A stretch of DNA of 64,000 bases, taken from IMG/VR virus record IMGVR_UViG_2944808559_000001, positions 23,109-87,108 of that record; one strand, written 5' to 3'. The notes under the pieces were generated by a model. It searched no databases and had not been told where the DNA came from. It was given only the letters and a program-made list of their open reading frames with translations. Positions 1 through 64,000 of this stretch are shown piece by piece (within the stretch, counting starts at the first letter, position 1; each line of letters starts with the position of its first letter). The position numbers and the translations under genes are program-made. The DNA is from a virus. Taxonomy: Duplodnaviria > Heunggongvirae > Uroviricota > Caudoviricetes.

Positions 1-39
1 CGACGTTCAACGCCACGACGCCCTCACCTCCAAGCTGGG

Positions 40-372
40 TCAGTCCTTGTCAGGGGTGAGGGCGCGGGCAATGCGGGTGTCCGCGTCGAGCAGGCCGAGG
101 ATCCTGGTGCGGAGCCACCGCCACGGCTTGCCGGACAGCGACTCCGGCGAGGTCAGGTCGATGCCGTAGACGGAGTGCAGGTCGCACTCGATCAGGGCCC
201 AGCGGGTCAGGAGGTCGCCCCACCCGACTGCCTGGCCGTCACCGCCCTGGTGCGCGGGGTCCGGCTCGTACCACTCGTAGAGCCCCGTGACGGGGTCGAA
301 CTCGCCGCCTCCGCCTCCGGGGCTTCCGCTTCCGGGCCCGCGTCCCAGTACTTCGCCGCGGTGTCGGCGTCA
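40..372 (-). other. -1 frame extension of tail assembly chaperone (gpT-like frameshift product), open from the TGA at ~370 to the stop at ~40
   Basis: The minus-strand -1 frame reads ...GSGSPGGGGGEFDPVTGLYEWYEPDPAHQGGDGQAVGWGDLLTRWALIECDLHSVYGIDLTSPESLSGKPW... while the 0 frame of the chaperone ORF turns into low-complexity junk (PEAEAPEAEAASSTPSRGSTSG). A candidate slippery G_GGC_CCG lies at ~330-345. This is the typical G/GT arrangement upstream of a tape-measure gene, which would sit beyond the window. Confidence 0.4.
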
Positions 373-674
373 CCGGCGATCCACAGGAACGCCGTCACCC
401 CGGCGTGCTTGATGCGCGGCCACGACACCCGGTCGGCGATCATCTCGTCGTAGGCGTCGCCGAGCACACGCCGGTACAGATCCGACTCGCCGTCGTCGTC
501 GAGGTTGGCCGCGTCCACCTGCTTACCGTTGGCGGCGTCGATCCCGGCCGTCATCAGCCGCTGACAGAACAGGCCCGTCTCGGCGTCGGGCGGCGGGACC
601 CGGTAGGTCTTGCCGCGGATAGGCAGCGACAGGCTGTCGTCGAAGAACTCGTCAAGGTCACGAAACTGAGCCAT
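207..674 (-). CDS. tail assembly chaperone (gpG-like)
   Basis: 155-aa ORF immediately downstream of the major tail protein gene on the minus strand. The second frame overlaps it (see extension feature). Confidence 0.5.
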   Translation of the reverse strand: MAQFRDLDEFFDDSLSLPIRGKTYRVPPPDAETGLFCQRLMTAGIDAANGKQVDAANLDDDGESDLYRRVLGDAYDEMIADRVSWPRIKHAGVTAFLWIAGDADTAAKYWDAGPEAEAPEAEAASSTPSRGSTSGTSRTPRTRAVTARQSGGATS

Positions 675-677
675 GGA

Positions 678-1145
678 TCAGGCCGCCGGGTTCGCGATCT
701 CGACCGGCGCGCCCTGGCCGATGAGCTCCAGCTCGAACGGCTCCAGGTCGGTCGTCTTGCCGCCGCCGCCCTTGTAGTCGACGGCCGCCCACCCCTGGTA
801 CGCGTCCGGGCTGCCGTCCCGCCTGTACCAGCGGACTTCGACGTTGGCCTCCACGCCGACGATGAGGCCGGCCTGGCGGACGAAGTCCTGGCCCGGGTCC
901 GGGACGAACGTGGCCGAGGCGGTGTCACGCTTGCGGTTGCCCTTGGCCTTGAGCGTCCAGGTCCGCTGCGTGACGGCGTCGGAGCTCCAGCCGTCGCCGT
1001 CGAAGTCGCTGTCGTCCTCGGTCTTGGTCTTGATCTCCAGCTCGAAGCTGGTCAGACCCCGGATTTTCGTCCAGGTCGGCTCGGCCCCGGGCGTGGTGTT
1101 GGCCTCCACCACCCAGTCCTTGGCCAGCAGGCTACGCAGAGCCAT
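678..1145 (-). CDS. phage major tail protein (TP901-1/phi13-like)
   Basis: 155 aa. TWTKIRGLTSFELE...KAKGNRKRDTASATFVPDPGQD is a typical siphophage major tail pattern. It sits after the head-tail genes and before the chaperone pair. Confidence 0.6.
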   Translation of the reverse strand: MALRSLLAKDWVVEANTTPGAEPTWTKIRGLTSFELEIKTKTEDDSDFDGDGWSSDAVTQRTWTLKAKGNRKRDTASATFVPDPGQDFVRQAGLIVGVEANVEVRWYRRDGSPDAYQGWAAVDYKGGGGKTTDLEPFELELIGQGAPVEIANPAA

Positions 1146-1225
1146 ATCAGTGCCTCCTCAAGGCATGCGAGAAAGCCCGCTGGCGGAACCGCTAGCGGGA
1201 AAGAGAAACGGATCAGATGGGCGGG

Positions 1226-1681
1226 TCAGCCGCCGTCGCGGTGCGTGGACGGCCGATGCGCCGTGATCTCGTAGGAGTCGGCGCGCTCCCACCGGCCGCT
1301 GTCGTCGCGGCCCAGTGGCGTGACGAGGCGACGCTGCGCCAGCAGCACGAATGCGCCGGTCACGAGCTGGTGGTTGGCGAGACCGTGCACCTGGTCGTAC
1401 ACGCCGTCGGCGAGGTCGTCCACGATGCGCGGGTCTGGGCCGCCCCGCATCCGGAACTGCACCTGCACGACCGTGTCGGCGTTCTCGACGTCGTCCATCG
1501 AGGTGCCCGACCCGTACATGGCCAGCGCGATCGCCGCATCAGGCGACGTGGGCAGCCCGCCGATCGTCAGGCCCGTCTGCTCGGTCGCGTACACGCCGTC
1601 CGGGTCCCAGTCCCCGACGCCGGCGGCGGCGAGCATCTGCGCGATCCCGGTCAGCAGATCGCGGGTGAAGGTGCGGCTCAT
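1226..1681 (-). CDS. putative tail terminator / head-tail joining protein
   Basis: 151 aa, immediately upstream of the major tail gene in the late operon. Called by position only. Confidence 0.35.
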   Translation of the reverse strand: MSRTFTRDLLTGIAQMLAAAGVGDWDPDGVYATEQTGLTIGGLPTSPDAAIALAMYGSGTSMDDVENADTVVQVQFRMRGGPDPRIVDDLADGVYDQVHGLANHQLVTGAFVLLAQRRLVTPLGRDDSGRWERADSYEITAHRPSTHRDGG

Positions 1682-2037
1682 CCCATCGCCCGTTCGATCG
1701 CTGCGGCGATGATCCGCTCCACCACCTCGGCCTCTTCACGCGCCGGGTTCTCCAGGTACTTCCACTCGCGTCCGGCCAGGTGCCGAAGCCCTTGCGTCTC
1801 GTGCTGGTAGACCGCGTACTCGGTGTCGTACGAGACGGCGGCCCGAAGCTCGCTCGGGTCGACGCTGGCCAGGCCCGAACGCTCCAGCACGCCGTCATCC
1901 AGCGGAACCCGCTGGCGTGACACCTGCAGGATGTGCTCGGCCGCGAGGGTCAGCCCGGTGACGGCGCCCGCCTTCCAGCGGGCGTTGACCTCGGCCGGGG
2001 TGTGGTGCACCCGGAACTCGGTGCTGCTCATCGGCAC
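1678..2037 (-). CDS. putative neck protein (HK97 gp10-like)
   Basis: 119 aa, 4-nt overlap with neighbours. Called by position in the head-tail module. Confidence 0.35.
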   Translation of the reverse strand: MPMSSTEFRVHHTPAEVNARWKAGAVTGLTLAAEHILQVSRQRVPLDDGVLERSGLASVDPSELRAAVSYDTEYAVYQHETQGLRHLAGREWKYLENPAREEAEVVERIIAAAIERAMG

Positions 2038-2348
2038 ACCACCTCCACATGGTCGGGGGTCGGCAGGCGGCCCCCGTTACGGTCGAAGCTGGTGATGGCG
2101 ATCATCTGCCGCCCGTAGGCGGTGATCCTGCTTCCGGCCGGGCAGCGGGTGCCAGGCCGGAAGAAGATCGTCGTATCGGAGACGACCTCGGTGCCGTCGT
2201 CGTCGCGCACCATGCGGCGCTCGTCGTCGATCAGGCACGGCTCGCCCTCGATGGGCGGGTCATAGACCGGCCCGTACGCGCCATGACCCTTGAACGGCTC
2301 GATGTCCGCGACGTGTGGGAGCATCCACAGCGGCAGCGTCGTGCCCAC
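2028..2348 (-). CDS. putative head closure protein
   Basis: 106 aa, in the head-tail joining module. Called by position. Confidence 0.35.
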   Translation of the reverse strand: MGTTLPLWMLPHVADIEPFKGHGAYGPVYDPPIEGEPCLIDDERRMVRDDDGTEVVSDTTIFFRPGTRCPAGSRITAYGRQMIAITSFDRNGGRLPTPDHVEVVCR

Positions 2349-2361
2349 GGTCCCCCCTCCG

Positions 2362-2754
2362 TCACCAGTAGGGGCCGTCGATGACGTAGCCCGGCAGCAA
2401 GCCTGCTCTGCGCAGGATCGACACGGCGTCCTGGGCGTAGCGCGGCGGACCGGACTCGCCGTTGCCGCCTCGGTCCAGCTGAACGCTGCCGATCCTCACC
2501 GACTTGTACGCGGAGGCGACGCCGTACTTGTCGCCCACTTCCAGCGACCAGGCCGCCTGCGCGCACGTGGCCCGCATGATGGCCTCCCGCTTGTCCGCCT
2601 CGACCGGCATCCCGGTCTCGTCGGTGCGGTAGACGGCCACCGTGAGCAGCTCGTCGATCCGCTCCGAGGCCCGCTCCAGCTCCCCCTCGATGTCAGCCGG
2701 AGCGGCGGCCCTGGTGTAGTCGGTGTAGTCGGCCGGGGTCGCGTACACCAGCAC
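2362..2754 (-). CDS. putative head-tail connector/adaptor (gp6-like)
   Basis: 130 aa, acidic N-terminus. Called by position downstream of capsid-associated genes. Confidence 0.4.
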   Translation of the reverse strand: MLVYATPADYTDYTRAAAPADIEGELERASERIDELLTVAVYRTDETGMPVEADKREAIMRATCAQAAWSLEVGDKYGVASAYKSVRIGSVQLDRGGNGESGPPRYAQDAVSILRRAGLLPGYVIDGPYW

Positions 2755-2763
2755 AGCAACCCC

Positions 2764-3108
2764 CTACGGCTGTTCGAGGACCGCGACCGTCACCCCGGCG
2801 GGGTCGCTGTAGTTGATCCACACCTTGCCGTCCGGCCGCCGGTACGCGGCCGGCAGCGGCGGGATCAGCACGTCGCCGGTCGTGGCCGGGATCACGTACT
2901 CCCGGTCCTGGATGTCCTGGCCGTCGACCGTGCCGGGGATCTCGATCGTGACCGTCCTCGGCGCGGCGTTGGTGTTCTTGATGCGGATCTGCCGCCTGTC
3001 CGACCAGGTGAACATGTTGCCGTCCACGTTGGCCGGGTTCGGCAGCGCGGCCGTCAGGTTCAGGCCCGCGCGCGGCACGGGCGTGACGGTGAGGTCAGTC
3101 CTGGCCAT
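2764..3108 (-). CDS. hypothetical phage structural protein
   Basis: 114-aa ORF in the late operon with high GC3. Confidence 0.4.
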   Translation of the reverse strand: MARTDLTVTPVPRAGLNLTAALPNPANVDGNMFTWSDRRQIRIKNTNAAPRTVTIEIPGTVDGQDIQDREYVIPATTGDVLIPPLPAAYRRPDGKVWINYSDPAGVTVAVLEQP

Positions 3109-3523
3109 CGTCGCCTCCTTCCCCGAACTCCTCGATCAGGGCCTGCTTGGACAGGGCGGCCGCGTCCCGCGCGGGCATGCCGCGCTTGATCGCGTAGGCG
3201 ACCCACTCCTTCTTCGGCTCGTGCTCGGCCGGGCGGATGACTCCGGCGGCGACGTCGGCGAGGCCGGGACCGGCCTGCCCCTGCACCGGCCCGGGATCGG
3301 GCTGGTCGGGCGCACCGATGAGAATCCATACCTCCAGCGCGTCCAGGCGCGCCGACCGGTTCGGGTACTGCACGACCTGGCCCGTGTTGCTGTTCCTGTA
3401 CTGGTAGGTGGAGGCGACATCCGCGTGGATGCCCTCCACCCTGTCCAGCGCGCCCATCGCGTTGACGTTCTCCCGCGCCGTCAGGGCGCCCATGTGGTCG
3501 ACGGGAGTGCGCGGCCCCGGCAT
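3095..3523 (-). CDS. hypothetical phage structural protein
   Basis: Internal ATG of the 234-aa track ORF (MPGPRTPVDHMGALTARENV...), 142 aa. Its start overlaps the stop of the upstream gene by 1 nt. Confidence 0.4.
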   Translation of the reverse strand: MPGPRTPVDHMGALTARENVNAMGALDRVEGIHADVASTYQYRNSNTGQVVQYPNRSARLDALEVWILIGAPDQPDPGPVQGQAGPGLADVAAGVIRPAEHEPKKEWVAYAIKRGMPARDAAALSKQALIEEFGEGGDDGQD

Positions 3524-3876
3524 CAGAAGTTCGCGTCCTTCTCGATGTCGATCTGGATGGTCAGGTCGGTCGGGGTGCCGGCCACGGACACGACGGTCGC
3601 GGCGAGCGTGTCGCCCGCCTGCATCCGCCGGTTCGCCAGGGCCGCGAGCGACCCTGGCACCCACGTGCTCGCCGCGTTCACCGACAGGTCGCCGGTCAGC
3701 ACGGACGCGCCGTTCTTGGTCGCGTTGACGGCCGCGCCGGTGCCGCCGACGCGGTAGGCGCGCACGGCCATGACCCGGCACGGCACGGACGCGCGCCACA
3801 GCACGAACGACCCGGCCGCGATGTCGCCGCCCTTGAGTGTGATGGTCTTCTCGGTCAGACGAGGCTTGAACGCCAT
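3523..3876 (-). CDS. possible head decoration / DUF2190-like small capsid-associated protein
   Basis: Internal start MAFKPRLTEKTITLKGGDIAAGSF... (118 aa). RBS AAGGAGA sits 8 nt upstream. Directly downstream of the capsid gene and its hairpin. Confidence 0.4.
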   Translation of the reverse strand: MAFKPRLTEKTITLKGGDIAAGSFVLWRASVPCRVMAVRAYRVGGTGAAVNATKNGASVLTGDLSVNAASTWVPGSLAALANRRMQAGDTLAATVVSVAGTPTDLTIQIDIEKDANF

Positions 3877-3904
3877 CCCTGCTGTCTCCTTGTGTCGTTG
3901 AGGA

Positions 3905-3944
3905 CCAGCCGCCCCGCTAGCCGAACGGCTAGCGGGGCGGCTGG
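3905..3944 (-). terminator. strong stem-loop (18-bp perfect stem CCAGCCGCCCCGCTAGCC / GGCTAGCGGGGCGGCTGG, 4-nt loop) 3 nt after the major capsid stop
   Basis: Read directly from the sequence. No U-tract, which is common for actinomycete terminators. Its position after the highly expressed MCP suggests a terminator or attenuator. Confidence 0.5.
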
Positions 3945-3947
3945 TGG

Positions 3948-4862
3948 TTAGGCGTTGTCCACGTCCTTGACCAGCACGGCCCGGTTGGGGTCCAAGGTCT
4001 TCGTGCCGTAGAGGGTATCGATGGAGACCACGTCCTGCTTGAGGTCGATGTCGTAGTCCATCACCACCCGGAGCGAGAAGCCCTTGTAGTTCGCGACGAC
4101 GGCGTTGGCGGCACCCTGCGGCAGCACCAAAGGGCGAGTGACCAGGCAAAACGCCGTCCTATGGAAGGCGACGCCGACCTCGGACTTACTGTTGCCGGTC
4201 GTCTGCGGCGGCACCTTGATGTTCTGGGTGCTGAACGCGTCGAACCCGAACACGCGCCTGCCGAGCGACGCCTCGCGCAGGCCGTCGGTGTCACCGCGGA
4301 CGTCGAGCTGGTGGAACAGCGGGTCCGACAGCCAGTGGGCCTTCATCTGCGGGCCGATCACCACGCTGCGCTGACTGGGCGAGACGCTGCGCTCGTTGAG
4401 GACCCGGTCGGCGTCGATCATCGACTTCGGGGTGTCCCAGGTGTGGATGTTCGGCAGGCCGCCGTTACCGATCTCCTGGACGACGTCGTCGCGCAGAGCG
4501 AGCAGGTCCCTGTCGATCTTCTGGCTGATCGCCTCCATCGCAGGATTCAGCAGCTGCGTGGCGAAGTCCTGAATCTCCAGGGTCATCTCTTCGGCGGTCA
4601 CGGCAAACGAGACGTCAGCGAAGTGATTCAGCGTGACCGGGACCGCCGTCTCGGTCGCGTTCTGGATCTGGATGCCCTCGCTGCGGTCATACTCGTAGGC
4701 GTCGAACGTGGCCGGCTTGCGGACGTTGACGGTGTCGCCGACCTTACCGGCGAAGTCTTCGTCCAGGTCGCGGTGCACGAGCTGAGCCATGACGCAGGTC
4801 TCGTACAGGGTGGCGAGCGCCGCGCGGGCGATCACCTGCGGGGTGAGAAACGTGTTGGCCAT
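3948..4862 (-). CDS. major capsid protein (HK97-fold)
   Basis: 304 aa. RBS AAGGAGA is 8 nt upstream of the ATG. Preceded by a scaffold-like gene and followed by a hairpin. Sequence is MCP-like (ANYKGFSLRVVMDYDIDL...). Confidence 0.8.
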   Translation of the reverse strand: MANTFLTPQVIARAALATLYETCVMAQLVHRDLDEDFAGKVGDTVNVRKPATFDAYEYDRSEGIQIQNATETAVPVTLNHFADVSFAVTAEEMTLEIQDFATQLLNPAMEAISQKIDRDLLALRDDVVQEIGNGGLPNIHTWDTPKSMIDADRVLNERSVSPSQRSVVIGPQMKAHWLSDPLFHQLDVRGDTDGLREASLGRRVFGFDAFSTQNIKVPPQTTGNSKSEVGVAFHRTAFCLVTRPLVLPQGAANAVVANYKGFSLRVVMDYDIDLKQDVVSIDTLYGTKTLDPNRAVLVKDVDNA

Positions 4863-4874
4863 GCGGCCGTCTCC

Positions 4875-5714
4875 TTAGGAAGCGGGAGACTCCTTCGCGC
4901 CGCGGCGGCGCTTGCGGAAGTCATCCACGGTGAGCTGGTCATCGCCGGTGCGTCCGCCGGGCCCGCCGCCGAACTCCCCCCCGGACTTGGTGTGCGTCGC
5001 CGCCGGGGCGACCGCCTTGTACTTCGGGTTGTCCTCCACCGCCTTGGCGATGGTGGAGGTGATCGTCGCGGCGAACTCCTTGTCGTCGGGGTCGAGACCC
5101 GACACGTTCGCCAGGAACGAGCGGCTGTCGAGCAGCGCGTCAACGTCGGCGCCGGCCTTGACTGCCTGCCGCACCACAGCGAGTTCGACCTGGGTGCGGC
5201 GCAGCCGGTCAGCGGTCTGCTCGTTCTGCGTGGTGAGCGCTGCCTTGTCGCTGGTGAGCTGCTCGATCACCTGCGCCGGTTCGAGGGGCTTCTCCTCCTC
5301 CACGCCGAGCGCCTTAGCGATCTGCTGCGCCACCTCCTGACGGGCGGTGGCCACCAGCTCCTCGGCGGTGGGACCGTCCGGCTTGGCGTCACTCTGCGCC
5401 TTGAGCTCTTTGAGCTGGTTGCGGAACTCGGCAGCCTCGTTCCGGGTGTCCTTGATCAGCTTCTGCGCCCAGGACGGCAGATCGGCGACCTTGCGCGGGT
5501 CCGCGACCATCGGCTGCTCCGGCTCGGTGCCCGGCCCGCTGCTCGGCCCCGTGGGTGCGCCCGTGACCTCGGCTCCACCGCCGTCCGCAGGGGCGGGGGC
5601 GGGCTGGCCTTCGGGCGCGCCTTCAGAGCCGCCAGCGATCACGTAGATGGGGCGGCCGTCCTTACGGTTGCCGAGCAGCGCGCCAGGCGCGGTCGGCAGC
5701 GGGTGGTGCTTCAC
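4875..5714 (-). CDS. capsid scaffolding protein
   Basis: 279 aa, Ala/Glu/Gln-rich coiled-coil (KELKAQSDAK...LTTQNEQTADRLRRTQVEL). GTG start with RBS AGGAGGG. Lies between the MuF and capsid genes. Confidence 0.65.
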   Translation of the reverse strand: MKHHPLPTAPGALLGNRKDGRPIYVIAGGSEGAPEGQPAPAPADGGGAEVTGAPTGPSSGPGTEPEQPMVADPRKVADLPSWAQKLIKDTRNEAAEFRNQLKELKAQSDAKPDGPTAEELVATARQEVAQQIAKALGVEEEKPLEPAQVIEQLTSDKAALTTQNEQTADRLRRTQVELAVVRQAVKAGADVDALLDSRSFLANVSGLDPDDKEFAATITSTIAKAVEDNPKYKAVAPAATHTKSGGEFGGGPGGRTGDDQLTVDDFRKRRRGAKESPAS

Positions 5715-5809
5715 GATGGGCCCTCCTGGAGCCAGACATGACGAAGGCCCGCGCCTGGCGGGCCGTGGTGGAGAAAAGCGCAGGTCAGCCCCTCACAGGG
5801 GCGAGGGGG

Positions 5810-6949
5810 TCAGCGGGGCAGCCGCAGCCCCTTGTCCTTGGCCAGCGCGCGGGCGCGCGCCCGGTACTCGCGTACCTTCGCGTTCGCCTTCTGCTTGGCG
5901 TCCTTGTCGATCGCCGCCGCCGCGCGGCGTTCCCACTGCCGGGCCTGGCGTTGCAAGCGACGCACCTCCTGGGTGTCGCCGTACTCCGCAGCCACCGCGG
6001 GCTTGGGCGCCGGCCGGGTGACGCCGGGCAGGTACGCCGACAGCGAGTGCCTGCAGTTCGGGTGCAGCAGCCCCTCAAGACGGGCCTGCGCCACGGTGGC
6101 CGCGACCTGGACGGTGATCGGCTCGTTGGTGAGGACGTTCGTTGCCAGCCGCTCGCCCGCCGTCCCCGACTGGGTGAGGACCTTGCCTTCCCACGGGTCG
6201 CACAGGCTGCACGAGTACGGCGTGGTGGAGACGATCACCAGGTCCATTCCCGCGTCACGCAGGATCGCGAGGTGGCCGTCCACGGCCGCGCGGGCGGTCG
6301 CCGTCCGCATCGCCATGGCCACGTACGACTCCAAGTTCCACGTGCGGCCCGACGCGTCGGTGAAGCCGGTGATACCGCGTGCGAGGAGCCGGTCGAGCGC
6401 CTCCTGAGCCGCCAGACGGCGGGTCTGGCCTCCGATCAGCACGCGGCCCGCGGTTGCGGCGATCACCTGCCGGTAGATGTCCTCCACCACGCGCAGCGCG
6501 GACAGCTCCACGACGTCGAGCCTCTCGACCACCTGGCGGGCCAGCTCGGTCACGCCCTGCCCGGGGTTGATCAGCTGGGAGGAGCCGAGCTGGCGGGCGT
6601 CCCGCAGCGTCCGCTCCAGCCGCCGGCGGATCTTGGCGTCGTTCACGTCGCGGATGGCGGTGATGATGGCCTGGTCCATCCCTGCCGTCCACGCGCCGAC
6701 GACCGACTTGCGGGCCTTGGCCGCAGCCTCCAGCCGCTTGATGATGCGTTCGGCCTCGCGGCGGAGCTGCCCGATCTCGGCCAGCCGTTTGGCCTGCCAC
6801 GCGGTCGGGTCGTCGTCGGCCTGGTCGACGTCGTCAGCGACCCGGGCCGCGATCCGCTGCAGGAGCACCTGCTCCGCGTCGGCGTACAGGCGGGCGACCT
6901 CGCGGGCCTGCTCCAACGCGGAGGCGATCTCCTGCTCGGGCGTCGCCAT
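5810..6949 (-). CDS. phage head morphogenesis protein (SPP1 gp7 / Mu F family)
   Basis: 379 aa. Carries the MuF motifs GITGFTDASGRTWNLESYVAMAMRTA and HPNCRHS. Its start overlaps the portal stop. Confidence 0.8.
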   Translation of the reverse strand: MATPEQEIASALEQAREVARLYADAEQVLLQRIAARVADDVDQADDDPTAWQAKRLAEIGQLRREAERIIKRLEAAAKARKSVVGAWTAGMDQAIITAIRDVNDAKIRRRLERTLRDARQLGSSQLINPGQGVTELARQVVERLDVVELSALRVVEDIYRQVIAATAGRVLIGGQTRRLAAQEALDRLLARGITGFTDASGRTWNLESYVAMAMRTATARAAVDGHLAILRDAGMDLVIVSTTPYSCSLCDPWEGKVLTQSGTAGERLATNVLTNEPITVQVAATVAQARLEGLLHPNCRHSLSAYLPGVTRPAPKPAVAAEYGDTQEVRRLQRQARQWERRAAAAIDKDAKQKANAKVREYRARARALAKDKGLRLPR

Positions 6950-8529
6950 CAGCTCTCGCCGGTGGGTTCGCCAGCGTCATCGTGTGCCTCGGGGACGATG
7001 ATGTCGCGCAGGTCATCCGGGTCGGGCACGTTCAGGCCGAGCTCGTCGCGTAGCCTGTCCACCTCGGCCTTGATCTGCGTCTCGTCCCACTCGGGGTGCA
7101 GCATGCGGACGCGGGTGTCCAGCGATGCGGACTGTGCCCGGTTGAGCATGTCCAGCGTCCGCGACAGCGCTTCCGGGTCGGGCATGACCCCGTCGGGCCA
7201 CTCCACGCTCGCCCGCTCCGGGACGACCTTCGTGCCGTAGATGTGCGCGTCGACCGCGAGCAGGCATTCCGCGAGCCACGCCAGCGCGGGCGTCCAGTAG
7301 TTGAGCTTCTTGCCGCGCGTGGTGAAGCTGCGGCGTTCGCGGGAGTGGATCTCCGTCGCGGTCGCCGCCGCGCCCTCGCCGGCCTCGCCGAAGCTCTGCA
7401 CGGAGTATCCGGCACCCCGCAGGATCTGCGCGAGCAGGCTCTTGGCGGTCTGCTGGTGCTCGGCGACGCGGATGTCGAACTGGGAGACGGTGATCATGGG
7501 AGCGCCGCCGGGCGGCGGCAGCATCCCCAGCGGCGCGTACACCTCGCGGTCCGGGTCCCACGTCGAGCCCCTGCCTCTGCCGGTGTTCGTCAAGTACACC
7601 TCGGGCACGATGATGCGACCCTTGCCGAGCCGCAGGTCCCGCATCCAGCTCGTGAACGTCTCGTCGAGCGAGTCCATGAGCGGCTCGACGCCCGCATAGT
7701 CCGAGCGGCCCAGACTGGTGCCGCGCAGCAGCCGGTGGGGGCGCATGTTCGGGACGTACTCGACCAGCAGCCCGCGCGGAAACCCGGAGTCGAAGCCGCC
7801 GTCGGCGTCGACCATCTCCGCGAAGATCTCCGTCTCCGGGTGGTCGGTCAACGGCACCTGCATGCCCAGCTTCTCGTCATCCCCCCGGTACAAGCCGTGG
7901 TAGACGCGGCCGAACTCATGACGCTCCAGGTGCCGCCACACGTCCTTGTGGTCTTCCTCGAGGATCCGCCAGAACGTGACCGCCCGCAGGCGGCCCTTGA
8001 CGAACTCCGGGACCGCGCAGTCCGCCGGGAGGACGTCCACCACCGGGTGGTCGTGCATCTCGGTGTCCCACCCGACCCGCAGGTACACGCCGCCGTAGGC
8101 GGCGCACAGCTCGGCGCCCTCCAGCAGGATGGCGTTCACGCCGCCCTCTCCGAGGATGGTCTCCAGCCTGGCGTTGCCCGTCTTCCCGCTCACTCGCAGC
8201 GTCGGCGCTTCGGAGAACAGCAGGTCGCCGGACGTGCCGGCGATGTCCGCCGCGATGGGAACGTGCAGCTTCGTCGACCGGGACTGCCCGGCCGGGAGCG
8301 GCGTGCCCCAGAACCATCGCGAGATCCGGTTCAGGAACCCGCCCCCATACGTCAGCGGCCGGTCCCACCCCTTCAGGTCGAGCCCGACCCCCGGGAGCAC
8401 CCCTGCGCCGTACACCTTCGCAAGCTCGTCCGGGTCTCCGCCGTACCAGGCGCCGTGCTGGGCGTACATGCGCAGCTCCGGCTTCATGCGCGGGGGCGGC
8501 CACTCCTGGTCAGTGGTGGGGAGCGGCAC
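6949..8529 (-). CDS. portal protein
   Basis: 526 aa, GTG start. Sits upstream of MuF. Its size and position are typical of SPP1-like portals. Confidence 0.8.
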   Translation of the reverse strand: MPLPTTDQEWPPPRMKPELRMYAQHGAWYGGDPDELAKVYGAGVLPGVGLDLKGWDRPLTYGGGFLNRISRWFWGTPLPAGQSRSTKLHVPIAADIAGTSGDLLFSEAPTLRVSGKTGNARLETILGEGGVNAILLEGAELCAAYGGVYLRVGWDTEMHDHPVVDVLPADCAVPEFVKGRLRAVTFWRILEEDHKDVWRHLERHEFGRVYHGLYRGDDEKLGMQVPLTDHPETEIFAEMVDADGGFDSGFPRGLLVEYVPNMRPHRLLRGTSLGRSDYAGVEPLMDSLDETFTSWMRDLRLGKGRIIVPEVYLTNTGRGRGSTWDPDREVYAPLGMLPPPGGAPMITVSQFDIRVAEHQQTAKSLLAQILRGAGYSVQSFGEAGEGAAATATEIHSRERRSFTTRGKKLNYWTPALAWLAECLLAVDAHIYGTKVVPERASVEWPDGVMPDPEALSRTLDMLNRAQSASLDTRVRMLHPEWDETQIKAEVDRLRDELGLNVPDPDDLRDIIVPEAHDDAGEPTGES

Positions 8530-8692
8530 GTCACACCCTCTCTCTTTCGGCTAACAGATTCGCTAGCGACAGCCACGAGTCAGCGAGCTTCTCGATGCGT
8601 TCCATCCGGGCCAGATCCGTCTCCAGCTCGGCGTTGGACAGCAGCCGGGCCGCGTTCTGCACGGCCTCGTCGAAGGTCACGTGGAACCTCGC

Positions 8693-9637
8693 TCAGATGA
8701 TGGGGACCAGTCCGGATGGCAGCACCGGACGCTCGTCAGGCCTGACCACGCGCACCCACCCTTGGTAGGTGCCGTCAGGCAGGGTCACCGCGCCGCCGGG
8801 GCCGACCTGGATGCGCGCCTCCGCGCCACCGTTGCCGACCGCGCCCCACGACGCTGGCGTCCACTGGTCCTCGGTCGGCTCGACGCCGGGGTTCGTGAAC
8901 GCCACCGCGACTTCCTCCACGCCGAGCGCGTTGTCGACGAAGAAGCTCAGGTACTCCAGCGACAGGCTGCTCATCGGGTCCACGCCCGTCCCCCTTCCGA
9001 GGTAGCGCGCCGCCCAGGACCGGCGCGGCAAACCGACCCGTAGCGGCGGTGTACGGCGCAGCAGCGGCCGCGCGAGTCCGGCCCCGGTGACCTGGCCGAT
9101 CGTGTGCGTCGTGATGGCGAGCAAGGCGAACGCTTCTCCGGCCGCTGCGGCGTGGCCTACCGGCCCTCCGCGCGCGAGCGTCAATGGCCGCGCCTGCCCG
9201 ATCCCCACCGACTGGTGGAGTGCGAGCGCCTTGCCCGGGCGCAGTGGTTGTGGCTGGCCGACGCCAGTCACGGTGCTCGCGACCGGGTCGCCTCGCATCA
9301 GGAAGACGACACCGGCGGAGGTAATCTGCCCGGTCGCCCGGCTCTTCCACTGGCCAACCTGGACGACCGTTCCGGCGCCGCTCACCTGGCCGAGATGCGA
9401 GCTGCGGACCGGCGTGGCAGGCGCGGCTGCTCCGGCGCCGCTCACCTGTCCGAGCACGCGAGTCTTGGTCGCCGTCGCCGGCAGCGGACCGCTCGTGCCG
9501 GACGCCTGCCCGGCGCGTTGCGAGCGGGCGGCGAGCACCGTCAGCGCGGAGCCGTGCCCGGTGACCTGGCCCGCGATGGTGGCGCGGGGTCGGGCGATGA
9601 TAGGTCGGTTCGGGTATGAGCGGCCTGCGCGGGCCAT
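8693..9637 (-). CDS. repeat-containing protein with about eight 20-aa repeats (xLGQVSGAGx) and a distinct ~95-aa C-terminal domain
   Basis: Start chosen at the internal ATG (MARAGRSYPNRP) with RBS GGGAGG 5 nt upstream, 14 nt after the upstream stop. The 60-bp DNA repeats show synonymous substitutions, for example ggccag/gtgagc versus ggacag/gtcacc. This supports minus-strand coding over the antisense 428-aa plus ORF. Confidence 0.5.
   Translation of the reverse strand: MARAGRSYPNRPIIARPRATIAGQVTGHGSALTVLAARSQRAGQASGTSGPLPATATKTRVLGQVSGAGAAAPATPVRSSHLGQVSGAGTVVQVGQWKSRATGQITSAGVVFLMRGDPVASTVTGVGQPQPLRPGKALALHQSVGIGQARPLTLARGGPVGHAAAAGEAFALLAITTHTIGQVTGAGLARPLLRRTPPLRVGLPRRSWAARYLGRGTGVDPMSSLSLEYLSFFVDNALGVEEVAVAFTNPGVEPTEDQWTPASWGAVGNGGAEARIQVGPGGAVTLPDGTYQGWVRVVRPDERPVLPSGLVPII
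9250..9620. repeat. degenerate tandem 60-bp repeats, about 7-8 copies, core ccggcgccgctcacctggccgag
   Basis: Seen directly, for example at 9371-9393 and 9431-9453. They lie within the coding region of the repeat protein. Confidence 0.6.
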
Positions 9638-9650
9638 GGACCGCCTCCCT

Positions 9651-10382
9651 CTACCAGCTAGCGGCGCGGTGTACGGCAGTGGGCGGGGACAGCAACACCG
9701 AACGGGTAGCGGGCGATGCGGGCGGCGCGGGCTGGACCCGCAGCGTGAAACCATGCGCCGCGTACACAGAGGACGAAACGGTGTGCTGGCGTTGCGCCGT
9801 GCTCGCCGATGTCATGACTTGCCGGGTGAGTTGCGCCGTGACCCAGTTCCCATCGAGGTCGGCTACCTCAACGAGCGGCGATGGAGCCGCCCACGTCCGC
9901 GCGGCGCTGACGTTGTAGTTGTCCCCGGCGGCCCACCGCAGCTCCAGGTCGCCGATGGCGGGCGAGGCAGGCCCTGCGGGGGTGTTCACGTTGACGATCC
10001 CCGACCCGGTGTTCGTCTGGCCGTTGGTCCGGGTGAACGTCGGGGCAGCAGGGAGCGCGTCGGCGATGGCGGCGATGGCCATCACGTTGATGCCACCGAA
10101 ACCTTCGGGCCCCAAGTCCAGCTCCCAGGTGCTTTCGGAAGCACCGGCCACCTTCCACCAGATGCCCGTGGCGATGAACCCGTACGTGGAGCTGTTGTCC
10201 GTGGCGTACGAGGTGAGCAGCTGCCACGCGGGGCTGCCGCCGGTCAGGCTGACAAAGTCGAACTCAGGCGCTTCGAACGACAGGAACGCCACCAGCAGGT
10301 CGCCCGGCTGCATTCCCGGCGGCGGCGTGGGGTTATTCGAGCTCTGTACGGCCTGGTAGATGTTCGGGCGTAAGGTGGGCAC
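9651..10382 (-). CDS. hypothetical protein, tandem paralog 2 (243 aa)
   Basis: About 50% identical to the neighbouring 241-aa ORF. They share MPT.R...PPP.MQPGDLL.AF...TGGSPAWQLLTS...AIGDLELRW.AGDNYN...HTVS..VYAAHGFTLR..PAP...AVHRA.SW. Confidence 0.55.
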   Translation of the reverse strand: MPTLRPNIYQAVQSSNNPTPPPGMQPGDLLVAFLSFEAPEFDFVSLTGGSPAWQLLTSYATDNSSTYGFIATGIWWKVAGASESTWELDLGPEGFGGINVMAIAAIADALPAAPTFTRTNGQTNTGSGIVNVNTPAGPASPAIGDLELRWAAGDNYNVSAARTWAAPSPLVEVADLDGNWVTAQLTRQVMTSASTAQRQHTVSSSVYAAHGFTLRVQPAPPASPATRSVLLSPPTAVHRAASW

Positions 10383-10398
10383 TCAGCACCGCCTCCCG

Positions 10399-11124
10399 TC
10401 ACCAGCTAGTGGCACGGTGCACGGCGGCAGCACCCGACAGCTGGACCGGTCGGGCAAGCACCGGCACAGGGGCAGGCCGGATCCGTAGCGTGAAGCCGTG
10501 CGCGGCGTACACCCCTGCCGAGACCGTGTGGGTGCGGGACGACGAGACGGGGTCCGTGATGGCCTGCTGGGTCAGCTGCGCCGTCAAGTAACCGTCGCTG
10601 AGGTCAGCGACCTCGCTCGCCCCTGACGGGCCGGACCATGACCGGTTCGCCTCCTCGTTGTAGTTGTCGCCAGCCACCCACCGCAGCTCCAGGTCCCCGA
10701 TGGCGGGAGGCGGCCCGGCCGGGCTGCTGATCGATCTCAACGAGGTGGACGTCGATGTCTGGTCGGCTGACACCCTGTACTCGGGTGCCTCCAGCAGCGC
10801 GTCTGTGATGGCGATCACTGACATGACCGAGAAGAAGTCGTTGTCCTCCGAGGCCACCGTCCACTCGTCGTCGTCGCTAGCCTGCTTCCACCAGATTCCG
10901 GAGGCGACGAGGCCGTCGAAGCCGAACTCCTCACCGGCCGTGGTAAATCGTGAGGTCAGCAGCTGCCACGCGGGGCTGCCACCCGTCAACTGGGCGTCGA
11001 ACCCATCGATCGGGGCCTCGTAGGCGAAGAAGGCCAGCAGCAGATCGCCAGGCTGCATCGTCGGCGGCGGAGAGATCGTAGGGGAGTCAACAGCGGTAGA
11101 GATTTGTGCTCGGACGGTGGGCAC
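10399..11124 (-). CDS. hypothetical protein, tandem paralog 1 (241 aa)
   Basis: See paralog 2. Abuts the next gene at 11125. Confidence 0.55.
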   Translation of the reverse strand: MPTVRAQISTAVDSPTISPPPTMQPGDLLLAFFAYEAPIDGFDAQLTGGSPAWQLLTSRFTTAGEEFGFDGLVASGIWWKQASDDDEWTVASEDNDFFSVMSVIAITDALLEAPEYRVSADQTSTSTSLRSISSPAGPPPAIGDLELRWVAGDNYNEEANRSWSGPSGASEVADLSDGYLTAQLTQQAITDPVSSSRTHTVSAGVYAAHGFTLRIRPAPVPVLARPVQLSGAAAVHRATSW

Positions 11125-11589
11125 TCAGCACCGCTCCACCCAGAGGGTCGCCGCGACGGACACCGCGTCGGCGAATCGGGCCCGCAGGACGAATCCCGTG
11201 CCGGGGCCGCAGTCGGGGCTGTCGCCCAGCGGCAGGTCATACAGGACCGTGCCGGAGTTCGGGGACAGCGACCACGCGTCGAGGACCACCAGCTCGGTCG
11301 GCTCGCTCGTCCAGGTGTGCGCGGCCGTGAAAGCGGCCGGGATGGAGCGGCCGTACAACTGCTGCGGGGTCACCGACGTCGAGGCGGTCCCGGGCAGATT
11401 CGAGGCGAAAGTCGCCGCGCACAGCTGGATGTCGCCCGGCACCGCCACCGCGGTGCCTAGCGTGCTGACCCTGATCTTCTTGACTTCCAGCCCGAACGAG
11501 CTGGGCGCGAGCACGCCGAGCACGCTGCGCGCCGTGTTCGCGGAAAGCGACACAGCCGGGGAGACGACGGAGTATCCAGTCTTAGCCAT
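11125..11589 (-). CDS. hypothetical protein (154 aa, beta-rich, no charged clusters)
   Basis: ORF track. 4-nt gap to the upstream gene. High GC3. Confidence 0.5.
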   Translation of the reverse strand: MAKTGYSVVSPAVSLSANTARSVLGVLAPSSFGLEVKKIRVSTLGTAVAVPGDIQLCAATFASNLPGTASTSVTPQQLYGRSIPAAFTAAHTWTSEPTELVVLDAWSLSPNSGTVLYDLPLGDSPDCGPGTGFVLRARFADAVSVAATLWVERC

Positions 11590-11592
11590 AAG

Positions 11593-12063
11593 TCACACCG
11601 CCCGGTAGAAACCGTCAGGCGAGATCTGAACGACCACGTTGCTGCCGTCCGGCGTGATCGAGAAATCATGCGCGGTCAGCGGCACGATGGCGCTGTCCGG
11701 CGACGCGGTCGCCGGCCGGTAGCAGACCAGGACCTTGGCCCAGCCGCTGCCCGGCTGCACGGAGAGGAACGTCTGGTCCGGGATGTCCAAATCCACTCTG
11801 TCGTTGGCGAGGTCGGGCAGCGCGTCGCCCAGGTCGGCGGCGCTGAGCACCTTACGGGCGTAGCCCGTGTTGGTGGCCTCGTTGCTGGAGCCGCTCAGGA
11901 TCTCAGCCAACGTCGCCCGGTCCTTCAGGCCGGCATCGGACTCGATACCGGCCTCCGCCAGGACGACCAGCACCAGGGCGCTGGTCGCGGGGTCGCCGGT
12001 CCGGACGCGCCGGTACAGCTCGACTGTCCTGCCTTTGGCGGCGTTGAACTCGAAGTCGGCCAC
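11593..12063 (-). CDS. hypothetical protein (156 aa)
   Basis: GTG start (VADFEFNAAKGRTVELYRRV) with RBS GGAGGG 4 nt upstream. It is the first gene after a 300-bp non-coding gap downstream of terL. Confidence 0.5.
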   Translation of the reverse strand: MADFEFNAAKGRTVELYRRVRTGDPATSALVLVVLAEAGIESDAGLKDRATLAEILSGSSNEATNTGYARKVLSAADLGDALPDLANDRVDLDIPDQTFLSVQPGSGWAKVLVCYRPATASPDSAIVPLTAHDFSITPDGSNVVVQISPDGFYRAV

Positions 12064-12204
12064 GTGGCCCTCCTCGTTGACGTGGTGACGTGGGTGGGGG
12101 TGCCGGGGAGCGCGGCCTCGGCGACTGGACGACGATCCGCACCGGGCAGATCCAGCCCGCCCGGCCAAGCAAGCGGCAGCGTGGGCGCACCGGGAACGCG
12201 ATAG

Positions 12205-12258
12205 GGGTGTGGTCCCGGCCGGCGGCTGCCCCTCAACAACCTGGGCCGGGACCACACC
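12205..12258. repeat. 15-bp perfect inverted repeat GGTGTGGTCCCGGCC ... GGCCGGGACCACACC with a 23-nt loop, inside the 300-bp terL-cassette intergenic region
   Basis: Read directly from the sequence. Confidence 0.5.
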
Positions 12259-12372
12259 GCGGCTCAACGCTGGCGGACGGAAGGTGCCGTCGCGGAGCCG
12301 TCTGACCCCTGGGCTGTCCTTGCGCGAAGGCGTGCGACCGGAATACGCGAGGACAAGCCCGGGGAGCCGAAG

Positions 12373-13653
12373 TCAGTAGACGGGTACGGGTTCCAGGAGT
12401 GGAGCCCATGCGGCCTGCGTGGTGTGCAAGCCGTAGCGGGCGGCGTCCATGGAGTGGTCGTCCAGTTTGACGGGGACGTCGTCGCCGCTGGCGGCCTTCT
12501 TGTCGTCCCAGCTGTAGGAGCCGACCTCGGACAGCCACCCTGCGCAGGAGCGGTGGATGCGCAGCTGGTCGGCGGCCAAGAGGTTGCTGACGGTGCGGAT
12601 GCCGTCCATCACGGAGTTGTCGCCCATGGTGGGCAGGAGCCCGTCCCAGTGCAACTGCGTGATGAACGAGGCAGCCGACGGGTCAACCACGACCCATTCC
12701 GGCTGCACGCCGTACGTGCCGGGCCCATGCGAGTTCGGGAAGGTGTGCAGCCAGTCCCTCAGCCGCTTGGAGTACTCGGCGTCGGTGAGCTGGCGGCGTT
12801 CGGCGCGCGAGTCGTAGCGCCACTCCCCCGCGAGGTAGACGCGCCGCTGCCGCTCGTCGTCGGGGACGGAGACGCCGACGAGGATCGCGGCGAACGGGTT
12901 GACCGTCCCATAGTCGACGCCGAGCGAGATCCAGCGCTCCATCATCGGCAGCCGGTCGACCACGTGCTTGTCGGGGTCGAAGCTGTCGAAGATCATGCCC
13001 TCGGCCATGCACCACTCACCGAGCACGTAGCGCCGGTACCAGAGCCCGGAGTACTCCGCCTTCAGGTTGGAGACGTAGGCCGGGTCCAACGACGGGTTGT
13101 CGTCGAGCATGAAGTGCCAGTACTTCAGGTCCAGCTCACCGGCGCGGAGGATGAACCGCTTGCGCAACCAGTGGCCGGGCGCGTCGGGGTTCGTCGTGCA
13201 GAAGATCATCGAGCCGGGCACGCTGCACCGGGCGAGGAGCTGGTCCCAGAACGTCTCGGGGATCAGCGTGGCCTCGTCGACGTACGCCCCGGCACACGTC
13301 ATGCCCCGGAGCCTCGACTCGGCGCGGATGTCGTTCGCCGAGACGATCTCGATCCGCCGGCCGAGCACGTTCGCGGTGGGCGCGCCGCGGTTGTAGAAGA
13401 TCCGCCGCGAGACGGGGCCGGTCAACGCCGGGTCCATCAACGGCTCGAAGATGTTCCTGCTGATGGTGTCGTTCGTTTTCCCGACCACGACCAGGCTGCC
13501 GCCGCGCGGTGCGGTGGCCACGTACATCAGCCAGCGCAGCAGCGACGCGATCGTCTTCCCGCTGCGGACGGCGCCCGACCAGATGTTGATGCGGGCGGTC
13601 GCCTCGGCGATGGACTTGGCCTGCTTCGGGGACAGGGTGACAACGCCGGTCAC
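12373..13653 (-). CDS. terL: terminase large subunit
   Basis: Walker A GAVRSGKT, Walker B AYVDEATLIP and a C-terminal nuclease-like region. GTG start in a GTGA overlap with the terS stop. The upstream arginine-rich part of the 509-aa track ORF looks like an artefact. Confidence 0.85.
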   Translation of the reverse strand: MTGVVTLSPKQAKSIAEATARINIWSGAVRSGKTIASLLRWLMYVATAPRGGSLVVVGKTNDTISRNIFEPLMDPALTGPVSRRIFYNRGAPTANVLGRRIEIVSANDIRAESRLRGMTCAGAYVDEATLIPETFWDQLLARCSVPGSMIFCTTNPDAPGHWLRKRFILRAGELDLKYWHFMLDDNPSLDPAYVSNLKAEYSGLWYRRYVLGEWCMAEGMIFDSFDPDKHVVDRLPMMERWISLGVDYGTVNPFAAILVGVSVPDDERQRRVYLAGEWRYDSRAERRQLTDAEYSKRLRDWLHTFPNSHGPGTYGVQPEWVVVDPSAASFITQLHWDGLLPTMGDNSVMDGIRTVSNLLAADQLRIHRSCAGWLSEVGSYSWDDKKAASGDDVPVKLDDHSMDAARYGLHTTQAAWAPLLEPVPVY

Positions 13654-14144
13654 CGCACCACCTCGACCGCCTCCACCACCTCGGTGTCGTCGAGGTCGAT
13701 GTCGGCGGGGGCGGCCGGGAGCGCAACCTGGCCGTTGGTCGCCTGGATGACCTGGAACAGGTTGCCGAGCAGGGAGACGACGTCGGAGTTCTCGGCGCCG
13801 TTGCGGTTGATGAGGTCCAGGCCCAGCAGGGTGCAGCGGCGGGCGATCAGCCGTTCGACACCTTCGACCGCCTTCACGTCGCCGCCGCACGCCTTGGACC
13901 ACAGGCTGGCCATCATGCGGTCGAGCCGGTCGATCTCGATCTGCAGCAGCTGTTCGCTGGACTCCTGCTGCGCCCTGGAGGCCATCTGCAGGGCACGGGT
14001 GACGTCCTTGGAGGCGGCGGCCAGGCTCCCGTAGCCGAGTTTGTCAGCGATCGTCCGATACGGGACACCGGCGAGTCGCATTTGCACGGCCTTTGTCCGA
14101 CGCTCTGCAATAACGACCTGACGCGCTTTGTTGGGACGGCCCAT
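13650..14144 (-). CDS. terS: terminase small subunit (HTH, sigma-70 region-4-like)
   Basis: Internal ATG MGRPNKARQVVIAERRTKAVQMRLAGVPYRTIADKLGY... gives 164 aa, directly upstream of terL. Confidence 0.6.
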   Translation of the reverse strand: MGRPNKARQVVIAERRTKAVQMRLAGVPYRTIADKLGYGSLAAASKDVTRALQMASRAQQESSEQLLQIEIDRLDRMMASLWSKACGGDVKAVEGVERLIARRCTLLGLDLINRNGAENSDVVSLLGNLFQVIQATNGQVALPAAPADIDLDDTEVVEAVEVVR

Positions 14145-14219
14145 GAGGGGAACCCCCGAATGAATCGATGTGACCACGCACACAGTTCGTGGTTGGGATT
14201 TATGAGTTAATCTGCGAAA

Positions 14220-14726
14220 ATGCGACCAATAAAAATGATCACCATTCAGCAACCCTGGGCCGCGCTCATCGTCGCCGGGATCAAAGACATCGAGAACCGC
14301 ACCTGGACGACGGCCTACCAGGGACCACTCCTCATCCAGGCCGGGATCAAGATCGACCGCCGCGGGTTGCGACGGCTCGACGAGCTCGGCCTGGAGCTCG
14401 ACGCGCCGCTGCACCGCGGCGTGATCCTCGGCTCCGTCCACCTCGGCGAGATCACCCGCTCCAGCGCATCGCCTTGGGCACGGCCCTACGCGCAGCACTG
14501 GAAGCTGTCCGACCCGCAGCCCGTTGTCCGCCTGCTGGAGGCTCGGGGCCAACAGGGCCGCCTCTTCGATCCCCCTCCTGACTGGAGGCGCGCGTTCACC
14601 GAGCACGACGCCGGCACAACACGCCTGTCACGGGTGCGGGACGTGCCGGCCGACGAGGTCGCCCCCAGGTTCAGGGAGAAGGTGACCCCTGAGGCGGCGT
14701 TGCTGGCCGCCCTGAACGGGGGGTGA
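14220..14726 (+). CDS. ASCH domain protein (PUA-like)
   Basis: MITIQQPWAALIVAGIKDIENRTW is the ASCH signature. AT-rich 5' end. Divergent from terS. An alternative start is at 14235. Confidence 0.65.
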   Translation: MRPIKMITIQQPWAALIVAGIKDIENRTWTTAYQGPLLIQAGIKIDRRGLRRLDELGLELDAPLHRGVILGSVHLGEITRSSASPWARPYAQHWKLSDPQPVVRLLEARGQQGRLFDPPPDWRRAFTEHDAGTTRLSRVRDVPADEVAPRFREKVTPEAALLAALNGG

Positions 14727-15801
14727 CGGGTGCCACGTACTCGAACGAGACCACCCCGAGCCGCCTCGGGTCGAGCGACTGCTCGTGCATCCAGGCGTGC
14801 TTGCTGCTGGTGCCGAGCGTGCGATCCTGGCGCTGCATCCGCCAGCGCGGGCTGCGCGCCCGGTAGGCGTTCAGCGCCGGGTGAGCGGACACGGCACGCA
14901 GCCGGTAGCCACGCTCATACAGGTACTGCCCCATCCACTCGGTCATCCGGCCGCCGAGCGACAACCCCTGATAGTCCGGCAGCACGACCGTGCGATGCGC
15001 CATTTTCAGGTTCCTCGTGCGAGGGTGCTGGAAATGGCGGTAGCTCGTGAAAGCCGCCAATTCGCCATTCACGTACCCGGCGAAACACTGCGCGCCGCGA
15101 TGCAATTCGACGGTCAAATAGTGATGGCGGCTAAACACCTTCCAGAGGGAGCGGTCAGCCTCGTGGATGTCGAGCCGGAGCGGCGGCCGGGGTTGAACCG
15201 ACCTCCAGCTGAACGAGGCCGCGGCGACGTCGTACACCCAGTCCGGCTGCAGCCAGTCGAGCACGTCATAGTGGCAGGTCACGGCCACGAGCTGCCGGTC
15301 GCGGCGACGTACCGCCTTCTGCACCGCGTGCGAGGCGACCTTCGCCACCTGCCTGTCCACGACCGACGTGAACTCATCGATGACGACCAGGCCGTCACGG
15401 TCAGCCAGCGCCCGGGCCAGCCCGGCGCGGAACGCCTCCCCGTTCGACAGCGTGCTGAAAGGCCGCATCCACGCCGGCGGCGAGCTCAGGCCGACCGCGC
15501 CGAGCAGCGCGACGACGTCCTTGACGCTCATGCCCTTCGGGAAGTCGTCGACCAGCGCCCGGTCTGTCCACTCCTGAGCGCCGACGAGGGCCTCCGGCCA
15601 CAGCTCGCGCGCGATCGTGGACTTGCCCGCTCCGGACGGGCCGACGAGCAGGCCGACGTTCCACGGCCGCTCCTCGACGGGCATCTCCACGGACCAGGAG
15701 GTGGTCAGCTTCTCCTCGACGGGCACGTCGAACAGGCCCTGCAGTTGCAGGACTCGCGCGCTCCGCTTGACGGGAGACGACAAGGTGATCTCAGCGCGCA
15801 C
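14671..15801 (-). CDS. ABC-type ATPase domain fused to a C-terminal GNAT acetyltransferase-like domain
   Basis: Walker A GPSGAGKST, signature-like LSNGEAFRAGLARAL, Walker B LVVIDEFTSVVD and an H-loop TCHYD. The C-terminal YQGLSLGGRMTEWM matches GNAT motif A. Confidence 0.65.
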   Translation of the reverse strand: MRAEITLSSPVKRSARVLQLQGLFDVPVEEKLTTSWSVEMPVEERPWNVGLLVGPSGAGKSTIARELWPEALVGAQEWTDRALVDDFPKGMSVKDVVALLGAVGLSSPPAWMRPFSTLSNGEAFRAGLARALADRDGLVVIDEFTSVVDRQVAKVASHAVQKAVRRRDRQLVAVTCHYDVLDWLQPDWVYDVAAASFSWRSVQPRPPLRLDIHEADRSLWKVFSRHHYLTVELHRGAQCFAGYVNGELAAFTSYRHFQHPRTRNLKMAHRTVVLPDYQGLSLGGRMTEWMGQYLYERGYRLRAVSAHPALNAYRARSPRWRMQRQDRTLGTSSKHAWMHEQSLDPRRLGVVSFEYVAPVTPRSGRPATPPQGSPSP

Positions 15802-15816
15802 TCTGCCCCCTCGCCA

Positions 15817-16443
15817 TCACATGAGTGCGCGGACCTGCCAGCCCTCGTCCGCCAGGCGCTCGAGGAGGCGGGTCTGCTCGGTCTCGTTGTCGCAGGTGAC
15901 GATGATGCCCCACACCTCGGGGCGGACGTCCTCGTCGGCGTCGCCGGGCTCGGGCAGCTCCTCGTCGTGGTCGCCCGCGCCTTCGGCGGCGATCGCGTCG
16001 GCGAGGTCGGCCAGGTCGTCATCGGTGTAACCGGCCGCGGCGAGCAGGTCGGGGTCGGCGTCGCGGACGTCGGCGAGGACCTCGGCGAGCATCCGGTCTT
16101 CCCAGCCGCCTTTCTCGGTGGTGCGGTTGTTCGCGACCAGGTACGCCTCGGCGTCCGCGTCCGAACGGGAGGACCAGCCGCGCACGATCGGCACCAGCCA
16201 GGTGCCGTCGTCGTCGATCAGGATCCCCTCGGGCGGGGACGCCTTGTCGGCGGCCATCGCCTCCAGAACCTGCAGGCGGCCGTGGCCGACGACCAGGCGT
16301 CCGGTCCGCTCGTCGAGCTCGCCGGCGACGATCGCGCCGAACGCCTCGATCGAGGCGCGGATGGCGGGCAGGTCGTGTTCCTTCGGGTTGCGGACGGCGC
16401 GCGGGATCTCGTGCAGCCGCATGTGCTCGATCCGGCGCATCAA
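15817..16443 (-). CDS. ParB N-terminal (ParB/Srx nuclease-like) domain protein
   Basis: 208 aa with ...NPKEHDLPAIRASIEAFGAIVAG...VVGHGRLQVLEA. ATGA overlap with the upstream gene. Confidence 0.55.
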   Translation of the reverse strand: MMRRIEHMRLHEIPRAVRNPKEHDLPAIRASIEAFGAIVAGELDERTGRLVVGHGRLQVLEAMAADKASPPEGILIDDDGTWLVPIVRGWSSRSDADAEAYLVANNRTTEKGGWEDRMLAEVLADVRDADPDLLAAAGYTDDDLADLADAIAAEGAGDHDEELPEPGDADEDVRPEVWGIIVTCDNETEQTRLLERLADEGWQVRALM

Positions 16444-17471
16444 CTCTCCCTGTTCTTGGGGCGGTAGCCGTACCGCTGTCGCTCGTGGCTGAGCTCACGG
16501 GTGATGAGGGCGCAGGCGAGCACGTCCCAGCACTGGGCGTCCACGGCCTCGTCGGGCACGCGCACGGATGAGCCCATGATGCGGTTCCGGCCGCCCGCCT
16601 TGGTGGGGATACCGCCGTTCGGGGCGTCCCACTCCACGGACCAGTGGTACTTCGCGGCGCGGTTGAGCCGGGGACGGCCGAGCCGTACCCGCTCCAGCTT
16701 CAGCTGCACCTGGTGGGTGTCGCCTTCAGGCATCTGCACCCAGCCGAGCACCGGCCCGGCGGCGTCCTCGTAGCTGTACCGCTTCGGACCGAACAGCGCC
16801 TGGACCAGGTCGAGGCTGATGCGGCCGTGCATCCACCACGGGTCCGTGCTGGCCCACTCGTGTTCGCGGGCCCACAGCTGCCAGCGGAGCGCCCAGTCGT
16901 CGATCGACACGTTGATCACGCGGGAGGTGTAGCCCTCGGGGATGAGTTGGCGTTGCAGCCAAGTGCCGAACCCCTGTGCGTGCAGGTACAGGGCGCCGAA
17001 CGGCCATACCCGCAGGTGCGCCGCCACGGTGTGCTCCGCGCCGGCCGCGCCGATGGAGATCTCGGCGCCGAACACGCCGAACGTCCGGCCGAGCACCAGC
17101 TGGCCGCCGAGCGTCCCGGTGGGGTGGTCCGGCCACGGGCCTGGGCTCCACGTGGTGGAGCCGAGCTTCCGCGTCCCCTCGGTGTAGCCCGGGGGGTACA
17201 CGCGGCCGGTGTACGGCTCGCCGACGTCGTAGTGCGCCGCGGGGAGGCTGCCTTGCGGTTCGGGCCGGACGCCGCAGCGGTCGCAGGTCACCCAGCGGGC
17301 CGCGTCAAGGCCGGGCTTGCGCGGGCCGTACCCGTCGACCACCGGCTTGTGGCCGCGCAGGCGGCACCACAGCCTGAGCCGGGGCACGTCGTTCCACCAG
17401 AATCCGCGGTCGAGGAGCACGCCGCGGCGGCGGCCGTCCCGCTTGAGGTAGTCGGTCGAGTGCCACCACAT
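16440..17471 (-). CDS. hypothetical protein (343 aa, Trp-rich)
   Basis: ORF track. Operonic with the ParB-like gene. Confidence 0.5.
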   Translation of the reverse strand: MWWHSTDYLKRDGRRRGVLLDRGFWWNDVPRLRLWCRLRGHKPVVDGYGPRKPGLDAARWVTCDRCGVRPEPQGSLPAAHYDVGEPYTGRVYPPGYTEGTRKLGSTTWSPGPWPDHPTGTLGGQLVLGRTFGVFGAEISIGAAGAEHTVAAHLRVWPFGALYLHAQGFGTWLQRQLIPEGYTSRVINVSIDDWALRWQLWAREHEWASTDPWWMHGRISLDLVQALFGPKRYSYEDAAGPVLGWVQMPEGDTHQVQLKLERVRLGRPRLNRAAKYHWSVEWDAPNGGIPTKAGGRNRIMGSSVRVPDEAVDAQCWDVLACALITRELSHERQRYGYRPKNRES

Positions 17472-17473
17472 GG

Positions 17474-17710
17474 TCAGCGGCCCTCCGGGGGACGGCCGCC
17501 CGACCAGACGATGGTGGCGGAGTCGAAGCCGTCGGGGTCGCCGGTGTGGAGCCGCCGGACGGTGGGCTGCTGGACGACCTGGTCAGGCGCGTCCTCTTCG
17601 ACGGCGCGTAGCGCGTACGCGTGGGTGTTCGCTGCCACGAGGGTGGTGTGCGGCTTGGCCGAGTTGTCTTGCCATTCGACGGCGTAGAGGTTGCCGGGCC
17701 TACGACCCAT
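17474..17710 (-). CDS. hypothetical small protein (78 aa)
   Basis: RBS GGGAGAG sits 5 nt upstream of the ATG. Confidence 0.45.
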   Translation of the reverse strand: MGRRPGNLYAVEWQDNSAKPHTTLVAANTHAYALRAVEEDAPDQVVQQPTVRRLHTGDPDGFDSATIVWSGGRPPEGR

Positions 17711-17819
17711 GAGGCTCTCCCGAGGGGTGAGGGGTGCGAACGGAGAGGTAGGCCCCGGCCTGGCGCGTCACCCGATCCCCCAGGCAGGGGCGGCCAGGCG
17801 CGGGGAGCGTGGGGGCGGG

Positions 17820-18146
17820 TCAGCCGCGGGGCGGCCAGCTCCAGGTGCCGGGCCGCACGCCTTCGACGCAGGAGGTGGCCCAGTAGGTGTCGTTGCCGTC
17901 CAGGTAGACCTGGAGGTTGACGTAGGCGGCGCCGAACGTGCGCACGATCATGGCCGGGAAGACGTCGCCCGTCATGACGCGGTTGCCGACGTGCGCGACG
18001 TGGCCGTCCGCGCCGGCCTGGCCGGGCAGGGCCGGGGTGCGGCCGCGCTGGAACGCCTCGAAGTCGTCGCGCCGCCGGTTGATGGCGTCGGCGTCGGCGT
18101 CGCTGAGCTGGTAGTGGACGATACGGCCGATGGACGGCTGGCTCAT
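17820..18146 (-). CDS. hypothetical protein (108 aa from internal ATG MSQPSIGRIVHYQ)
   Basis: RBS GGAAGG sits 7 nt upstream. Confidence 0.45.
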   Translation of the reverse strand: MSQPSIGRIVHYQLSDADADAINRRRDDFEAFQRGRTPALPGQAGADGHVAHVGNRVMTGDVFPAMIVRTFGAAYVNLQVYLDGNDTYWATSCVEGVRPGTWSWPPRG

Positions 18147-18544
18147 CAGGGGCCTTCCGGTGCTGGCGGCGGGCATGCGAAAGGCCCCAGGAGACGGGGA
18201 CGCTCCAGGGGCCTAGCTCGTGATCACGTCTGAGACAAGATCATTCCCGGGGGGTTCCCGGGTGTACCGGACGCGGGAGATCGTGCGGGAGAGACGCTCT
18301 CAGCGCTGCGGATGAATCCCCCGACCGGGGGAAAACCGTGCGTACCGACACGAAACCCAGACTGATCATGAGGGTACACACGGTTGTCAAGCCGAGGCAA
18401 GATCCTGCAACCACAAGTGCGCGCTCACCTACCGCAAACCACCGGAATCGCCTGTGGGAACGGCAATGCAGCGTTTAGCGTTGGTTCAAATGACGCCGGG
18501 GCCAGGTCGCCCCAACTCACCCACGCCAAGGGGAGCCCAGAGGA

Positions 18545-19576
18545 ATGGACAACGCGATTCGAGTCACTCTTGACGATGGGGTCGATGTGATCGTCGAACC
18601 GCCAAAGCCGGATTCTTGCAGCAGCAGTGATCTTGGGAGAGCTGCGACGAAGTCGCTGATCAGGGCAATTAAGCTCTGGCGGCTGAAGTCGAACTTCGAA
18701 AGCGAGCCGCTCTTGAATCCGGCTTTCGAGCTCTGGGCCGCTCTCGCCATGGCCCGAATGGAACGCGACCACGGGCCAGAGATCGAGCTGGAGTTTGCGG
18801 CGGTACATGACGCCTCAGCCGATGGCTGGGTGGTTCGTCGTGACTCCGCCCGCGCTGGCGAGTTCCGCATCGTCCTCGTCGTGCACGCTATGCACTCCGC
18901 ATCCGCTTCCGCTCCGCTGACGGTATCCGCAGAAGTGGCCGCCCAGTCGATGATCGAGCAAAACATGGACGCTCTGCTCAATCCCACCCGACAGCCGAAC
19001 GAGGACCTGCCGATTATGGTCTACGTCGGCGGCGACGCCGACGAAGCCGCCCTGTCCCCCATCGAAGAGGCCATCAAGGGCGTGCTCGACTCCCACGAGC
19101 TCCGAATCGAGACCTCCCAGGGGCCATTCCTCGGCTCCATCGCGAAGTGGTTCAAGGCTGTTGGACGCGGCGCGCAGTCCTTGGCCGACAGTGAAATCGG
19201 CCATGACCTCGCCGCCGAAGCGCAACGTGCCATCCAGCTCCGGGCCGTGGACCTCGAACAAGCCAAGGTGGACGATGCCAAAGCGACGGCAGCCGCGAAG
19301 CTTATCGAAGCCGCCGAGCCGTACTCCGTCGTGACCATCCAGGCCGGGTCCATGCTGCTGCTGAAGGCACACGACATGCTGGTAGTCCGAGACCTGACGC
19401 CGCGGGAGATGCTCTACGTACGGAGAAACTCCCGGCTGATCACGGACCCGAAGGCACTCCTCGCGGGCCTCGACTCCTGTGAACTCCCCACGTCCATCGA
19501 CTCCTGCGAGCTGCCCAGCACGTTGGCCGCCCAGCGCCGCTCGGAGCTGACCATGGGGTTTGAGGACGTCGAGTAA
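18545..19576 (+). CDS. hypothetical protein (343 aa), lower-GC opposite-strand moron next to HNH and integrase
   Basis: GC roughly 55-60% against ~70% background. It is the only plus-strand gene in this stretch. No recognisable motifs. C-terminal DSCELPTS duplication. Confidence 0.6.
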   Translation: MDNAIRVTLDDGVDVIVEPPKPDSCSSSDLGRAATKSLIRAIKLWRLKSNFESEPLLNPAFELWAALAMARMERDHGPEIELEFAAVHDASADGWVVRRDSARAGEFRIVLVVHAMHSASASAPLTVSAEVAAQSMIEQNMDALLNPTRQPNEDLPIMVYVGGDADEAALSPIEEAIKGVLDSHELRIETSQGPFLGSIAKWFKAVGRGAQSLADSEIGHDLAAEAQRAIQLRAVDLEQAKVDDAKATAAAKLIEAAEPYSVVTIQAGSMLLLKAHDMLVVRDLTPREMLYVRRNSRLITDPKALLAGLDSCELPTSIDSCELPSTLAAQRRSELTMGFEDVE

Positions 19577-19627
19577 CCCGCCCATCCGCTGGACGCGGCC
19601 TCTTTTAGCCGTACTCCGGTGGCACCC

Positions 19628-20239
19628 CTACTCGATGGCCGCGGCGACCAGGTCGGACGGGTCGTCCTCCAGCCGCCACGGCGTGGTGGACACGCTCAGC
19701 TCCGGGAACCCGAAGTGTTCAATCTCAATGCCGAGGATCGCGGTCGGCGGACGCTCCCGGTACCGGTCGAACACGCCAACGCCGCCCGGCTCCTTGGAGT
19801 TGCAGCTCATGCACAGCAGCCCGCGGACCAGATCGGTAGCGTGGTCGTGGTCCCACACCTGCCGCGCATGCCGGCCGCCGCAGATGGCGCACCGCTCGGC
19901 CTGCCACTCGACGAGCACATCCACTGGGTCGGCGACCCGGTCAACTTCCGGGGCTTGCCAGCTCCAGCAGGCAGGCTCCGCCGCATGCAACCACTGCTCA
20001 ATCTTGTCGCGCTCCGCGTCGAGTTCAGCGTCCAGTCGGGCTGCCTCGTCGCGCTCCTCTGCGGTCCTGTGGGCCGGGCACGCCGGGTACCGCGACTGAA
20101 TCCGAGCACGGCAGGGCTTGCCCGTGGCTTTGGTCGGCCGCCCGCACTCCACCGTGCTCTCTCCCATGATCAACGCGTACGCGGACTGGAGCGTGTGCCC
20201 GTCCGGCAGGGACCGGCGCGCCGGTTCGAAGCCGCTCAC
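19628..20239 (-). CDS. HNH endonuclease (endonuclease VII-like)
   Basis: CAICGG...VWDHDHATDLVRGLLCMSCNS. Overlaps the integrase stop by 4 nt. Confidence 0.7.
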   Translation of the reverse strand: MSGFEPARRSLPDGHTLQSAYALIMGESTVECGRPTKATGKPCRARIQSRYPACPAHRTAEERDEAARLDAELDAERDKIEQWLHAAEPACWSWQAPEVDRVADPVDVLVEWQAERCAICGGRHARQVWDHDHATDLVRGLLCMSCNSKEPGGVGVFDRYRERPPTAILGIEIEHFGFPELSVSTTPWRLEDDPSDLVAAAIE

Positions 20240-21282
20240 TGCGTCCCGCCCGCGTACTGCGCCTCACCGCGGGCGAACTCCGCGCCCAGGTCGTAGGCGG
20301 GTGACCTGTCGAGCGTGTCGCGGGCGCGGTCGTAGCGGCGGGTCGTGCGGGGGTCGGCGTGCCCGAGGAGGTCCTGCACGACGTGCAGCGGGTACTTCTC
20401 CAGCAGGTGCGTGGCGATGGAGTGGCGTAGCGAGTGCGGGGAGAGCGAGTCCGCGTGCGGGATCCCGGCCTTCTTCGCGACGCGGCGCAGCTGGCGGAAG
20501 ATGGACGGCTGATCCAGCGGCTTGCCGGTGTCGGTGCGGAACAGCGGGCCGTCGTCGTTGCCGCGCTCCTCGAGGTAGCGGTCGAGGGCGACGGAAGCGT
20601 ACGGCGGGATGATGAACCGCTTCGTGTTCTCCTCGCCGCCGCCCTTCACCGGGAGGTCGATCACCCGGTGGCCCCGGTCGTGGCCGAGCGCGGACCGCTT
20701 GACTCGGATGACGCCGCCGACTCGGCACGCGGTCACCACGAGCAGGCACAGCAGCGCGTACGTGCGGGCCGTCTCATAGGTGTGGGCGTGGGCGAGCATG
20801 CGGTCCAGCTCATCCTTGGACAGGCCGCGCGTCTTGGACACGTCGGCGGTCTTCGGCCGGTCCATCTTGGTGAACGGGTTGCGCACGGCGTGGCCGGCGC
20901 GGACGAGGTAGTCGTACCAGGACGAGGCGGCGGCCAGGCGGCGCGAGCGGGTCGAGGCGGCCAGGCCGCAGTCTCGGAGTGCGGCGCCGTACAGGTCGGC
21001 TGCGGACGGTGGCACGTCGGCGGGATCCAGCCCGCGACCTTGCAGGTAGGTGATCCACCAGCCGAGGTCTTGGACGTAGCCGCGCTTCGTCGCTTCGGAG
21101 GTGCGTTTCTCGCTGGACAGCCATGCTCCGGTGGCCGCCAGCGCGTCGATGGTCATGCCGCCTCGGCGCATCAGGTCGGCGAGCTCATGTGTGGTGCGTG
21201 CGGGGGCCGTTCCCCGGAGGGTGGGGCTGGTCATGGGGGCGATCGCGGTCCCGGGGGGGATTTGTTGATCTTGAGGGATCAT
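20236..21282 (-). CDS. int: tyrosine recombinase / phage integrase
   Basis: 348 aa. Has an R...HSLRHS...LLGHADPRTTRRY catalytic tail and an N-terminal SAM-like domain. Confidence 0.85.
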   Translation of the reverse strand: MIPQDQQIPPGTAIAPMTSPTLRGTAPARTTHELADLMRRGGMTIDALAATGAWLSSEKRTSEATKRGYVQDLGWWITYLQGRGLDPADVPPSAADLYGAALRDCGLAASTRSRRLAAASSWYDYLVRAGHAVRNPFTKMDRPKTADVSKTRGLSKDELDRMLAHAHTYETARTYALLCLLVVTACRVGGVIRVKRSALGHDRGHRVIDLPVKGGGEENTKRFIIPPYASVALDRYLEERGNDDGPLFRTDTGKPLDQPSIFRQLRRVAKKAGIPHADSLSPHSLRHSIATHLLEKYPLHVVQDLLGHADPRTTRRYDRARDTLDRSPAYDLGAEFARGEAQYAGGTQ

Positions 21283-21287
21283 GCAAA

Positions 21288-21325
21288 TGATCTTACATGA
21301 TAAGAGACATTGTCATGTAAGATCA
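21288..21325. promoter_or_regulatory. 13-bp perfect inverted repeat TGATCTTACATGA-N12-TCATGTAAGATCA, AT-rich, 6 nt upstream of the int start codon
   Basis: Read directly. Lies in the divergent int / membrane-protein intergenic region. Confidence 0.45.
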
Positions 21326-21368
21326 TTAATTAGGGAACGGTTCGATCACACACTCATCGCCCACCCCC

Positions 21369-22001
21369 ATGCAGCGTTCCAATAGCCCCATGGACTCTCT
21401 CGAACCCGGACCTCTCTGGCGCCGACTGCGTGACCAAGAGGAGCGCAGCATCATTGCCCGCCAACTCCGAGACGCGTCGCCCACGATGGTGCTGGCTGGC
21501 ATCTTCACCAGCGTCGCCGCAGCGATCGGCATGGGGCTTCTGCTACAGCATGTCCCCGCCGTACGACCGGTCCTTGGCAGGTGGGTCATCATCGGAGTCC
21601 TTGTGACCTCCGTGATCGCAGCTTGCTGGCTGGCCTATTGGAGACACAAGAAAACAATCCGCGAGCTGGGCTTCTCCCCTGCAGACCAGCCTGCTCGCCT
21701 CCGGCATCAAATTTCACGCGTCAACAGCGCTATGACCGAAGCCGCTGAGCTGATGGACAACCTCCAGCGCGATCTGGCGGCGCAGCAAGCCGCCCGCGAA
21801 ACTCTTATCGCCGAGGCCGAACATCAGCAGCGACTGCTCGAAGTCAACAAAGTAGAGGCCGAGAAGATCCGGCTGATCATCGTTGGCGAAACCAAGCGGA
21901 GCCTCCGCACCCAACGCTTCCGTGAGTGGGGCTTCTTCCTTGCTGGGCTCGCTTTAGCCGTCCCCATCAATATCCTTTCCGACCTCATCGGACCGAAGTA
22001 G
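21369..22001 (+). CDS. membrane protein with two N-terminal TM helices, a central coiled-coil and a C-terminal TM
   Basis: 210 aa with hydrophobic segments MVLAGIFTSVAAAIGMGLLL, WVIIGVLVTSVIAACWLAYW and WGFFLAGLALAVPINIL. Plus strand, lower GC, no obvious RBS and possibly leaderless. Confidence 0.5.
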   Translation: MQRSNSPMDSLEPGPLWRRLRDQEERSIIARQLRDASPTMVLAGIFTSVAAAIGMGLLLQHVPAVRPVLGRWVIIGVLVTSVIAACWLAYWRHKKTIRELGFSPADQPARLRHQISRVNSAMTEAAELMDNLQRDLAAQQAARETLIAEAEHQQRLLEVNKVEAEKIRLIIVGETKRSLRTQRFREWGFFLAGLALAVPINILSDLIGPK

Positions 22002-22098
22002 CCCTCAGAAGGGAACCGCACGCCGGGGAAGCCGTGCAGCGATCACGAGAACGTGCGACAATCGAGGCGGCTCACACGGTATCTGCTTTCACGTAACG

Positions 22099-22479
22099 AT
22101 GATGCAGATAGGAAGTGAGTCCTTGTCTTATTTTCACGCGTTCCGGCAGCTTATCGATGAGCTAGCGCTCATCATCGTCGCCGTCACCGGGCTCGCTACT
22201 CTCACCTTGGTGCTCGCGTACCTTACCCGAGGCACTTACCGAGCGCTCTTTCCCAACGGCCTAGCACCCCTATTGCACCGCCGCGCCCGCACCAACCGCT
22301 CCACCACCAACAGCCGATCCACCCGCACCACCCGCCGGCCCCCAGCATCCAACCGCGTCGACGGCCCCCGCTCATCCGGCCCAAACCACCCCAACCCCAC
22401 CCACCGCCGAACCGAACCCACCGACACCCCACACCGCGCAGCCGCACCCACAAGATCCACCCACACACCACCAGCATGA
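22099..22479 (+). CDS. small membrane protein with a disordered Thr/Arg/Pro-rich tail
   Basis: 126 aa. One TM (LALIIVAVTGLATLTLVLAYL). The 3' half lies in a C-rich simple-sequence tract. Confidence 0.4.
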   Translation: MMQIGSESLSYFHAFRQLIDELALIIVAVTGLATLTLVLAYLTRGTYRALFPNGLAPLLHRRARTNRSTTNSRSTRTTRRPPASNRVDGPRSSGPNHPNPTHRRTEPTDTPHRAAAPTRSTHTPPA

Positions 22480-22598
22480 CCCAAAAGGCAAAAAGGCAAC
22501 GCCGAGTGCAGGTACACGCGCCGCAGGCCGGCGGGGGGTGGGGGGCTGCCCGCGCATGGGAAGCCCGCGCGCCAGTGCGGCGCGCGGGCTTCGTGGGA

Positions 22599-22976
22599 TC
22601 AGCCGCGTTCGGCGATCGCCCGCGTCAGGTTGGCGTCGGCTTCGGCGAGTACGCCGATCAGGCGCTTGATCTCGCGGCGGATCGCCACGCGCACAAGGTC
22701 GCTCGGCTCGGCACCAAAGCGCGTGTAGGTCGCCATCTGCAACGCGTGGAACGCGTCGTGCGCCTGCTGGATGTGGTCGCCGTACCAGCTCGGCTTTACC
22801 TCTCGCGTGATCATGAGGGCGACGCACACCACGTCAGTGGGCAGAACGATCAGGTCGCTGGCGTCGCCGATGTAGGCCTGCGGGATCTCTACGGGGACGC
22901 CAGCGCGCCCGAAGATCGTCAGTACACGGTCGGTCGCCAGATCGATCAGTTCGTTCGTGGTGGGCTTGGCGATCAT
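22599..22976 (-). CDS. hypothetical protein (125 aa)
   Basis: Preceded by the conserved 5'UTR tacccgaacggagcaacc and a GC hairpin. Confidence 0.5.
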   Translation of the reverse strand: MIAKPTTNELIDLATDRVLTIFGRAGVPVEIPQAYIGDASDLIVLPTDVVCVALMITREVKPSWYGDHIQQAHDAFHALQMATYTRFGAEPSDLVRVAIRREIKRLIGVLAEADANLTRAIAERG

Positions 22977-23038
22977 GGTTGCTCCGTTCGGGTAGGTGCC
23001 GCCCGCCGCTGGGGTCGGCGGCGGGCGGCGGCGGGGGG

Positions 23039-23440
23039 TTAGTTCTGGGCGTGCTTGCCGCGCGCGGCGACGGCGCGCATCATCTCGCGTGCCTGGTCTG
23101 CAGAGATCAGCCGCGCGCCCATGTTGCCCAGGCTGTCGAGTGCCTGCACGAGGGTCTTGATCACGAACATGTTGACGCGCGGCGCACCGGCGGCGGTGAT
23201 CACCTCACCGAACACCGCCCAGGCCGACACGCCGATGGCGCGGTCAACGGGGTTCATGACCGCGAACAGGCGCGCGTGGGCGCGCCCGACGTTCGTCTCT
23301 GCGCCCTCGGGCGTGGTGAGTGCGCCCAGGTGGTTGACGCCCATGTTCACGGGCGGGATGTCCAGGCCGGTGAGGACCTTGTTAAGGCTGTCGAGTGCGG
23401 CGCGTACGAGCGGCGCAACGTCGGGGCGTTCCTGCTCCAT
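23039..23440 (-). CDS. hypothetical protein (133 aa)
   Basis: Preceded by the conserved 5'UTR tacccgaacggagaaacgatc and a GC hairpin. Confidence 0.5.
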   Translation of the reverse strand: MEQERPDVAPLVRAALDSLNKVLTGLDIPPVNMGVNHLGALTTPEGAETNVGRAHARLFAVMNPVDRAIGVSAWAVFGEVITAAGAPRVNMFVIKTLVQALDSLGNMGARLISADQAREMMRAVAARGKHAQN

Positions 23441-23503
23441 GATCGTTTCTCCGTTCGGGTAGGGTGCCGCGCCCCCGGGGGCGCGGGGGCGCGGCGCGGG
23501 GGG

Positions 23504-24049
23504 TTACTTGCTAGCGGGCTTGCTAGCGGGCTTGGCGGCTGGCTTGGGGCTGTTGGCCGCCGTCCGGGCGGCGCTCAGCTCCTCCGTGAGTCGGGTGATC
23601 TCCGCCTGTAGGTCGGCGTTGATCCGCTCCAACTTGGCCGCGTGCTCACGGAGGTTCATCAGCTCCTCTGCCCGCTGGATCTCGGCGCGCATGTCGCGCA
23701 ACTTCTCGACGGTCGGCGCGGGGCTCTGCGCCAGCGGGTCGTTGTCCTTCAGGTCGCCCAGTGCGAGCTTGCCGATGGTGCTGCGGAAGATCTTCGCCTT
23801 ACCGCCGTCGCGGCGGTCGATGATGTCCGCCTCCATGCCCTCGGGGCAGGCGATCATGTCGTCGGCGTAGTCGGGCTGACCCTTGGCCAGAACGAACGTG
23901 CCAGCGATCACGTGCGACGCGATCACGGGGAGTCCGGCGCGGCGAACGTCCCGGTCCCACGAACCGCCCGAGCCGCTCTGCCGGGGGTCGGCGTCGATGG
24001 CGGCCAGGATCGCGTCCAGGATGGCGGTCGGCGAGAGCTTGAATTCCAC
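23504..24049 (-). CDS. hypothetical protein (181 aa) with a C-terminal coiled-coil and a KPAAKPASKPASK tail
   Basis: GTG start with RBS AGGAGA 4 nt upstream. Hairpin gggcgcgcccgc-aacg-ggcgggcgcgccc sits upstream. Confidence 0.5.
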   Translation of the reverse strand: MEFKLSPTAILDAILAAIDADPRQSGSGGSWDRDVRRAGLPVIASHVIAGTFVLAKGQPDYADDMIACPEGMEADIIDRRDGGKAKIFRSTIGKLALGDLKDNDPLAQSPAPTVEKLRDMRAEIQRAEELMNLREHAAKLERINADLQAEITRLTEELSAARTAANSPKPAAKPASKPASK

Positions 24050-24105
24050 GGTTTCTCCTGTTGAGAGGGGGCGCGCCCGCCCGTTGCGGGCGCGCCCAGG
24101 GGTGA

Positions 24106-24873
24106 CTAGTTGGGGATGGTTTCGGTCGGCGCGTCGCCGCTGGTCTGCGGCGCAACGCTGGGGGCGGTCTGGGCGCGTCGCTTGTTCGCCTTACGGGCGC
24201 GTCGCACGACGACGACCAAACCGATGATGATCGCCAGACCCAGCAGACCCACGCCGCCGCCCGCGACCACGAGCTGTACGGGCACGCCGGACGCGGACGC
24301 GGGGACGGTGGCGGGCTGACGCATTTCCGCTAGCTGGTTCGCTAGCGAGTTGAGCGCGCCCGCGATCGACGGGTCGGCGGCGACAGGGAAGGCAACCTCC
24401 GTGTCTTTCGCCTTGGGCTCCGCCGCTTCCGGGATGGGCACCGTGCCCAGCGGCGCGGGCACGTGAGCCTGCGGCGCGGACGCGGGCGGGACCGGGGGTG
24501 TGGGGGGTGTCGGGGGTGTCGGACCCGGCACCGTGACCCGCTCGGTGACCGTGGCGGTCGGACCCGGCACCGTCGCCTTTTCCGTGACGGTGGCGGTCGG
24601 ACCCGGCACCGTGGCGGTGGTGGTGGTGGTCGGCCCAGCCGCCGTGACAGTCGGCGGCGTGGCCGTCAGCGTGACGCTAGCCGTGATGGTGGTTGCCTCC
24701 CCAGGAACGGTGACCGTCTCGGTAACGGTCGCGGTGGAGCAGATGACGCCCGCCGGGCAGTCATCCATGGTCATGCCCGCGCTGGACGCGGGCGCTGTGA
24801 GGACGCAGAGAGCCAGCGCACCGGCGGCCGTGGCCGCTGCTGCACTGATCTTGCGTCGCGTGTTGAGTCTCAC
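24106..24873 (-). CDS. secreted, membrane-anchored repeat protein
   Basis: N-terminal signal peptide (AAAATAAGALALCVLTAPASSA), three 13-aa TVTE(K/R)ATVPGPTA repeats, a Pro/Thr-rich stretch, a C-terminal TM LLGLAIIIGLVVVV and a basic tail RRARKANKRRAQ. Confidence 0.6.
   Translation of the reverse strand: MRLNTRRKISAAAATAAGALALCVLTAPASSAGMTMDDCPAGVICSTATVTETVTVPGEATTITASVTLTATPPTVTAAGPTTTTTATVPGPTATVTEKATVPGPTATVTERVTVPGPTPPTPPTPPVPPASAPQAHVPAPLGTVPIPEAAEPKAKDTEVAFPVAADPSIAGALNSLANQLAEMRQPATVPASASGVPVQLVVAGGGVGLLGLAIIIGLVVVVRRARKANKRRAQTAPSVAPQTSGDAPTETIPN
24515..24635. repeat. three 39-bp tandem repeats (ggtcggacccggcaccgt core) encoding the TVTExATVPGPTA units
   Basis: Read directly. Confidence 0.6.
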
Positions 24874-25068
24874 ATCTGGGAATCGTGACCTGTAGAGAGT
24901 GCGTTACCGACTCTGAGGTAACGGAAATATAACAGTGCGTTTCTGCACGTCAGACCGTGTGCCCAGACCTGTAACGCACGTGACCCCCTCCCCCACGAGG
25001 GGACACCCCCGGATACGAGGTGACCCCCGCGCGGGTCGGGTCGCAGCGACGAGCACAGCACCGGGCGG

Positions 25069-25124
25069 CGTCAACCGGCGTTGACGAAGCCAGCCGGCCA
25101 ACTCACGTCAACCAAAGTTGACGT
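25069..25124. promoter_or_regulatory. two copies of the inverted-repeat operator-like site CGTCAAC-N4-GTTGACG (25069-25086 and 25105-25124), ~37 bp apart
   Basis: Read directly. Lies in a 550-bp non-coding region upstream of the small-gene trio. Confidence 0.45.
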
Positions 25125-25467
25125 CCGCTCGGGTTGTGGATCGGCGTTGTTGGATGGTGTGTCTAATTGGGTGCCGGGTTTGTCTGGTTTGTGTCTTCTG
25201 CTCTCGTGATCTTGGTGCGCTGTGGTCCACGCTGACAGCTTTTGATCTTGCTGTTGGTGGGATGACACCAGAAACCCCCTGTTCGCGTCTGTGGGGTGGT
25301 CTGTAGACGCGCGCAGGGGGTTCGGGGGGTTGGGTGTCGCTTGCGGTTTCGCTAGCGTCCACTGTGAATGGGACTTAGATGCACAACCAGTCAGCGACGA
25401 GGGGCGACGCTGAGCGCGGGCTGTGGTGGAAGTGTGGCGGGCTGGCGTGAGGCCGCGGGTTCTTCGG

Positions 25468-25656
25468 TTAGCGGCGGCGCTGGTGGTAGCGGGTCTTGAC
25501 GTGGGTGGCTCGGGGCCAGCGGATGGTGCGGAGCGCTCGGGCGAGGCGTCCGGTGAGGCGTCGCCAGTCGGTGTCGGTGAGGTGGCTGGCCTCGTCGACG
25601 ACGAACAGGACGGGGGTGAGGCCGCGGAAGCCGCGGGGCTCGGGGTCGAAGGTCAT
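25468..25656 (-). CDS. small protein (62 aa) with a C-terminal RWPRATHVKTRYHQRRR tail
   Basis: ATGA overlap with the upstream gene. C-terminus paralogous to the neighbour. Confidence 0.35.
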   Translation of the reverse strand: MTFDPEPRGFRGLTPVLFVVDEASHLTDTDWRRLTGRLARALRTIRWPRATHVKTRYHQRRR

Positions 25657-25904
25657 CGGCGTCTCCGGTGGTAGGTGGTCTTGATGCGGGTGGCTGCTGG
25701 CCAGTGGGTGTTGCGTTCGTCGCGGGCGAGCCGGTCGCGTTCCTTGAGGTAGGCGCGGCGCTGGGCTGGGGTGGGCTGGTGCCAGGCGTTGAGGATGCTG
25801 GCGAAGGCGCGGGCGGTGCCGCGGAGTGCTTTTCCGAGCTGTTCGAACGCTGGGGTGAACTGGGCGAGTGGGTTGACGCGGAGCTCGTCGGGGGCGTTGG
25901 TCAC
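25653..25904 (-). CDS. small protein (84 aa, GTG start) with a C-terminal HWPAATRIKTTYHRRRR tail
   Basis: GTGA overlap. Shares a ~50-bp DNA direct repeat with the next gene. Confidence 0.4.
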   Translation of the reverse strand: MTNAPDELRVNPLAQFTPAFEQLGKALRGTARAFASILNAWHQPTPAQRRAYLKERDRLARDERNTHWPAATRIKTTYHRRRR

Positions 25905-26125
25905 TGCTGCTCCTTGCGGGCGGCCTGGTCGCGTGCGGCGCGGCCGGCGGCGATGATCGGGTTGATCTTGCGGAGTGGGGGCCTCCATCCGTTGGCGTTG
26001 AGCCAGTCGGCGATGGCGGTGACGTCGTCCTCGAGGAGCGCGGCTTGGACGTGGGGTTGAAGGATGCCGCGTACGGCGTCACGCATGGTCTTCCAGGTGG
26101 CTTGGATGTCGGGGTCGGTGGCCAT
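25901..26125 (-). CDS. hypothetical small protein (74 aa)
   Basis: RBS GAAGGAGA sits 6 nt upstream of the ATG. Confidence 0.5.
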   Translation of the reverse strand: MATDPDIQATWKTMRDAVRGILQPHVQAALLEDDVTAIADWLNANGWRPPLRKINPIIAAGRAARDQAARKEQQ

Positions 26126-26264
26126 GGGTTCTCCTTCTCACTCGCGATATGGCTAGCGGGTTGTCCACAAGTTTGTCGGGCCTGTTTTGCCCCCTTCTAC
26201 CTGTAGGTGTGTGGACGGTCACCACAAGAAGAGGGTTTATGTAGGGGTGTTGTAAGAGGGTTGG

Positions 26265-26330
26265 GCCCGCCCGCGCGGGCGGGCAATTCAGGTGATTGCC
26301 CGCCCGCTGGGCCGTGAATGCCCGCCCGCT
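26265..26330. promoter_or_regulatory. GCCCGCCCGC iteron-like cluster: a 20-bp perfect palindrome GCCCGCCCGCGCGGGCGGGC plus two direct TGCCCGCCCGCT copies 21 bp apart
   Basis: Read directly. A fourth copy lies inside the upstream CDS 3' end at ~26404. Confidence 0.4.
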
Positions 26331-26396
26331 CGTCCGGTCATAGATGGGACATCACATGACCGCCGGTGGGGTTATCCACAGGCCCGCATGGTCGTG

Positions 26397-26783
26397 TTAC
26401 CCGGACGGGCGGGCGGGCAACTCGACCGACGCGGGCAGCTCCGGGATGCGGTAATCAGTCGCGCGACCCCGCACCGCGAACACCGGCGACCCGTCACGCC
26501 TCTTCCCGATCGGGACACGCACCTCGACCCCGTGCTCGGCCAGACGGCGCAGCACCTTCGTCAACCCGTCGACCGTCACCCCGGCCCGCATCGCGATCGT
26601 CTCCGTCGCCGTGATGGACGTGCCGTCGTCCCACTTGTCGATCGCATGCACCCGGAACCGGCGCGTGTCCTTCCACGTCCGCTCGGCGATGATCAGCAAC
26701 ACCAGCCGCTCGGCCGCCGTCAACTCCTTGGCCGCGGGCGTCGCCAGCCACGCCGCCACCTCGCCCACCAGGCGTGCGCTCAC
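26397..26783 (-). CDS. hypothetical protein, possible winged-helix DNA-binding (128 aa)
   Basis: GTG start with RBS GAGGGGG. Contains LTAAERLVLLIIAERTW...GLTKVLRRLAEHGVEV. Confidence 0.45.
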   Translation of the reverse strand: MSARLVGEVAAWLATPAAKELTAAERLVLLIIAERTWKDTRRFRVHAIDKWDDGTSITATETIAMRAGVTVDGLTKVLRRLAEHGVEVRVPIGKRRDGSPVFAVRGRATDYRIPELPASVELPARPSG

Positions 26784-26860
26784 CCAACCCCCTCAACGCG
26801 CTCGACGAACTGGCGCGCCCTGAGGGAAGAGCGTCACGCTGATCACCGTACGACCCGGGC

Positions 26861-27142
26861 CTATCCACGCAGAACCCTCCGCTCCCCCGCCTCATCGATC
26901 TCAGCCAGCAGCGACACCGAACAGGAATGCCCGGGGCCGTAGCCGTAGCACGGGGTGCAGAACACCTCGCCGACCGCCAGGTCCTCAACGTGGTGCTGGC
27001 AGACGGCGACGTCCTCCAGGTGCTCGTGCACGCAGCCCACCGTGGCGCGCATCACGACTTCGCTCCCGCACGCCCGCCACGACAGGTTCCCCTCGATCGT
27101 GCAGCCGGCCTCGGCCCGGCCCCCACTGCACGCCACGGTCAC
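26861..27142 (-). CDS. Cys/His-rich small protein (93 aa), paralog B
   Basis: GTGA overlap. Carries CVHEHLEDVAVCQHHVEDLAVGEVFCTPC, mirroring the neighbour. Confidence 0.45.
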   Translation of the reverse strand: MTVACSGGRAEAGCTIEGNLSWRACGSEVVMRATVGCVHEHLEDVAVCQHHVEDLAVGEVFCTPCYGYGPGHSCSVSLLAEIDEAGERRVLRG

Positions 27143-27444
27143 CGCTCCCCCGCGTCGCCTGCCGCCTCGTCCACCGCGGCGAACCCGACCAGATGACACT
27201 CGTGCCCGTCCTGCAGGCACGGATTGCACACCACCGTGCCGCGCTCGGCCGCGCCGAGGTGGACCGCACACAGACGACCCTCCCGCACGTGCCCGTGCAC
27301 GCACACCGCCACATACGCGGCCGGCATCTCGTCCGCGCACGGCGTCCACCCGGACCGGCGGCCCGGGACCGGCTTCGCTCCGCACGGCCCGGCGAGGGCG
27401 GCGCTTACGCTGGCTGTCTCGCTAGCGAGAATGGTCGCGGTCAC
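27139..27444 (-). CDS. Cys/His-rich small protein (101 aa), paralog A
   Basis: Contains CVHGHVREGRLCAVHLGAAERGTVVCNPC. ATGA overlap with the upstream gene. Confidence 0.45.
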   Translation of the reverse strand: MTATILASETASVSAALAGPCGAKPVPGRRSGWTPCADEMPAAYVAVCVHGHVREGRLCAVHLGAAERGTVVCNPCLQDGHECHLVGFAAVDEAAGDAGER

Positions 27445-28625
27445 AGGTCCGTCTCCTTCACTGCCTTGATGAACTGCTTGAACGGCTCCAGCTTCGCCAG
27501 CTCACCTTCGAGCCGCTGCTTCTCGCTCTCCAACGCGAGCATCCGCCGATGCAAGCTGTCGTTGGTCCGGTTGACGTCATCGACGGCGCTCTCGGCCTCG
27601 GCCAGGTGCTGCTGCAGCTCCGCCACCCGCCCCCGAAGGCCGGTAACCTCGCGCTCCAGCCCCTCGATCGTGGCGGCCGCCGTGCGACCCGCCTCCAACA
27701 GCTTCATCAGCTGCGCATACTCATCCGCAGGCGGCGGGACAGGCGGCGGGACAGGCGCCGCCGCCGGCCTGCTGGCGGCCGTGATCGTGCCGCCAGCCCA
27801 TGCCTCGCGTATCCACCAGATCGACGGGTTGCCGCGCTTCTGACACCGGATACGGCCCGTGTCACGCAGAAACCGGGACACCTCCTCCTGATAGGCGACG
27901 TCCCAGCCGTGGCCCGCCAGACGCAGCACCGACGTGAGGGTGCCCGTCCACAGAACCCCGTCAACGCGGGCGTTGGTCCCCTGCTCGTCGCCTTGCTCGG
28001 CGGCTGCCTCCCGCAGCAGGTCATACAGGGCCTTCGCGTCCTTGGCCAGGTCCTCCTTGCGAGCCCCCACATCGATGCGGGCGACGTCGCCGATCTTCGG
28101 CATTGACTCATCAGCTCCTTGCGGCGTTTCCGTTTCAGGGATGGGGTCGGCCCCACCTTCAGGGCCGGGGGTGGGGTGTTGGCCGTGGCGGGCGACCGCG
28201 CCGAGGAGGAACCGCATCACCTCGTCCTCGCGCCTGCGCAGCACATCCACCCACGACCGGTTGTCCATGTCGGCGTTGATGCGCAGCCGGTCCTGGTCGA
28301 TGTCGAACGTCACCCCGGACCGGTACGCCGCAGCGACCAGCTCCTGAATCTCCCAGTTGTCGCCCGGCTGCCGCTCCTGCTCGGGCGGGTCGGCGGTGAC
28401 GGCCGCCTGCATCGGGGCGCGCGTGGCGAGCTGCCGCACCTTGGACCGCGCGTTCAGCAGGTTGTCACCGTTGACCCTGTCCGGCACCGACTGCGAAAGG
28501 CCGGTGGCCGGGTTCGTGACCTTCCACTCGTTGCCGACCTTCTCCACCGTGAAACGGTGCCGCCTGGCCTCGCTGCGGATCATCTTCTCCACGTCGCTCC
28601 TGCGGCTCATGCGGGCCTCCCCCAC
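27441..28625 (-). CDS. hypothetical protein with a C-terminal coiled-coil (394 aa)
   Basis: ORF track. C-terminal heptad-like ELAKLEPF, LESEKQRLEGEL. Confidence 0.5.
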   Translation of the reverse strand: MGEARMSRRSDVEKMIRSEARRHRFTVEKVGNEWKVTNPATGLSQSVPDRVNGDNLLNARSKVRQLATRAPMQAAVTADPPEQERQPGDNWEIQELVAAAYRSGVTFDIDQDRLRINADMDNRSWVDVLRRREDEVMRFLLGAVARHGQHPTPGPEGGADPIPETETPQGADESMPKIGDVARIDVGARKEDLAKDAKALYDLLREAAAEQGDEQGTNARVDGVLWTGTLTSVLRLAGHGWDVAYQEEVSRFLRDTGRIRCQKRGNPSIWWIREAWAGGTITAASRPAAAPVPPPVPPPADEYAQLMKLLEAGRTAAATIEGLEREVTGLRGRVAELQQHLAEAESAVDDVNRTNDSLHRRMLALESEKQRLEGELAKLEPFKQFIKAVKETDL

Positions 28626-29167
28626 ACGGCCATGCCGACATGCCGGGCGAACGCGGCAGCCCCCGCGGACCCGGTCGACCCGTCGAACAGGTGCGCGAGC
28701 ATGCCGTACCGGCCGCCCCTCCCCTGCGTCAACCCGATCATGTAGCCGTTACGGGCCGGGCCGGCCGCCCTCGCTAGCTCTGGGACGTGCCACGGCGCGG
28801 GGTGGAGCTCCACCGTCACATCCGGCACCGCGGCCGCCCACTCGTAGGCGTAGCGGTCACCGCCGCCCGGCTTGCCCTTGGCCCGGTCGTAGCCGATGAG
28901 GAGGCGGAAGCTGCCGTACCGGTCGTACAGCTGGCCCAGGTCCTCGCGCACCTTCTGCCGGTCGGCGAGCCGCGACCCGGTGTAGACGATCGTCAGCAGA
29001 TCCGGCTCGCACCAGGAGTCCATCGCGGCGGCGAAGTTCGCCATGACGTGATTGACGATGACCTGGTCGATGGGGTAGCCGCCGAGGATCTCTTCGAGGA
29101 TCTCCTCGAAACGCCGCTTCTGTTCGGTGGTCAAGGTGGGCCTGCCTATCTGTGTTCGCCCGTTCAT
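28607..29167 (-). CDS. hypothetical protein (186 aa), possibly a SLOG/DUF2493-like nucleotide-binding fold
   Basis: IVYTGSRLADRQKV pattern. Low confidence on function. Confidence 0.45.
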   Translation of the reverse strand: MNGRTQIGRPTLTTEQKRRFEEILEEILGGYPIDQVIVNHVMANFAAAMDSWCEPDLLTIVYTGSRLADRQKVREDLGQLYDRYGSFRLLIGYDRAKGKPGGGDRYAYEWAAAVPDVTVELHPAPWHVPELARAAGPARNGYMIGLTQGRGGRYGMLAHLFDGSTGSAGAAAFARHVGMAVWGRPA

Positions 29168-29257
29168 CAGGTTCCTTCCGTTGTTGGCCAGCCTCGAGGA
29201 CGCTGGCGTTCAGGGGGTGGATCGCGTGAGGGCCCGGCCCCTGATCGGGCCGGGCCC

Positions 29258-29560
29258 TCACGGGCGGTTCTTCGGTGGGAGGCCGCGCCGTTTCCGGCGG
29301 GCGTCTTCGAGCCGACTCACGTTGTCCGGCAGCTGCTTCGGCACGCCCTTCGTGCAGGTGGCCACGTGCGGTGTGAAGATCTGCTCGAACAGCGCCTTCG
29401 GCCTGTCGGCGGTCGGCCGGCGCGACCTCCACACGCCGAGACCGTCGCGGGTGCACACCGTGTTACCGGACGGGTTCGGCTTCGGGTCGACCGCGAACGG
29501 GCGCCCGGATTCGGTGATGGTCCACAGGATCGGCTCCTTGCAGTCACCGCACTGGGACAG
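29258..29560 (-). CDS. hypothetical protein, C-terminal 100 aa clearly coding (GC3 ~90%) but with no in-frame ATG/GTG/TTG start
   Basis: LSQCGDCKEPILWTITESGRPFAVDPKPNPSGNTVCTRDGLGVW... The in-frame upstream region is a Pro/Thr/Ser tract with lower GC3. Confidence 0.4.
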   Translation of the reverse strand: MSQCGDCKEPILWTITESGRPFAVDPKPNPSGNTVCTRDGLGVWRSRRPTADRPKALFEQIFTPHVATCTKGVPKQLPDNVSRLEDARRKRRGLPPKNRP

Positions 29561-29561
29561 G

Positions 29562-29783
29562 TCACGCCGCGTGGGGGCCAGGGTCGTACCCCGCGGGCTG
29601 GCCGCCGTGGTGGAGGGAGCGGGCGGCGGCGATGTCGTCGGCGTCGACGCCCCACCCTTCGATGACGCAGAGGGTGTTGCCGGAGGCGTCGGTGACGCGG
29701 GTGATGGGGAGCCGGAGCCGGGCGCGCTTGTGGCGTCGCTGTCCGCGCTTGCGGTCGGGGCGCTCGTACTCGGGGATGAACAC
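29562..29783 (-). CDS. hypothetical small protein (73 aa)
   Basis: GTG start with strong RBS GAAGGAGA 6 nt upstream. GC3 ~93%. Confidence 0.45.
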   Translation of the reverse strand: MFIPEYERPDRKRGQRRHKRARLRLPITRVTDASGNTLCVIEGWGVDADDIAAARSLHHGGQPAGYDPGPHAA

Positions 29784-29964
29784 GTAACTTCTCCTTCGGT
29801 GTTGGGTGGGCAGTAGCAGCGCAGCGGCGCGCACTGGCCTGCAGGTGGTGAGGGCGGCGCGTGCGATTCGCAGCGCGGGCCCTGCGGGTAGGGGCGGGTG
29901 GGCGTCGCGCCGCACGGGCCGGGCCCCCAGGTGCAGGGCCCGAACAGCGGGGACGACGCCCGGG

Positions 29965-30474
29965 TCACTCGGCGCCGTCCAGCGCGAGTCCCGACCACAG
30001 TCGGATCACGGCGCCCGGGACGCGGAGCGCGTCGGGTTCGCCCGGCTGGCCGACGTACACCTTGGCCAGGTCGCGGTAACGGACCACGCGGGCGTCGTCC
30101 TTCCACACTCCGGCCTGCGTGAGAGCGTCCTCAGTGCTGCGCAGGAGCTTCGAGATGTCCGGCGCGCTGGCGGGAAGCCACCACAGGGTCTTCGACCAGC
30201 GGACGCCGGTCGGCCACCAGGTCGGGCGGCCGGACGGCTTGTCGCCCATGGTGAACACCATCTCGGCGATGATCGGGCCGTCCAGCCGCGTAAAGTCCTC
30301 GCCGGCGGCGATGCGGCGGTCGATCTCGTCCATCGCGGCCTGCCGCACGTCCTGCCGCCACGGCTTGACGGTCTTGGTCTGCTCGACCATCCGGCCCTTG
30401 CCGACATGCTTCTTCGAGCCCTGCGAGCCGGGCGTGCCGTACACGGTGATCGTGATGAGCGGGGGTGATGTCAC
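29965..30474 (-). CDS. rusA: RusA-family Holliday junction resolvase
   Basis: 169 aa. ITVYGTPGSQGSKK...WWPTGV... is typical RusA. Confidence 0.7.
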   Translation of the reverse strand: MTSPPLITITVYGTPGSQGSKKHVGKGRMVEQTKTVKPWRQDVRQAAMDEIDRRIAAGEDFTRLDGPIIAEMVFTMGDKPSGRPTWWPTGVRWSKTLWWLPASAPDISKLLRSTEDALTQAGVWKDDARVVRYRDLAKVYVGQPGEPDALRVPGAVIRLWSGLALDGAE

Positions 30475-30698
30475 TGCTGCCTCCTCAGGCGAGTGGGGAC
30501 CTCGATGACGAGCCCGCCGAGTGACGGGTCATCGTCGAGGTCGGGGTCATGGGTGGGGTCGGCGAGCCGCTCGATCGCGACGCGGTGCCGGTCGCGGCGC
30601 AGGTCGAGGGCGACGCTGGCCACGACGAGCAGGCCGGTCACGGTGACAAGCAGCCCGATCGCGGCGAAGAAGCCGACGATCACGTAGACGGCGATCAC
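30471..30698 (-). CDS. small membrane protein (75 aa, GTG start)
   Basis: VIAVYVIVGFFAAIGLLVTVTGLLVVASVAL. GTGA overlap with a further 43-aa TM ORF at ~30697-30828. Confidence 0.35.
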   Translation of the reverse strand: MIAVYVIVGFFAAIGLLVTVTGLLVVASVALDLRRDRHRVAIERLADPTHDPDLDDDPSLGGLVIEVPTRLRRQQ

Positions 30699-30822
30699 CG
30701 CTGGTTCTCGTTTCCGCGCGCCCACCAGCCGATGAACAGGCCGACGATGACGCCGGCGGCGCCCATCCCGGCGAGCAGCCACACGAGCTGCTCGACCGGG
30801 ACGGACACGACGGGGTGGTGCG

Positions 30823-31218
30823 TCATTGCGGGGCGACCGCCAGTTCGGCGAGACGGACGTTGTCCACGCGCAGGGCGTGGAGGTCGTGCTCGGCCTGCTC
30901 CAGCGCTTCCTGGGCGGCGCGCAACCGGCCCGGGTAGGAGCCGGTCTCCAGAGCCTGACCAGCGATGGCGCGGGCCGCGGACAGACCGGCGGACCAGTCG
31001 GCCAGGTCCACGATGTCGTTCAGCGCGTCACCGTAGGCGTCGGCCAAGGCCTTGGCGTTGTTCGCCTCGTCCTGGAGTTCGCCGAGTCGGTCCTGCAGGG
31101 CCCGGATGCGCTCGCTCGATCGCCTGTCGCGGGTGCGGAGGGCGAGTTTCCAGGTGATGAGGCAGGCCAGAGCGCCGAGGGCGACGCACACGGTGTAGGC
31201 GACGATCGCCGCCGCCAC
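30823..31218 (-). CDS. membrane-anchored coiled-coil protein (131 aa)
   Basis: N-terminal TM AAAIVAYTVCVALGALACLITW followed by a heptad-rich region. Confidence 0.5.
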   Translation of the reverse strand: MAAAIVAYTVCVALGALACLITWKLALRTRDRRSSERIRALQDRLGELQDEANNAKALADAYGDALNDIVDLADWSAGLSAARAIAGQALETGSYPGRLRAAQEALEQAEHDLHALRVDNVRLAELAVAPQ

Positions 31219-32057
31219 TAGTTACCGCCTCCCCGAGGGGTGACGTTGACCTGGCCGCCGTCGCTGACGATGACCTGGATGCGGCCGTCCTTGATTGCCT
31301 GCCACATGACCGCGCCGTCCTGGCCGAGCACGTCCACCAGGGCCTTGATGGCTTCCATCTCCGTGCGGGCCTTCTCGTTCTTCGCCTTCTGCGCGGTGTT
31401 CTCCTCCACCGCTTGCTGCGCGGCGGCGAGCGCGTCACGGACACCCTGCGGCGGCTGCGGCTGCTGCAGGGTGACGGAGAACCCGCCGAAGAATCCGGCG
31501 CCGCCCTGCTCCTTGATGAACTGGGCGGCGTACGTGGCGACCTGCTGCTCCCACTGCTGCTTGATCTGCGGGTTGGAGAACAGGTCCTTCCAGCCGTACT
31601 CCTTCGCCGCGGCGTCCATCGCCCGGTCGAGCGGCTGGCCGATGTAGATGCCGAGCAGCCGCGTCCAGCCGGCGTCCTCCCAGGCGCGGAACTTCAGGCC
31701 GAGCTGCTCGTGGAACCTCTGGAGGGTCTTGCAGTCCGTCGTCAGGCTGAACGTGGCGACGCCGGTCACGGTCATCTCCAGGTTGTCCTTGGACACGACG
31801 GTGAGCGGCCCGGACTCGGCGGTCTTCTTGTTGGCGAACTCGAAGGTGCGCTGCCCGGCGGGGTAGGTGTACCCCTGGTCGAACGGGCCGGAGGTGTCCT
31901 TGCTGCCGGGCTGGATGCAGTTCTGGAACGTGGTGTCGCTGATGGGCCCGGCGTCGTAGACGATGCCGACCTGGTCGGGCTCCGGCGTGGTGATGGAGCA
32001 GCCGGTGGCGAGCGCGGCGACGAGCAGGGCGCCAGCGGCGGCGGTGGTGCGGTTCAT
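31218..32057 (-). CDS. lipoprotein (279 aa)
   Basis: Internal ATG MNRTTAAAGALLVAALATGCS matches a lipobox LATGC. ATGA overlap with the upstream TM gene. Confidence 0.6.
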   Translation of the reverse strand: MNRTTAAAGALLVAALATGCSITTPEPDQVGIVYDAGPISDTTFQNCIQPGSKDTSGPFDQGYTYPAGQRTFEFANKKTAESGPLTVVSKDNLEMTVTGVATFSLTTDCKTLQRFHEQLGLKFRAWEDAGWTRLLGIYIGQPLDRAMDAAAKEYGWKDLFSNPQIKQQWEQQVATYAAQFIKEQGGAGFFGGFSVTLQQPQPPQGVRDALAAAQQAVEENTAQKAKNEKARTEMEAIKALVDVLGQDGAVMWQAIKDGRIQVIVSDGGQVNVTPRGGGN

Positions 32058-32302
32058 CGAGGTGTCTTCTTCCTGTGAGGGGTGTGGAACGCGCGGATCT
32101 TCTCCGCGATGAGGGCGGCGGAAGGGTCGAGCGCTTCCGCCTGCTGGGCGACGACGCGGATCTCGTCGAGGAGGTGCTTGTGGGCCGCCAGGTCGCGGCG
32201 GTCCTGGCGGGCTCCCTGGATCCGGGTCCTCATCCAGACGATGAGGACGGCTGCGAGCGCGATGATGGCGACGCAGCCGAGGATGATGACGGCCGCCTTC
32301 AC
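32054..32302 (-). CDS. small membrane protein (82 aa)
   Basis: TM AAVIILGCVAIIALAAVLIVW. Confidence 0.45.
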   Translation of the reverse strand: MKAAVIILGCVAIIALAAVLIVWMRTRIQGARQDRRDLAAHKHLLDEIRVVAQQAEALDPSAALIAEKIRAFHTPHRKKTPR

Positions 32303-32353
32303 CGGTTGCTCCGGGACGGTTCGGCGTTCGGCATGGCGTTGGCTCCTGGAGGG

Positions 32354-32575
32354 TCAGTCGTCGGGCCCGCTGGCCCACACGGCGGTCAGCGCGGCGGCGA
32401 TGACGACGGCGATCACGGCGGTCAGGACGTGCGGCTCGCGGCCACGTGCGACCTGGTCGCCGTCGGCGGTGATGCGGGGCTTGCCTGCCGCTCGCCACAG
32501 GCTGGCGATGAGGCCGACCGCGCCAAGCAGCATCAGCAGCGCGAAGGAGACTTGGACGAGGATCCGGGCGCTCAC
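32354..32575 (-). CDS. small membrane protein (73 aa, two TM)
   Basis: ORF track. Hydrophobic segments. Confidence 0.45.
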   Translation of the reverse strand: MSARILVQVSFALLMLLGAVGLIASLWRAAGKPRITADGDQVARGREPHVLTAVIAVVIAAALTAVWASGPDD

Positions 32576-32838
32576 AGGGCGCTCCCCTGACGGTGGTCGA
32601 GGGCGAGGCCGCGGGCGACCTCCGGCGGGATGGTGACGCCGTGCGTGCGCAGCAGCTCGGCGAGCTGCTCCTGAGTGGGGATCTCGCCGGGAGCGGTCCC
32701 GTAGCGGAACACGTCCTGCTCGTCGCCGACGTAGCTCTGCGCCCAGAAGGTGCGGAAGTGCGCGTCCCAGCCGGTCGTGGTCAGCGTGTGCTCCGCTGCT
32801 CCGGGCGGGTTCGGCAGTACGTAGCGGCCTGCCATCAC
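32572..32838 (-). CDS. hypothetical protein (88 aa)
   Basis: ORF track. ATGA overlap. Confidence 0.45.
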   Translation of the reverse strand: MMAGRYVLPNPPGAAEHTLTTTGWDAHFRTFWAQSYVGDEQDVFRYGTAPGEIPTQEQLAELLRTHGVTIPPEVARGLALDHRQGSAL

Positions 32839-32972
32839 AAGCTCCGCGCGAGGAAGCTGAGCAGGACCGCCACGTGCCAGAACAGCGTCCAGGCGAGGGC
32901 GGCCAGGCCGACGCGGGCGAGGAGCGCGTGCACGCGGGCCACGTTCTCCATCAGGCTGGTGAAGGTCGTCAC
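32835..32972 (-). CDS. tiny membrane protein (46 aa, GTG start)
   Basis: GTGA overlap. Reads VTTFTSLMENVARVHALLARVGLAALAWTLFWHVAVLLSFLARSL. Confidence 0.3.
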   Translation of the reverse strand: MTTFTSLMENVARVHALLARVGLAALAWTLFWHVAVLLSFLARSL

Positions 32973-33205
32973 CGGCGACCTCCGGCGAAGTTTGTGCAGG
33001 TCAGGATGTTGACCAGCAGCATGAGGACGCCTGTGACGGCGATGGCGGTGAGGTAGTCCATCGGCGGGATCTCCGCCCACCAGCCGTGCAGCAGGTGGGT
33101 CAGTGCCTTCACCATCAGGGCGCCGAGCAGCAGCCACCCCAGGGCCAGGGCGAGCAGCCCCGCGATCACGAGGGCGGCGGCGATCTTGTCGGCGATGCGA
33201 CTCAT
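32969..33205 (-). CDS. small membrane protein (78 aa)
   Basis: Multiple TM segments. Confidence 0.45.
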   Translation of the reverse strand: MSRIADKIAAALVIAGLLALALGWLLLGALMVKALTHLLHGWWAEIPPMDYLTAIAVTGVLMLLVNILTCTNFAGGRR

Positions 33206-33489
33206 CGGACGCCTCCCGTCCGGGCCAGGCGCACCAGGCGGGACGGGCCGCTTCCGTCGCGGTTGGCGGCCAGCTCGTGCGCCTTCACCCAGCCGGGAAA
33301 GGAGAGGGCCAGGGCGGCGCGCTGCTCGGTGCTGGCCACGTCGACGGCCATCAGCAGCCGCCGGTAGAACAGCGGGCCGGGGGTGCCTCCTCGGCCGAAG
33401 TGGAACAGGACGTGGGAGGCGATGGCCGGAGTGATGTCCGGGTCGGCCAGGTCCACGACCTGGCCGGGCGGTGGAGGAGTCATGTTCAT
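33202..33489 (-). CDS. hypothetical protein (95 aa)
   Basis: ORF track. ATGA overlap. Confidence 0.45.
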   Translation of the reverse strand: MNMTPPPPGQVVDLADPDITPAIASHVLFHFGRGGTPGPLFYRRLLMAVDVASTEQRAALALSFPGWVKAHELAANRDGSGPSRLVRLARTGGVR

Positions 33490-33514
33490 CCGTTTCGGAC
33501 GGCTAGCGGATGCG

Positions 33515-33757
33515 CTAGCGCGATTCGGTGGCGGTGTTGCGGTCGTGGAGCAGGTGATCGACCTCCCACCCGGGCAGGGCGATGCGGTGACCGAGGAGAG
33601 CCGCTCGCAGCAGCGACATGGTGGGCATGCCGCTGGCGTGCTCCCACAGCGTTCGGCCGTCCGGGGAGGTGCCTCGCGTGTAGTACGTCTGGTGGAGGGC
33701 GTCCCAGGCGCAGGTCACGACGATGCCGTGATGCGCCTGGAACGTCCGGGGAATCAC
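33515..33757 (-). CDS. hypothetical protein (80 aa, GTG start in GTGA overlap)
   Basis: C-terminal part of the long 380-aa track ORF. The rest of that ORF looks like an artefact. Confidence 0.35.
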   Translation of the reverse strand: MIPRTFQAHHGIVVTCAWDALHQTYYTRGTSPDGRTLWEHASGMPTMSLLRAALLGHRIALPGWEVDHLLHDRNTATESR

Positions 33758-34197
33758 CGCGTCTCCGCAGGCTGCTGCTGCGGCTTGGGGAAGACGGCGG
33801 TGTCGCCGGCCTGGGGCGCGGGCTGTTCCAGGTACGGCCGGACGCGCTCCGGCTGCGGCTCCTGCACGGGCTGCTGGACCGGTTGCGCGGGCTGGAACGG
33901 CGCCCGCCCGGCGGCCTGCTGCAGCGGCGGACCGGATTGGGCGGCGGCGGTGATGCGCTGCTGCTCGGCCTGCCGGTGCGCAGCGATGTCGGCCTCGATC
34001 TGGCGACGTATCGCCGGGAGCACCTGCTGCTCCAGCTTGTCGAGCACGGCCGCCGTGTCGGCCAGATCCTTCATGTCGGCCCGCGCCGCGGTGAGGCGGA
34101 ACTCGCCGATGACGAGCGTCACGTTGGTGGGCGACACGTCGGCCACCACCTGGTCCGGCGTGGGCGTGTCTCGCAGTACGTAGTGGGACATGGGCAC
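33754..34197 (-). CDS. hypothetical protein (147 aa), Gln/Pro-rich C-terminus
   Basis: RBS GAAGGAGA upstream. Follows a GC hairpin (cccggcccgc-ggtc-gcgggccggg) after RecT. Confidence 0.5.
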   Translation of the reverse strand: MPMSHYVLRDTPTPDQVVADVSPTNVTLVIGEFRLTAARADMKDLADTAAVLDKLEQQVLPAIRRQIEADIAAHRQAEQQRITAAAQSGPPLQQAAGRAPFQPAQPVQQPVQEPQPERVRPYLEQPAPQAGDTAVFPKPQQQPAETR

Positions 34198-34260
34198 GAT
34201 CGGGTCTCCTTCGGGGTGAGCCCGGCCCGCCGGTCGCGGGCCGGGTGGAGGAAAGGGGGG

Positions 34261-36015
34261 CTACTGCTGCGCCGTCCACGTGGCCTGGGCCGCCTTGATG
34301 GCGTCGTCCCAGGTCTTGGTGCGTCCGGCGCAGTCGCGGAGCAGCTCGGCGACGCCTTCGGCCTCGTCGGTGGTGAGGTCCTGCAGCGTCGTCACGCCCC
34401 GGTTGAACAGCCGGGAGAGGTCTGCCAGCTGGTCCTCCGGGCTGAGCCGCTCGTCGAGCTTGGCGAACAGGGCGGTGATGTCGTCGAGCGCCTTGGCGCG
34501 CTTCCTGGCCGCCGCTGAGGTGGGCTGGTGCTTCCCGGCGCGGAACTGGGTCAGGAAGGCGTTCAGCTCGTTGTTCGCGGCCTCGCGGTGGCCGACGTTC
34601 ATGGCCTTGCGGAACGCCCCGGCCAGCGTCTGCGGGGAGCCGCCCGCTCGAGCCCATTCGGCGCGGATCATCTCCGCGAGGTGCTCGCGCTCGATCCCGT
34701 ACTTGTCCGGCATGGGCGGGTTCGCAGGCGGCTCGGCCGGGGCAGCGTCGGGCGCGTCGAGGTGGTCGAGCACCAGGGCGACCTGGTCGAACGTGAGGTC
34801 CTTGCGGCTCTCGATCTTCTCGCCCAGAATGCGGCCGATCTCGGCGCGGACCGCGTCCGCGTCCGTGATGCCGCGGTCGGCGAGCAGCGCGTGCACCGCG
34901 TTCATCATGGCCTTGCTCGGCTTCCGCGCCTTGGCCGGCTGCTCCGGCGCGGCCATAGGCCGTTCGGGGGGGAAGACCTCGCCGTCGATGGTGGGCACCG
35001 GGATGTCGTTGAGCGCCTTGATCAGTTCGTCGGCCTGCTCCTCGGTGAGCTGGCGGGCCGACTTGCGCTCGCCGAACAGCTTCTCCACCAGGTCCAGCGC
35101 CGCGTCCTTGCTCATCTTGCGGTCGCGGACGAGCCGGGCGATCTCGCGGTCCTGGTCCCCGGTCAGCCCGCCCGTGGGGAACGTCTGGCGGATCGTGACG
35201 GATTCGCGGACGGGCCGCGTCGGATCCGCCGCTGCCTCGTCCTCGTCGGGCTCGTTGGGGTGGGTGGTCATCTCGACGGGGTTGGCGGCGGGGTCGAAGT
35301 CCGTCCGGACGCCCTCGTCCACGGACAGGGCGACCGCCATCTCAAGGGCGGTCGGGATGGATTTGACCAGCCGGGCGCGAATCATCGTCTTCCGGCCCAT
35401 TTCATCGAAGTGGTCCCGCCACGGGCCGACGATGCCGTCCTTGTTCTTGGCCATCGCGAACTTGTCGCGGTGGGCCTGCATCTCGGCCAGGCTCATCGGC
35501 TCGGTGAGGATGCGCTGGGTCCCGTGCGGGCCCTGGATGCTCGCCATCGCGTAGAACCCGATGGCCGGGCCGCGCGGGGTGCCCAGCGGCGGCATCTTGT
35601 GGGTGAGCAGGTCAGCGCCGAGGTCCATCTCGAACACGTCGCCCTGGCGGACGATGTTCGACTGGACCGCGACGACCCTGGGGTGCCGGTAGGCCAGGTC
35701 GGCGTACCCGCGATAGCCGACAATCAGGGTGGCGTCGGTGCGCTTCTCTCGCCAGTTCTTCATCGGCAGCAGCCACGCGTGGCCGAGGCCTGCGACGCCC
35801 GGCCGCAGCCCGAGCTGCGCGCACGTCATCAGGCCGCCCAGCACGGACGGGGCGTAGCACGTGGCCAGCGCCGGTGTGGCGCGCAGGCTGTTCAGCGCGT
35901 CCTGCTTGAGCTGGGCGACCGTCACCCCCTTGGGCAGCGCCGCCTCGAACTCGGCGGTGTGCTTGCCGATGCGGTCATTCATCTCCTCGATCAGCGCGGG
36001 CAGATTGTCGCTCAT
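34261..36015 (-). CDS. recT: RecT-family single-strand annealing protein with a ~300-aa C-terminal extension
   Basis: The N-terminal ~280 aa are RecT-like. Total 584 aa. ATGA overlap with the exonuclease. Confidence 0.75.
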   Translation of the reverse strand: MSDNLPALIEEMNDRIGKHTAEFEAALPKGVTVAQLKQDALNSLRATPALATCYAPSVLGGLMTCAQLGLRPGVAGLGHAWLLPMKNWREKRTDATLIVGYRGYADLAYRHPRVVAVQSNIVRQGDVFEMDLGADLLTHKMPPLGTPRGPAIGFYAMASIQGPHGTQRILTEPMSLAEMQAHRDKFAMAKNKDGIVGPWRDHFDEMGRKTMIRARLVKSIPTALEMAVALSVDEGVRTDFDPAANPVEMTTHPNEPDEDEAAADPTRPVRESVTIRQTFPTGGLTGDQDREIARLVRDRKMSKDAALDLVEKLFGERKSARQLTEEQADELIKALNDIPVPTIDGEVFPPERPMAAPEQPAKARKPSKAMMNAVHALLADRGITDADAVRAEIGRILGEKIESRKDLTFDQVALVLDHLDAPDAAPAEPPANPPMPDKYGIEREHLAEMIRAEWARAGGSPQTLAGAFRKAMNVGHREAANNELNAFLTQFRAGKHQPTSAAARKRAKALDDITALFAKLDERLSPEDQLADLSRLFNRGVTTLQDLTTDEAEGVAELLRDCAGRTKTWDDAIKAAQATWTAQQ

Positions 36016-36956
36016 GCGGCCTCCTCCGTGGTGTCGTCAGGAAGATCAGGCGGTGGCACCTGATCGAGCTTGTTGTCGGGCTTCACGTACGGCAGGCCCT
36101 TGCTGGAGAGCTGACGCAGCGCGTAGTCGTAGCCGCCGTGCATGGCGCGTCGTGCGGTGCCCATGAACGTGGCGACCTTGGACAGCGCCAGCAGCTTCCG
36201 GTCCTCGGCCGCGTCCATGCCGAGGACGGCCGCGCGCAGCTCGGCCGCCAGGTCGGCGGGCAGCTGCACCGTGGCCTCGGGGTCGATCTTCGGGTGCAGC
36301 TTGCGCACCGTGGCGTACGTGGCCGGGTGCTCGTCAAGCTCCGGCATCTCATCCCAGAACACCGACGCCAGGAAGTCCTCGGCCGCGTCGCGCAGGATTG
36401 CCGCCTCGGCGGGGTCGTACTCGATGACGTACTCGCGGAACGACAGACGGCCGTCGAGCAGGCCGAACCGCCAGCGCGGGACACCGAAGGTGTCCATGTA
36501 CCAGACGACCTGCACCCGGTAGTACAGCGGCACCTCGTCGGTGCCGGGGCGGCCCCATCCAGAGCCGTAGGCGTCGGCGTCGGTCTTGAACTCAGCGCCC
36601 TCGACCAGCACACCGTCCTCGAAGCACAGCGCGTCCGGGCTGGCCAGCTGGTAGTCCCGGTCGACGTGCACGTACGTGCCGCCGGAGCGGACCGTGAACT
36701 CCGGGTGCTGGTCGGCGAACCAGGCGCGGATGCCGGGCTCCAGGTAGTGGCCACGCATCTGCGCGGCGGTCGTCGGCTCCGGCTTGATGAGGCCCTTCTG
36801 CAGGCACCACTCCGAGTACGGCGACGCCCACGGCGACTTCCCGATCACCGCGGCCATCGACGACCCGCCGAGCCGGCCGCGGCGCTCCTTGCGTCCGCGG
36901 CGGCTGTCGGGGCGGAACCGGCCGAGGCGGCGGGCGGTCCCGACGGTCGCGGTCAT
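36012..36956 (-). CDS. YqaJ-like viral recombinase exonuclease (PD-(D/E)xK, lambda Exo-like)
   Basis: Internal ATG (MTATVGTARRL..). ILGKSPWASPYSEW...DALCFED...GAEFKTDADA motifs. 314 aa. Confidence 0.7.
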   Translation of the reverse strand: MTATVGTARRLGRFRPDSRRGRKERRGRLGGSSMAAVIGKSPWASPYSEWCLQKGLIKPEPTTAAQMRGHYLEPGIRAWFADQHPEFTVRSGGTYVHVDRDYQLASPDALCFEDGVLVEGAEFKTDADAYGSGWGRPGTDEVPLYYRVQVVWYMDTFGVPRWRFGLLDGRLSFREYVIEYDPAEAAILRDAAEDFLASVFWDEMPELDEHPATYATVRKLHPKIDPEATVQLPADLAAELRAAVLGMDAAEDRKLLALSKVATFMGTARRAMHGGYDYALRQLSSKGLPYVKPDNKLDQVPPPDLPDDTTEEAA

Positions 36957-37363
36957 CACGGCCGCTCCGGACGCTGCTTCGCCTGTTCGAGGCGGCGACT
37001 GCCGGGAGTCTTGAGGCGGAACGGCCCGCACAGCTGGTCTGCCGTCTGGAGTTCGTCGTTGACGAAGCCAGCGCCGGACTCGCAGGTGAGAGCGATGCCG
37101 TCCCCGTACTCCTCGGGCGTGTGGGCGAACCAGTCCTTGCCACTCGCGTCCGTCCAGATGTCGCCGCAGAGCGGCGGCCATTCGGCGGCGCGGACGAGCG
37201 TGTGCCTGACCGTGTCGTCGTCCGTCCGGAAGTAGGCGCTCGCGCCGCACCCATTGGGGTTGCCGATGCCATACCGGGCTGGATCGTTCGGGTCGACGTC
37301 GACGATCGTGCCCCGGCGGACGACCTCGACCAGGTCGCCCTTGCGGTACAGGGGTTCGCTCAC
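36956..37363 (-). CDS. hypothetical protein, tandem paralog (135 aa)
   Basis: MSEPLYRKGDLVEV..VDPNDPARYGIGNPNG...FRTDDDTVRHTLV.AAEWPPLCGDIW.D parallels the next gene. Confidence 0.5.
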   Translation of the reverse strand: MSEPLYRKGDLVEVVRRGTIVDVDPNDPARYGIGNPNGCGASAYFRTDDDTVRHTLVRAAEWPPLCGDIWTDASGKDWFAHTPEEYGDGIALTCESGAGFVNDELQTADQLCGPFRLKTPGSRRLEQAKQRPERP

Positions 37364-37752
37364 CGGCCGCCCTCCCGTTCGAGGCGGACGCTGCCGGGGA
37401 TCTCCAGGTGGAACGTCCCGTAGTTCCGGACGGCCTTCATCAGGCCGTGCTCGCCGATGTAGGTCGCCCCGAACTCGCTGGTCAGGACGATGAGGTCCGG
37501 CTGGTCGGGGTCAACCTGGCAGAACCAGCGCTTGCGGTTGCGGTCGCGCCAGATGTCGCCCGGCAGTGGCGGCCAGTCGGCCGTGGCCATCAGGACGTGG
37601 TCGATGCTGGCGTCGTCGGTGCGGAAGGACACCAGGCCGTGGTCTCCGTAACGGAGGTGGTGCCGGGCCGGGTCCTCCGGGTCGACCCGGTCGATGACGC
37701 CGGGGATGGTCAGCGTGACGCTGTCGCCTTCGCGGTACATGCGCGTGCTCAC
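37360..37752 (-). CDS. hypothetical protein, tandem paralog (130 aa, GTG start)
   Basis: VSTRMYREGDSVTL..VDPEDPARHHLRYGDHG..FRTDDASIDHVLMATADWPPLPGDIWRD. GTGA overlap. Confidence 0.5.
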   Translation of the reverse strand: MSTRMYREGDSVTLTIPGVIDRVDPEDPARHHLRYGDHGLVSFRTDDASIDHVLMATADWPPLPGDIWRDRNRKRWFCQVDPDQPDLIVLTSEFGATYIGEHGLMKAVRNYGTFHLEIPGSVRLEREGGR

Positions 37753-37952
37753 CGGGCGCCCCCCTGCTCGAACCAGATGTAGTCGTGCTCGTCGGCGGGC
37801 GTGAGCTGCTGCTCGGCCGGGTTGCTGGGGTCGCGCCACACCGGCCGGGCCGGGGGCTGGCTGGGGCGCTGGTCGTCGCCGGCCAGGGCGGACAGCCAGG
37901 CCAGGTGCTCGGCGTCGGCGGAGTCGTCGTAGGGGCGGCGGCCGAATCTCAT
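37749..37952 (-). CDS. hypothetical small protein (~67 aa from internal ATG)
   Basis: MRFGRRPYDDSADAEHLAWLSALAGDD... The upstream part of the track ORF is arginine-rich junk. Confidence 0.3.
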   Translation of the reverse strand: MRFGRRPYDDSADAEHLAWLSALAGDDQRPSQPPARPVWRDPSNPAEQQLTPADEHDYIWFEQGGAR

Positions 37953-38287
37953 CGCTGCCCTCCGTTGGCGAGGGCGGTCGGGGGGATCTCGCTGCGGCGG
38001 GCCAGCTCGGTGCGGACGACGCGCATGACGAGCTGGGAGACGCCGCCGAGCTGGTTGCCCTCGTCGTAGAGGGCGAGGAGCTGCTCGCCGGGCATGGCGT
38101 GGGCCTGTTCGGCGAGGATGCTCGCGAAGCGGTTGAGGAAGGTGCCGGGGGTGCACAGCGGGCACCCCCGGCTCTGCGCGTCGGCTACATGATCACCGTG
38201 AGGTGCGGTGCACTCCGATACGGGCGTCGTCTCGCTAGTGAGGTTGCTAGCGAGAAGAACGTCCGGGGCGCGCGTGGTGGGGTTCAT
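37949..38287 (-). CDS. hypothetical protein (~113 aa)
   Basis: MNPTTRAPDVLLASNLTSE...CTAPHGDHVADAQSRGCPLCTPG. ATGA overlap. Confidence 0.4.
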   Translation of the reverse strand: MNPTTRAPDVLLASNLTSETTPVSECTAPHGDHVADAQSRGCPLCTPGTFLNRFASILAEQAHAMPGEQLLALYDEGNQLGGVSQLVMRVVRTELARRSEIPPTALANGGQR

Positions 38288-38304
38288 GGTGGGTCTCGTT
38301 TCGG

Positions 38305-38802
38305 TCAGGCGGCAGTGCAGGTGCAGGGGCAGGAGCATGCGGTCGCCCGGGGCAGGACGAGCCGCTCGGCGAGGTAGTGCACGACGGCCCCGTACGGGAC
38401 GCGGTGGGAGCGGTTGTGCACCTTGAAGTACGGCAGGCGACCGTTCGCCACCAGCAGATTGGCAGTCCGGTGGCTGACGCCGAGGATCTTGCTGACGTCG
38501 GCGACGCGGATCAGGTCCAGCCGCATCAGCTCGTCGAGGGGGACGGGCACGCGGTCGCGCAGCTTCGCCAGGGTGGTGCGGTAGTCGGAGCCGATCGAGG
38601 CGGCCAGCGACTTGTATCCCTCGGGGGTGACGGTGAGGCGTCGGCCGCCGCTCGCGGCGGGCCCGAGGGTGACGAGCCGGGTGTCGGTGAGGGCCCGCAG
38701 CACGTCAGCGGGAATGTCCGGGTCGGTGTCGCGGACGTCGTCCGTGCTTGCTCTCCGCAGCACGCTGAGCGCTTTCGTAGCGCGTTCTCGCTGGTCTTCC
38801 AC
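38305..38802 (-). CDS. excisionase-family/MerR-like HTH DNA-binding protein, candidate Cro/Xis-like early regulator
   Basis: C-terminal LIRVADVSKILGVSHRTANLLVANGRLPYFKV. GTG start with purine-rich RBS GGGAGGGGG. First minus-strand gene leftward of the switch region. Confidence 0.55.
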   Translation of the reverse strand: MEDQRERATKALSVLRRASTDDVRDTDPDIPADVLRALTDTRLVTLGPAASGGRRLTVTPEGYKSLAASIGSDYRTTLAKLRDRVPVPLDELMRLDLIRVADVSKILGVSHRTANLLVANGRLPYFKVHNRSHRVPYGAVVHYLAERLVLPRATACSCPCTCTAA

Positions 38803-39065
38803 GGGTCCCCCTCCCCTCCCCTCACTCGCTAGTTGATCTTGTTTGGGATGGATCTTGCGCACGTGACGAACTTAGTGCGCATCGTGCGCTTCCGTCAACA
38901 TTTGTGCGCTCTGGAGACTACTGTCATTGCCTAAGAGAACGGGCGGAATGCTTGAGAGGCCAGCATTGACAGGAAGTTCCGTACCCAAACCGCAAGTCGG
39001 CTGCTACTGTGACGCCGAAGCGCAAAGTGCGCACCTAAGCGCCAGGTAGGAAAGGGGCAAGCCTC
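38803..39065. promoter_or_regulatory. immunity switch region with at least five TGCGCA(N) motifs (38856, 38876, 38885, 38905, 39028) and GCGCAAAGTGCGCA at 39020-39033, between the divergent Xis-like and XRE genes
   Basis: Read directly. AT-richer than the flanks. A TTGACA -35-like hexamer sits at ~38968. Confidence 0.5.
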
Positions 39066-39575
39066 GTGCGAACCACCGATACACGCAACGAAGCCGCGCT
39101 CACCGAACAGGGCGCGTTCTTCAAGGCCAAGCGCACCGAACGTCTCGACGCCATGACGCTGATCCAGGCGGCCGAACAGATCTCCCGGCTCTCGCCCCGC
39201 CAGCCGATCTCCAACAGCGGCATCTCCCACTGGGAAAGCGGCCGGCGACGCGTCGACGACCGCTTCGTCGTCATGATGGCGCTCGCCTACGGCAACATCG
39301 ACCCCGAGGAGCTCGAACAGCTCGGCCGCGGCAAGGCCGCCGAATGGCTGCGCAGGGAGCTGGCCGAACGCACCGCCGAACAGGCGCACGTCGCCGACGC
39401 GCACGTGGACATCGACGCGATCATCGCTCGCCTGCAGCGCCAGCTGTCGGAGATCAACGCGCTACCCCGCACCAGCCCCGAAGCTAAGAGACGCATGGCG
39501 GAGGCGCTGCTTCGGCACCACGAGAGCGTGGCCGACATGACCGACGCCCAGCTCGGCCTCGACACCGCCTCCTGA
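39066..39575 (+). CDS. XRE-family HTH transcriptional regulator, candidate phage repressor
   Basis: 169 aa. LTEQGAFFKAKRTERLDAMTLIQAAEQISRLSPRQPISNSGISHWESGRR is the HTH_XRE pattern. GTG start with RBS AGGAAAGGGG. Plus strand, divergent from the early genes. Confidence 0.65.
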   Translation: MRTTDTRNEAALTEQGAFFKAKRTERLDAMTLIQAAEQISRLSPRQPISNSGISHWESGRRRVDDRFVVMMALAYGNIDPEELEQLGRGKAAEWLRRELAERTAEQAHVADAHVDIDAIIARLQRQLSEINALPRTSPEAKRRMAEALLRHHESVADMTDAQLGLDTAS

Positions 39576-39576
39576 G

Positions 39577-40515
39577 TCAGCCGTCGACGACCTTCGACAA
39601 CCAGCCCACGCGGGCGGCGTGCAAGCCGAGCTGGAAGCGCGTCGATACCTCGGCCCGGTCCATCAACTGCTGAATCCGGCGGATCACCGTGCGCTTGGAG
39701 ATGCCGAGCGCGGTGGCGATCTGCTGTTCCGTCGCGCCCCGGGCCAGATGCCGGACGATGGTGATCTCCTGCTCGGTCGGCCGTTCCTGGTCCGTGCCGT
39801 TGTTGCGCCAGGCCGTCCGGCGCGGCAGGGCCCGCTCCCAGAACAGCTCGAACGTGGCCAGCAACGCGTCCATGACAGTGCTCGGGTGCACGAGCAGCAC
39901 CGGCAGATCCCGGTCGGCATGCTGCGGCACCAACGCCCGGTCCCGATCGCCGATGATCAGCTTGAAAGGCAGCCGGTCGATCACCCTGATTTCGCATCCC
40001 CACTGATGGGCGCGTTCGGCGGCGTCGACAGCCTCTTTGTCCGCGAAGACCTCCTCCTCCATCAGAATGCGGCAGCGCGGGTGATCCTGATCGGGCAGAT
40101 CCTGCTCCCCCGTCACCACCCGGAAAGGAGCTGTCGCGAACGACAGCAACTCCCGGCGTGCCGTCTGCTCGATATGGCCGAACGTCTTACGGACGTGGTC
40201 GAGATCGGTCAGAACATCAACAGCCGCCTGGCCCCTGTGCAGGTGGCTGTTGGCCTCGTAGAGCATCTCGAGCTCCGCCATGCGCGCCTCCGCCGCGGCC
40301 ATGGCGCGCTGCCCTTCCACCAGGCGTCTTTTCAAGGCCAGTTCAGGACGGGCAGCGGTGAGCAGACCTTCCCCGTAGATCAGCCCATCCGCGCGCAACT
40401 GCTGGGCGGCATCAGCGAGGTTGCGAGACAGACTGTCCACGTGGGAAGGGCCCTCAGTCAGCAATAACCGATAGAGCGCCTCGGCGTCTTCGTCGAGCCC
40501 GAGAATCTGATGCAT
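39577..40515 (-). CDS. LuxR-family transcriptional regulator (C-terminal LuxR HTH)
   Basis: LARGATEQQIATALGISKRTVIRRIQQLMDRAEVSTRFQLGLHAARVGWL. Convergent with the XRE gene. Confidence 0.65.
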   Translation of the reverse strand: MHQILGLDEDAEALYRLLLTEGPSHVDSLSRNLADAAQQLRADGLIYGEGLLTAARPELALKRRLVEGQRAMAAAEARMAELEMLYEANSHLHRGQAAVDVLTDLDHVRKTFGHIEQTARRELLSFATAPFRVVTGEQDLPDQDHPRCRILMEEEVFADKEAVDAAERAHQWGCEIRVIDRLPFKLIIGDRDRALVPQHADRDLPVLLVHPSTVMDALLATFELFWERALPRRTAWRNNGTDQERPTEQEITIVRHLARGATEQQIATALGISKRTVIRRIQQLMDRAEVSTRFQLGLHAARVGWLSKVVDG

Positions 40516-40856
40516 GGTCTCCCGCTTGGGCCGGGGCCCCGGCCGAGCGGGACCGTTCCACTACTTCATGGGTGATGGATCAGCTGCGGTCTCACGTCCG
40601 TGCGAGTGTCCGAGCCGGTAGGCCCGGTACGACGAGCTCGCATGACGCTGTAGGGGTGCGAGTCGCAATGCCTGTACAGAGAGCGGTGCCACGACGGTGA
40701 CCCCCCACCCGCTCATGAGAAGCACCTCATCCGCGCCGCAGTCGAACAATGGTGTGACCGCGAGGAGGAACCAGCTGGTGGCCGCCGCCGCCGAACAGAC
40801 CAGCCACGCCCGGTCGAACCGGGCCGGCCTCGGGGCGTCCGTGTCCTGCGGGTCGT

Positions 40857-41216
40857 TCACCAACCCCCCAAATGCGCCTGGAGGCTGGCGGGGATGTTGC
40901 TCGCGTTGGGGAAGGTCGTGGTCTCGGTGGTGATCCGAGAATGCGTGGTGACCTTCGTGATGGTGACCGAACCGTCGGCGTTGGTGACCTTGGTGTAGGC
41001 GGTCGTGGTCGACGTCCGGACGGGGGTTTCCGCCGCAGGGGAGTCCGTGGGGGTCGGCACCGGGGGCAACTCCGGCTCGTCGCTGGCAACCGGGTCGCTC
41101 GTGGGGGTGGGCTCGCTCGTGGCGGTCGGCTGAGCGGGGGGAGGTGCAGTGTCGTCCGCGTAGGCCGCGGTGGTCGACGCGAGCAGTATGGCCACGCCGG
41201 CGGTGGCCAGCAGCAT
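40857..41216 (-). CDS. small secreted Pro/Thr-rich protein (signal peptide MLLATAGVAILLASTTAAYA)
   Basis: Internal ATG of the track ORF. Other overlapping frames are judged spurious. Confidence 0.45.
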   Translation of the reverse strand: MLLATAGVAILLASTTAAYADDTAPPPAQPTATSEPTPTSDPVASDEPELPPVPTPTDSPAAETPVRTSTTTAYTKVTNADGSVTITKVTTHSRITTETTTFPNASNIPASLQAHLGGW

Positions 41217-41562
41217 CCGGGGGTGACGGGAAAGTCGAGACAGCACGGCTGGGCCCTTTCGGGTAGAGATTGTCCGGGTACGGCGCACGCCTGCTGACGA
41301 TTGAAACTGCAAGTGTCAGCGGCATTTGTCATCGCCTGTGGAGGGATATGCAAATGGTCTGGCCCAGCCTCTGTCCATAGTTTTCCGCGGCACGTTTTTA
41401 CCATGGCACCAAAGTGCCAAAAGGGTTGTTACCGAAACCGAGCGTAGCCATCGCACATAGTGATCGAACGTAACGATCCATGCCGTCGCCGTGACTATGA
41501 ATTCCACCCGTGACAGAGTGTGGTGCTTCCAAGATCAAGAGGGTCGTCGAAGGGCTTCAGCC

Positions 41563-41799
41563 ATGAAGATTGACGTGGACGCACCGACCACCCTGCCCGG
41601 CGCGGGGGCAGGGCTCATCTTCCTCGTCGCCCAGGCGGCCGAACCATCGCTATTCCTCGCCGGCGTCGCAATTACCGCGATGGCAGTCTGCGCCGCCTTG
41701 TTCATCAGGGCCGTCCATACCAAGCCCGCGCAGCCGCCGCTTCCGGACTACATCGCCTACGAGGTGGGCCTGCGCGACGGAAGCAGAACCGCCCGATGA
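41563..41799 (+). CDS. small membrane protein (78 aa)
   Basis: MKIDVDAPTTLPGAGAGLIFLVAQAAEPSLFLAGVAITAMAVCAALFI. Preceded by a low-GC (~50%) regulatory region. Confidence 0.4.
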   Translation: MKIDVDAPTTLPGAGAGLIFLVAQAAEPSLFLAGVAITAMAVCAALFIRAVHTKPAQPPLPDYIAYEVGLRDGSRTAR

Positions 41800-41847
41800 T
41801 CGAACAAGCTCCAGGGCTGCGGTGCGCGGCCCTGGAGCCATGAGACG

Positions 41848-42087
41848 TCAGCCAGGCAGGTCGAACCGGGTCGTGGTGCGCACGCCGTCGAGGAAGATCT
41901 GCCACTCCCCAGGAGAGAACTGGTTGACCGGCCCGCGTTCGTCGGGTCCGCCGCCGGACGCCCGGGATCTGGTTACCTCCACACGTCCGCGATGCAGCCG
42001 CACCCAGACACAACCCCCCGACTCCGAAGCCGGAGCCTTACGCCATTCCTCGGTCAGCACGCTGCAGAAACTCCTCGCGGATCGCAT
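41848..42087 (-). CDS. DUF397 domain protein
   Basis: WRKAPASESGGCVWV...GPVNQFSPGEWQIFLDGV matches the Streptomyces DUF397 pattern (WRKSSYS..G.CVEV...F...EW..F). Confidence 0.6.
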   Translation of the reverse strand: MRSARSFCSVLTEEWRKAPASESGGCVWVRLHRGRVEVTRSRASGGGPDERGPVNQFSPGEWQIFLDGVRTTTRFDLPG

Positions 42088-42874
42088 GGATGAGATCAGC
42101 CGACTCCTCTGGGGTCAGCGCTGCGGCGGCCAGGTGCTCGAACCGAAGCTCGAACTCCGCCGCAGCCTGATCCACGATCTCATCCACGCTCTCCTGGTAC
42201 AGCACCGTAGGCATGTCCGGCATCCCGTACAGCACGAACGACGGCATCACCACCGGCCCGGCAAGCACACGGATCGACGTCGTCGACCGGCCGGCCTCCT
42301 CGAGGAGTCTGCCGAGCTGGTCGGCCATCACCTGAGGGCCGCCGAACGGCTGGCGCAGCGCCTGCTCGCCGATGATGGCCTCCACCGCGGGCGGGTCGTC
42401 GGCCGACAGCAGCGCCTGGCGGGCGATCCGGGCGCGGGCGCGCAACTGCACCAAGCCGCGCTCCTCCCACGGCCGGTCGGCGGCGATGACTTCGCGGGCG
42501 TAGTCGAGGGTCTGCAGCAGGCCGGGCACCACTTGTGTCTGCCAGTAGCGGACGACGCGGGCCTCGGTCTCGTAGATGACGTAGTCGCCGAGGACCTTGC
42601 CGTACGGCTTCCACCACGGCTCGGTGCGAGCGTCCATGATGAGCTGAATGCAGCGCCGCTGGGTCGGCTCGTCGGCGCCGTACAGCGCGAGGACGTCGCG
42701 GACGTATCCGGGCGTCACCAGCGAGTGGCCGTTCTCGACGTTCGACACCTTGCCGCGTGAGCAGCCCAGTTTCTGCGCGACCTCGTCCAGCTTCAGGCCA
42801 CGGGCAGCGCGCAACTCACGCAGCGCTTCTCCAAGCTGGGCACGGCGCAAGGGCGGACTGATACGCGACGACAT
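42038..42874 (-). CDS. XRE-family HTH regulator with DUF5753-like C-terminus (partner of DUF397)
   Basis: LGEALRELRAARGLKLDEVAQKLGCSRGKVSNVENG. Canonical actinomycete XRE/DUF397 gene pair. Confidence 0.65.
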   Translation of the reverse strand: MSSRISPPLRRAQLGEALRELRAARGLKLDEVAQKLGCSRGKVSNVENGHSLVTPGYVRDVLALYGADEPTQRRCIQLIMDARTEPWWKPYGKVLGDYVIYETEARVVRYWQTQVVPGLLQTLDYAREVIAADRPWEERGLVQLRARARIARQALLSADDPPAVEAIIGEQALRQPFGGPQVMADQLGRLLEEAGRSTTSIRVLAGPVVMPSFVLYGMPDMPTVLYQESVDEIVDQAAAEFELRFEHLAAAALTPEESADLIHAIREEFLQRADRGMA

Positions 42875-43056
42875 GAGGGAATTGTGGGGGAATGGCAGAG
42901 AAGGCTCGCGAGCGGCACAGCAACCGTGATGACAAAGTGATCAGGGAAAACGCTTCCCTGATAAGCGAGCCATGGACGCATCTCGTGCCTGCACACGACG
43001 AAGCCCCGGCGCTTCTGTCATACGCCGGGACTTCGTTTTCAACACGCTCGACGAGA

Positions 43057-43407
43057 CTACGGCTCGGCAGGCGCGTTGACAATCTCCTGGATCTTCTGGA
43101 ACCGCAGACCGGTGATCTGGCTGATGCTGGCCCGCGTGACCAAGCTCTTCTTGTCCGCCGCAGGCACTCCTTCGGGCGAAGCCGCGGCCGTGCGAATCGC
43201 CTCATGCCATGCCGCGGTGGGCGCGGCCATCGCTCGGTCGTACTCCTCCTGAGCGGCCCGCTGGGCATCGCGGTACAGCGCGGTCGCGTCGACCAGGGCC
43301 CGCTCGGCCTTCTCGCGTTGCTCTGCAGGCGGCAGCCTGCCGGGGTGTCGCCTCGTCATGGTCAGCATGTTAGTCCTTGCATTCTCGACGTCGACTAGAT
43401 CGGCCAC
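43057..43407 (-). CDS. hypothetical protein (116 aa)
   Basis: ORF track. Confidence 0.4.
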   Translation of the reverse strand: MADLVDVENARTNMLTMTRRHPGRLPPAEQREKAERALVDATALYRDAQRAAQEEYDRAMAAPTAAWHEAIRTAAASPEGVPAADKKSLVTRASISQITGLRFQKIQEIVNAPAEP

Positions 43408-43411
43408 ATGG

Positions 43412-43969
43412 CTAGGCCAGGCGGGCCGCCTGCCTCCGTTCGCGCTCCGCTTGGGTCTTGCCCGAACGAGCGCACGGCGGCGAGCAGTACTTCGTGTCGA
43501 GCCGCTTCGTCATCGGGATAGGCGTCCGGCAGATCAGGCATGCCAGATCAGGCGCACGAGTTTCTCGCCGGATCCGCTTCTTCTCCGCAGCGCGCAGAGA
43601 GCCCTGCTTCGTCGAGCATGTACGGCATCTTCTCGTCCCATACGAGGTCACACGGGTGTTCTTCTCTGTGTACTCGTGCCCCTCGTGGCAATGAGTGACC
43701 GCAGCGGCCTGCCGCCGGAGATTCTCCTCCTGCGTCACCGCTTCGAGGTGCGTGGGATTCACGCAGTCCCGAACTCGGCATAGGTGATCGACCTGGTAGC
43801 CCTCGGGGATCGGCCCAACGAAATGCTCGTACGCCCATCTGTGCGCGTAGACCTTCTTCTGCCGAACAGAGAAGGTACCGTAGCCATTCAGGCGGCCTAT
43901 GGTCCCCGTCCAGAGCCAGCACCCAGACGTCTTGATGACCTTGTCAAGGAAACGTGCTTCAACATCCAT
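43412..43969 (-). CDS. HNH endonuclease (phage homing-type)
   Basis: GCWLWTG...YAHRWAYEHFVGPIPEGYQVDHLCRVRDCVNPTHLE. Start taken at MDVEARF. Confidence 0.7.
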   Translation of the reverse strand: MDVEARFLDKVIKTSGCWLWTGTIGRLNGYGTFSVRQKKVYAHRWAYEHFVGPIPEGYQVDHLCRVRDCVNPTHLEAVTQEENLRRQAAAVTHCHEGHEYTEKNTRVTSYGTRRCRTCSTKQGSLRAAEKKRIRRETRAPDLACLICRTPIPMTKRLDTKYCSPPCARSGKTQAERERRQAARLA

Positions 43970-44600
43970 TCGTCTCATCTCCTGCCACAAGTTCGTGCAC
44001 GTGGCGGCCGATCTCCTCGACCGACCACAGATGGCCGCAGCCGCCGATCCGCAGGTCGCACTCGATGTAGGTCTCACCTGCCGTGCGGATCAACGCCCTC
44101 AAATCACACTCAGGGCGGGGGCACGGAGCGATTAGGTGCTGCACGTGGACCTGCCACGGTGCGAGCGCGTGCGTCGTGCGCCGCAACCCGGCCAGCTCGT
44201 CGCACATGTCCCCGATCCACCCCTGCCCGGCCGCCCACCCGACGTGCCGGCCCAGCCACACGGCCAGCTCCTCCACCGTGACGCGCTCCGGATACACCAG
44301 GCCGCGGTGCTCGGCGATCAACCACGCCCACGACTTGAGCACGTGCCGCAGGTGAGCGGCGTGGTCCAGGACCTCCAGCCGGATCGGGACCGGCGCCTCC
44401 CGGCTGCCGGACACCTTCGCCCCTCCCCCGCTGCCGGGCGCGATGTGGTGGCCGAGCCACCGGTCGAGGGTGGGCGTGATCTCGATGTCGCGCCGCAACC
44501 GCGTCGTACATCCGGCGCAGATCAGCTGACCGAGATCAGCCTGGCGCGGTCCCCGCTGTCCGCCACATCGGGGGGCTACGCACAGCGGAACCTGGTTCAA
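43959..44600 (-). CDS. hypothetical protein with CxxC zinc-ribbon-like motifs (213 aa)
   Basis: ORF track. Confidence 0.45.
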   Translation of the reverse strand: MNQVPLCVAPRCGGQRGPRQADLGQLICAGCTTRLRRDIEITPTLDRWLGHHIAPGSGGGAKVSGSREAPVPIRLEVLDHAAHLRHVLKSWAWLIAEHRGLVYPERVTVEELAVWLGRHVGWAAGQGWIGDMCDELAGLRRTTHALAPWQVHVQHLIAPCPRPECDLRALIRTAGETYIECDLRIGGCGHLWSVEEIGRHVHELVAGDETNGC

Positions 44601-44741
44601 CTCTCACGCTCTTTCTCAAGCCAGAACTGAAGAGTTGCTAGCCTATCCGCTAGCGTTACATTGTGTCCTTCATGGTCACATCCGTTCGCTCGATTCCGTG
44701 GACTGGCGGCTAGACAGCTGCCTCGGCGTATCAACCAGTCG

Positions 44742-45965
44742 TTACGTGGCCGCCCCACTCGCTGAAGCGTCTTCAGCCGCTTCAGCGAGTCGCAGCGTAT
44801 GCCACCCGTCCGTGCCCGACTCTTCCCGCCAACTGGGCGGCCAGACACGCTCTGTGTTTTCGGCCGCAGGCATCAGTCGTACACCGTCCAACTCTGCGGC
44901 TTCCAGTCCTGTCACCTCATCGAACCTGATGTCAGTCCCTTCGCTAAAAACCGCCTCATCGAACACGGCGTGGCACTCGAAAGACGCGCCGTTGAACCTG
45001 ACATCGCCGGTGAATGCCGCATTCCGGAAGAAGACATCGCGAGTGAAGGTCGCAGAGTGAAACAGAGCGGCCTCGGTGAAAACCGCCCCATCGAACCAGA
45101 CGTCGTCGGCGAAGGACGCAGTGTTGAACCAGGCGGTGTCGGTGAAAGTCGTTTCATGGAACAGAGTGTGACCAGTGAAGGTCGCCTTAGCGAACTTGGC
45201 CTCGGCGAAACGGCAATTAGAAAGGTCGAGGTTGATAAGCGTGGCACCTACGAGATCCAGGTGGATGTCTGGCCAGTGCCGCGCGCTGTGATCGGCATGG
45301 CGCTGCCTCCAGCGGCGGCGTGGTGCCTGGAAGCGCAGGTGGTCGGTCAATATGCGCTGGGCTGTGAGACGGACCTGTAGTTCCTCCTCCGGGTCGCGGC
45401 TGCTGTTGGCAGCGGAGCGACTTATGCCAGTCCGGGCATTGCGCTGCGCGACGCGGACCTTCTCGTATCTGTCCTCCCGTAACGGGGTATAGGGCATGCG
45501 CAGGTAGGCGCAGACCACGTCCACAATGGTTTGGCGCAGCGCTGGCGTATCCTGAGCAAGACGTTCCAGGGCGTAAAGTCCGCCAAGGCGGACCGGAGCC
45601 TGGTCATTGCCAAGTTGCTCAACCGCCTTTGTATACAGTTCGGTGACCCGGCGCTCAGTGGCGTCGTGCGTGGTGTGTGCAGTGGCTAACTCCTGATGCC
45701 GTTGTCGACGTACCGCCAGCATCAACGTCACCGCAGCCCCTACGCCCGCGGCGGCAGCCAATGCAGTGCGGGCGACCTCGATACGGGTAGAGATCTGCTT
45801 GTCGATGGGCAGTTGACCCAGGTCTTGCAACAGCCAGGCACTGGTGGCCCATGTGGCTGCTCCGATGAGTAGCGCGGCAGGGAATACCCACCACCACATC
45901 GATCGTGGTGTCCGGAGCTCAGGTGGTGGGCCAGCGGGCTTAGTAGTGCGTGACGGGAGAAAACG
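44742..45965 (-). CDS. pentapeptide-repeat protein with N-terminal TM region
   Basis: Internal ATG MRFLPS. Long run of A(D/N)FxxAxF pentapeptides (FAEAKFAKATFTGHTLFHETTFTDTAWFNTASFADDVWF...). Confidence 0.6.
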   Translation of the reverse strand, partial: RFLPSRTTKPAGPPPELRTPRSMWWWVFPAALLIGAATWATSAWLLQDLGQLPIDKQISTRIEVARTALAAAAGVGAAVTLMLAVRRQRHQELATAHTTHDATERRVTELYTKAVEQLGNDQAPVRLGGLYALERLAQDTPALRQTIVDVVCAYLRMPYTPLREDRYEKVRVAQRNARTGISRSAANSSRDPEEELQVRLTAQRILTDHLRFQAPRRRWRQRHADHSARHWPDIHLDLVGATLINLDLSNCRFAEAKFAKATFTGHTLFHETTFTDTAWFNTASFADDVWFDGAVFTEAALFHSATFTRDVFFRNAAFTGDVRFNGASFECHAVFDEAVFSEGTDIRFDEVTGLEAAELDGVRLMPAAENTERVWPPSWREESGTDGWHTLRLAEAAEDASASGAAT

Positions 45966-46277
45966 CATGCTCCATTCCACCTCGCAGCGGAGCACTGGCT
46001 CCGGCGAGTGCTCAAGTCGTGACTCAGCCGTCTGAGCACGCCCGCAGTCTCTTCTCGCTCTATCGCCCACCCCTTGAGTGACTCTGCACATGCGGTGTGC
46101 GATAGAAGACCTCCATAAGCAACCCTTTAGATCGAGTGCTGGTAGAGGCGTGCTCGTAGACATCGCCTGGTCCAGGCCCGGTTACTTAAACCGCGCTCAA
46201 CGCACTTCACCGATTGGACTCCTTGTCGACTAGGTGGCGCAGGCCAGCGGTTGCTGGCTGGCCTGCCGTTGTGTGGC

Positions 46278-47051
46278 TCAGCCCTGGTATTCCTGCTTGA
46301 GGATCTGCAGCAGGGCAGTGGCCAACGAGCCGAGGTGGCCGCCGGGCTGGCCGCCGCGCTTGCTGTACTCGCGGTTGGCGGCGTTCATGAACTCGTGACG
46401 GGGGATGCTGTCGTCGTGGGCGAGCTGGTCGATCGGGACGGCGCGCAGGCCCTCGGCCATGGCCTGGACGATCGGGTCGGCCGCGAGCTTCTTCGCGGTC
46501 TCGGCGTAGCTGGGGTCGGCGATCACTGCTGCGTCCGTCAGCATGTCCTGCAGTTCGGATGTGCGGCCGCCGCTTCCAGCGTCGCCGTAGGTGTTCTCTC
46601 CGCTGTTGTTCACCTCGACCAGCAGCGGGCCACGCCCCTCCGGGATGCCCTCGTCCTCGACGTGCACGTACGTGCCCGAGCCGTCCTTGCGGACGTAGAC
46701 CAGCATGGAGACGCCGAGCGCCTCCATCACGTACATGGGGGACACGTCGCCCTGGTCGGGGTCGGGGTCGAACACGCGGACCTCGCAGCCGTCATCGATG
46801 GCGATGGTGCGAGGGCTGGGCGAGGGCAGACCTGCGAGCGCCGCTTTCAGCATGTCGAGGCGGCGCTGACCGAACTGCCAGATCTCCAGCAGGTCGTCAT
46901 CGGTGCGGGCGGCCAGGTCGCCGATGGTGCTGATGCGGTCGCGCTTCAGCGGGTGGGTGACGTGGAACGTCAGGCTGGGCAGGACCTTCGTGATGTCCGC
47001 GTCGGCGGGCAGGCCGGCCTGGGCGATCAGTTCGGCTACGGTCTTGTTCAC
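46278..47051 (-). CDS. hypothetical protein (257 aa, GTG start), possible HhH/alpha-CTD-like segment
   Basis: GTGA overlap. RISTIGDLAARTDDDLLEIWQFGQRRLDMLKAAL. Confidence 0.45.
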   Translation of the reverse strand: MNKTVAELIAQAGLPADADITKVLPSLTFHVTHPLKRDRISTIGDLAARTDDDLLEIWQFGQRRLDMLKAALAGLPSPSPRTIAIDDGCEVRVFDPDPDQGDVSPMYVMEALGVSMLVYVRKDGSGTYVHVEDEGIPEGRGPLLVEVNNSGENTYGDAGSGGRTSELQDMLTDAAVIADPSYAETAKKLAADPIVQAMAEGLRAVPIDQLAHDDSIPRHEFMNAANREYSKRGGQPGGHLGSLATALLQILKQEYQG

Positions 47052-47395
47052 AGGACCTCCCACCGGCCGGTGTCGGCGTTGAGGTAACGGATCTCGGCCG
47101 AGCCGGTGTCGTTCTTGGCCCAGTCGAGCGGCGCGAACCACAGCTCGCCGCCCTCCTCCCCCGGCGGGACGATGATCCGCCCGGCGTAGTCGAGCTGGCC
47201 GTCGCCGTCGTAGAGGCGGAACTGCGCGCCCTCCCCGGCCTTGAGCCGCTCGGTGAGCGTGAGAGCCTCGTCCAGGTCGGCGTTCGTGATGTCCACGAGC
47301 GCACCGGCGCGGGATTCTTCCGGCCTGTCGGCGAGGTGGTCTTCGGTGATGATCCAGCCGTGAGGCTTCGCCACGGTCAGTCCTCTTTCCATGCG
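47048..47395 (-). CDS. hypothetical protein (115 aa)
   Basis: Internal ATG MERGLTVAKPHGW. The upstream part of the track ORF is low-complexity. Confidence 0.45.
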   Translation of the reverse strand, partial: RMERGLTVAKPHGWIITEDHLADRPEESRAGALVDITNADLDEALTLTERLKAGEGAQFRLYDGDGQLDYAGRIIVPPGEEGGELWFAPLDWAKNDTGSAEIRYLNADTGRWEVL

Positions 47396-47652
47396 TTGAT
47401 GAGGCCGGCCACCTGGCGCTCCTTGGTGGCGGTGTCGGTGAACAGCTCGGCCGCCATCCGGTAGCCCTGGTTGGTGATCAGCGGGTTGCTGTGCCCCGCC
47501 GCGTGCGCCTCCTCCGCCTTGCGGGCGGCGTCGTCCATCTGCTGGGCGTGGCAGTGCAGGGCGTTCGTGATGACGTGGGCGTGCCCGTCGAGCAGCTCGA
47601 CGGCGGCTCGCATCCGCTTGAGATCGTCGGGGTTGACCTCGATGTATGCCAT
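47377..47652 (-). CDS. hypothetical protein (91 aa)
   Basis: ORF track. Confidence 0.4.
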   Translation of the reverse strand: MAYIEVNPDDLKRMRAAVELLDGHAHVITNALHCHAQQMDDAARKAEEAHAAGHSNPLITNQGYRMAAELFTDTATKERQVAGLINAWKED

Positions 47653-48350
47653 CAGCCGATCCCGCACTGGTCGGGGCCGCCGGCGGCGTTGATGGCGGCG
47701 GCGAGCTGCGCACTGAGGTGGTGGGCTTCCTCGACGGTGAGCGCCTTACCCGGCAGGTTGAGCAGGACATTAGTGCCGGTCCAGCGCGCCATCAGGCCGG
47801 AGTCCGCGTTCTCAGCTGCGTGGTGCTCCCCGTGAGGGTCACCCAGCGGCTGGATTGCGGCGTCGCGTTGCTTGACGGCCTCCGCGAGTGTGCGGGCGAG
47901 ATGGTCGCGCTCGGCCTCGGCCGCCGTACGGGCCTCGTGCGGCGTGAGCTTGCCGACCCGCTGCACCGTGACAGCGAACCGGTCGCCTTCCTGCCGGTCG
48001 GTGAAGGTGAACGACTGCTCGACGTAGTTAGGGGCGTCGCCGAGCCCCCGTGCCCAGCCGACCAGCGCTCCGGTGATCTCGTTGGGGGCGTGAACGGTGA
48101 GGCCCCAGCCGCCTTCGGGCATGGGCCCCATCTGCCCGACCATCACCTGGTCGGCGAGCGCTTCCGCCTGCGCGTCTTGGTGGTCGAGGGCGCCGTCGAG
48201 GGCGTCCACCGCGACGCGGTACTGGACGCCGTCGTTGAGCAGGTATGGCCAGTGCTGGTTGAGCTTGTCGCCGACGGCGCGGACCAGGTCGGGGTCGTGC
48301 TGGCCGTGGTCGATCGGCTCGGCCTGTTCGTCGGGATTGGTCTGGTTCAT
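47652..48350 (-). CDS. hypothetical protein (232 aa)
   Basis: ORF track. Confidence 0.5.
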   Translation of the reverse strand: MNQTNPDEQAEPIDHGQHDPDLVRAVGDKLNQHWPYLLNDGVQYRVAVDALDGALDHQDAQAEALADQVMVGQMGPMPEGGWGLTVHAPNEITGALVGWARGLGDAPNYVEQSFTFTDRQEGDRFAVTVQRVGKLTPHEARTAAEAERDHLARTLAEAVKQRDAAIQPLGDPHGEHHAAENADSGLMARWTGTNVLLNLPGKALTVEEAHHLSAQLAAAINAAGGPDQCGIG

Positions 48351-48423
48351 GGTCTTCCTCGGATGGCTGATGAGAGAGGCGGCCCCGCCGTACGGCGGGG
48401 CCGCGTGGGTGTGGGGTTCGGGG

Positions 48424-49158
48424 TTACCTCAGGGCGGCCTGCGGGGCTCCGTCCAGGCGGGTGCCGCCGACGTCGGCCCGGCGGCCGGCCTCTGCGCCCC
48501 TGTTGTAGGCGTCGGCGTCGACCGTGACTTTGCGGCCCTTGCTCAGCTTGGGGTACATCTTGGCGAACATGGCGTGCACCACCTGGTCGCGTTCGATGAG
48601 CACGATCTCCGTGCTGACCTCGCCGGGCGCGTCCTGCGCCTCGTCGGCGGCCCGCTGCTCGGCGGCCCTGATCCGGTTGAGGGCCTCACTGATGAAGCCG
48701 TGCAGGAACGAGCGGCTGTAGGCGTCGCGCTTGGCCTTGGTGGAGGTGTGCCCGAACGGGACGCCTTGCCGGTTGAGCGCCCGGAACATCTGCAGCATGA
48801 GGCTGGTGTAGAGCAGCTCGGCGCGCTCCAGGTCGGGGGCGAAGCCGAGCAGGTCCATGGTCGACTTCTTGGCCCGGGGAGCACGCATCCAGACGGCGCG
48901 GCAGCGCAGTGCCTCGGCGACGCCGTGGACGAGGGTGGCCTGTTCCCGCATCCACGGGTCGGCCACCTCGACGGACCGCAGCTCGGGCTTCTCCCGGCCG
49001 GGCCGGAGGTAGGCGAGCCTGGCGCGGTCAATGCCGTACTTGGCCATCTGCGACTCGGCGGCCGCCATGAACGTCTTGCGCTCGTGCTCGTTGTCGGTGC
49101 CTTCGGCCTTGGCGAGCAGCCCGCGGATCCGGGTGAGGATCTTGTCGTTGTCTGCCAT
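48424..49158 (-). CDS. DUF2786-like protein
   Basis: N-terminal KILTRIRGLLAKAEGTDNEHERKTFMAAAESQMAKYGI matches the DUF2786 pattern common in actinophages. Confidence 0.5.
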   Translation of the reverse strand: MADNDKILTRIRGLLAKAEGTDNEHERKTFMAAAESQMAKYGIDRARLAYLRPGREKPELRSVEVADPWMREQATLVHGVAEALRCRAVWMRAPRAKKSTMDLLGFAPDLERAELLYTSLMLQMFRALNRQGVPFGHTSTKAKRDAYSRSFLHGFISEALNRIRAAEQRAADEAQDAPGEVSTEIVLIERDQVVHAMFAKMYPKLSKGRKVTVDADAYNRGAEAGRRADVGGTRLDGAPQAALR

Positions 49159-49223
49159 GCGGTTCTCCGTTTCGGGGAGGGATGGGAGCGGCCCCGCCTG
49201 GGGGGACGGGGCCGCGGAGGGGG

Positions 49224-49829
49224 TCAGTAGCGGGTGGCGTTGCGGTCGTCGTCGGTGAACCCGTCACCACCGCGCGACAGCAGGCGCCCGGCGCGGGTCA
49301 GCGTCTCCTGGGTTCTGTTGGAGCCGTATGACAGCGTCATGCCGGGGTCGATGCCCATGGAGGAGGCGACGGTGATGGCGTCCTGGTCGGCGCCGAGGAA
49401 GACGATGTTCCAGCCCTTGGCCCGCTGCTCGGTGATGAGCGCCTTGATCTGGTCGAGGCGGTACTCCTGGGACCAGTTCTCCTCACCGTCGGTCTGGATG
49501 GCGAGGCTGATCTCTGCGGGCTGCTCGCCTTCGGGCATCTGGTCGAGCTGCTCGTTGATGCGGCTGATGGTGATGCCGATCGCGTCGAGCAGCGCGGTGC
49601 TGCCGGACGGGCGCAGCTCGTAGAGCGGGACGTCGTTCAGGGCGAGGTACTCGTAGACGACCTGGTGCCGGGTGGCGAATTCGTAGAGCGAGACGAGCGT
49701 CTCCGCCGGGTTGGTGTGCTGCTCCTGCAGGAGCAGCACGAGGCCGGCTTCGGCGGCGGTCTTCACCTGCACCATGGAGCCGGAGCGGTCCATTAGGACG
49801 GCGAGGAGGCGGCGGTTCGGGTTCGGCAT
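49224..49829 (-). CDS. von Willebrand factor A (vWA) domain protein
   Basis: Internal ATG MPNPNRRLLAVLMDRSGSM gives the MIDAS DxSGS, plus GSTAL and TDGEEN. RBS GAAAGGGA. Confidence 0.6.
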   Translation of the reverse strand: MPNPNRRLLAVLMDRSGSMVQVKTAAEAGLVLLLQEQHTNPAETLVSLYEFATRHQVVYEYLALNDVPLYELRPSGSTALLDAIGITISRINEQLDQMPEGEQPAEISLAIQTDGEENWSQEYRLDQIKALITEQRAKGWNIVFLGADQDAITVASSMGIDPGMTLSYGSNRTQETLTRAGRLLSRGGDGFTDDDRNATRY

Positions 49830-49891
49830 GTCGGTCCCTTTCGAGGGGTTGGAGGGTTGGCCCGGCCGGGCGGCCGGGCCGCGGGGTGATG

Positions 49892-50176
49892 TCAGTCGGC
49901 GAAGAGGACGCGGCCGTCGAGGACCTCGACGGTGCCGTTGATCTCGGCGGCCAGGTCGTCGACCACGGCGCGGTTGGCGTCCCAGTAGGCGGCCTCGACG
50001 ACGAGGCAGAGGACGTGGCCGCCGTCCTTGTCGCGGATGGTGCAGGCGACGGCCTGGCGGACGTCGAGGACGACGCCGGTCCGGGCGCAGGTGATCTGCC
50101 TGCTGACCATCCACTGGAGGGCCATGCGGTTGGCGGCGGTGTCGGGGTCGAGGTGGCCGAGGATGACGGCCATGAC
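49892..50176 (-). CDS. hypothetical protein (~94 aa, GTG start)
   Basis: VNDVMAVILGHLDPDTAANRMALQWMVS... RBS GGAG. The upstream part of the track ORF is ignored. Confidence 0.4.
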   Translation of the reverse strand, partial: VMAVILGHLDPDTAANRMALQWMVSRQITCARTGVVLDVRQAVACTIRDKDGGHVLCLVVEAAYWDANRAVVDDLAAEINGTVEVLDGRVLFAD

Positions 50177-50543
50177 GTCGTTCACGTGCGGCTCCGTTCG
50201 GGTTCGGCTGGCGATTTCGCTAGCGAGTTTGGTGGTTCCGATCCCCTGCTGGGGTGGTGCGGGGGTCGGTGGGGTGTCCAGAGTCGCAGAGTCGCTGCAG
50301 ATTCGCAACGACTCGTGCGGGGGTCTGAGACGCTCCGAGAGCGCTTGGGGGAAGCATTCCGATCTCAACCCCTCCGGGAAGGGTGTTGAGCGCTTCAGGA
50401 GCGCTCTCAGACGCGCGGGGGACGATCACCCTGGACAGGGACACGCTAGCGCTCACGCAAGCCACGTTCGGTTGCGCAAAGTGCGCAATGCCAGAAGACT
50501 GGAGGCCCAACCTGGGCACCGACAGTGGAGGCGACCTCACCTC

Positions 50544-51065
50544 ATGGCCAGCACAAACAAGACGCGCGGCCGAGGTAAGGCTGTGCCCGAGGCGCAGTTC
50601 AGCGAACATGCGAGCCCAGCGCCGGCCACAGCTACGAAGACGAAACAGCCAGCAACTTCCCGCCGCATCGGCAAGCCGAAAACCATGTACGCGCTCAACG
50701 TGCGCATCCCCCGGGACATGGACGAGCGCCTCACCGCCGCCGTCGAGCGCACCGGCATGGGCCCCCAGGCCATCGCCAACGAGGCGATCAACGACCACGC
50801 CACAGCGGTCGGCGTCCCCGAGGACATCCCCGTCCCGGCCAAGGAAGACCGCCCGTTCCGCGAGCGCACCCCCAAGAAACGCCGCTACGGCACCGCCGAA
50901 GAAGAGCAAGACCGCCAGCTCGGGGTACGCGTCACGCCCCTCACCGACGCCCGCCTCACCGCGGCCTGCGACATCACCGGCAACGGGCCGCAGGACTTCG
51001 TGCGGACGGCGTTGAACGTCTGGCTGCACAAGCGGAAGATCCCCTTCAGCGCCCGCCAGGATTAG
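50544..51065 (+). CDS. tandem ribbon-helix-helix (CopG/Arc-like) DNA-binding protein
   Basis: Internal ATG MASTNKTRGRG. Two RHH-like units (MYALNVRIPRDMDERLTAAVERTGMGPQAIANEAI and LGVRVTPLTDARLTAACDITGNGPQDFVRTALNVWL). Upstream region carries TTGCGCAAAGTGCGCAA. Confidence 0.5.
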   Translation: MASTNKTRGRGKAVPEAQFSEHASPAPATATKTKQPATSRRIGKPKTMYALNVRIPRDMDERLTAAVERTGMGPQAIANEAINDHATAVGVPEDIPVPAKEDRPFRERTPKKRRYGTAEEEQDRQLGVRVTPLTDARLTAACDITGNGPQDFVRTALNVWLHKRKIPFSARQD

Positions 51066-51484
51066 GAAGCGGTGGCAGGGAAAGCCACGCCGAGCTGGCT
51101 GTACAGCTCCAGCTGGTCGAAATAGAGGCGGTGGGCGATGATCAAGTCGTTCTCGATGGTGAAGACCCAGCATGCGTGGAAGCTCACGCGCCGGCCGGAC
51201 GGCTCGACGACCTGGCCTCCCGCGATCAGGAACGGCCCGGTATGCGTGCCGTTGAAGGTCGTCTCGACCGCCGCCCGGTCGCCGTCGGAGATCCGGTCCC
51301 ACACGGTCATGGACACATCCGGAACCGCGTCCCAGACGTGGGCGTGGTACGAGGCGATCTGCTCGTGGCCGTCGGCCTGCATCTCCGGTCCCACCATGGT
51401 GGCGGCGTCGCTGTAGCAGCGCACGCATGCCTCCATGTCGTGGGCGTTCAGTGCTGCCACCAGGCGGTCGACGACGTCGGGCAT
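51062..51484 (-). CDS. SnoaL-like / NTF2-fold protein
   Basis: 140 aa. LVAALNAHDMEACVRCYSDAATMVGP...WDRISDGDRAAVETTFNGTHTGPF is the SnoaL_2-like pattern. Confidence 0.5.
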   Translation of the reverse strand: MPDVVDRLVAALNAHDMEACVRCYSDAATMVGPEMQADGHEQIASYHAHVWDAVPDVSMTVWDRISDGDRAAVETTFNGTHTGPFLIAGGQVVEPSGRRVSFHACWVFTIENDLIIAHRLYFDQLELYSQLGVAFPATAS

Positions 51485-51554
51485 GCCGTGGGCTCCTCCC
51501 CCAGTTATCGCAGCTCGTGGAAACGCCTGTCCCTCTACCCAAGCTCAAGGGTGC

Positions 51555-52331
51555 TCACCTGCCCACTTGTGATATCCCAGGTGGCGGGGACGTCACCGGC
51601 GGCCGGACGTTGTCAGGCGCGCCCGGCTGGTCGACGCCGACCGGCGGTATGCCGACGAGCTGGGCAGGCTGAGGGCGCAGCACGCGCGCCGAGGGATGAG
51701 TGCGCGCTATGTCCTTCTCTGGCACGGGCCTCATGTCGTACAGCTCGACCACCTGAGCGACCGCGAGTGCGACCGGGTGGTACGCGATGGCGTCCCAGGC
51801 AACGAACACGTTGTGCCTCCAAAGCAAGGGCTGGGCTGGAGTCCTGGCTCGGTACAGGTCAGCCAGAACACCCGCGCTGAGAGCTGCCTCCACCGTGCAG
51901 AGCATGGCCTGGTCCTGGAGCATCGGGCATTCCTTGAGCGCCTTCGGGATGCAGTTCCAGCAGGTGGGCGGTGCGTTGGTTCTCCCAGATTCCTCGCCGG
52001 TGCGCTCGAACACGGTTGGGACGAGCAGCCACGGGATTCTGCCCGATTCGGGGTCGGTCGCCGGTGCCCCGCACACCTGGCAGAGCAGGTGATTCATGCA
52101 TTTCCATTGGCGCAGGACGTTGAGTTTCCGCATGCGCTCGGAGCCGCGCGCTTTCGGCCTGTCGCGCAGGTCGAGCGACCGGGCGCGCAGAATGCCGTTG
52201 ACCCAGTCGCTGCGGTGGGGGTGGCGGTAGGTCAGGCGAAGCTCGTACTCGTGCCACTCGAACAGGATGGGTTCGTCGACCAGCTCGTTGGCGTAGGCGA
52301 TCGTGTACGGCACGGTGGTGTAGCCCGTCAT
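51555..52331 (-). CDS. hypothetical protein with CxxC...CxxC zinc-finger-like motifs (259 aa)
   Basis: Internal ATG MTGYTTVPYTIAYANELVDEPILFEWHEYE. Contains CQVCGAP...CWNCIPK. Confidence 0.45.
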   Translation of the reverse strand: MTGYTTVPYTIAYANELVDEPILFEWHEYELRLTYRHPHRSDWVNGILRARSLDLRDRPKARGSERMRKLNVLRQWKCMNHLLCQVCGAPATDPESGRIPWLLVPTVFERTGEESGRTNAPPTCWNCIPKALKECPMLQDQAMLCTVEAALSAGVLADLYRARTPAQPLLWRHNVFVAWDAIAYHPVALAVAQVVELYDMRPVPEKDIARTHPSARVLRPQPAQLVGIPPVGVDQPGAPDNVRPPVTSPPPGISQVGR

Positions 52332-52546
52332 GATACGGTCCCGCCGAGCCGAATCGTCTGGCTCAGCAGCCCGGCGTTCGTGTCGCTGATGCTGCGATTT
52401 GGGGGCCATGTCTTGTATCGGGCGTGCCAGAGGTCGTCTACCCGCCACACGGTCCAGTCCGGATGGGCGTCCATCAGCACGCTGCACATGTGCGCGGCGT
52501 GCTCCGGAATGTTGTAGTAGGCGCGCGTCTCGTCCTGATTCATTGC
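52328..52546 (-). CDS. hypothetical small protein (72 aa)
   Basis: Internal ATG MNQDETRAYYNIPEHAAHMCSV. Confidence 0.35.
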   Translation of the reverse strand, partial: AMNQDETRAYYNIPEHAAHMCSVLMDAHPDWTVWRVDDLWHARYKTWPPNRSISDTNAGLLSQTIRLGGTVS

Positions 52547-52743
52547 GCTGCCTTGCTGGCGAGGGACGCCACGTGCGACGGGGCTGGCGCTTTGGTCTCC
52601 GCTTGCTCTCGCGCGCGGAGTTCTCGCATGCGAACCGCGTGGTCGGCGTACCAATCTTCAAGGGCCGCCATCTGATTTTCGGGCGCGAAGGAAGTCATGG
52701 GGTGGTGATCTTCCGGTCTCGGCTCGGGCAGGTGAATCAACAT
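52540..52743 (-). CDS. hypothetical small protein (67 aa)
   Basis: ORF track. Confidence 0.3.
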   Translation of the reverse strand: MLIHLPEPRPEDHHPMTSFAPENQMAALEDWYADHAVRMRELRAREQAETKAPAPSHVASLASKAAQ

Positions 52744-52805
52744 TAGCGCTAAAGCACTTAGACGCTAAGGGGGAACGGCACTATAGCCCTGATGCGATTC
52801 GATTC

Positions 52806-53225
52806 GTGACCTCACCCTTGGACCCAAACGCGGACAGGCCCCTGTTCAAGCAACTGGCCGACCGGGTTCGCGAGCAGATCCGGACCGGCGAGCTACCGCC
52901 CGGTCACAAGCTCCCGTCGCTGCATCGGCTCGCCGACATGTACGGCGTCGGGGTGGCCACAGTGGAGGACGCTTTGGCGCAGCTTCGCGGTGAAGGACTG
53001 ATCGAGACGCGCAAGGGCGTCGGCAGCTTCGTCCTGGAGGAAGTCGAGCGCCGCGTGGTGACCGTGGAGGGTCCGGCGTTCGTGGAGGCGCGTATGCCGA
53101 CGCCCGACGAGCAGCGCAAGCTTGGCCTGCCCGCGCAGGGTGTGCCGGTTCTGGTGGTCGAGGAGGACGGCCAGGAGAAGGTGCTCCCGGCTAACCGGAC
53201 GAGACTCGAGATCCCGCCCCGCTGA
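52806..53225 (+). CDS. GntR-family HTH regulator (short)
   Basis: PGHKLPSLHRLADMYGVGVATVEDALAQLRGEGLIETRKGVGSFV. Confidence 0.6.
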   Translation: MTSPLDPNADRPLFKQLADRVREQIRTGELPPGHKLPSLHRLADMYGVGVATVEDALAQLRGEGLIETRKGVGSFVLEEVERRVVTVEGPAFVEARMPTPDEQRKLGLPAQGVPVLVVEEDGQEKVLPANRTRLEIPPR

Positions 53226-53603
53226 TCACTTGGGGCGGCGCAGGCCCTCGTTCGACGCGATCCGCGCCAGCATCTCCACCGAGACGCCGAAGGTGCGGGC
53301 GATCTCGGCAGGCTTACGGTTCGGGTCGGGGTAAGCGGTGCGCAGCTCTTCCAACTGCTCGGCCGTCAGCGTCTTCACCCGCGATCGGCGTGCCGTACCG
53401 GCCGGCCGCCGCACCTTCCGCGCGTTGGCGTAGCGGACGATGGTGGAGATGCTCGTGTCGAAGTCGGCCGCGATCCGGCCGACGTCGTCTCCGGCCGCGT
53501 ACCGCTCCAGGAACGCGTCGATCTCCTGCGCAGTGAGCGGCGCGGCCGGCGGCTGTTCGCTCACCGTTCCTGCCTTTCGGTCGACTCCAGGTCCTGCACC
53601 CAT
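53226..53603 (-). CDS. HTH DNA-binding protein (two HTH-like motifs)
   Basis: IAADFDTSISTIVRYAN and IARTFGVSVEMLARIAS. Internal ATG. 125 aa. Confidence 0.45.
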   Translation of the reverse strand: MGAGPGVDRKAGTVSEQPPAAPLTAQEIDAFLERYAAGDDVGRIAADFDTSISTIVRYANARKVRRPAGTARRSRVKTLTAEQLEELRTAYPDPNRKPAEIARTFGVSVEMLARIASNEGLRRPK

Positions 53604-54049
53604 CAGCGTCGCCCCGCCGCGTGGAGCAGCAGCGCCGCGTGAAGGCTGATCCTCGTGTCGTCGCGGTCGAAACCGAGGCTCGTGGCCAGCGCGCCGGCGG
53701 GCCCCGGAAGCGGCGTCGCCGGGAACCGCTCGCCGTGGAACGCCTCCTGGTCGTCGACTTGCTGCGCGTAGCCGTTGAGTTCGTAGGCGTACATGGCGGC
53801 GGTGCTGTCGCCCTCGCCGAGCTCGGCGTCTCGGGACAGCCACGCCATGTTGAGGAGGATCGCGGCGCGCGTCTCGGGCGCGGCGTCGCTCCACCTGCGA
53901 AGCAAGTCCTGGTCTTGCGCGGCCTGCTCGACGTCGTTCTCGACGTCGTTGAGGACCTCGTGGAAGTCGAGCACGACGTCCGGGATCTGCATGGCAATGC
54001 CAAGCAGGTCGCCGGAAGCGGCCTTCTGGTCGAACGTGTTCTCGGTCAT
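53603..54049 (-). CDS. hypothetical acidic protein (148 aa)
   Basis: Internal ATG MTENTFDQKAASGDLLGIAMQ. Confidence 0.45.
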   Translation of the reverse strand: MTENTFDQKAASGDLLGIAMQIPDVVLDFHEVLNDVENDVEQAAQDQDLLRRWSDAAPETRAAILLNMAWLSRDAELGEGDSTAAMYAYELNGYAQQVDDQEAFHGERFPATPLPGPAGALATSLGFDRDDTRISLHAALLLHAAGRR

Positions 54050-54149
54050 AGGGGGTCCTCGTTGGTTGCAATGCCTTACGCAGAGGGATGACGGTGTCGA
54101 ACGCGATGACGTGGATGAAGCCATGTTCGGCGATGGGGGCTCTTCAGCC

Positions 54150-54497
54150 CTACAGGTCGAAGACAGCGGCGAGCATGTCGCGTACAGCTTCCATGTCGTT
54201 GGCCGACACGGTCCCGAGATGAGCTTCTGGGTCGGCGCCCAGCCAGTCCCGGAGGACCCGCTGGATGTTCCCGGCGTTGACGTAGCGCCGGCCGCCGTGG
54301 TTGGGCACGGTGATGGCGACGGTGAGCAGGTCGCCGTCGTCGTGGGACTTCACTTCGAGCGCTGGGATCCAGCGCCGGTTCGGATGAGCGAGGATGCCGG
54401 GAGCGGCCACGACGAGGACGGCGCGCTCCCGGTTGATCCCCTTGGGGGAGTAGACGTAGATGCCGCCGTACTCGACCGAGACGGGGGGCTGAGTCAC
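54150..54497 (-). CDS. candidate PemK/MazF-like toxin
   Basis: 115 aa. GGIYVYSPKGINRERAVLVVAAPGI...LLTVAITVPNHGGR resembles the MazF/PemK barrel. ATGA overlap with the upstream RHH gene. Confidence 0.4.
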   Translation of the reverse strand: MTQPPVSVEYGGIYVYSPKGINRERAVLVVAAPGILAHPNRRWIPALEVKSHDDGDLLTVAITVPNHGGRRYVNAGNIQRVLRDWLGADPEAHLGTVSANDMEAVRDMLAAVFDL

Positions 54498-54727
54498 GCG
54501 GCGTTCTCTCCCCGACCGTCCGCGGCGACCAGCTCGCGCTCGTCGGTCTCGGCCTGGTCCTCGAAGGAGTCCGCACCGGCGGGGCCGTGGGAGAGGGCGT
54601 AGTACCGCAGGGCTTCTTCGGCGTACTGGGAGGGGTTGACACCCTGCTTCTCGGCGGCTGCGGCCACGAGACGGACGGTCGACTTTTTGAGGGAGTAGGA
54701 CTGGCTGATTTTTTGCTGCTTACCCAT
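54494..54727 (-). CDS. ribbon-helix-helix antitoxin-like protein
   Basis: SYSLKKSTVRLVAAAAEKQGVNPSQYAEEALRYY is the RHH/CopG pattern. Confidence 0.5.
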   Translation of the reverse strand: MGKQQKISQSYSLKKSTVRLVAAAAEKQGVNPSQYAEEALRYYALSHGPAGADSFEDQAETDERELVAADGRGENAA

Positions 54728-54823
54728 ACCCTTACCGTACTCGGGTTGCGGGCATTCTTGCGAGGATTCCTAGCAAGAGGCCCGGGTCGACCGGTACAGC
54801 CCGCGCCCTCCGCGCTCAGTCGC

Positions 54824-55183
54824 TTACCACTCCTGGCTTGTACGGAGAGGCTGCTCACCCGGCGGGATCAGCTTGAAGCTGACGTAGACCTTAGGGTCGC
54901 CGGGCTCAGGGTCAACGTTGGAGTGCAGCCGCTGGTACTCGGTCGCGTTGATCAGCTTGCCGCCGTCGACGAAGACAGGCTCGACCTCGCTCCCGGGCTC
55001 GGAGGAGGAGTAGTAGTAGATCTTGACGAGAGCGAAGGCGACGACGGGATAGGTCGCCCTGTCGATGACTGTCCTCTTCCTGGTCTCGGCGTCTAGCTCC
55101 TCCTGGGTTACCTGCACCTGCCAGCCGGGGGCGGCCGAAGTAATGGACAGGATCTCATTGGCGAATCGCTCGGGCATGTGCAT
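54824..55183 (-). CDS. hypothetical protein (119 aa)
   Basis: ORF track. Confidence 0.45.
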   Translation of the reverse strand: MHMPERFANEILSITSAAPGWQVQVTQEELDAETRKRTVIDRATYPVVAFALVKIYYYSSSEPGSEVEPVFVDGGKLINATEYQRLHSNVDPEPGDPKVYVSFKLIPPGEQPLRTSQEW

Positions 55184-55236
55184 CTTCCTCGGGTAGTTGG
55201 TGGCGTCTCGGTTCGGGTGTCGAGATTCGGCGCGCG

Positions 55237-56934
55237 CTACTGCTTACGTCCAGGCTGATGGTGGCGGATGAAATCCTTGTACGCCTGCCGGAACGCAGGA
55301 TCGGCGAAGCGTCGGGCCAGCTTGCGCCGCTGCTGGTCGATGACCTCGGCGTCCGGCATGCCGATCGTCAGTGACTCCTGCAGCAGCAGCGCGCCCTCCT
55401 GATCAGACAGGAGGCCGCCTTCGGGCCGGCAGCCGTGCTCGCAGGCCATAGCGTCGACGGCGCCCCACAGACGGCAGTTGTGAGCGATCCCTGAGCTGGT
55501 GACGAAGGACTCGGCGTCCTCCACCTGCAGGTCGAAGACAGGCCCCTGGTAGTCCCGCCGAACTTCCGGTGAGCGGTACTGCTCCTCGCCGGATGCTCCA
55601 GTGGCGGGCGTGTAGACGAAGGCGTCGTCGTACATGTTCTTGGTGCCGTGCCCCGGCTTGCTCCCGCGCCAGTTGGAGGGGAACAGGTGCACGTCGTAGG
55701 TGGTGCCGTTCCGGTCCGACTTATGGGCGACGTACATGCGCGGGAAGAAGCCGTTGGCCAGCGCGACGAACCCCATCTGGACGGCGAGCTGCTCGGAGTT
55801 CGTCGTCGTGCTCATATCCTTCTCGCGGAGGCACTTGCGGCCGTCTCCGAGGTCCCACGCCTCGTAGATGGCCCAGAGTTGGGCGTGAGAAAGGCGGGCG
55901 AACAGTGAGGGACGGATGCGTTTCTCCATCGCGCCGACGCCGCCGAGGGCTTTCATCAGCCGACCGAACAGTGCGGACGACACGGTCAAGGCAGAGGTCT
56001 TCCCGCGGGTGCGAATGAACTGGCTGGTGATTCCCAGCGTTTCGAGGTATTTGCCGATGCACTCCAGGATCGGCAGCTCGTCCAGGTGCATAGTGAAGGT
56101 CGCCGACTGGATCGAGGCGTTGCCCTCCGCGAGGTAGATGCCGAGCATGAAGAGGAAGTCCTCATCCACCGGGATTCGGGCGGGAATCTGCTGCATGATT
56201 CCGCGCACGGCGGCCCCGCTCGTGAAGGGCTCAAGGTGGTCGCCGACGAGCTTCCCCTGTACGAAGTCCGTCACGTCGAGGGACTGGAGGGGCGGCACGT
56301 CCTCGAAGACTCTCGGGAAGCAGAGGTAGTCGCCAGCCTGATGCTGCCGCTTGGCGATCAATTCCTCGGCCGGTCGCCACTCCGGCGCCGGCGCCTTACG
56401 CCTGTCCTTATGCCGAGCGGCGAACCACTGATGGTCAGCGGTCGACCAGCATGGCACATGTGTCCCGGTGTGCCGGACGTTGATGACCGGGCCTTCGTAG
56501 TAGCGGCTGGCGGTGGCGACGACGCGGTGGAGCTTGCCGTCCATCCCGTAGACCCGGTCTCCGGCATAGATGTCCTTGATCTGCTTCGGGCCTTCGTCTG
56601 TGTAGACCCAGGCGTCGGGCAGAAAACAGATCATCGGCCGGTCGGCGTACGTGGTGCAGCGGTCGTCCTTGAGGGCGGGGCAGGCGTAGTCGCCGTCGCG
56701 GTCGAGCTGGTCGAGCGCGTCGTCGTGGTGGGGGATGGTGACGCCGCGGGCGCGGATACGCTGCCGTTCGCGGGGGTGCATGTCGATCGGGCCGCACGAG
56801 TCGGCGCACAGGCCCTTGCAGTTCGGCTGCGGCACCTGCGCGTACAGCTCGTCCAGGCGGGCGTCGATATCGGAGCGTCGCACAAGCTCTCCAGGGTGAG
56901 GGGTAGGGGCAGAAAGAAGGGCGCGAGCCGTCAA
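55237..56934 (-). CDS. intein-containing Cys-cluster protein; the extein is a ~181-aa CxxxCxxxC...C-rich putative metal-binding protein
   Basis: TTG start per the ORF track. Contains all the canonical intein blocks. Confidence 0.7.
   Translation of the reverse strand: MTARALLSAPTPHPGELVRRSDIDARLDELYAQVPQPNCKGLCADSCGPIDMHPRERQRIRARGVTIPHHDDALDQLDRDGDYACPALKDDRCTTYADRPMICFLPDAWVYTDEGPKQIKDIYAGDRVYGMDGKLHRVVATASRYYEGPVINVRHTGTHVPCWSTADHQWFAARHKDRRKAPAPEWRPAEELIAKRQHQAGDYLCFPRVFEDVPPLQSLDVTDFVQGKLVGDHLEPFTSGAAVRGIMQQIPARIPVDEDFLFMLGIYLAEGNASIQSATFTMHLDELPILECIGKYLETLGITSQFIRTRGKTSALTVSSALFGRLMKALGGVGAMEKRIRPSLFARLSHAQLWAIYEAWDLGDGRKCLREKDMSTTTNSEQLAVQMGFVALANGFFPRMYVAHKSDRNGTTYDVHLFPSNWRGSKPGHGTKNMYDDAFVYTPATGASGEEQYRSPEVRRDYQGPVFDLQVEDAESFVTSSGIAHNCRLWGAVDAMACEHGCRPEGGLLSDQEGALLLQESLTIGMPDAEVIDQQRRKLARRFADPAFRQAYKDFIRHHQPGRKQ
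55477..56628 (-). mobile_element. intein (384 aa) with LAGLIDADG homing endonuclease
   Basis: N-splice ...RPMI|CFLPDAWVYTDEG, block B TADH, LAGLIDADG motifs LGIYLAEGN and AWDLGDGRK, C-splice FVTSSGIAHN|C. Confidence 0.7.
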
Positions 56935-56959
56935 GGGGGTACGGCTCGCGCCCCGAGGG

Positions 56960-56976
56960 TGATTACGGCGTAATCA
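56960..56976. repeat. 17-bp AT-rich palindrome TGATTACGGCGTAATCA (copy 1), 1 nt after the HU stop and 26 nt upstream of the intein-gene start
   Basis: Read directly. Confidence 0.6.
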
Positions 56977-56977
56977 G

Positions 56978-57274
56978 CTACGCCCTGCCGTTGACGGCGG
57001 CCTCGAGTTCGGCGCCCATCGTGAACGTGACGGCCTTCTTCGCAGCGATGTCGATCTTCTCGCCGGTCGACGGGTTGCGGCCCACGCGGGGCTTGCGCTC
57101 GACGACCTTGAGGCGGCCGAAGTTCGTGATGGCGACGTCGCCGCCGGCGGCGAGCGCGCCGCTCATGGCATCGATGACAGCGCTGACGACGAGTTCGGCG
57201 TCGACGGGGAGTTCGGCCTTCTTCGCGTCCTGGATGGCGCCGTTGACTGCCTTGACGAGGTCACGCTTGTTCAT
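56978..57274 (-). CDS. HU-family DNA-binding protein
   Basis: MNKRDLVKAVNGAIQDAKKAELPVDAELVVSAVIDAMSGALAAGGDVAITNFGRLKVVERKPRVGRNPSTGEKIDI is the HU/IHF fold signature. Confidence 0.8.
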   Translation of the reverse strand: MNKRDLVKAVNGAIQDAKKAELPVDAELVVSAVIDAMSGALAAGGDVAITNFGRLKVVERKPRVGRNPSTGEKIDIAAKKAVTFTMGAELEAAVNGRA

Positions 57275-57357
57275 GGCTGGTTGCCCTTCTGTGTCGATGA
57301 TCCAGTATTACGCTAGCGCCAGCGCTAGCGGCATAGCCTTACTGGAGGATCCGGCGG

Positions 57358-57756
57358 TCAGCGCGGCTCCTGGACGGTGAACAGCTTCTCGGCGAGCGAG
57401 GGAAGCATGGCCCACGTGACGCCGCGGTGGTTCCAGCGGTGCACGCGCTCCAGCAGCCACTGGGCGCCCGGGGTGAAGAGGCGCTTCACGTGGCTCGGCG
57501 CGGCCTTGATGGAGCAGCCGGCCGGGAGGTCGTCGATGGTCACGCCGTGGACGGCGAGCAGTTCGACGGCGATGCAGTTGTGCGGGTCCTGCTCGCCGCG
57601 ATGGGAGGAGCCGACGCGGCCGGGGTGGGCGGCGCTGATCTGCGCGAGCTGGCGCATGAGCTTCCCGTGGCTGATCCTCAGCTTCCTCGTCGCGGGGCTG
57701 GCGGGGGTCTCCTCTTCCGGCGGGGGCGGGAGGTCAGGAGGCGAGGAGGTGTGCAT
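57358..57756 (-). CDS. hypothetical protein (132 aa)
   Basis: ORF track. Confidence 0.45.
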   Translation of the reverse strand: MHTSSPPDLPPPPEEETPASPATRKLRISHGKLMRQLAQISAAHPGRVGSSHRGEQDPHNCIAVELLAVHGVTIDDLPAGCSIKAAPSHVKRLFTPGAQWLLERVHRWNHRGVTWAMLPSLAEKLFTVQEPR

Positions 57757-58363
57757 GGGCTTCCTTCCTGGGCGGGTGAGTGTGGTTGATGAGGGTCGGG
57801 GCCGGTGACGGGTCGCCGGTCGGGAGGGGTGCGGGGGATCGGTCGCGGGCGGGCAGGTCGTAGCCGCCGCCCGGGGCCCGGCCGGGTAGCGGCCGCCGGT
57901 TGGCTGGGTCGCGGCGGATGGTGACGATGGGGCCGCCGCTGTCGAACCAGCCGGGCGGGTAGACGGCGGTGACGTCGTTGAGCCAGCGGCGCATCTTGGC
58001 TCTGCCGTAGTCCTTGGGCGGCTCGTGAGCGGGGGGAAGGTTCCGCCACTGGGGGTGGGTGTGGTCGTGGGCGGCCTCGACCGCGTCCAGCACGTGCCCG
58101 AAGTCCTGGCTGCTCTCCCAGGCGCAGCCCAGGCACGCGCCTCGGAAGCGGTGCGGGTGGCGGCGGACCTGGAACAGCACGGTCGGCAGGTGCTTGTCGG
58201 CCACCTGCAGCTCGGCGTGGGCGCGGCCGAGCTGGTTGCCCGGGTGCGTGATGTAGATGGCCCACGCTCCGGCCGGAGGGTCGGTGAGCGTCCGGTAGTG
58301 GAGCTGGCGGGCGACCGCGCCCCGCAGCTCGGACGCTCCGTTGATTACGCCGTAATCAGTCAC
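57734..58363 (-). CDS. hypothetical protein (209 aa, GTG start)
   Basis: Codons 2-7 (TDYGVI) are encoded by palindrome copy 2. Confidence 0.45.
   Translation of the reverse strand: MTDYGVINGASELRGAVARQLHYRTLTDPPAGAWAIYITHPGNQLGRAHAELQVADKHLPTVLFQVRRHPHRFRGACLGCAWESSQDFGHVLDAVEAAHDHTHPQWRNLPPAHEPPKDYGRAKMRRWLNDVTAVYPPGWFDSGGPIVTIRRDPANRRPLPGRAPGGGYDLPARDRSPAPLPTGDPSPAPTLINHTHPPRKEAHAHLLAS
58342..58358. repeat. 17-bp palindrome TGATTACGCCGTAATCA (copy 2), overlapping the first codons of the 57734..58363 gene, 12 nt from the upstream stop
   Basis: Read directly. Confidence 0.6.
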
Positions 58364-58369
58364 GCGGCA

Positions 58370-59131
58370 TCACAGGCCCGGGTCGGCGTCGGAGCGGACG
58401 TGTCCGGAGGCGTCGACGACGCCGGCCACGTCGTGCTGGTCGGGGAAGGGCGGCTCGTCGGCGAACAGGCCGCCGCCGGCGTTCTCCTCCTTCTCCGGCT
58501 CGGGGGGAGGCGGCGGGCTGTAGCGGTCATCAGGGAAGGACTGGCAGGACGGCGAGCACCTGACACCGGCCGGGCTGCCGCAGTCCACCAGGCACTCGTA
58601 CGGGTAATGCGTCTGTGCGCGGATCAGGGTGACGGCCTCGTGCGCGTACCGGGTGCGGCGCGGCTCACCGGGATCGCGGCCGGGCAGCGGCGGGGGCGTG
58701 ATCGCGTAGACGGGGCCGCCCGGCGTGTCTTCGACGGTGACGTGCGTGATCGGGCCCGACGGGAACTCGTTTGCGCGGCCGGAGCGCACACCGAGGCTGC
58801 TGCCGTCCTGGTCGAGGCGGGTGAACAGGTTCTGCTGGTCCAGCAGGCCGCGCAGCAGCTGGGCCGCCTCTTCCGGGGTGATCATGGACGGCCGGGTGCG
58901 GATCAGCGCGGCCTTGACCAGGACCATGGAGCGTGTCCCGAAGAGGTACATCTCGGCCAGGCCGGTCTCTCCTCGGTCGAGCAGGTCGCCGAGGGTGTGC
59001 ACGTCATTGCGGTGCAGCAGCTTGTAAAGGCCGAAGGGCAGACCGGGAAGCGCCTCCTCGATGAGGGCCTCGTGCGGCCGGCCGCTGCGCCGGGCGAGCT
59101 CGTCGAGCGGCGGCTGGGTGTCGTGGGTCAT
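58370..59131 (-). CDS. hypothetical protein (253 aa), possible HhH/alpha-CTD-like N-terminus
   Basis: LDELARRSGRPHEALIEEALPGLPFGLYKLLHRNDVHTLGDLLD. Confidence 0.45.
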   Translation of the reverse strand: MTHDTQPPLDELARRSGRPHEALIEEALPGLPFGLYKLLHRNDVHTLGDLLDRGETGLAEMYLFGTRSMVLVKAALIRTRPSMITPEEAAQLLRGLLDQQNLFTRLDQDGSSLGVRSGRANEFPSGPITHVTVEDTPGGPVYAITPPPLPGRDPGEPRRTRYAHEAVTLIRAQTHYPYECLVDCGSPAGVRCSPSCQSFPDDRYSPPPPPEPEKEENAGGGLFADEPPFPDQHDVAGVVDASGHVRSDADPGL

Positions 59132-59553
59132 GAGCGTCCTTCGGCAGGGGTGGTCGACGGGGCGGTCAGAACGTGGCGGTTGGCGTCGAGCCAGTCCGCG
59201 GTGCGGAAGCGTTGCGCGGTGTCGGGGATGACGGCGACCAGGAAGGCCAGGGCTCCGCCGGACAAGGCTCCGAGGATCGGCGGCAGCAGGTGACGGACGA
59301 GCTCGCCGTCGGGCCGGGCGCCGAGGATCCGGTCTTCCAGCAGGGCGTAGTCGTCGAGGACGACCACTCCGGCGCGCTCGCTGGCGTGGACCAGCTTCGG
59401 GCAGGCCAGCAGGGAGAAGACCGCGCAGTCGATGTGGAGGCCGGGCTCAAAGGAGTACGGCATGTCCGTCTCGCCGATCATGACCATCGGCCCGGTGATC
59501 GGGGTGCCGCAGGTGCCGCACAGGCGGTCGCGCATGCCCTGGCGCTGCCGCAT
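59128..59553 (-). CDS. hypothetical protein with a CxxC pair (141 aa)
   Basis: ORF track. No in-frame start further upstream despite an open frame. Confidence 0.45.
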   Translation of the reverse strand: MRQRQGMRDRLCGTCGTPITGPMVMIGETDMPYSFEPGLHIDCAVFSLLACPKLVHASERAGVVVLDDYALLEDRILGARPDGELVRHLLPPILGALSGGALAFLVAVIPDTAQRFRTADWLDANRHVLTAPSTTPAEGRS

Positions 59554-59791
59554 GGAGCAGTTGACGCCGAGCGTGGCGCGGCCCTCGCCGGGGACGCAGT
59601 CGCAGATGAGGATGCGGCCGTGCTCCGGGTCGAGCTCGACGCGTTCTTCGCCGTCCGCCCAGTCGGCGACCCACGGGACGGGGAAGCCGCGTTCGGTGGG
59701 GGGGCCGCGATCTGTGGCGGCATGGGAGGCAGCAGGCGCTTCATGGATCTCCTTGTGAGGGGGTGCGGCGGCCGGTCGGCCGCCGCGCCGG

Positions 59792-59808
59792 TGATTACGG
59801 CGTAATTA
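59792..59808. repeat. 17-bp palindrome variant TGATTACGGCGTAATTA (copy 3), in a 300-bp intergenic region ~45 nt after the upstream stop
   Basis: Read directly. Confidence 0.55.
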
Positions 59809-59853
59809 CTTCGGACCGTGGCGGCGGCCCGTGCGGGCCGCCGCCGTGCTGGG

Positions 59854-60120
59854 CTACTTCGGGATGCGGCGCACCTTGACGTGCGCCTTCGGGGCGCCCT
59901 TCTCGATCAGGTGGTCGCACATGAAGTCAGCGTTTTCGCGGGTGTAGGGGCCGATCCGGACCGTGTCACCCATTGCGCCGCCCTTCAGGACGGTGATCGT
60001 GCCGGACGCCTCGAACATCTGGCGGCGGGTGTTCCAGAACTCGGCCGCGTCGGGCGCGGTCATGTTGAGGCCGGTCTCGTTGATGACGACGCCCCACTCC
60101 TCGCGGTCGGCCTCGGTCAC
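59854..60120 (-). CDS. hypothetical protein (88 aa, GTG start in GTGA overlap)
   Basis: RBS GGAGGAGG. C-terminal part of a long arginine-rich track ORF. Confidence 0.4.
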   Translation of the reverse strand: MTEADREEWGVVINETGLNMTAPDAAEFWNTRRQMFEASGTITVLKGGAMGDTVRIGPYTRENADFMCDHLIEKGAPKAHVKVRRIPK

Positions 60121-61463
60121 GCCTCCTCCTCGATCGGCTCGGCCGGCTCCGCAGCGTCCTGCTGCTGCTTGAGGAGCGCGGCCTGGGCGGCGGCGGCCTC
60201 CTCCTGCTCGGCCAGCTCGGCGGCGAGCTGCTCGACCTGCTCGCGCAGTCGCTGGGCCTTGCGGTCGTGTCCGGCCTTGCGGGCGGGGGCGTGGTGACGG
60301 TCGTGCGCGGCGCGCAGTTCGTCCAGGCTGGGCTGCTTGAGCCAGTGCTGGGTGAGCTGGTGCACGATCGCCCTGACGGCCTTCTCGGTCTTGTCCGGCA
60401 CGCTGACCGTGTTGTAGCGGCCGGGCCTGCCGACGTAGGGGCCGTGTCTGCCGTCGGCGCTGGTGTTGGACGGGTCGTAGACGCCGTCTCCGGCGAGCGT
60501 GATGGTGTTGACCACGGGCGCCCCCGGGCGGGACCGGTAGCCCTGGTCGCACTCGTACTTGCCGGTCTCGGGGTCGTCGCCGTACTGCACGCGCAGGTAG
60601 TCCGGGCGGCTACTGCCGTAGGTGCTGCGCTCGTATTCGAGCGCGTCCAGGCCGATCCAGAACACGCCGACCCGGACGACGGCGTAACGGGTGCGGCCCT
60701 TGTCGTCGTGGGAGACGTGCACGCGCAGCGCCTTCGTGCCCTTCCCGCCCGGCCGGGGGACGCTGATGACGAACGAGGTGACGCCGTCGACGCGGTCGCC
60801 GTCCCGGTACGGGTCCGCGCCGACCTGGCCCAGGATCTCCTCGATGTCGAGCCCGCCGACCATCTTCAGCTGATCGAACGCCTCCATGAGGACGGCTGTC
60901 CGGGACGGGATGGCCCCCGACTCGGGCAGGTGGACGGGGCAGTCGGGCGGGCAGTCGTCGGGGCCGGTGGTGCGGCACAGGATGCAGGTGACGCCCTCCT
61001 TGGGCACCGTCTGGGAGACGTCGTACACGGCGGTGCCGACCAGCCTGCTGTACTTGCCGACGACGACCTCCTCGGCCTTGCCGGTCTCGGCGTTCTCCCG
61101 TTCCTCCCGGCGCAGGCCGCGGTACAGCGACTCCACCCACAGGGGGATGGCGTCCTCACGGAGCTGGCGGCCCTCCCGCTCCCACCACTTCTCGCCCTGC
61201 ACGCGGGTCGCGTACGGGTCCTGCGCCCACAGCCGCATGCTGTTGGCGAGGGTGTGCCGGTTGTAGTGCGGGAACTGGGCGACGTACAGCCGGACCTCGT
61301 CCAGCACGGCGGGGGTGTCGCGGATCGCCGCGGCGGTGATCTCCGCAGCGGCGGCGGCCCAGGAGTTGCCGAGCAGCTGCTGCTCGCGCCAGGCGGCGTA
61401 CTCCTCGGCGGTCATCTTCGCGGCGCGGCCGGTCTTGGGCTGCTCGGCGGGTGGACGGATCAT
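60117..61463 (-). CDS. ArdC N-terminal-like (DUF1738) domain protein
   Basis: FPHYNRHTLANSMRLWAQDPYATRVQGEKWWEREGRQLREDAIPLWV matches the ArdC-N ssDNA-binding pattern (FHxYSxxN..L...Q....T.V.G...W...GR.V..GE..I). 448 aa. Confidence 0.55.
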   Translation of the reverse strand: MIRPPAEQPKTGRAAKMTAEEYAAWREQQLLGNSWAAAAAEITAAAIRDTPAVLDEVRLYVAQFPHYNRHTLANSMRLWAQDPYATRVQGEKWWEREGRQLREDAIPLWVESLYRGLRREERENAETGKAEEVVVGKYSRLVGTAVYDVSQTVPKEGVTCILCRTTGPDDCPPDCPVHLPESGAIPSRTAVLMEAFDQLKMVGGLDIEEILGQVGADPYRDGDRVDGVTSFVISVPRPGGKGTKALRVHVSHDDKGRTRYAVVRVGVFWIGLDALEYERSTYGSSRPDYLRVQYGDDPETGKYECDQGYRSRPGAPVVNTITLAGDGVYDPSNTSADGRHGPYVGRPGRYNTVSVPDKTEKAVRAIVHQLTQHWLKQPSLDELRAAHDRHHAPARKAGHDRKAQRLREQVEQLAAELAEQEEAAAAQAALLKQQQDAAEPAEPIEEEA

Positions 61464-61536
61464 GCGGGTTCCTTTGCTTGCGTTTCGGCTAGCGATACAA
61501 GGGCGGGTCCGGGGTTGGGCCCGCCCCAGGGGGTGG

Positions 61537-62499
61537 TCAGAAGAGGTCGTCGGCGGCGGCGCGTAGCTCGGGCAGCGGCCGGTGGAACCAGCGGGCGGTG
61601 AAGCCGCCCGACATGTTGAGTAGCCGCTCAGCGCGGGCGTCGGCGGTGACGACCTTGTAGCCGTACGCGGTCTTGATGGCGTTCGGGTCGTCGTCCGGGT
61701 CGGCCAGGACGTACTCCCAGTCCTCCAGGGCCAGCCGCGCGGCGGGGACCGGCCTGCCTCCGAGCAGGACGCGGCCGGTGACGGTGTCGTAGGTGAGCAG
61801 CCACACGGCGCCGGCCTCGTCGCAGGCGATGGAGGCCACGTCCATGACCATCCGGCAGCCGCGCCGCTGCTCGCCGGACAGGTCGTCGAGCTCGAACGGC
61901 GCGATCATCCAGCCGTGCGGATGCCTGAGGTTGCGGTACTCGGTCTCTTTCCAGAGGCCCGGGTCGGCTTCGATCGTGTTGAGCACGTGGAGGAACAGAG
62001 CCTTGCCGCGCAGGGTGTACGCGGCGGGCCCGAAGTAGCGGGCGGCGTTCTCGGCGATCTGGTCGAGGGACCTGCCCGCGTCGAACAGCGGGTGGTCCGT
62101 CGCCCCCTCGACGGGGATGCCGAGCAGGCGGGCGGCGCGGTAGGCGACGTGGATGATCCGCTCGTCGTCGCGGCCCTCCACGCTGCACGTCAGCTGGCGT
62201 GGCGTCCGCACGAACGCCTCGGGGTCGTCCGGCTCGGCCAGGACGTAGGCGCGCAGCTCCATGCGACTGCCAGGGTCGTTCAGGAGCCAGGTGGCTCCAG
62301 TCAGCTCGCCGATCCACCCGGCGAGACACAGGCCCGTGCCGCACCGCCAGTCCTTTTGGTAGTGGGCCATCTGGCCGGGCTGGCAGGCGTCCTCGGACGG
62401 GAGCTGGCGGAGGAAGCTCAGCGTGGCCGTCATCAGCGGCCCGCCGCGCAGGCCGGACAGGTCCGGCAGAGCCGGGTAGGGGTGAACGGTCTGGCTCAT
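61537..62499 (-). CDS. hypothetical protein (320 aa)
   Basis: ORF track. Confidence 0.5.
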   Translation of the reverse strand: MSQTVHPYPALPDLSGLRGGPLMTATLSFLRQLPSEDACQPGQMAHYQKDWRCGTGLCLAGWIGELTGATWLLNDPGSRMELRAYVLAEPDDPEAFVRTPRQLTCSVEGRDDERIIHVAYRAARLLGIPVEGATDHPLFDAGRSLDQIAENAARYFGPAAYTLRGKALFLHVLNTIEADPGLWKETEYRNLRHPHGWMIAPFELDDLSGEQRRGCRMVMDVASIACDEAGAVWLLTYDTVTGRVLLGGRPVPAARLALEDWEYVLADPDDDPNAIKTAYGYKVVTADARAERLLNMSGGFTARWFHRPLPELRAAADDLF

Positions 62500-62560
62500 C
62501 AGGGGTTCTCCTAGGGGATGGCGGGGTCCCGGCCGGGGGCGGCCGGGACCCCGGAGGGGA

Positions 62561-63141
62561 TTACTCGCTAGCGGGACAGCTAGCGAAAAGGTCGATCACG
62601 TTGCTGTGGCTGGTGACGACCTGGTGGGACTCGCCGCACTCCTTGTGGCGCTCGATACGGTCCACCGTTCGGGCGGCGCTCTGCCAGGTGGTGAACGGCA
62701 GTTCCCAATTCTCTCCGGTGCAGACCATCCGCCACCGGTTCGACAGGGGCGGCCCGGCAGGGTCGGCGCTGGACAGGCCGCCAAGGTGCAGTTCGATCAC
62801 GTGGGCGTGGTCGACGCCCTCGGCGGCGAGCTCGGCGGCGGCCTGGTCGACGTGGACGGCGCCGGTCGGCGTGACTTCCAGCTCGTCGCCGGTCGGCCCG
62901 TACGGGCGGACGATGGCGACGCGGTAGCCGATGACCTTCCGCTCGGGGCGCTTGGCGGGCTCCGCGAGCAGGTTGTCGGGGCATCCGGCCTGGCGGCGCT
63001 GGCCTCGCACAGGCCGTACCGCCAGTCGGGGTTGCGGCTGATCATCGCGACGACGGCCGTCTCAGGGCAGTCGGGGCTGCAGCCGCACGGCCAGTCCTGT
63101 TCTCGGGGCAGGACGAGCGGCCCCCACTTCTGCTCAGCCAT
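62561..63141 (-). CDS. hypothetical Cys-rich protein, apparently split over two frames (62797..63141 N-terminus, 62561..63010 C-terminus)
   Basis: The N-terminal frame MAEQKWGPLVLPREQDWPCGCSPDCPETAVVAMISRNPDWRYGLCEA degenerates into Pro/Ser junk exactly where the other frame starts reading sensible protein (VIGYRVAIVRPYGPTGDELEV...). Confidence 0.35.
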
Positions 63142-63544
63142 CGGCGTTCAGCCTCCCCTTCGTCGCGGCCGGCAGTTCGGTGAGGGCCGCGGCGACGGCC
63201 TCCTCGACGGAGGCGTAGCGCGGGCTGGTGGAGACCTTGCCGGTCAGCCACTCGCCGCGCGAGTAGTAGCCGGACAGGCGCAGCTCCTTGCACACCTGGC
63301 CGTACCTGCCGTCCGCCGTGTAGTACTCGGCGGCGATGATGTCGCGGTTGTAGACGGAGAAGTGGGGGCTGGGCAGGATGCGCAGCACGCCCGCGTCCGC
63401 CTCTGACAACGGCGCGGTGGAGTCGCGCAGGACCTTCGTGATGTGGCCGCGGAACTTCTTCACTGGCCGGTCGCCTTCCTGATCCGCTTCTCGCAGACGG
63501 GCCCGATCGCCTTGGCGATGAGCCGATGATGTTGGGGGGGTCAT
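63134..63544 (-). CDS. hypothetical protein (136 aa)
   Basis: Internal ATG with RBS AGGAGGAA 5 nt upstream. ATGA overlap with HNH. Confidence 0.45.
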   Translation of the reverse strand: MTPPTSSAHRQGDRARLREADQEGDRPVKKFRGHITKVLRDSTAPLSEADAGVLRILPSPHFSVYNRDIIAAEYYTADGRYGQVCKELRLSGYYSRGEWLTGKVSTSPRYASVEEAVAAALTELPAATKGRLNADG

Positions 63545-64000
63545 CCTGATTCCTCCTGGCGGGATGAACGGGTGAGGTATTCGATGGCGCTGCGGAGGAC
63601 GGCGACGTCCTCGCGCAGTTGGCCCAGGCCGGTGTTGCAGCCGCTGCAGAGAAAGCCGCGGAACGCGCCGCTCTGGTGGTCGTGGTCGATGTGCAGGCGG
63701 ATTTCGCCTGGGGCGGGCGTCCGGTGGCAGATCTCGCATTGATGGCCTCGCTCCTCCCACGCGGCCATTACCTCGGCGAACGAGAGGCCGAGGACGTTGC
63801 AGGACTGGCGGATCTTCCTCCGAAGCGCCCATTCGGGGTCGTTGGCCAGGCGCTCCTTCTGACGGGCGCGCTCGGCGGCCCTGCGGCGCTGACGTTCCTC
63901 TTTCGGCAGTGCCGCCGTCCGCTCGCGCGCTTCACGATTCCGGCAGGCCCGGCATCGGGAATTGCGTTTCCACCCGGTTTCGTGTGGCCGCCACGGGAAC
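63541..64000 (-). CDS. HNH endonuclease, 5'-partial (continues beyond the window end)
   Basis: CEICH...HIDHDH...CSGCN is the HNH motif. The reading frame stays open upstream to position 64000 (...CRACRNREARERTAALPKEER...), so the N-terminus lies outside the window. Confidence 0.6.
   Translation of the reverse strand, partial: FPWRPHETGWKRNSRCRACRNREARERTAALPKEERQRRRAAERARQKERLANDPEWALRRKIRQSCNVLGLSFAEVMAAWEERGHQCEICHRTPAPGEIRLHIDHDHQSGAFRGFLCSGCNTGLGQLREDVAVLRSAIEYLTRSSRQEESG

Follow-up and report, generated by a model that had tools for sequence, protein, structure and literature searches.

Among the described systems closest to the one considered here, the GNAT Mom of phage Mu acylates the N6 of adenine in double-stranded DNA, a position at which acyl groups are reported to be unstable (PMC13219725), and the TmcA/NAT10 enzymes are a precedent for an ATPase-coupled GNAT that acetylates an aromatic exocyclic amine (cited in PMC13219725). 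GKER-type ASCH proteins remove the acetyl group from ac4C in tRNA (bioRxiv 10.64898/2026.02.27.708502), and their K/E dyad is needed for N4-acetylcytidine deacetylation (bioRxiv 10.64898/2026.02.27.708502; PMC6972931). Experiments showed a phage ParB homologue to be an activator of a DNA-modifying dioxygenase on double-stranded DNA (PMC13229309), and both the 5mYOX176/ParB176 thymine dioxygenases and the ParB-N::DNA methyltransferase fusions use a ParB-CTPase fold without the canonical HTH as cognate partner (PMC13229309; PMC12704722).

The window that we analyzed, a stretch of 64,000 nucleotides from a Nonomuraea prophage, contains one example of a gene pair composed of a ParB-like gene and an ABC-ATPase::GNAT fusion (ABC::GNAT). 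The fusion (376 aa; 14671..15801, minus strand) starts with a GTG preceded by the ribosome-binding site GAGGGGG and comprises an ABC nucleotide-binding domain (NBD) at residues ~1-200 (nt 15202-15801) and a GNAT domain at residues ~205-330 (nt 14812-15189). Upstream of it on the same strand are the ParB/Srx-like partner (208 aa; 15817..16443), the Trp-rich orphan p343 (343 aa; 16440..17471) with a conserved C36/H41/C63/C66 cluster, the small orphan p78 (78 aa; 17474..17710; from the ORF list), whose stop overlaps the p343 start by 4 nt, and p118 (17820..18176), a member of the phrog_19300 family (E 8.6e-36) that is 118 aa long, or 108 aa from an internal ATG at 18146. The initial annotation had described these five minus-strand ORFs, all of which are present, as one translationally coupled operon; four of the genes are indeed tightly coupled, while the first, p118, is set off from the next by a gap of 109 nt. 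It had also placed the operon immediately upstream of the small terminase subunit gene, terS (13650..14145, minus strand; phrog_645-type match, E 1e-25; ATG at 14145 read from the sequence), and had overlooked an ASCH-domain gene on the plus strand (168 aa; 14220..14726; Pfam PF04266; phrog_3193, E 5e-31) that intervenes between the fusion and terS. The ASCH gene converges on the fusion gene, their 3' ends overlapping by 56 nt, and is divergent from terS; 12 non-redundant relatives share this convergent layout. The large terminase subunit gene, terL (12373..13653, minus strand; Pfam Terminase_6N; phrog_2, E 8e-51; reading frame checked), probably starts at the GTG at 13653, overlapping the terS stop, and terS homologues adjoin terL in related loci.

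The ParB-like gene and ABC::GNAT are a very widespread phage gene pair and their pairing is near-obligate: a ParB-like or mini-domain ORF lies directly upstream of ABC::GNAT, on the same strand and with a median gap of -4 nt, in 128 of the 141 non-redundant loci. The idea that the five genes form one functional unit had to be given up, since only these two are kept across the loci. Profile searches gave no family match for p78, which had no homologue in 82 related loci; p118 was found in only three related loci, and p118, p78 and p343 recur only among close Streptosporangiales relatives. On the sequence comparisons, the conserved unit is the ParB-like protein plus ABC::GNAT only, and the other three genes are lineage-specific and outside the module. 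The architecture of the fusion, which had been thought unusual, is common: the 376-aa protein matches phrog_11143 over its full length (E 2e-101), more than 5,253 homologues are found at E <= 1e-10, and the family forms 669 clusters of 50% identity at E <= 1e-30. At least 10 independent 50%-identity clusters contain single-chain ParB-mini-ABC-GNAT fusions, in which a mini-domain lies between ParB and ABC. A match of the fusion to a characterized family, named in the initial annotation as refuting, did not occur, and our literature search found no paper on the ABC::GNAT family. The pair is also found in lytic phages, including the T4-like Aeromonas phage PX29 and the Leptospira phages LE3 and LE4; for the PX29 fusion no ParB or mini-domain partner was detectable.

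The proposed assignment of the fusion to an ABC NBD and a GNAT domain held up. Its scores of 32.1 bits for ABC_tran and 24.5 bits for Acetyltransf_1 are both above the Pfam cutoffs (25 and 20.7 bits, respectively), and the confident predicted structure contains both folds, the GNAT-like region modeling as a GNAT fold, so that the second refuting outcome named in the initial annotation did not occur either. In homologues of 32-85% identity the Walker A, the LSxGE signature, the Walker B (D142-E143), the D-loop and the H-loop (H177) are invariant or nearly so, and so is the GNAT motif A (R270..Q278-G279-x-G281). The protein belongs to the ABC ATPase superfamily (PF00005-type NBD) by its Walker A, signature, Walker B Glu, D-loop and H-loop, and to the GNAT superfamily by its fold and its motif A (Q/R-x-x-G-x-G/A), the acyl-CoA pyrophosphate-binding loop; judged by these motifs, both catalytic centers are intact. 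The segment between Walker A and the signature, where a Q-loop glutamine and a full helical subdomain would be expected, is only ~60 residues long, with a conserved D85 and no invariant Gln. Inteins interrupt the ABC P-loop region in some homologues, and intein insertion is typical of functionally important phage ATPases. The closest ABC matches are transporter-type and enzyme-accessory NBDs and not the DNA-binding Rad50, SMC, UvrA or MutS, and the fusion has no evident DNA-binding domain. Its names in databases often suggest an ABC transporter, which we rejected: no permease/transmembrane or substrate-binding protein gene recurs among the neighbors in 162 loci, and the recurrent neighbors are ParB-like, terminase, ASCH, formyltransferase and PanD genes. 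In having no permease gene nearby the fusion resembles soluble non-transporter ABC ATPases, and the best structural and sequence matches for its N-terminal domain are MCR activation component A2, PhnK/PhnL and SufC, although these have neither a fused GNAT nor a ParB-like partner. The closest structures of the GNAT domain are generic small-molecule or protein N-acetyltransferases.

The ParB N-domain (ParB/Srx-like) call for the partner was likewise borne out by PHROG and PDB profile matches, alignments and HMM domain mapping of short stand-alone versions. The 208-aa protein matches PHROG 620/723/498 at E ~1e-21, and its family profile matches Noc (7ng0; 4e-16), ParB/Spo0J (1e-13 to 1e-10), and also ParB nuclease and Srx, in the PDB. 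An N-terminal ParB-CTPase-type domain with the motifs N19-P-K, G53-H-G-R56 and N-N-R is followed by an acidic linker; the box II/III-like motifs of the ParB/Srx superfamily, G53-H-x-R and (A)DN, are present, and Pfam finds no ParB HTH or C-terminal dimerization domain. A canonical partition ParB was rejected, the C-terminus being a family-specific mini-domain and the adjoining gene being ABC::GNAT, not parA. This mini-domain (~45 aa in the window's partner, residues ~165-208, nt 15820-15951; conserved C184, E187, Q190 and G201) is, at ~50 aa, the constant part of the partner across loci, and in Mu-like phages the partner is a stand-alone mini-domain of 50-60 aa without the ParB domain. From this pattern the partner appears to dock to ABC::GNAT through the mini-domain. 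The ParB domain matches the ParB part of phage DNA methyltransferase fusions (phrog_498, 6e-22; PADLOC MTase_II). Like ParB176 and the ParB-N::MTase fusions, the window's protein has a ParB-CTPase fold without canonical HTH; unlike them and 5mYOX176, its enzyme is an ABC::GNAT and its docking mini-domain can exist without ParB.

Mom and ABC::GNAT share a GNAT catalytic domain, a phage origin and a late-expressed position. However, Mom uses Gly-tRNA whereas ABC::GNAT has the canonical acyl-CoA motif A, and only ABC::GNAT has an N-terminal ABC ATPase and a mini-domain partner. Membership in the Mom family, with its HTH-like insertion and catalytic R111/S124, was rejected for lack of sequence homology: the ABC::GNAT family profile aligned to Mu Mom with an hhalign probability of 0.3%, and Mom is missing from the PDB profile matches of the GNAT domain. 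In 13 non-redundant Mu-like loci, including that of Burkholderia phiE255, a gene for a Com zinc-ribbon protein (PF10122, E 1e-16) extends into the start of the cassette just as com of Mu extends into mom, and with this zinc-finger gene upstream and a formyltransferase downstream the cassette of this lineage occupies the com-mom position of Mu. Microbacterium phage Antuna gp48, which matches the same ParB-like HMM (E 1e-40) and is without the mini-domain, shows translational coupling with a Mom-like GNAT and adjoins a tRNA-Gly, the type of co-substrate used by Mom. By analogy, we propose that the module is a functional counterpart, and not a homologue, of Mom.

The accessory genes differ by lineage, being Com plus formyltransferase, PanD plus CoA-transferase or, in the window's version, ASCH; among the 141 loci we counted Formyl_trans_N in 22, PanD in 13, CoA_transf_3 in 10 and ASCH in 27. 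These lineage-specific enzymes all do acyl or amine chemistry, and the Formyl_trans_N neighbors keep the catalytic HPSxLP and D motifs. Each of ASCH, formyltransferase and PanD occurs in no more than 10-20% of loci, which counts against a DNA-acylation reading. The window's ASCH protein scores 22.8 in Pfam (cutoff 21.2) and has an intact GxKxxExR octapeptide (G20-I-K22-D-I-E25-N-R27), the K/E dyad of which is kept in all 30 neighboring ASCH proteins aligned; it has the 'GKER' motif of N4-acylcytidine amidohydrolases and is predicted to have their activity.

The gene neighborhoods, the Com position and the ParB-like/Mom-like coupling in Antuna suggest DNA-base acylation. Our main reading, to which we assign a probability of roughly 45%, is that the ParB-like protein and ABC::GNAT would acylate nucleic-acid bases in an ATP-driven, ParB-assisted reaction, the bases being most likely those of phage DNA before packaging. 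The comparative evidence supports the earlier suggestion that the phage carries a DNA-targeting or modification system. Counting against this reading are a GNAT domain with no specific similarity to Mom or TmcA/NAT10, an ABC domain unlike those of DNA-binding ABC proteins, the absence of an evident DNA-binding domain from the fusion, the PX29 fusion with no partner detected, and the reported instability of acyl groups on adenine N6. RNA might instead be the target, because the known ASCH substrates are RNA and nucleosides; the ATPase::GNAT would then acetylate cytidines in tRNA, rRNA or mRNA as TmcA/NAT10 do, tuning translation or evading anticodon-nuclease or RNA-targeting defenses, and ASCH would be the ac4C eraser. 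We consider this unlikely, although the GKER-type enzymes act on tRNA and their motif is intact in every neighboring ASCH, the only characterized ATPase-plus-GNAT enzymes (TmcA/NAT10) act on RNA, and NAT10 is among the weak GNAT profile matches. TmcA/NAT10 and ABC::GNAT both fuse a P-loop ATPase to an acetyl-CoA-type GNAT, and the ABC::GNAT family is genomically associated with ASCH, the family of ac4C erasers, but the ATPase of TmcA/NAT10 is helicase-type and that of the fusion is ABC-type with a ParB-like partner. Membership in TmcA/NAT10 was rejected, since Pfam finds only ABC_tran and GNAT in the fusion and no DUF1726, helicase or tRNA-binding domain, and the similarity to NAT10 (E 0.036) is confined to motif A and not significant. 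An RNA target also fits poorly with a near-obligate ParB-fold partner of the type fused to DNA methyltransferases, with the ParB-like homologue that partners a Mom-like DNA acyltransferase in Antuna, and with the com-mom position in Mu-like phages.

The pair might instead be a packaging or late-gene accessory, with a ParB-like protein that binds close to pac/cos or the terminase and an ABC::GNAT that acetylates, in an ATP-gated manner, a phage or host protein such as the terminase, the portal, a nucleoid protein or a defense protein. In at least 59 of the 141 loci a same-strand terL follows within 4 kb downstream, the closest GNAT structures include the protein N-terminal acetyltransferases RimI, Naa50 and Ard1, and soluble ABC ATPases, of which MCR activation A2, PhnK/L and SufC are among the matches, often drive protein complexes. 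Yet the Mu-like cassette comes after the tail-fiber genes, under Com and away from the terminase, the cassettes of PX29 and of the Gordonia/Rhodococcus phage Jace do not adjoin the terminase, and ParB-MTase genes that fill the same pre-terminase slot are not packaging factors. PanD, CoA-transferase, formyltransferase and the ASCH amidohydrolase fit the chemistry of a small-adduct pathway better than protein acetylation, and we regard a packaging role as quite improbable.

We do not read the module as a defense system. The analogy drawn earlier with OLD, Gabija and PARIS failed: these ABC/OLD-type anti-phage systems were rejected on curated models that matched only at generic ABC motifs, the locus has no Toprim, OLD or other effector nuclease, and the pair occurs in strictly lytic phages, among late genes in the pre-terminase region. 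With PADLOC the fusion matched mad3 (7.6e-12, over residues 105-192 only), mad8, AbiLi and an ATPase-Toprim model (E 0.03), and the ParB-like partner matched nothing beyond the MTase-associated ParB region. A counter-defense or defense enzyme that acylates a small molecule, be it a nucleotide-derived immune signal, an antibiotic-like compound or a metabolite, would agree with the common use of GNATs on small molecules, with top GNAT fold matches of that type, with the weak matches to the mad3, mad8 and AbiLi ATPases, and with the 'acr candidate' genes annotated beside the pair in Porphyromonas phages. The same generic PADLOC matches, the missing effector nuclease, the lytic carriers and a ParB-like partner that shows no sign of nuclease function and can be reduced to a 50-aa mini-domain in many phages make it very improbable.

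For base acylation of phage DNA, we infer the substrate, acyl donor and biological role as follows. The ParB-like N-domain would engage or open phage DNA, maybe with nucleotide regulation as in other ParB-fold proteins, and ATP binding would bring two ABC domains together as the canonical head-to-tail dimer, the cycle of which would present a base to the GNAT site. The GNAT would move an acyl group from acyl-CoA to the exocyclic amine of the base, the donor being acetyl-CoA in the window's minimal version and possibly beta-alanyl-CoA where PanD and CoA-transferase are present; in the Mu-like versions a formyltransferase may then tailor the adduct. The modification would be added late, when the DNA has been replicated and is about to be packaged, and would protect it from host restriction. 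ASCH could be an eraser or proof-reader that, for example, removes collateral RNA or nucleotide acylation or neutralizes leaky activity in the lysogen.

A more specific proposal, which we hold only tentatively and think rather doubtful, is that the pair uses ATP to write N-acyl bases, for example N4-acetyl-deoxycytidine, into phage genomic DNA and that the convergent ASCH erases them; in the lineages with PanD/CoA-transferase or formyltransferase the adducts may be, for example, beta-alanyl or formyl-aminoacyl. If true, a writer/eraser pair for DNA base acetylation would for the first time be defined enzymatically, and DNA hypermodification by GNATs would have a second, independent route, one that extends over many bacterial phyla and archaea.

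The region surrounding the cassette has a G+C content of about 70%. Because p343, one of three lineage-specific proteins encoded upstream, has a fully identical (100%) counterpart in Nonomuraea maritima and the ABC::GNAT fusion shares 94% identity with a protein of Nonomuraea sp. CA-141351, the window is assigned to a Nonomuraea prophage. All five minus-strand ORFs described in the initial annotation as a pre-terminase block are present, namely those for p118 (17820-18176), p78 (17474-17710), p343 (16440-17471), the 208-aa ParB-like protein (15817-16443) and the 376-aa fusion (14671-15801). The block is real but not contiguous with terS, since a plus-strand ASCH-domain gene (14220-14726; Pfam ASCH; phrog_3193, E 5e-31), its GKER octapeptide intact, intervenes, convergent with the fusion gene and overlapping its 3' end by 56 nt. 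Nor are all five genes coupled, as a 109-nt gap separates the first from the next. Beyond the ASCH gene the minus strand carries terS (13650-14145), terL (12373 to about 13653) and, in turn, genes for an SPP1-type portal, a minor capsid protein and a P22-type coat protein. The 74 relatively AT-rich bases between the ASCH and terS starts suggest a divergent promoter region; a promoter and terminator consensus scan of 13900-18700 gave no matches, such a scan being uninformative for an actinomycete. Upstream of the block lie a plus-strand 343-aa ORF without a family match (18545-19576) and an Endonuclease VII gene (19628-20239) that overlaps the tyrosine integrase gene (20236-21282). The latter two are only about 6 kb from terS, and no repressor or replication genes are recognisable in that interval; the prophage may be defective or have an unusual gene organisation.

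Both domain calls made for the fusion hold, with ABC_tran and Acetyltransf_1 above their Pfam thresholds. In alignments of homologues down to about 32% identity, the Walker A motif (G54..K60), the ABC signature (L118-S119-x-G121-E122), Walker B (D142-E143), the D-loop (S146-x-V148-D149-R150), the H-loop (C176-H177-Y178-D179) and GNAT motif A (R270-x-V272..P275..Q278-G279-x-G281) are all invariant or nearly so. Some homologues carry large insertions inside the ABC domain, either a Hint and LAGLIDADG intein at the Walker A region (P0196) or inserts of 340-430 aa near Walker B (P0139 and P0251). The architecture had been regarded as unrecognised; it is in fact common, as phrog_11143 ("unknown function") matches the fusion over its full length (E 2e-101) and homologues number more than 5,253 at E<=1e-10, with 669 clusters at 50% identity at E<=1e-30. 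Matches occur in 87 deposited phage genomes, including Gordonia, Arthrobacter, Lactococcus P335, Oenococcus, Porphyromonas, Leptospira, Pasteurella, Burkholderia Mu-like and T4-like Aeromonas phages and Streptococcus pyogenes prophages, and prophages of many phyla carry it as well, their hosts including Actinomycetota, Planctomycetota, Proteobacteria, Bacillota, Bacteroidota, Chlamydiia and archaea. The window holds one member of a large, uncharacterised family, whose proteins are as a rule wrongly called "ABC transporter" or "GNAT acetyltransferase" (database labels include "ABC transporter", "ATP-binding cassette-like protein" and "GNAT family N-acetyltransferase"). Our literature search returned context papers only and no description of the architecture or the gene pair; a paper on Leptospira phages does no more than list the two ORFs. 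In Streptococcus prophage 315.4 (4986-6055 of the fetched locus) and the related Javan and phiNIH1.1 prophages, the ABC::GNAT frame is broken into two or three parts, labelled 'ABC transporter ATP-binding protein' and a small hypothetical protein, which suggests a frameshifted or decaying copy; its neighbours, the ParB, ASCH, terS-like and terL genes, are intact.

Database searches place the fusion in no characterised family. Searched against PDB sequences, the whole protein matched ABC transporter NBDs alone; a GNAT-only profile gave weak generic GNAT matches (best E 0.006) and no family assignment, its NAT10 match (E 0.036) covering motif A only. NCBIfam gave only generic, sub-threshold ABC matches and no curated family that fits. 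PADLOC likewise offered no fitting family and assigned no defence system, leaving unsupported the analogy drawn with anti-phage systems that pair ABC ATPases with nucleases; a defence or small-molecule role now seems very improbable to us.

Viral (79) and genomic (80) loci were fetched and their six-frame ORFs scanned with iteratively built HMMs, and counts were made over 141 non-redundant loci. A ParB-like ORF lies directly upstream of the fusion on the same strand in 128 of the 141 (median distance from its stop to the fusion start, -4 nt) and is absent from only 6 of the 123 loci with sufficient upstream DNA. This pair is what remains of the five-gene operon first proposed, the other three genes falling outside the conserved unit. 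The ParB-domain profile matches the N-domains of Noc, ParB and Spo0J at 4e-16 to 4e-10, as well as a ParB nuclease and sulfiredoxin, so that by profile comparison the partner has a genuine ParB domain, as originally called. The protein also matches phage DNA methyltransferase fusions in their ParB region (phrog_498; PADLOC MTase_II). Its C-terminal mini-domain (residues ~165-208 in the window, with conserved C184, E187, Q190 and G201) can stand alone: in 17 loci, all Mu-like and proteobacterial, the upstream ORF has merely 50-60 aa and matches only HMM positions ~144-193. At least 10 independent cluster representatives join ParB, mini-domain, ABC and GNAT, in that order, in a single chain. We infer that the mini-domain is a docking element and the ParB domain a modular add-on. 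Long ORFs upstream of some homologues yielded no added domains, such as MTase, when checked and are probably high-GC over-extensions. In the T4-like Aeromonas phage PX29, the ABC::GNAT protein (gp083; 5368-6615 of the fetched locus) has no detectable ParB or mini-domain neighbour, and an NPPY-motif N6-adenine DNA methyltransferase is encoded two genes downstream.

Accessory patterns were obtained by clustering neighbouring ORFs, followed by Pfam scans and counting. A Formyl_trans_N gene, with visible catalytic HPSxLP and D-x-G-x-D-T-G motifs, overlaps the fusion stop in 22 non-redundant loci (e.g. phiE255 gp30). In 13 of the Mu-like formyltransferase loci the mini-domain gene is overlapped at its start by a gene for a Com zinc-ribbon protein (PF10122, E about 1e-16, four conserved Cys), an arrangement that parallels the com-mom overlap at the end of the Mu late region. 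The phiE255 copy is an unannotated plus-strand ORF between gp27 and gp28 (record 21236-21541; 4524-4829 of the fetched locus; PF10122 E 6e-16) that overlaps gp28, a stand-alone mini-domain protein. In actinophages such as Jace, PanD follows the fusion (13 loci; E 1e-29) and, with its G-S self-cleavage site present, is judged from its residues to be a true aspartate decarboxylase; a CoA-transferase-III-like protein is encoded downstream in 10 loci. IMG/VR contigs L010-L018 (e.g. L010 878-4138) have two tandem ABC::GNAT paralogues flanking PanD and CoA-transferase-like genes, after which come genes for a Terminase_4 small subunit and terL. The PanD/CoA-transferase and formyltransferase genes suggest that donors or tailoring steps differ with lineage.

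An ASCH gene is nearby in 27 non-redundant loci, and in 12 of these it is convergent and immediately downstream of the fusion, as in the window. All 30 neighbouring ASCH proteins compared keep the octapeptide GxKxxExR, whose Lys and Glu form the catalytic dyad of GKER-type ac4C amidohydrolases (bioRxiv 10.64898/2026.02.27.708502; YqfB background in PMC6972931). These genes suggest N4-acylcytosine as product or by-product. TmcA/NAT10 (cited in PMC13219725), which acetylates cytosine N4, offers a precedent for the ATP need. RNA acetylation is a reading to be weighed, and we consider it unlikely, with the ParB module pointing towards DNA in the comparisons below. The position of the cassette bears on another reading, that of a packaging accessory which acylates protein: a large terminase gene lies no more than 4 kb downstream of the fusion in at least 59 loci, but is not so placed in Mu-like, Jace or T4-like contexts, and we hold this reading to be slightly less probable still. 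The cassette as a substitute for terS was rejected, since recognisable terS genes come after it both in the window and at many loci.

An independent link to DNA acylation came from Microbacterium phage Antuna, recovered by tblastn with Mu Mom. There gp48, which carries the annotation of a ParB-like nuclease domain protein, is translationally coupled to the gene for a Mom-like GNAT, gp49, which it overlaps. Antuna gp48 matches the partner ParB HMM at E 1e-40 over positions 12-150 and has a different C-terminal tail in place of the mini-domain, so that one ParB-like module is paired, through different C-terminal adaptors, with either a Mom-family DNA acyltransferase or the ABC::GNAT. A tRNA-Gly(ccc) gene lies immediately downstream of the Antuna pair (gp48-gp50; 2969-4228 of the fetched locus), and Mom draws on Gly-tRNAGly for the glycine that it adds to N6 of adenine in dsDNA (PMC13219725). 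Pairing of a ParB module with a DNA acyltransferase fits two recent reports. In one, a DNA thymine dioxygenase is shown to be activated by a phage ParB homologue, and this specifically on dsDNA (PMC13229309); in the other, ParB-CTPase folds of phages are shown to occur typically in fusions with DNA methyltransferases or with PUA/ASCH-like domains (PMC12704722).

The gene context points towards a new variant of nucleic-acid modification in phages, and DNA modification, already raised in the initial annotation, is the best-supported reading. Most economically, the pair would be an ATP-driven, ParB-assisted acyltransferase acting on nucleic-acid bases, DNA likeliest, to which we give a probability of roughly 45%, its substrate, donor and role being what we infer. 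With its canonical motif A, the enzyme would take the acyl group from an acyl-CoA. Functionally the module would be analogous to Mom without being homologous to it; hhalign of Mu Mom against the family profile found no relationship (probability 0.3%). Base acylation is weakened by the generic GNAT domain, by an ABC domain of transporter/accessory type and not of DNA-binding type, and by the partial penetrance of each accessory gene.

Hypermodification of phage DNA yields new nucleic-acid chemistry, mechanisms for evading restriction and CRISPR, and enzymes for biotechnology. To our knowledge Mom is the sole GNAT-based DNA modification understood, its mechanism reportedly solved only in 2026, and we know of no writer identified for N4-acetyl-dC. 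The family described here has thousands of members, its Bacillota carriers including S. pyogenes and dairy Lactococcus prophages, and several cultivable phages carry the pair, so that the question is directly testable. If DNA is acylated, the pair would represent a new ATP-dependent, ParB-assisted modification pathway, another enzymatic partner for ParB-fold proteins and a candidate writer for N4-acetyl-dC. Even if the target is RNA or protein, an obligate ParB-adaptor/ABC/GNAT machine conserved beside terminase genes would be new phage biology.

What the first reader, a model, noticed from the sequence alone, without database searches (positions are those of the whole stretch)
18200..19576. 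Lower-GC, opposite-strand orphan gene (343 aa) beside HNH and integrase, a candidate lysogeny-expressed moron or defence gene
18545..19576 is the only plus-strand gene in a ~20-kb minus-strand stretch. Its GC is clearly lower than the surroundings. It is preceded by a ~350-bp low-GC non-coding region (18180-18544) and sits next to the integrase/HNH pair, the position where actinophage prophages typically carry prophage-mediated defence or lysogenic-conversion genes. The protein has no recognisable motif and ends with a duplicated DSCELP(T)S element.
Basis: partly seen in the sequence, partly recalled or inferred. Interest (0 to 1): 0.65.

Follow-up and report, generated by a model that had tools for sequence, protein, structure and literature searches.

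The report
Prophage accessory gene with novel domain
A real, low-GC gene kept at one fixed spot in a small group of Nonomuraea prophages encodes a fast-evolving front half that probably resembles a bacterial pore-forming "death effector", joined to a conserved, undescribed back-half domain found in over a thousand actinobacterial proteins; this makes it a plausible but untested prophage defence gene.

Summary
The ORF at 18545-19576 (+) is a genuine gene in a Nonomuraea maritima prophage. It has lower GC than its neighbours and a ~370-400 bp non-coding leader, and it converges on an HNH/integrase pair. It is not the only plus-strand gene nearby. It is also not a sporadic moron: five related Nonomuraea (pro)phages keep it in the same slot.

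No Pfam, PHROG, PADLOC or NCBIfam model hits it, but it has two modules:
- **Residues 1-~115** evolve at dN/dS ~1. They show weak, collinear profile-profile similarity to Trypco1/"Pepco" (CU044_2847). Characterised Pepco (a Trypco2 protein) is a protease-released pore-forming immune effector.
- **Residues ~150-309** are a conserved domain without any library model ("X"). It occurs in about 1,100 protein clusters; those I could name are actinobacterial. It is nearly always C-terminal, behind at least 78 unrelated N-terminal modules (NACHT/NB-ARC, Trypco1, EACC1, SPFH, STAS, CSD, HTH).

My best reading (confidence ~0.35) is a lysogen-expressed, single-chain latent membrane effector whose X domain acts as latch or sensor, giving superinfection exclusion or abortive infection. 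Expression, toxicity and trigger are all inferred. Chromosomal X relatives sit in ordinary neighbourhoods, so a regulatory role remains a serious rival.

The parts
18545..19576 (+). Complete CDS, 343 aa plus stop: the gene in question
   Evidence: ORF list; coding GC pattern; 100% match to an N. maritima protein; homologues aligned
18545..18889 (+). N-terminal module, residues 1-~115: beta-hairpin, two helices and a beta-sheet. Fast-evolving, probably a divergent Trypco1/Pepco-like domain.
   Evidence: dN/dS 1.0-1.15, with Fisher p .029-.0001 against the rest of the gene. Pfam Trypco1 E=.064 for the homologue P0004. hhalign against a CU044_2847 alignment gives prob 60%, E 9e-5 over 81 collinear columns, and 1 of 300 column shuffles reaches that score. 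Low-confidence AF2 topology.
18890..18991 (+). Ser/Ala-rich linker (HSASASAPLTVS) and a connecting helix, residues ~116-149
   Evidence: Alignment A1; pLDDT below 50 at residues 117-126
18992..19471 (+). Conserved C-terminal domain 'X', residues ~150-309: an ACT/ferredoxin-like b-a-b-b unit, a long helix, a 3-stranded sheet and 3 short helices. No library model exists for it.
19472..19516 (+). Tandem DSCELP(T/S) duplication in the C-terminal tail, residues 310-324. The tail runs on to residue 343.
   Evidence: 27-nt direct repeat D3; residue positions; both copies are kept in P0002 and P0003 and partly in P0004-P0006; pLDDT below 50
18177..18544 (.). Divergent intergenic region, 63% GC, between the leftward 108/118-aa gene and the ORF
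18372..18500 (+). Conserved non-coding element upstream of the ORF (..CACGSTTGTCAAG.., GCAAYCRCRAKTGCG, GRGAACGGCRAT, CTAGCGTTG, AATGACGCC). Presumably a promoter/operator or leader.
   Evidence: Conserved in L001, L002, L003 and L010/L015. Unique in the window. The only other viral-contig match is the N. endophytica provirus. No covariation support for an RNA fold.
18529..18536 (+). Ribosome-binding site AAGGGGAG, 8 nt before the ATG
   Evidence: Sequence; GGGAG is conserved in L001 and L002 and GGAG in L003
18182..18214 (.). GC-rich hairpin (12-bp stem, 9-nt loop) between the conserved element and the leftward gene. Possibly a terminator or insulator for minus-strand transcription.
   Evidence: Inverted repeat I13; kept in L001 and L002 with a compensatory C-G to T-A change

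Best explanation
The gene is a conserved, independently transcribed accessory gene of a lineage of Nonomuraea temperate phages. It encodes a single-chain 'effector plus latch' protein.

- **Front module.** Residues 1-~115 are a rapidly diversifying, divergent Trypco1/Pepco-like module. Characterised Pepco (a Trypco2 protein) is a latent beta-barrel pore-former that kills the cell once its C-terminal tail is removed.
- **Back module.** In place of a short tail and a partner peptidase, the phage protein carries a Ser/Ala linker and the conserved X domain. I infer that X is a regulatory or sensor domain holding the N-terminal module inactive.
- **Proposed action.** The lysogen makes the protein from its own promoter, on the same strand as the CI-like repressor. 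When X senses a cue of infection, or the linker is cut, the N-terminal module is freed and damages the membrane. The result would be superinfection exclusion or abortive infection that protects the lysogen population.

Shown here: the gene is real, it has two modules, it is syntenic across relatives, its composition is skewed, its evolutionary rates differ by module, and the X family has many different fusion partners. Inferred, not shown: expression in lysogeny, pore formation, the latch role of X, and the trigger.
For: - **Gene reality and conservation.** Coding signature and RBS are present. The gene holds the same slot in five (pro)phages, while the integrase is only ~36% identical and the HNH gene is absent in the others.
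- **Strand logic.** The HTH_31 CI-like gene (39066-39575) is also on the + strand. Structural, recombination and integrase genes are on the - strand.
- **Own regulatory region.** A conserved ~115-nt upstream element is unique to this locus.
- **Persistently low GC3.** Every family member checked, whether phage-borne or chromosomal, has low GC3 relative to its locus.
- **Fast-evolving front half.** N-terminal dN/dS is 1.0-1.15, against .24-.42 for X and .10-.54 for six neighbouring genes. In one phage (P0006) the N-terminal module is swapped while X and the slot are kept.
- **Trypco1 link.** A bona fide Trypco1-X fusion exists: P0011, Pfam E 1.4e-13. The homologue P0004 gives a sub-threshold Trypco1 hit covering 82 of 98 model positions. 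hhalign of the N-terminal profile against seven CU044_2847 proteins gives prob 60% and E 9e-5 over 81 collinear columns, and only 1 of 300 column shuffles scores as high.
- **X partners include conflict-system parts.** These are NACHT, NB-ARC, EACC1, Trypco1, SPFH, pentapeptide repeats and TM segments.
- **Known biology of the relatives.** Pepco and EACC1 are experimentally shown protease-gated pore-forming defence effectors (bioRxiv 10.1101/2025.11.14.688446).
- **Precedent in actinophages.** Prophage-expressed defence genes are documented (PMC6426596, PMC6426606).
Against: - The ORF itself gives no PADLOC, PHROG, Pfam or NCBIfam hit.
- The Trypco1 similarity is below Pfam's threshold (14.3 bits against 24.6) and the HHalign probability is only 60%. 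Direct comparison with the characterised SsPepco, which is Trypco2, is not significant.
- No trypsin- or caspase-like peptidase is adjacent or found among the window proteins scanned. Four of seven canonical Trypco1 genes have one next door.
- The most frequent named X partners are regulatory (STAS, CSD, TetR_N, HTH) rather than toxic.
- Close chromosomal relatives sit beside glnA or gyrA/DUF3566, not in defence islands.
- dN/dS ~1 could reflect relaxed constraint rather than an arms race. It rests on three sequences and a simple counting method.
- The X domain was not found in any of 50,697 isolated phage genomes.
- There are no expression data.
Confidence: 0.35

Rival explanations
1. It is a non-toxic signalling or lysogenic-conversion protein. 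On this reading X is a generic ligand-binding or oligomerisation domain of one-component-type regulators. The phage copy would modulate host physiology or gene expression in the lysogen, without killing cells or blocking phages.
For: - The commonest named N-terminal partners of X are signalling or nucleic-acid-binding domains: STAS 7, CSD 4, TetR_N 3, HTH_31 3, plus kinase, GreA C-terminal, RRM and RNase III.
- X begins with an ACT/ferredoxin-like unit, a fold typical of small-molecule-binding regulatory domains.
- Chromosomal relatives are solo genes in ordinary neighbourhoods.
- Only 2 copies occur in the one complete genome I could query.
Against: - The phage N-terminal module has no DNA-binding or signalling signature, and its best match is Trypco1.
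- dN/dS ~1 and the module swap in P0006 are unusual for a housekeeping-type regulator.
- X also follows NACHT/NB-ARC, EACC1 and Trypco1.
Confidence: 0.2
2. The gene serves the phage's own life cycle. It would be a sensor-gated membrane effector or regulator used at induction or lysis (holin-like timing, killing of the host on induction, or control of the divergent late operon), not defence against other phages.
For: - It is conserved in every relative at the head of the late (ParB-like, ABC/GNAT, terminase) operon and shares a divergent control region with it.
- Purifying selection on X points to a function the phage needs.
- A Pepco-like pore-former could in principle act like a holin (inference).
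- A second low-GC plus-strand membrane/coiled-coil gene with a weak spanin-like PHROG hit lies 1.8 kb away.
Against: - It is transcribed opposite to every lytic gene and convergent with int/HNH. Lytic read-through would therefore be antisense to it.
- The protein has no TM segment.
- X relatives are overwhelmingly chromosomal, and none occurs in isolated phages.
- The lysis cassette lies outside the window, so a link to it could not be examined.
Confidence: 0.2
3. It is passenger DNA: a horizontally acquired gene of lower-GC origin that is merely tolerated (a classic moron), or an addiction-type selfish gene with no benefit to phage or host.
For: - GC and GC3 are clearly below those of neighbours.
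- The N-terminal third evolves neutrally.
- Mobile DNA sits alongside: the HNH gene is present only in this phage.
Against: - The gene is present at the same position in all five related elements despite deep divergence.
- X is under purifying selection (dN/dS .12-.42), and the tail repeat is kept in the three closest phages and only partly in the more distant homologues.
- The upstream element is conserved.
- Low GC3 is a trait of the whole family, including old chromosomal copies, so it does not mark a recent transfer.
Confidence: 0.1
4. It is the phage immunity repressor or another DNA-binding switch protein, given its divergent arrangement beside the integrase.
For: Its position is divergent from an operon and near the integrase.
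Against: - No HTH or other DNA-binding signature is detected.
- A separate CI-like HTH_31 gene sits divergent from the HTH_17/YqaJ/RecT early operon at 39066-39575.
- The N-terminal module varies freely between phages that share the upstream element.
Confidence: 0.03

Closest known systems
Trypco1 / 'Pepco' (Pfam PF19493; NCBI 'CU044_2847 family protein'), the small partner of trypsin-like peptidases in actinobacterial and cyanobacterial conflict systems (Kaur et al. 2020, PMC7159879; Evans et al. 2025, bioRxiv 10.1101/2025.11.14.688446)
   Same: - The order of elements matches: an N-terminal beta-hairpin (xIRVxLDDGxxVIVE against LxRIPLEGGGxxLVE), a helical segment, then a P-[DE]-E-[IV]-x-[LV]-E-F strand and amphipathic strands.
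- hhalign is collinear over 81 columns.
- A genuine Trypco1-X fusion, P0011, exists in the same X family.
- Both occur in Actinomycetota.
   Different: - The match is below Pfam's threshold.
- The module is fused to a ~230-residue C-terminal region instead of carrying a ~20-residue tail.
- There is no neighbouring peptidase, whereas 4 of 7 canonical loci have a trypsin-like neighbour.
- It is carried by a prophage.
- The biochemically characterised Pepco is Trypco2, and the ORF shows no significant similarity to it.
Prophage-mediated defence genes of actinobacteriophages (for example Sbash gp30/31 and CarolAnn; PMC6426596, PMC6426606)
   Same: - It is a temperate actinophage gene on the opposite strand to the lytic genes, near the integrase.
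- It has no known family.
- It has lower GC and is plausibly expressed from the prophage.
   Different: - No sequence relationship to these genes was looked for or found.
- Expression and defence were not tested here.
- The gene is conserved across the phage lineage rather than variable.
- The integrase is internal to the prophage, so the 'attP-proximal cargo' logic does not apply.
EACC1 and other protease-gated latent effectors (Evans et al. 2025)
   Same: One X-family member, P0016 from N. jabiensis, carries an EACC1 N-terminal match (27.7 bits against a cut-off of 23.6) followed by X. It lies near GmrSD, UvrD-like and nSTAND1-WD40 genes. This suggests X can sit behind pore-forming modules.
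   Different: The window protein has no EACC1 match, no TM helix and no caspase-type neighbour.
C-terminal sensor or regulatory domains of single-chain signalling and immune proteins (ACT-type regulatory domains; sensor arms of STAND NTPases)
   Same: - X is a constant C-terminal module behind many different 'output' domains, including HTH-NACHT and NB-ARC.
- Its first sub-domain is ferredoxin/ACT-like.
   Different: - There is no significant sequence or whole-domain structural match to any solved protein.
- The helical and 3-strand sub-domain has no identified counterpart.
- No ligand is known.

Membership tests
Trypco1 / Pepco (PF19493, CU044_2847) | Sequence match to the family model at or above the curated threshold | tested here: not met
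   No Pfam or NCBIfam hit for the window protein at E<=0.1-10. The best among homologues is the P0004 N-terminus at 14.3 bits against a cut-off of 24.6.
Trypco1 / Pepco (PF19493, CU044_2847) | Remote homology by profile-profile comparison across the whole domain | tested here: inconclusive
   hhalign of A7 against A9 gives prob 59.8%, E 8.8e-5 and 81 collinear columns. One of 300 column-shuffled controls reaches the score, and the reversed control scores 13.5 against 31.1. Against the P0011 Trypco1 segment the result is prob 45%, E 2e-4. Both alignments are shallow.
Trypco1 / Pepco (PF19493, CU044_2847) | Encoded next to a trypsin-like (or cysteine) peptidase that activates it | tested here: not met
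   No peptidase family appears among the neighbours or any window protein scanned. Among seven canonical loci, four have a trypsin-like peptidase as the next gene.
Trypco1 / Pepco (PF19493, CU044_2847) | Small stand-alone protein (~90-120 aa) with a short cleavable C-terminal tail | tested here: not met
   The protein is 343 aa, and the module is followed by a linker, the X domain and a tail.
Trypco1 / Pepco (PF19493, CU044_2847) | Forms an oligomeric beta-barrel and permeabilises membranes after activation | not testable with these tools
   This needs multimer modelling or biochemistry.
Prophage-mediated defence gene (functional class) | Carried by a temperate phage or prophage | tested here: met
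   The same element carries terminase, SPP1-type portal, P22-type coat, RecT/YqaJ, RusA, an integrase and a CI-like HTH. The N. endophytica relative is listed as an IMG/VR provirus.
Prophage-mediated defence gene (functional class) | Transcribed in the lysogen | not testable with these tools
   There is only indirect support: the strand is shared with the CI-like gene and a dedicated conserved upstream element exists.
Prophage-mediated defence gene (functional class) | Protects against heterotypic phage, or matches a known defence family | tested here: not met
   PADLOC gives no hit at E<=1. Protection itself cannot be tested here.
Moron (sporadic, independently transcribed insertion) | Deviant base composition and its own transcription signals | tested here: met
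   GC z = -2.7 and GC3 z = -2.4. The gene has a separate upstream region. No consensus sigma-70 promoter was found by the simple scan.
Moron (sporadic, independently transcribed insertion) | Present in some but absent from other closely related phages | tested here: not met
   The gene is present in the same slot in all five related elements available.
CI-type immunity repressor | DNA-binding (HTH) domain | tested here: not met
   No HTH family is detected. A distinct HTH_31 candidate lies at 39066-39575.
Unnamed 'X' domain family (defined here) | Matches the family profile, with the conserved GS..F, RAxELxxxDxxQAxVD and IQxGSxLLxK..VRxLTxxE motifs, located at the C-terminus | tested here: met
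   Profile search; alignments A1 and A3 with invariant S198, G268, K274, L284 and P302; C-terminal placement.

The most novel reading that the evidence does not exclude
X is an undescribed sensor or 'latch' domain of Actinomycetota that turns whatever sits in front of it into a self-contained, peptidase-independent switch. Its partners would include pore-formers such as Trypco1 and EACC1, STAND NTPases, and perhaps decoy copies of housekeeping domains (STAS, CSD, GreA, RNase III, kinase). On this reading the Nonomuraea phages have captured a Trypco1-X version as a one-gene abortive-infection or exclusion toxin. That would be a new class of single-chain immune effector, and the first Pepco-type effector known to be carried by a virus.
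Probability: 0.15. Interest if true: 0.8.

Novelty: new variant of a known kind. Interest (0 to 1): 0.55.

Why it matters
If the reading is right, a temperate phage carries a Pepco-type pore-forming effector that has swapped its partner peptidase for a built-in regulatory domain. That would extend the newly described protease-gated effector logic to a protease-independent, virus-borne form.

Independently of the phage, the analysis delimits a domain of ~160 residues with no Pfam or NCBIfam model and no solved relative. It is present in more than 1,000 protein clusters, behind a very wide range of N-terminal modules. This gives a concrete, testable entry point into an uncharacterised piece of actinobacterial signalling or immunity.

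If the rival regulatory reading is right, the gene is an ordinary hypothetical prophage accessory gene, and only the domain definition has value.

Tried and rejected
- **Phage and plasmid searches.** DNA and protein searches of 50,697 phage genomes found nothing for the region, the protein or a typical X protein. PLSDB plasmids gave only the mislabelled N. gerenzanensis chromosome. An IMG/VR scan with a broad-family motif found nothing.
- **Family libraries.** Pfam, PHROGs, PADLOC and NCBIfam give no hit on the full protein.
- **YbaB/EbfC idea.** I suspected the helix plus 3-strand plus helix part of X resembled YbaB/EbfC, on the basis of topology and a weak P0011 hit.
- **Direct comparison with SsPepco (Trypco2).** Not significant.
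- **Death-domain-like adaptor idea.** I considered X as a homotypic adaptor with many paralogues per genome. This is not supported: only 2 copies occur in N. gerenzanensis.
- **Structured RNA in the leader.** There are no credible Rfam hits, and RNAalifold gives a positive (unfavourable) covariation term.
- **Repeated operators.** The conserved upstream motifs do not recur elsewhere in the window beyond chance.
- **Immunity repressor reading.** Rejected: no HTH, and a separate CI-like gene exists.
- **Antisense ORFs.** The ORFs at 18815-19585, 18517-18987 and 18425-18808 were rejected on codon-position GC.
- **Searches that returned little.** Two word-index homology searches were unproductive.
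Full report
**Source and observation**

The window comes from Nonomuraea maritima contig JBICUH010000011.1 (318 kb), read in reverse. The product of 18545-19576 is identical to an NCBI 'hypothetical protein' of that species.

The ORF is real. Its codon-position GC is .67/.44/.78, the expected high-GC coding pattern, while the overlapping antisense ORFs show the mirror image or no pattern. An AAGGGGAG ribosome-binding site lies 8 nt before the ATG. The C-terminal two thirds are under purifying selection.

The gene's GC is 63.3% and its GC3 is 78%. Forty-three other genes of the element average 69.7 +/- 2.3% and 89.6 +/- 4.7% (z = -2.7 and -2.4). The upstream non-coding stretch is 368-398 bp at 63-64% GC. 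The DSCELP duplication is present at residues 310-315 and 319-324, from a 27-nt tandem repeat.

Two details of the original finding are wrong:
- The gene is not the only plus-strand gene in the area. An ASCH gene at 14220-14726 and a 210-aa membrane/coiled-coil gene at 21369-22001 (GC3 .71, even lower) are also plus-strand.
- The integrase is not at an edge of the element.

**Context**

The element is a bona fide prophage:
- To the left, on the minus strand, lie a ParB-like gene, an ABC-ATPase/GNAT fusion, small and large terminase, an SPP1-type portal, minor capsid protein 2 and a P22-type coat protein.
- To the right, on the minus strand, lie the Endonuclease-VII-type HNH and the tyrosine integrase. 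Beyond them are RusA, a Band_7 protein, RecT, YqaJ and an HTH_17 gene.
- An HTH_31 CI-like gene at 39066-39575 is divergent on the plus strand.

The plus strand is therefore the strand of the likely repressor. The ORF lies between the end of the early/integrase unit and the start of the late unit. It is divergent from the late unit and convergent with HNH/int.

**Relatives in phages**

Only eight proteins are close homologues, all from Nonomuraea or unnamed metagenome assemblies. In N. wenchangensis, N. angiospora, N. endophytica (also an IMG/VR provirus) and one Logan contig, the gene occupies the same slot. It sits on the opposite strand directly after the ParB-like gene or its small neighbours. 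Meanwhile the integrase is only ~36% identical or undetectable by similarity, and the HNH gene is absent. So this is a lineage-conserved accessory gene, not a sporadic moron.

A ~115-nt non-coding element just upstream (window 18372-18500) is conserved even in the distant relatives. It is unique in the window, has no Rfam match and shows no covariation support for an RNA fold, so it is most simply promoter or operator DNA.

**Two modules**

An exhaustive profile search shows that residues ~150-309 belong to a family found in 1,112 representative clusters at E<=1e-3, and 376 at E<=1e-10. I call this domain X.
- Among the best 153 proteins, X is at or near the C-terminus, with a median of 4 residues after it.
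- It occurs alone in proteins of 150-190 aa, or behind highly diverse N-terminal regions. The 115 regions of at least 50 aa fall into 78 BLAST clusters.
- Named partners are STAS (7), CSD (4), SPFH/Band_7 (4), TetR_N (3), HTH_31 (3) and NACHT (2). Single cases include NB-ARC, protein kinase, FhaA_N, GreA C-terminal, RNase III, RRM, MFS, pentapeptide repeats, DUF4287, DUF6232, EACC1 and Trypco1.
- Source organisms that could be named are Streptosporangiales and Pseudonocardiales.
- No Pfam or NCBIfam model covers X.
- With a 61-sequence alignment, AlphaFold gives pLDDT 77 overall and above 90 in the core. The model shows a ferredoxin/ACT-like b-a-b-b unit, a long helix, a three-stranded sheet and three short helices.
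- Conserved polar positions are S198, R228, Q239, D243, S269, K274, R282 and E288.

**The N-terminal module**

Residues 1-125 are shared only by the phage copies P0001-P0005. The N. endophytica phage has a different, DUF349-like N-terminus in the same slot.

Among the three closest phages, dN/dS is 1.0-1.15 for residues 1-125. It is .24-.42 for X and .10-.54 for six neighbouring genes. The excess of non-synonymous changes is significant (Fisher p = .029.0027 and .0001).

The motif order recalled Trypco1, so I tested that link in steps:
- One X-family member, P0011, is a genuine Trypco1-X fusion (Pfam E 1.4e-13).
- The N-terminus of homologue P0004 gives a sub-threshold Trypco1 hit spanning 82 of 98 model positions (E .064).
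- I built an alignment of seven annotated CU044_2847 (Trypco1) proteins from Streptomyces and Nostoc plasmids.
- hhalign against the phage N-terminal profile gives probability 60% and E 9e-5 over 81 collinear columns.
- Only 1 of 300 column-shuffled controls reached that score, and the reversed control scored 13.5 against 31.1.

I regard the relationship as probable, not proven. Membership fails on Pfam's threshold, on the missing peptidase neighbour and on size.

**What is known about the relatives**

Kaur et al. defined Trypco1/2 and EACC1 as partners of peptidases in actinobacterial and cyanobacterial conflict systems (PMC7159879). [quoted passage not shown] They also showed that EACC1 forms pores after cleavage (bioRxiv 10.1101/2025.11.14.688446). 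Prophage-expressed defence genes are well documented in actinophages (PMC6426596, PMC6426606).

**Interpretation**

The best-supported reading is a lysogen-expressed single-chain effector. A diversifying Trypco1-like module is held in check by the conserved X domain, which replaces the tail-plus-peptidase arrangement. It would fire on an infection cue and cause exclusion or abortive infection.

Only the anatomy, synteny, composition and evolutionary rates are shown. Expression, pore formation, the latch role and the trigger are inferred.

The main counter-evidence is as follows:
- The most frequent named X partners are regulatory domains.
- Close chromosomal relatives sit beside glnA or gyrA.
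- There is no PADLOC hit.
- The X domain was not found in isolated phages.

A non-toxic signalling role and a role in the phage's own induction or lysis therefore remain serious rivals. A low GC3 is shared by every family member examined, phage-borne or chromosomal. It is therefore a family trait, not proof of recent transfer into this phage.

**Verdict**

The gene is best described as a new variant of a known kind: a Trypco1-like module coupled to an undescribed domain and carried by a prophage. Interest is moderate (0.55). The delimitation of the X domain is the most solid new result, and the defence mechanism is a testable hypothesis.

Noticed in passing
window 21369-22001 (+): This is a second low-GC plus-strand gene (61% GC, GC3 .71) just beyond the integrase. 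The 210-aa product has hydrophobic segments and a coiled coil. It gives a weak PHROG 'Rz-like spanin' hit (7e-5) and a weak Rv2743c hit. Homologues lie on the same strand in the distant relatives L003 and L009/L010. It may be a companion lysogeny-expressed or exclusion gene.
   Followed up: partly
window 20236-21282 (-) and the whole element: The tyrosine integrase lies in the middle of the prophage, with terminase and capsid genes on one side and RecT/YqaJ/RusA on the other. Three other Nonomuraea genomes show the same order. So attP is not next to int, or another recombinase integrates the phage. No tRNA gene is present in the window.
   Followed up: partly
window 19628-20239 (-): The Endonuclease-VII-type HNH gene between the ORF and the integrase is present only in this phage. 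In L001 the integrase converges directly on the ORF. This looks like a free-standing homing-endonuclease insertion.
   Followed up: partly
window 18372-18500: A ~115-nt non-coding element is conserved across phages whose proteins are only ~55-60% identical. It includes a near-palindrome, GCAATCGCGATTGC, in the N. endophytica phage. It is unique in the window. Its only other IMG/VR match is the N. endophytica provirus. There is no Rfam hit and no covariation support.
   Followed up: partly
window 18182-18214: A GC-rich hairpin (12-bp stem) lies ~36 nt upstream of the annotated start of the leftward 108-aa gene. It is kept in L001 and L002 with a compensatory change. It may be a terminator or insulator for minus-strand read-through across the ORF.
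   Followed up: no
window 39066-39575 (+) and 38305-38862 (-): An HTH_31/HTH_3 CI-like gene is divergent from an HTH_17 gene that heads the YqaJ-RecT early operon. This is the likely immunity switch of the prophage.
   Followed up: partly
window 55237-56934 (-): A 565-aa CxxCxxCC-domain protein is interrupted by Hint and LAGLIDADG matches, which indicates an intein. DUF2786/DUF7168 and DUF6349 genes lie nearby, so the right third of the window also looks mobile or phage-like.
   Followed up: no
window 14671-15801 (-): This encodes a fusion of an ABC-type ATPase and a GNAT acetyltransferase (PHROG 11143, E 2e-101). It is conserved next to the terminase in all related phages, and its function is unknown.
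   Followed up: no
window 16440-17471 (-): A 343-aa minus-strand gene of the same length as the ORF under study has no family hit. Its dN/dS is relatively high (.43-.54) between the three close phages, and it is absent from the distant relatives.
   Followed up: no
L007 8001-8978 (N. jabiensis, P0016) and L017 2923-3681 (P0011): These are chromosomal X-domain proteins fused to EACC1 and to Trypco1 respectively. The EACC1-X gene lies near GmrSD_N, UvrD-helicase, a protein kinase and nSTAND1-WD40 genes. Neither locus shows an adjacent peptidase.
   Followed up: partly
L001 6801-7618, L002 6418-7373 and L015 11367-12283: A plus-strand PadR-family gene and its downstream partner appear at different positions in related phages: between ABC/GNAT and ParB in two of them, and after the X-domain gene in the N. 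endophytica phage. They are absent from the window phage.
   Followed up: no

Follow-up and report, generated by a model that had tools for sequence, protein, structure and literature searches.

Putative operators shared by the divergent switch and a distal ribbon-helix-helix gene of a Nonomuraea prophage

We found that one palindromic doublet, GCGCA-N3-TGCGC, occurs at three places in a Nonomuraea prophage: twice between two divergent DNA-binding genes (O_L and O_R) and once (O_D) ahead of a tandem ribbon-helix-helix (RHH) gene. We see an even chance that these three sites are the operators of a temperate-phage genetic switch and that one phage regulator, most likely an XRE-like dimer, reads all of them. 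That the palindromes are putative operators is supported by their enrichment, their place at predicted promoter positions and their clean phylogenetic footprint.

The window, that is, the whole 64-kb stretch of DNA that was analysed, has a GC content of 0.69 and carries nearly all of its genes on the minus strand. The element is a prophage, as its capsid, portal, terminase, integrase and RecE/RecT genes show: genes for a major head protein, a minor head protein, a portal and a terminase lie at 4-14 kb, a tyrosine integrase gene at 20236-21282, a RecT-like gene at 34261-36015 and a RecE/YqaJ-like gene at 36012-37250. Synteny across four Nonomuraea genomes supports membership in the prophage, and a Nonomuraea maritima protein (NCBI; 318-kb contig) matches the 169-aa XRE-like protein at 100% identity. 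Megablast against sequenced phages returned no close relative, just RecT matches of ~84 bp, and megablast against plasmids returned no match. Likewise, nothing was found among IMG/VR contigs with the XRE and RHH proteins and profiles as queries, or in metagenomes with the RHH profile, and the window contained no Rfam match and no tRNA. The integrase gene sits mid-element, between terminase and early genes. It belongs, with a low-GC patch at 21-22 kb, to a segment of ~14 kb (18400-32000) that is extra relative to the Actinomadura parvosata element (L007, 3284-6849), in which the genes flanking this segment are only ~3.5 kb apart. Elsewhere in the window, a CxxCxxCC-domain protein (55237-56934) has 565 aa, and its homologues in the related loci L009 and L012 have just 163-164 aa; its Hint and LAGLIDADG matches suggest an intein insertion.

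Two divergent DNA-binding genes flank the 263-bp regulatory spacer (38803-39065) of the switch. On the minus strand, the HTH_17 gene (38305-38802, 165 aa) is the first of a leftward operon that continues with the RecE/YqaJ and RecT genes. Its C-terminal HTH_17 domain (excisionase/MerR-type; residues 98-147) matches PF12728 at 34.9 bits against a cutoff of 27; the match to TIGR01764 ('excise') is sub-threshold (22.1 versus 28.8), and an excisionase function is therefore not implied. On the plus strand lies the XRE-like helix-turn-helix gene, the candidate repressor (39066-39575, 169 aa). Its product has two Pfam matches, both sub-threshold (HTH_31 at 22.4 bits, cutoff 27; HTH_3 at 20.2 bits, cutoff 23), no NCBIfam match and no HTH match in a PDB sequence search, and its AlphaFold2 model (pLDDT 58) was too poor for a structure search. 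The family comprises 17 cluster representatives in 1.84 billion proteins. Its alignment shows an S..T...IE.G pattern with an insertion in the turn; 4 of 15 representatives match HTH_3 and 8 of 15 match HTH_31 (best E-value 1.2e-6), so that the assignment as XRE-like holds at the level of the family. A first-pass annotation of this DNA had described the pair as divergent Xis/Cro-like and XRE repressor genes: the genes are indeed divergent and DNA-binding, and HTH_17 scores above its cutoff, but the XRE Pfam scores fall below theirs. The gene starts that it had assigned, 38802 and 39066, agree with the positions of ribosome binding sites, with public calls in related genomes and with the identical NCBI protein.

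The informative sequence unit is the doublet GCGCA-N3-TGCGC, not the lone hexamer or the 14-mer. The hexamer TGCGCA lies at 38856, 38876 and 39028 and TGCGCT at 38885 and 38905, and the 14-mer GCGCAAAGTGCGCA at 39020-39033 occurs again at 50474-50487 inside TTGCGCAAAGTGCGCAA. The first-pass annotation had every one of these coordinates right; it did not list AGCGCA at 39019, which makes six hexamers, or the degenerate AGCGCC at 39038-39043, a third GCGC hexamer 10 bp after the second. Across the window TGCGCA is not enriched (27 copies versus 29.4 expected), and we rejected window-wide hexamer enrichment: enrichment is confined to the local cluster and the doublet. Six members of the strand-symmetric family TGCGCA/TGCGCT/AGCGCA fall in the 263-bp spacer, where ~0.4 are expected; this is the maximum among all windows of that size in the 64 kb. 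None of 5000 region shuffles reached six; thus the shuffle comparison on which the original claim of enrichment had been staked came out in favour of the local cluster. Recurrence of a spacer 14-mer elsewhere in the window has a chance probability of ~0.08 and, for that reason, is weak evidence when taken alone. The exact doublet is found three times in 64 kb (38877, 39020 and 50474) versus 0.31 expected, with 0 of 300 simulations yielding at least three copies. All three fall within two divergent intergenic regions: a window-wide scan of the kind that had been proposed located the doublet twice in the switch spacer, once at the distal site and nowhere else. Variants with one mismatch number 14 versus 12 expected, and we rejected one- and two-mismatch variants as extra sites, their frequency being at chance level. 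The conservation of a doublet variant at 50692-50706 is uninformative because it lies within the RHH coding sequence for ALNVRI. The exact 18-mer was present in 115 metagenome contigs, none of them with related flanks; in one metagenome, for example, the flanks were GCAAAG repeats.

Within the switch spacer, O_L (GTGCGCAtcgTGCGCTTC) occupies 38875-38892, with its core TGCGCA-N3-TGCGCT at 38876-38890, and O_R (GAAGCGCAaagTGCGCAC) occupies 39017-39034, with its core at 39019-39033; neither is assigned to a strand. Inverted-repeat analysis showed that the two are inverted copies of an asymmetric 18-mer, AAGCGCA-N3-TGCGCAC, mirrored across the spacer. Read along the minus strand, the order is TTGACG, GAAGCGCACGATGCGCAC, TAAGTT: O_L is exactly the 18-nt spacer between the -35 (38898-38893) and the -10 (38874-38869) of a predicted leftward early promoter, P_L (38869-38898), whose -10 appears to be of the actinobacterial type (TAnnnT). 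On the plus strand, we predict an extended -10 promoter, P_R (TGc-TACTGT, 39002-39010); O_R starts 6 nt past this element and covers ~+1 to +18. Both promoters are predictions from sequence and conservation. A stricter E. coli-type scan called no promoters. The sites are repeated, enriched and footprinted; their overlap with promoters is our own reading.

To obtain a comparative footprint, we fetched the DNA encoding the XRE protein's only seven close homologues among 5.8 billion proteins: Nonomuraea sp. NPDC005650 (L001), N. wenchangensis (L002), Nonomuraea sp. CA-141351 (L003), two JGI contigs (L004 and L005), a Logan contig (L006) and A. parvosata (L007/L008), whose homologue is 36% identical. 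In seven aligned loci, O_R was invariant apart from a change of its centre from aag to agg in L001, and the O_L half-sites were unchanged save for one base in L006 (TGCGTT). The N3 spacer of O_L, by comparison, took seven forms in the seven loci (tcg, gta, ttg, ccg, ctg, acg and ccc). Invariant columns make up 55% of the aligned spacer region overall, and the central ~70 bp are poorly conserved. O_L and O_R lie 143-144 bp apart in each of the seven loci, single-base indels compensating one another. The predicted promoters were also retained: in P_L the -35 is invariant and the -10 reads TA[A/G]G[T/G]T, and the P_R element is kept as CTGCTA[C/A]TGT, with TGaTACGGT in L007. The strict motif occurred just at the O_L and O_R places in ~54 kb of XRE-locus relatives, and in ~100 kb of related prophage DNA in total the exact motif was found only at orthologous places.

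The remaining hexamers of the spacer behaved differently from one another. The outer lone TGCGCA (38856-38861), 20 bp from O_L and near the predicted P_L start, is invariant in 7 of 7 loci. The TGCGCT at 38905-38910 reads TATGCT, TGCGAT, TACGAC and TGCGTT in relatives and is probably non-functional; of the proposal that five hexamers form an operator set, the positions and the cluster thus stand, and the member at 38905 probably drops out. AGCGCC at 39038-39043 is invariant in the seven-spacer alignment, a conservation that is ambiguous because the hexamer overlaps the 5' leader and RBS region. We also considered whether the operators could act as RNA hairpins and rejected this: their arms are invariant without compensatory changes, a pattern that favours sequence-specific recognition of DNA over an RNA structure, and O_L sits in a promoter spacer. 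Separately, an invariant direct repeat, GATCTTG-N9-GATCTTG (38835-38857), lies in what we predict to be the leader of the HTH_17 gene; neither copy varies among seven loci, A. parvosata retains one, and the repeat is a candidate site for the HTH_17 (excisionase-type) protein.

The switch region of A. parvosata (L007, 9753-10000) has the same P_L architecture (TTGACG, 17 nt, TAGCGT), with a different palindrome, GGGGTCCGTGTAACCCC, in the P_L spacer; further repeats there are ATTCACAC, present twice, and ACACAAG/CTTGTGT. At the O_R position A. parvosata carries the related TGCGCAAAAAGCGCA, so that P_R retains a GCGC-N5-GCGC site. From its sequence, this region looks like a partial swap of operator specificity.

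The distal site lies ahead of a 173-aa gene (50544-51065, plus strand) whose product is a tandem RHH protein by its AlphaFold2 model. The model has two beta-alpha-alpha units (E49-56/H57-70/H74-89 and E123-130/H132-145/H149-163), with pLDDT values of 83-93 in the folded parts and a mean of 66. Its best Foldseek matches were F-plasmid relaxosome chains (E-value 1e-3, probability 1.0), which we take to be TraY, a known single-chain tandem RHH protein; DndE, VirC2 and AvtR matched much more weakly (E = 0.4-4). The protein has no Pfam match, and a RelB-like NCBIfam match reaches 22 bits against a cutoff of 50. Model, structural matches and this weak RelB-like similarity together bear out the label 'tandem RHH' that the gene had been given from its sequence. 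A small divergent gene (49892-50173, minus strand, 93-97 aa), the first of a leftward gene run toward the XRE gene, adjoins the RHH gene in every locus covering that side, including an isolated module in Nonomuraea sp. 3N208.

O_D (TTGCGCAaagTGCGCAA, 50472-50488, no strand assigned) is a perfect 17-bp palindrome, TTGCGCA-aag-TGCGCAA, 56 bp upstream of the RHH start codon. Using homologues of the RHH gene and of its small divergent neighbour, we found further distal loci (L009-L015): L009 is the same prophage as L001, L010 is from Nonomuraea sp. 3N208, L011 is from the same JGI sample as L005, L012 and L013 are from N. aridisoli, L014 is from N. wenchangensis and L015 is from Nonomuraea sp. CA-141351. 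We found that GTTGCGCAAAGTGCGCAA was unchanged in all seven of these other loci carrying O_D. The 32-nt block that contains the site varies at a single position and is the longest conserved stretch in a 370-bp spacer that is variable elsewhere; synteny places O_D and the switch in the same prophage in four genomes. Because it is invariant in these loci and syntenic with the switch, O_D is real and under constraint. Moreover, O_R and O_D share 14 of 14 contiguous bases, the AAG centre included; with both sites conserved, this makes an independent origin very unlikely. It had been proposed that a distal operator controls a second lysogeny-phase gene. The site itself survives this analysis, invariant upstream of the tandem-RHH gene in the same conserved prophage; the control of a lysogeny-phase gene did not emerge as firmly, and it is the strand of the RHH gene that suggests such a phase. 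O_D more likely serves the RHH gene than the leftward run, because that run (from 50173) has its own motif at 50207-50224, ~250 bp from O_D. A candidate RHH promoter, TTGCGC-N17-AAGACT (50472-50500), is covered by O_D and invariant in all loci; its assignment from sequence is speculative.

Three further features of the distal region deserve mention. Its GC content of 0.649 is lower than that of the window (0.688), but only modestly for a region that had been called low-GC; the switch spacer, by comparison, is at 0.574. The dyad symmetry reported at 50316-50424 exists (MFE z = -2.8), as a dyad or long hairpin of ~90 nt (50321-50413) that separates the small gene from the RHH gene. Covariation lends it almost no support: seven sequences contain one compensatory pair and the covariation term is unfavourable whichever strand is read, so we rejected its RNA-structure reading. 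Changes of the G-U type fit the plus strand slightly better. Finally, Nonomuraea sp. 3N208 carries a lone 1.15-kb module (L010, 9327-10486) consisting of the small gene, the spacer with O_D and GCTAGC sites, and the RHH gene. The module sits in non-phage DNA, flanked by genes for an NB-ARC/TPR regulator and a dnaE-like polymerase, with a phage-type integrase ~7 kb away, and is either an autonomous two-gene module or a prophage remnant.

If an XRE-like dimer reads the three sites, then at O_L, between -35 and -10, it would shut off the HTH_17/RecE/RecT operon and lysogeny would be maintained. At O_R, around +1 of its own extended -10 promoter, the regulator would limit its own synthesis, and from O_D, which is the best palindrome, it would govern the promoter that drives the opposite-strand tandem-RHH gene, at a distance of 11.4 kb. 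That O_L and O_R stay 143-144 bp apart may mean that bound dimers touch, or at least keep phase. We infer both the direction of regulation and the identity of the binder. With moderate confidence, we favour the XRE protein as the reader: it occupies the classical repressor position, the dyad has the geometry expected of an HTH dimer, and the protein would otherwise lack an obvious operator of its own. As to geometry, seven-bp arms and a 3-bp centre form a 17-bp dyad with half-site centres 10 bp apart, and this is the geometry of lambda/434-type HTH dimers. Co-occurrence does not discriminate between the XRE and RHH proteins: in each of the four prophages from which we fetched both regions, the XRE gene is present together with O_L and O_R, and so is the RHH gene with O_D. 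Several observations stand against the XRE protein. Its own Pfam scores are sub-threshold and its model is poor, and individually palindromic hexamers repeated at 9 bp would suit tandem RHH units as well. In the 3N208 module, the RHH gene keeps an intact O_D in non-phage DNA, and a homologue search retrieved no XRE homologue from that genome; this is a weak hint that another protein, for example the RHH protein itself, may read O_D, weak because a 17-bp site survives by chance in ~14% of cases at that divergence, by a by-eye estimate. In A. parvosata, the homologue, at 36% identity, has a changed recognition helix, and the palindrome in P_L is another one. With at least three motif classes and at least four DNA-binding proteins in play, the XRE assignment is provisional. 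The proposal of phage immunity operators with an added distal operator therefore holds for the sites, their enrichment and their conservation, and not, as an established fact, for the XRE protein as their reader. As for host regulators, the ClgR core is presumably CGC-N5-GCG, with flanks that differ from the switch sites, and to our knowledge the motifs of LexA, BldD and other host regulators do not match them. A literature search for a TGCGCA operator found nothing relevant.

It is possible, though we hold this only tentatively, that the binder is instead the tandem RHH protein (50544-51065), each single-chain pseudo-dimer occupying one hexamer and two of them each 9-bp doublet; the protein would then autoregulate at O_D and also set both switch promoters 11 kb off, as a remote second immunity locus. 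Autoregulation is classic for RHH proteins, and the best site precedes the RHH start codon by 56 bp. Each TGCGCA hexamer is itself palindromic and repeated in tandem at 9 bp; MetJ and Arc operators consist of palindromic units in tandem. The model offers two beta-alpha-alpha units with an Arg on each strand, and strand 1, LNVRIPRD, in our view resembles Arc FNLRWPRE. Furthermore, the module with O_D persists in 3N208 without the XRE gene, and the lone conserved hexamer at 38856 fits one-unit-per-hexamer binding better. Under such an assignment, however, the divergent promoter region of the XRE gene would hold no obvious operator for the XRE protein itself, which would be unusual, and A. parvosata keeps the P_R GCGC site although the homologue search gave no RHH protein there. 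The identity of the protein also rests on a model with a mean pLDDT of 66 and a Foldseek E-value of 1e-3, and its top structural relatives are relaxosome accessory proteins, not repressors.

It is distinctly unlikely, in our estimation, that the HTH_17 protein (38305-38802) reads these same operators in the manner of Cro, alone or in competition with the XRE protein, and would switch off the XRE and RHH promoters in lytic growth. Cro and CI share operators in lambda-type switches, the HTH_17 gene is the first of the leftward operon and divergent from the XRE gene, and it would make sense for one early protein to repress two opposite-strand genes; however, HTH_17/excisionase-type proteins more often bind direct repeats, and the GATCTTG repeat in the gene's own leader is a better candidate site. 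Very unlikely is a coincidental or relic distal match, with O_L and O_R as switch operators and O_D as an unrelated palindrome (for another factor or an RNA hairpin): the 14-mer recurs at p ~0.08, the 115 unrelated metagenome contigs mean that the 18-mer is not intrinsically rare, and any palindrome can fold as RNA, but O_D is invariant in 7 of 7 other loci within the longest conserved block of a variable spacer, two independently conserved sites agreeing at 14 of 14 bases with the AAG centre is far below chance, and the arms lack compensatory changes.

The arrangement of sites can be compared with known immunity systems, and by analogy the proposed switch logic matches that of lambda-type switches and of actinophage repressors that bind several regulatory regions. 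In the immC regions of lambda, 434 and P22, divergent CI and Cro promoters carry repeated 17-bp operators of two-fold symmetry, O_R and O_L. The prophage resembles them in its divergent repressor and early promoters, in repeated 17-bp symmetric sites over predicted promoters, in the reuse of the operator at a second, distant promoter and in a fixed distance that could allow a loop. It differs in having one or two full sites per promoter instead of three graded ones, a GC-rich operator, and a candidate repressor that belongs to a very rare family (17 clusters) and lacks a detectable S24 peptidase domain; in addition, its remote site precedes an opposite-strand RHH gene, not an early lytic operon. 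In the immI region of P22, the RHH repressors Mnt and Arc are remote from immC and have operators of their own, and the immC operators are not shared. Like immI, the RHH gene here is divergent from a leftward run, several kb from the primary switch of a temperate phage. Unlike immI, O_D shares its operator sequence with the switch, and the RHH protein is a single-chain tandem, more like TraY/AvtR; no antirepressor was identified here.

Among actinophages, the gp33 repressor of mycobacteriophage BPs is described as binding five regions and regulating four promoters (PMC4557955). Immunity in BPs depends on integration, attP lying within the repressor gene, and the phage uses a 12-bp palindrome together with a variable half-site (PMC4557955). 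As far as that account describes BPs, the two systems share a palindrome-based operator in the repressor/early spacer together with further regulatory regions; the prophage has neither attP in the repressor gene, its integrase gene being 18 kb off, nor a 12-bp palindrome with a half-site (PMC4557955). The stoperators of cluster A mycobacteriophages (L5/Bxb1) are numerous, asymmetric and bound by monomers (PMC9283540, PMC6550527). Sites spread across the prophage beyond the main operator are common to both, but the TGCGCA-type site is symmetric and present in three copies (PMC9283540, PMC6550527). Stoperators come as tens of asymmetric sites oriented with transcription, and the TGCGCA-type sites do not; with just three symmetric sites, this is not a stoperator system.

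A closer formal analogue of stoperators in this DNA is a second, dispersed motif, GCTAGC-N6-GCTAGC, with ~16 copies and an orientation bias. The hexamer GCTAGC occurs 28 times in the window against 10.3 expected, a count that no shuffle reaches, and the doublet, with up to two mismatches allowed, has 22 copies where 3.0 are expected, a number reached in 0 of 100 shuffles. The ~16 sites, of 18 bp each, begin at 1179, 3916, 8550, 23510, 24329, 25339, 26140, 27409, 33502, 38234, 44637, 50207, 50445, 57312, 61476 and 62567. On the minus strand the extended motif reads CTCGCTAGCGAAAyCGCnAGC. Most copies precede a minus-strand start codon by 12-40 nt and have their perfect hexamer upstream; two are in the distal spacer, and a degenerate copy is in the HTH_17 leader. 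The motif is kept at orthologous positions in related prophages and is missing from the non-phage part of L010; its role could be that of a stoperator-like or a start-associated regulatory site. A perfect GC-rich stem-loop built from two GCTAGC hexamers (CAGCCGCCCCGCTAGCcgaacgGCTAGCGGGGCGGCTG, 3904-3945) lies just downstream of the major capsid gene and is probably a terminator. We consider it rather unlikely that the RHH protein reads the three GCGCA-N3-TGCGC doublets in a bipartite immunity with shared operators and that, in parallel, the ~16 GCTAGC-N6-GCTAGC sites would serve genome-wide silencing by another regulator.

Together, these results provide a testable map of a lysogeny switch for a group of Nonomuraea prophages, with three putative operators, two predicted promoters and three candidate regulators. 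The arrangement looks like an ordinary phage repressor-operator circuit, and since standard repressor-operator logic is repeated here, its general interest is modest. If the RHH protein does read the sites, a remote locus would set both promoters of the primary switch directly, with operators shared by two loci. The prophages mapped here are without a close sequenced phage relative, and their candidate repressor comes from a very rare family. Nonomuraea is an antibiotic producer and genetically difficult; for this reason, a defined repressor-operator pair and its promoters could become genetic tools.
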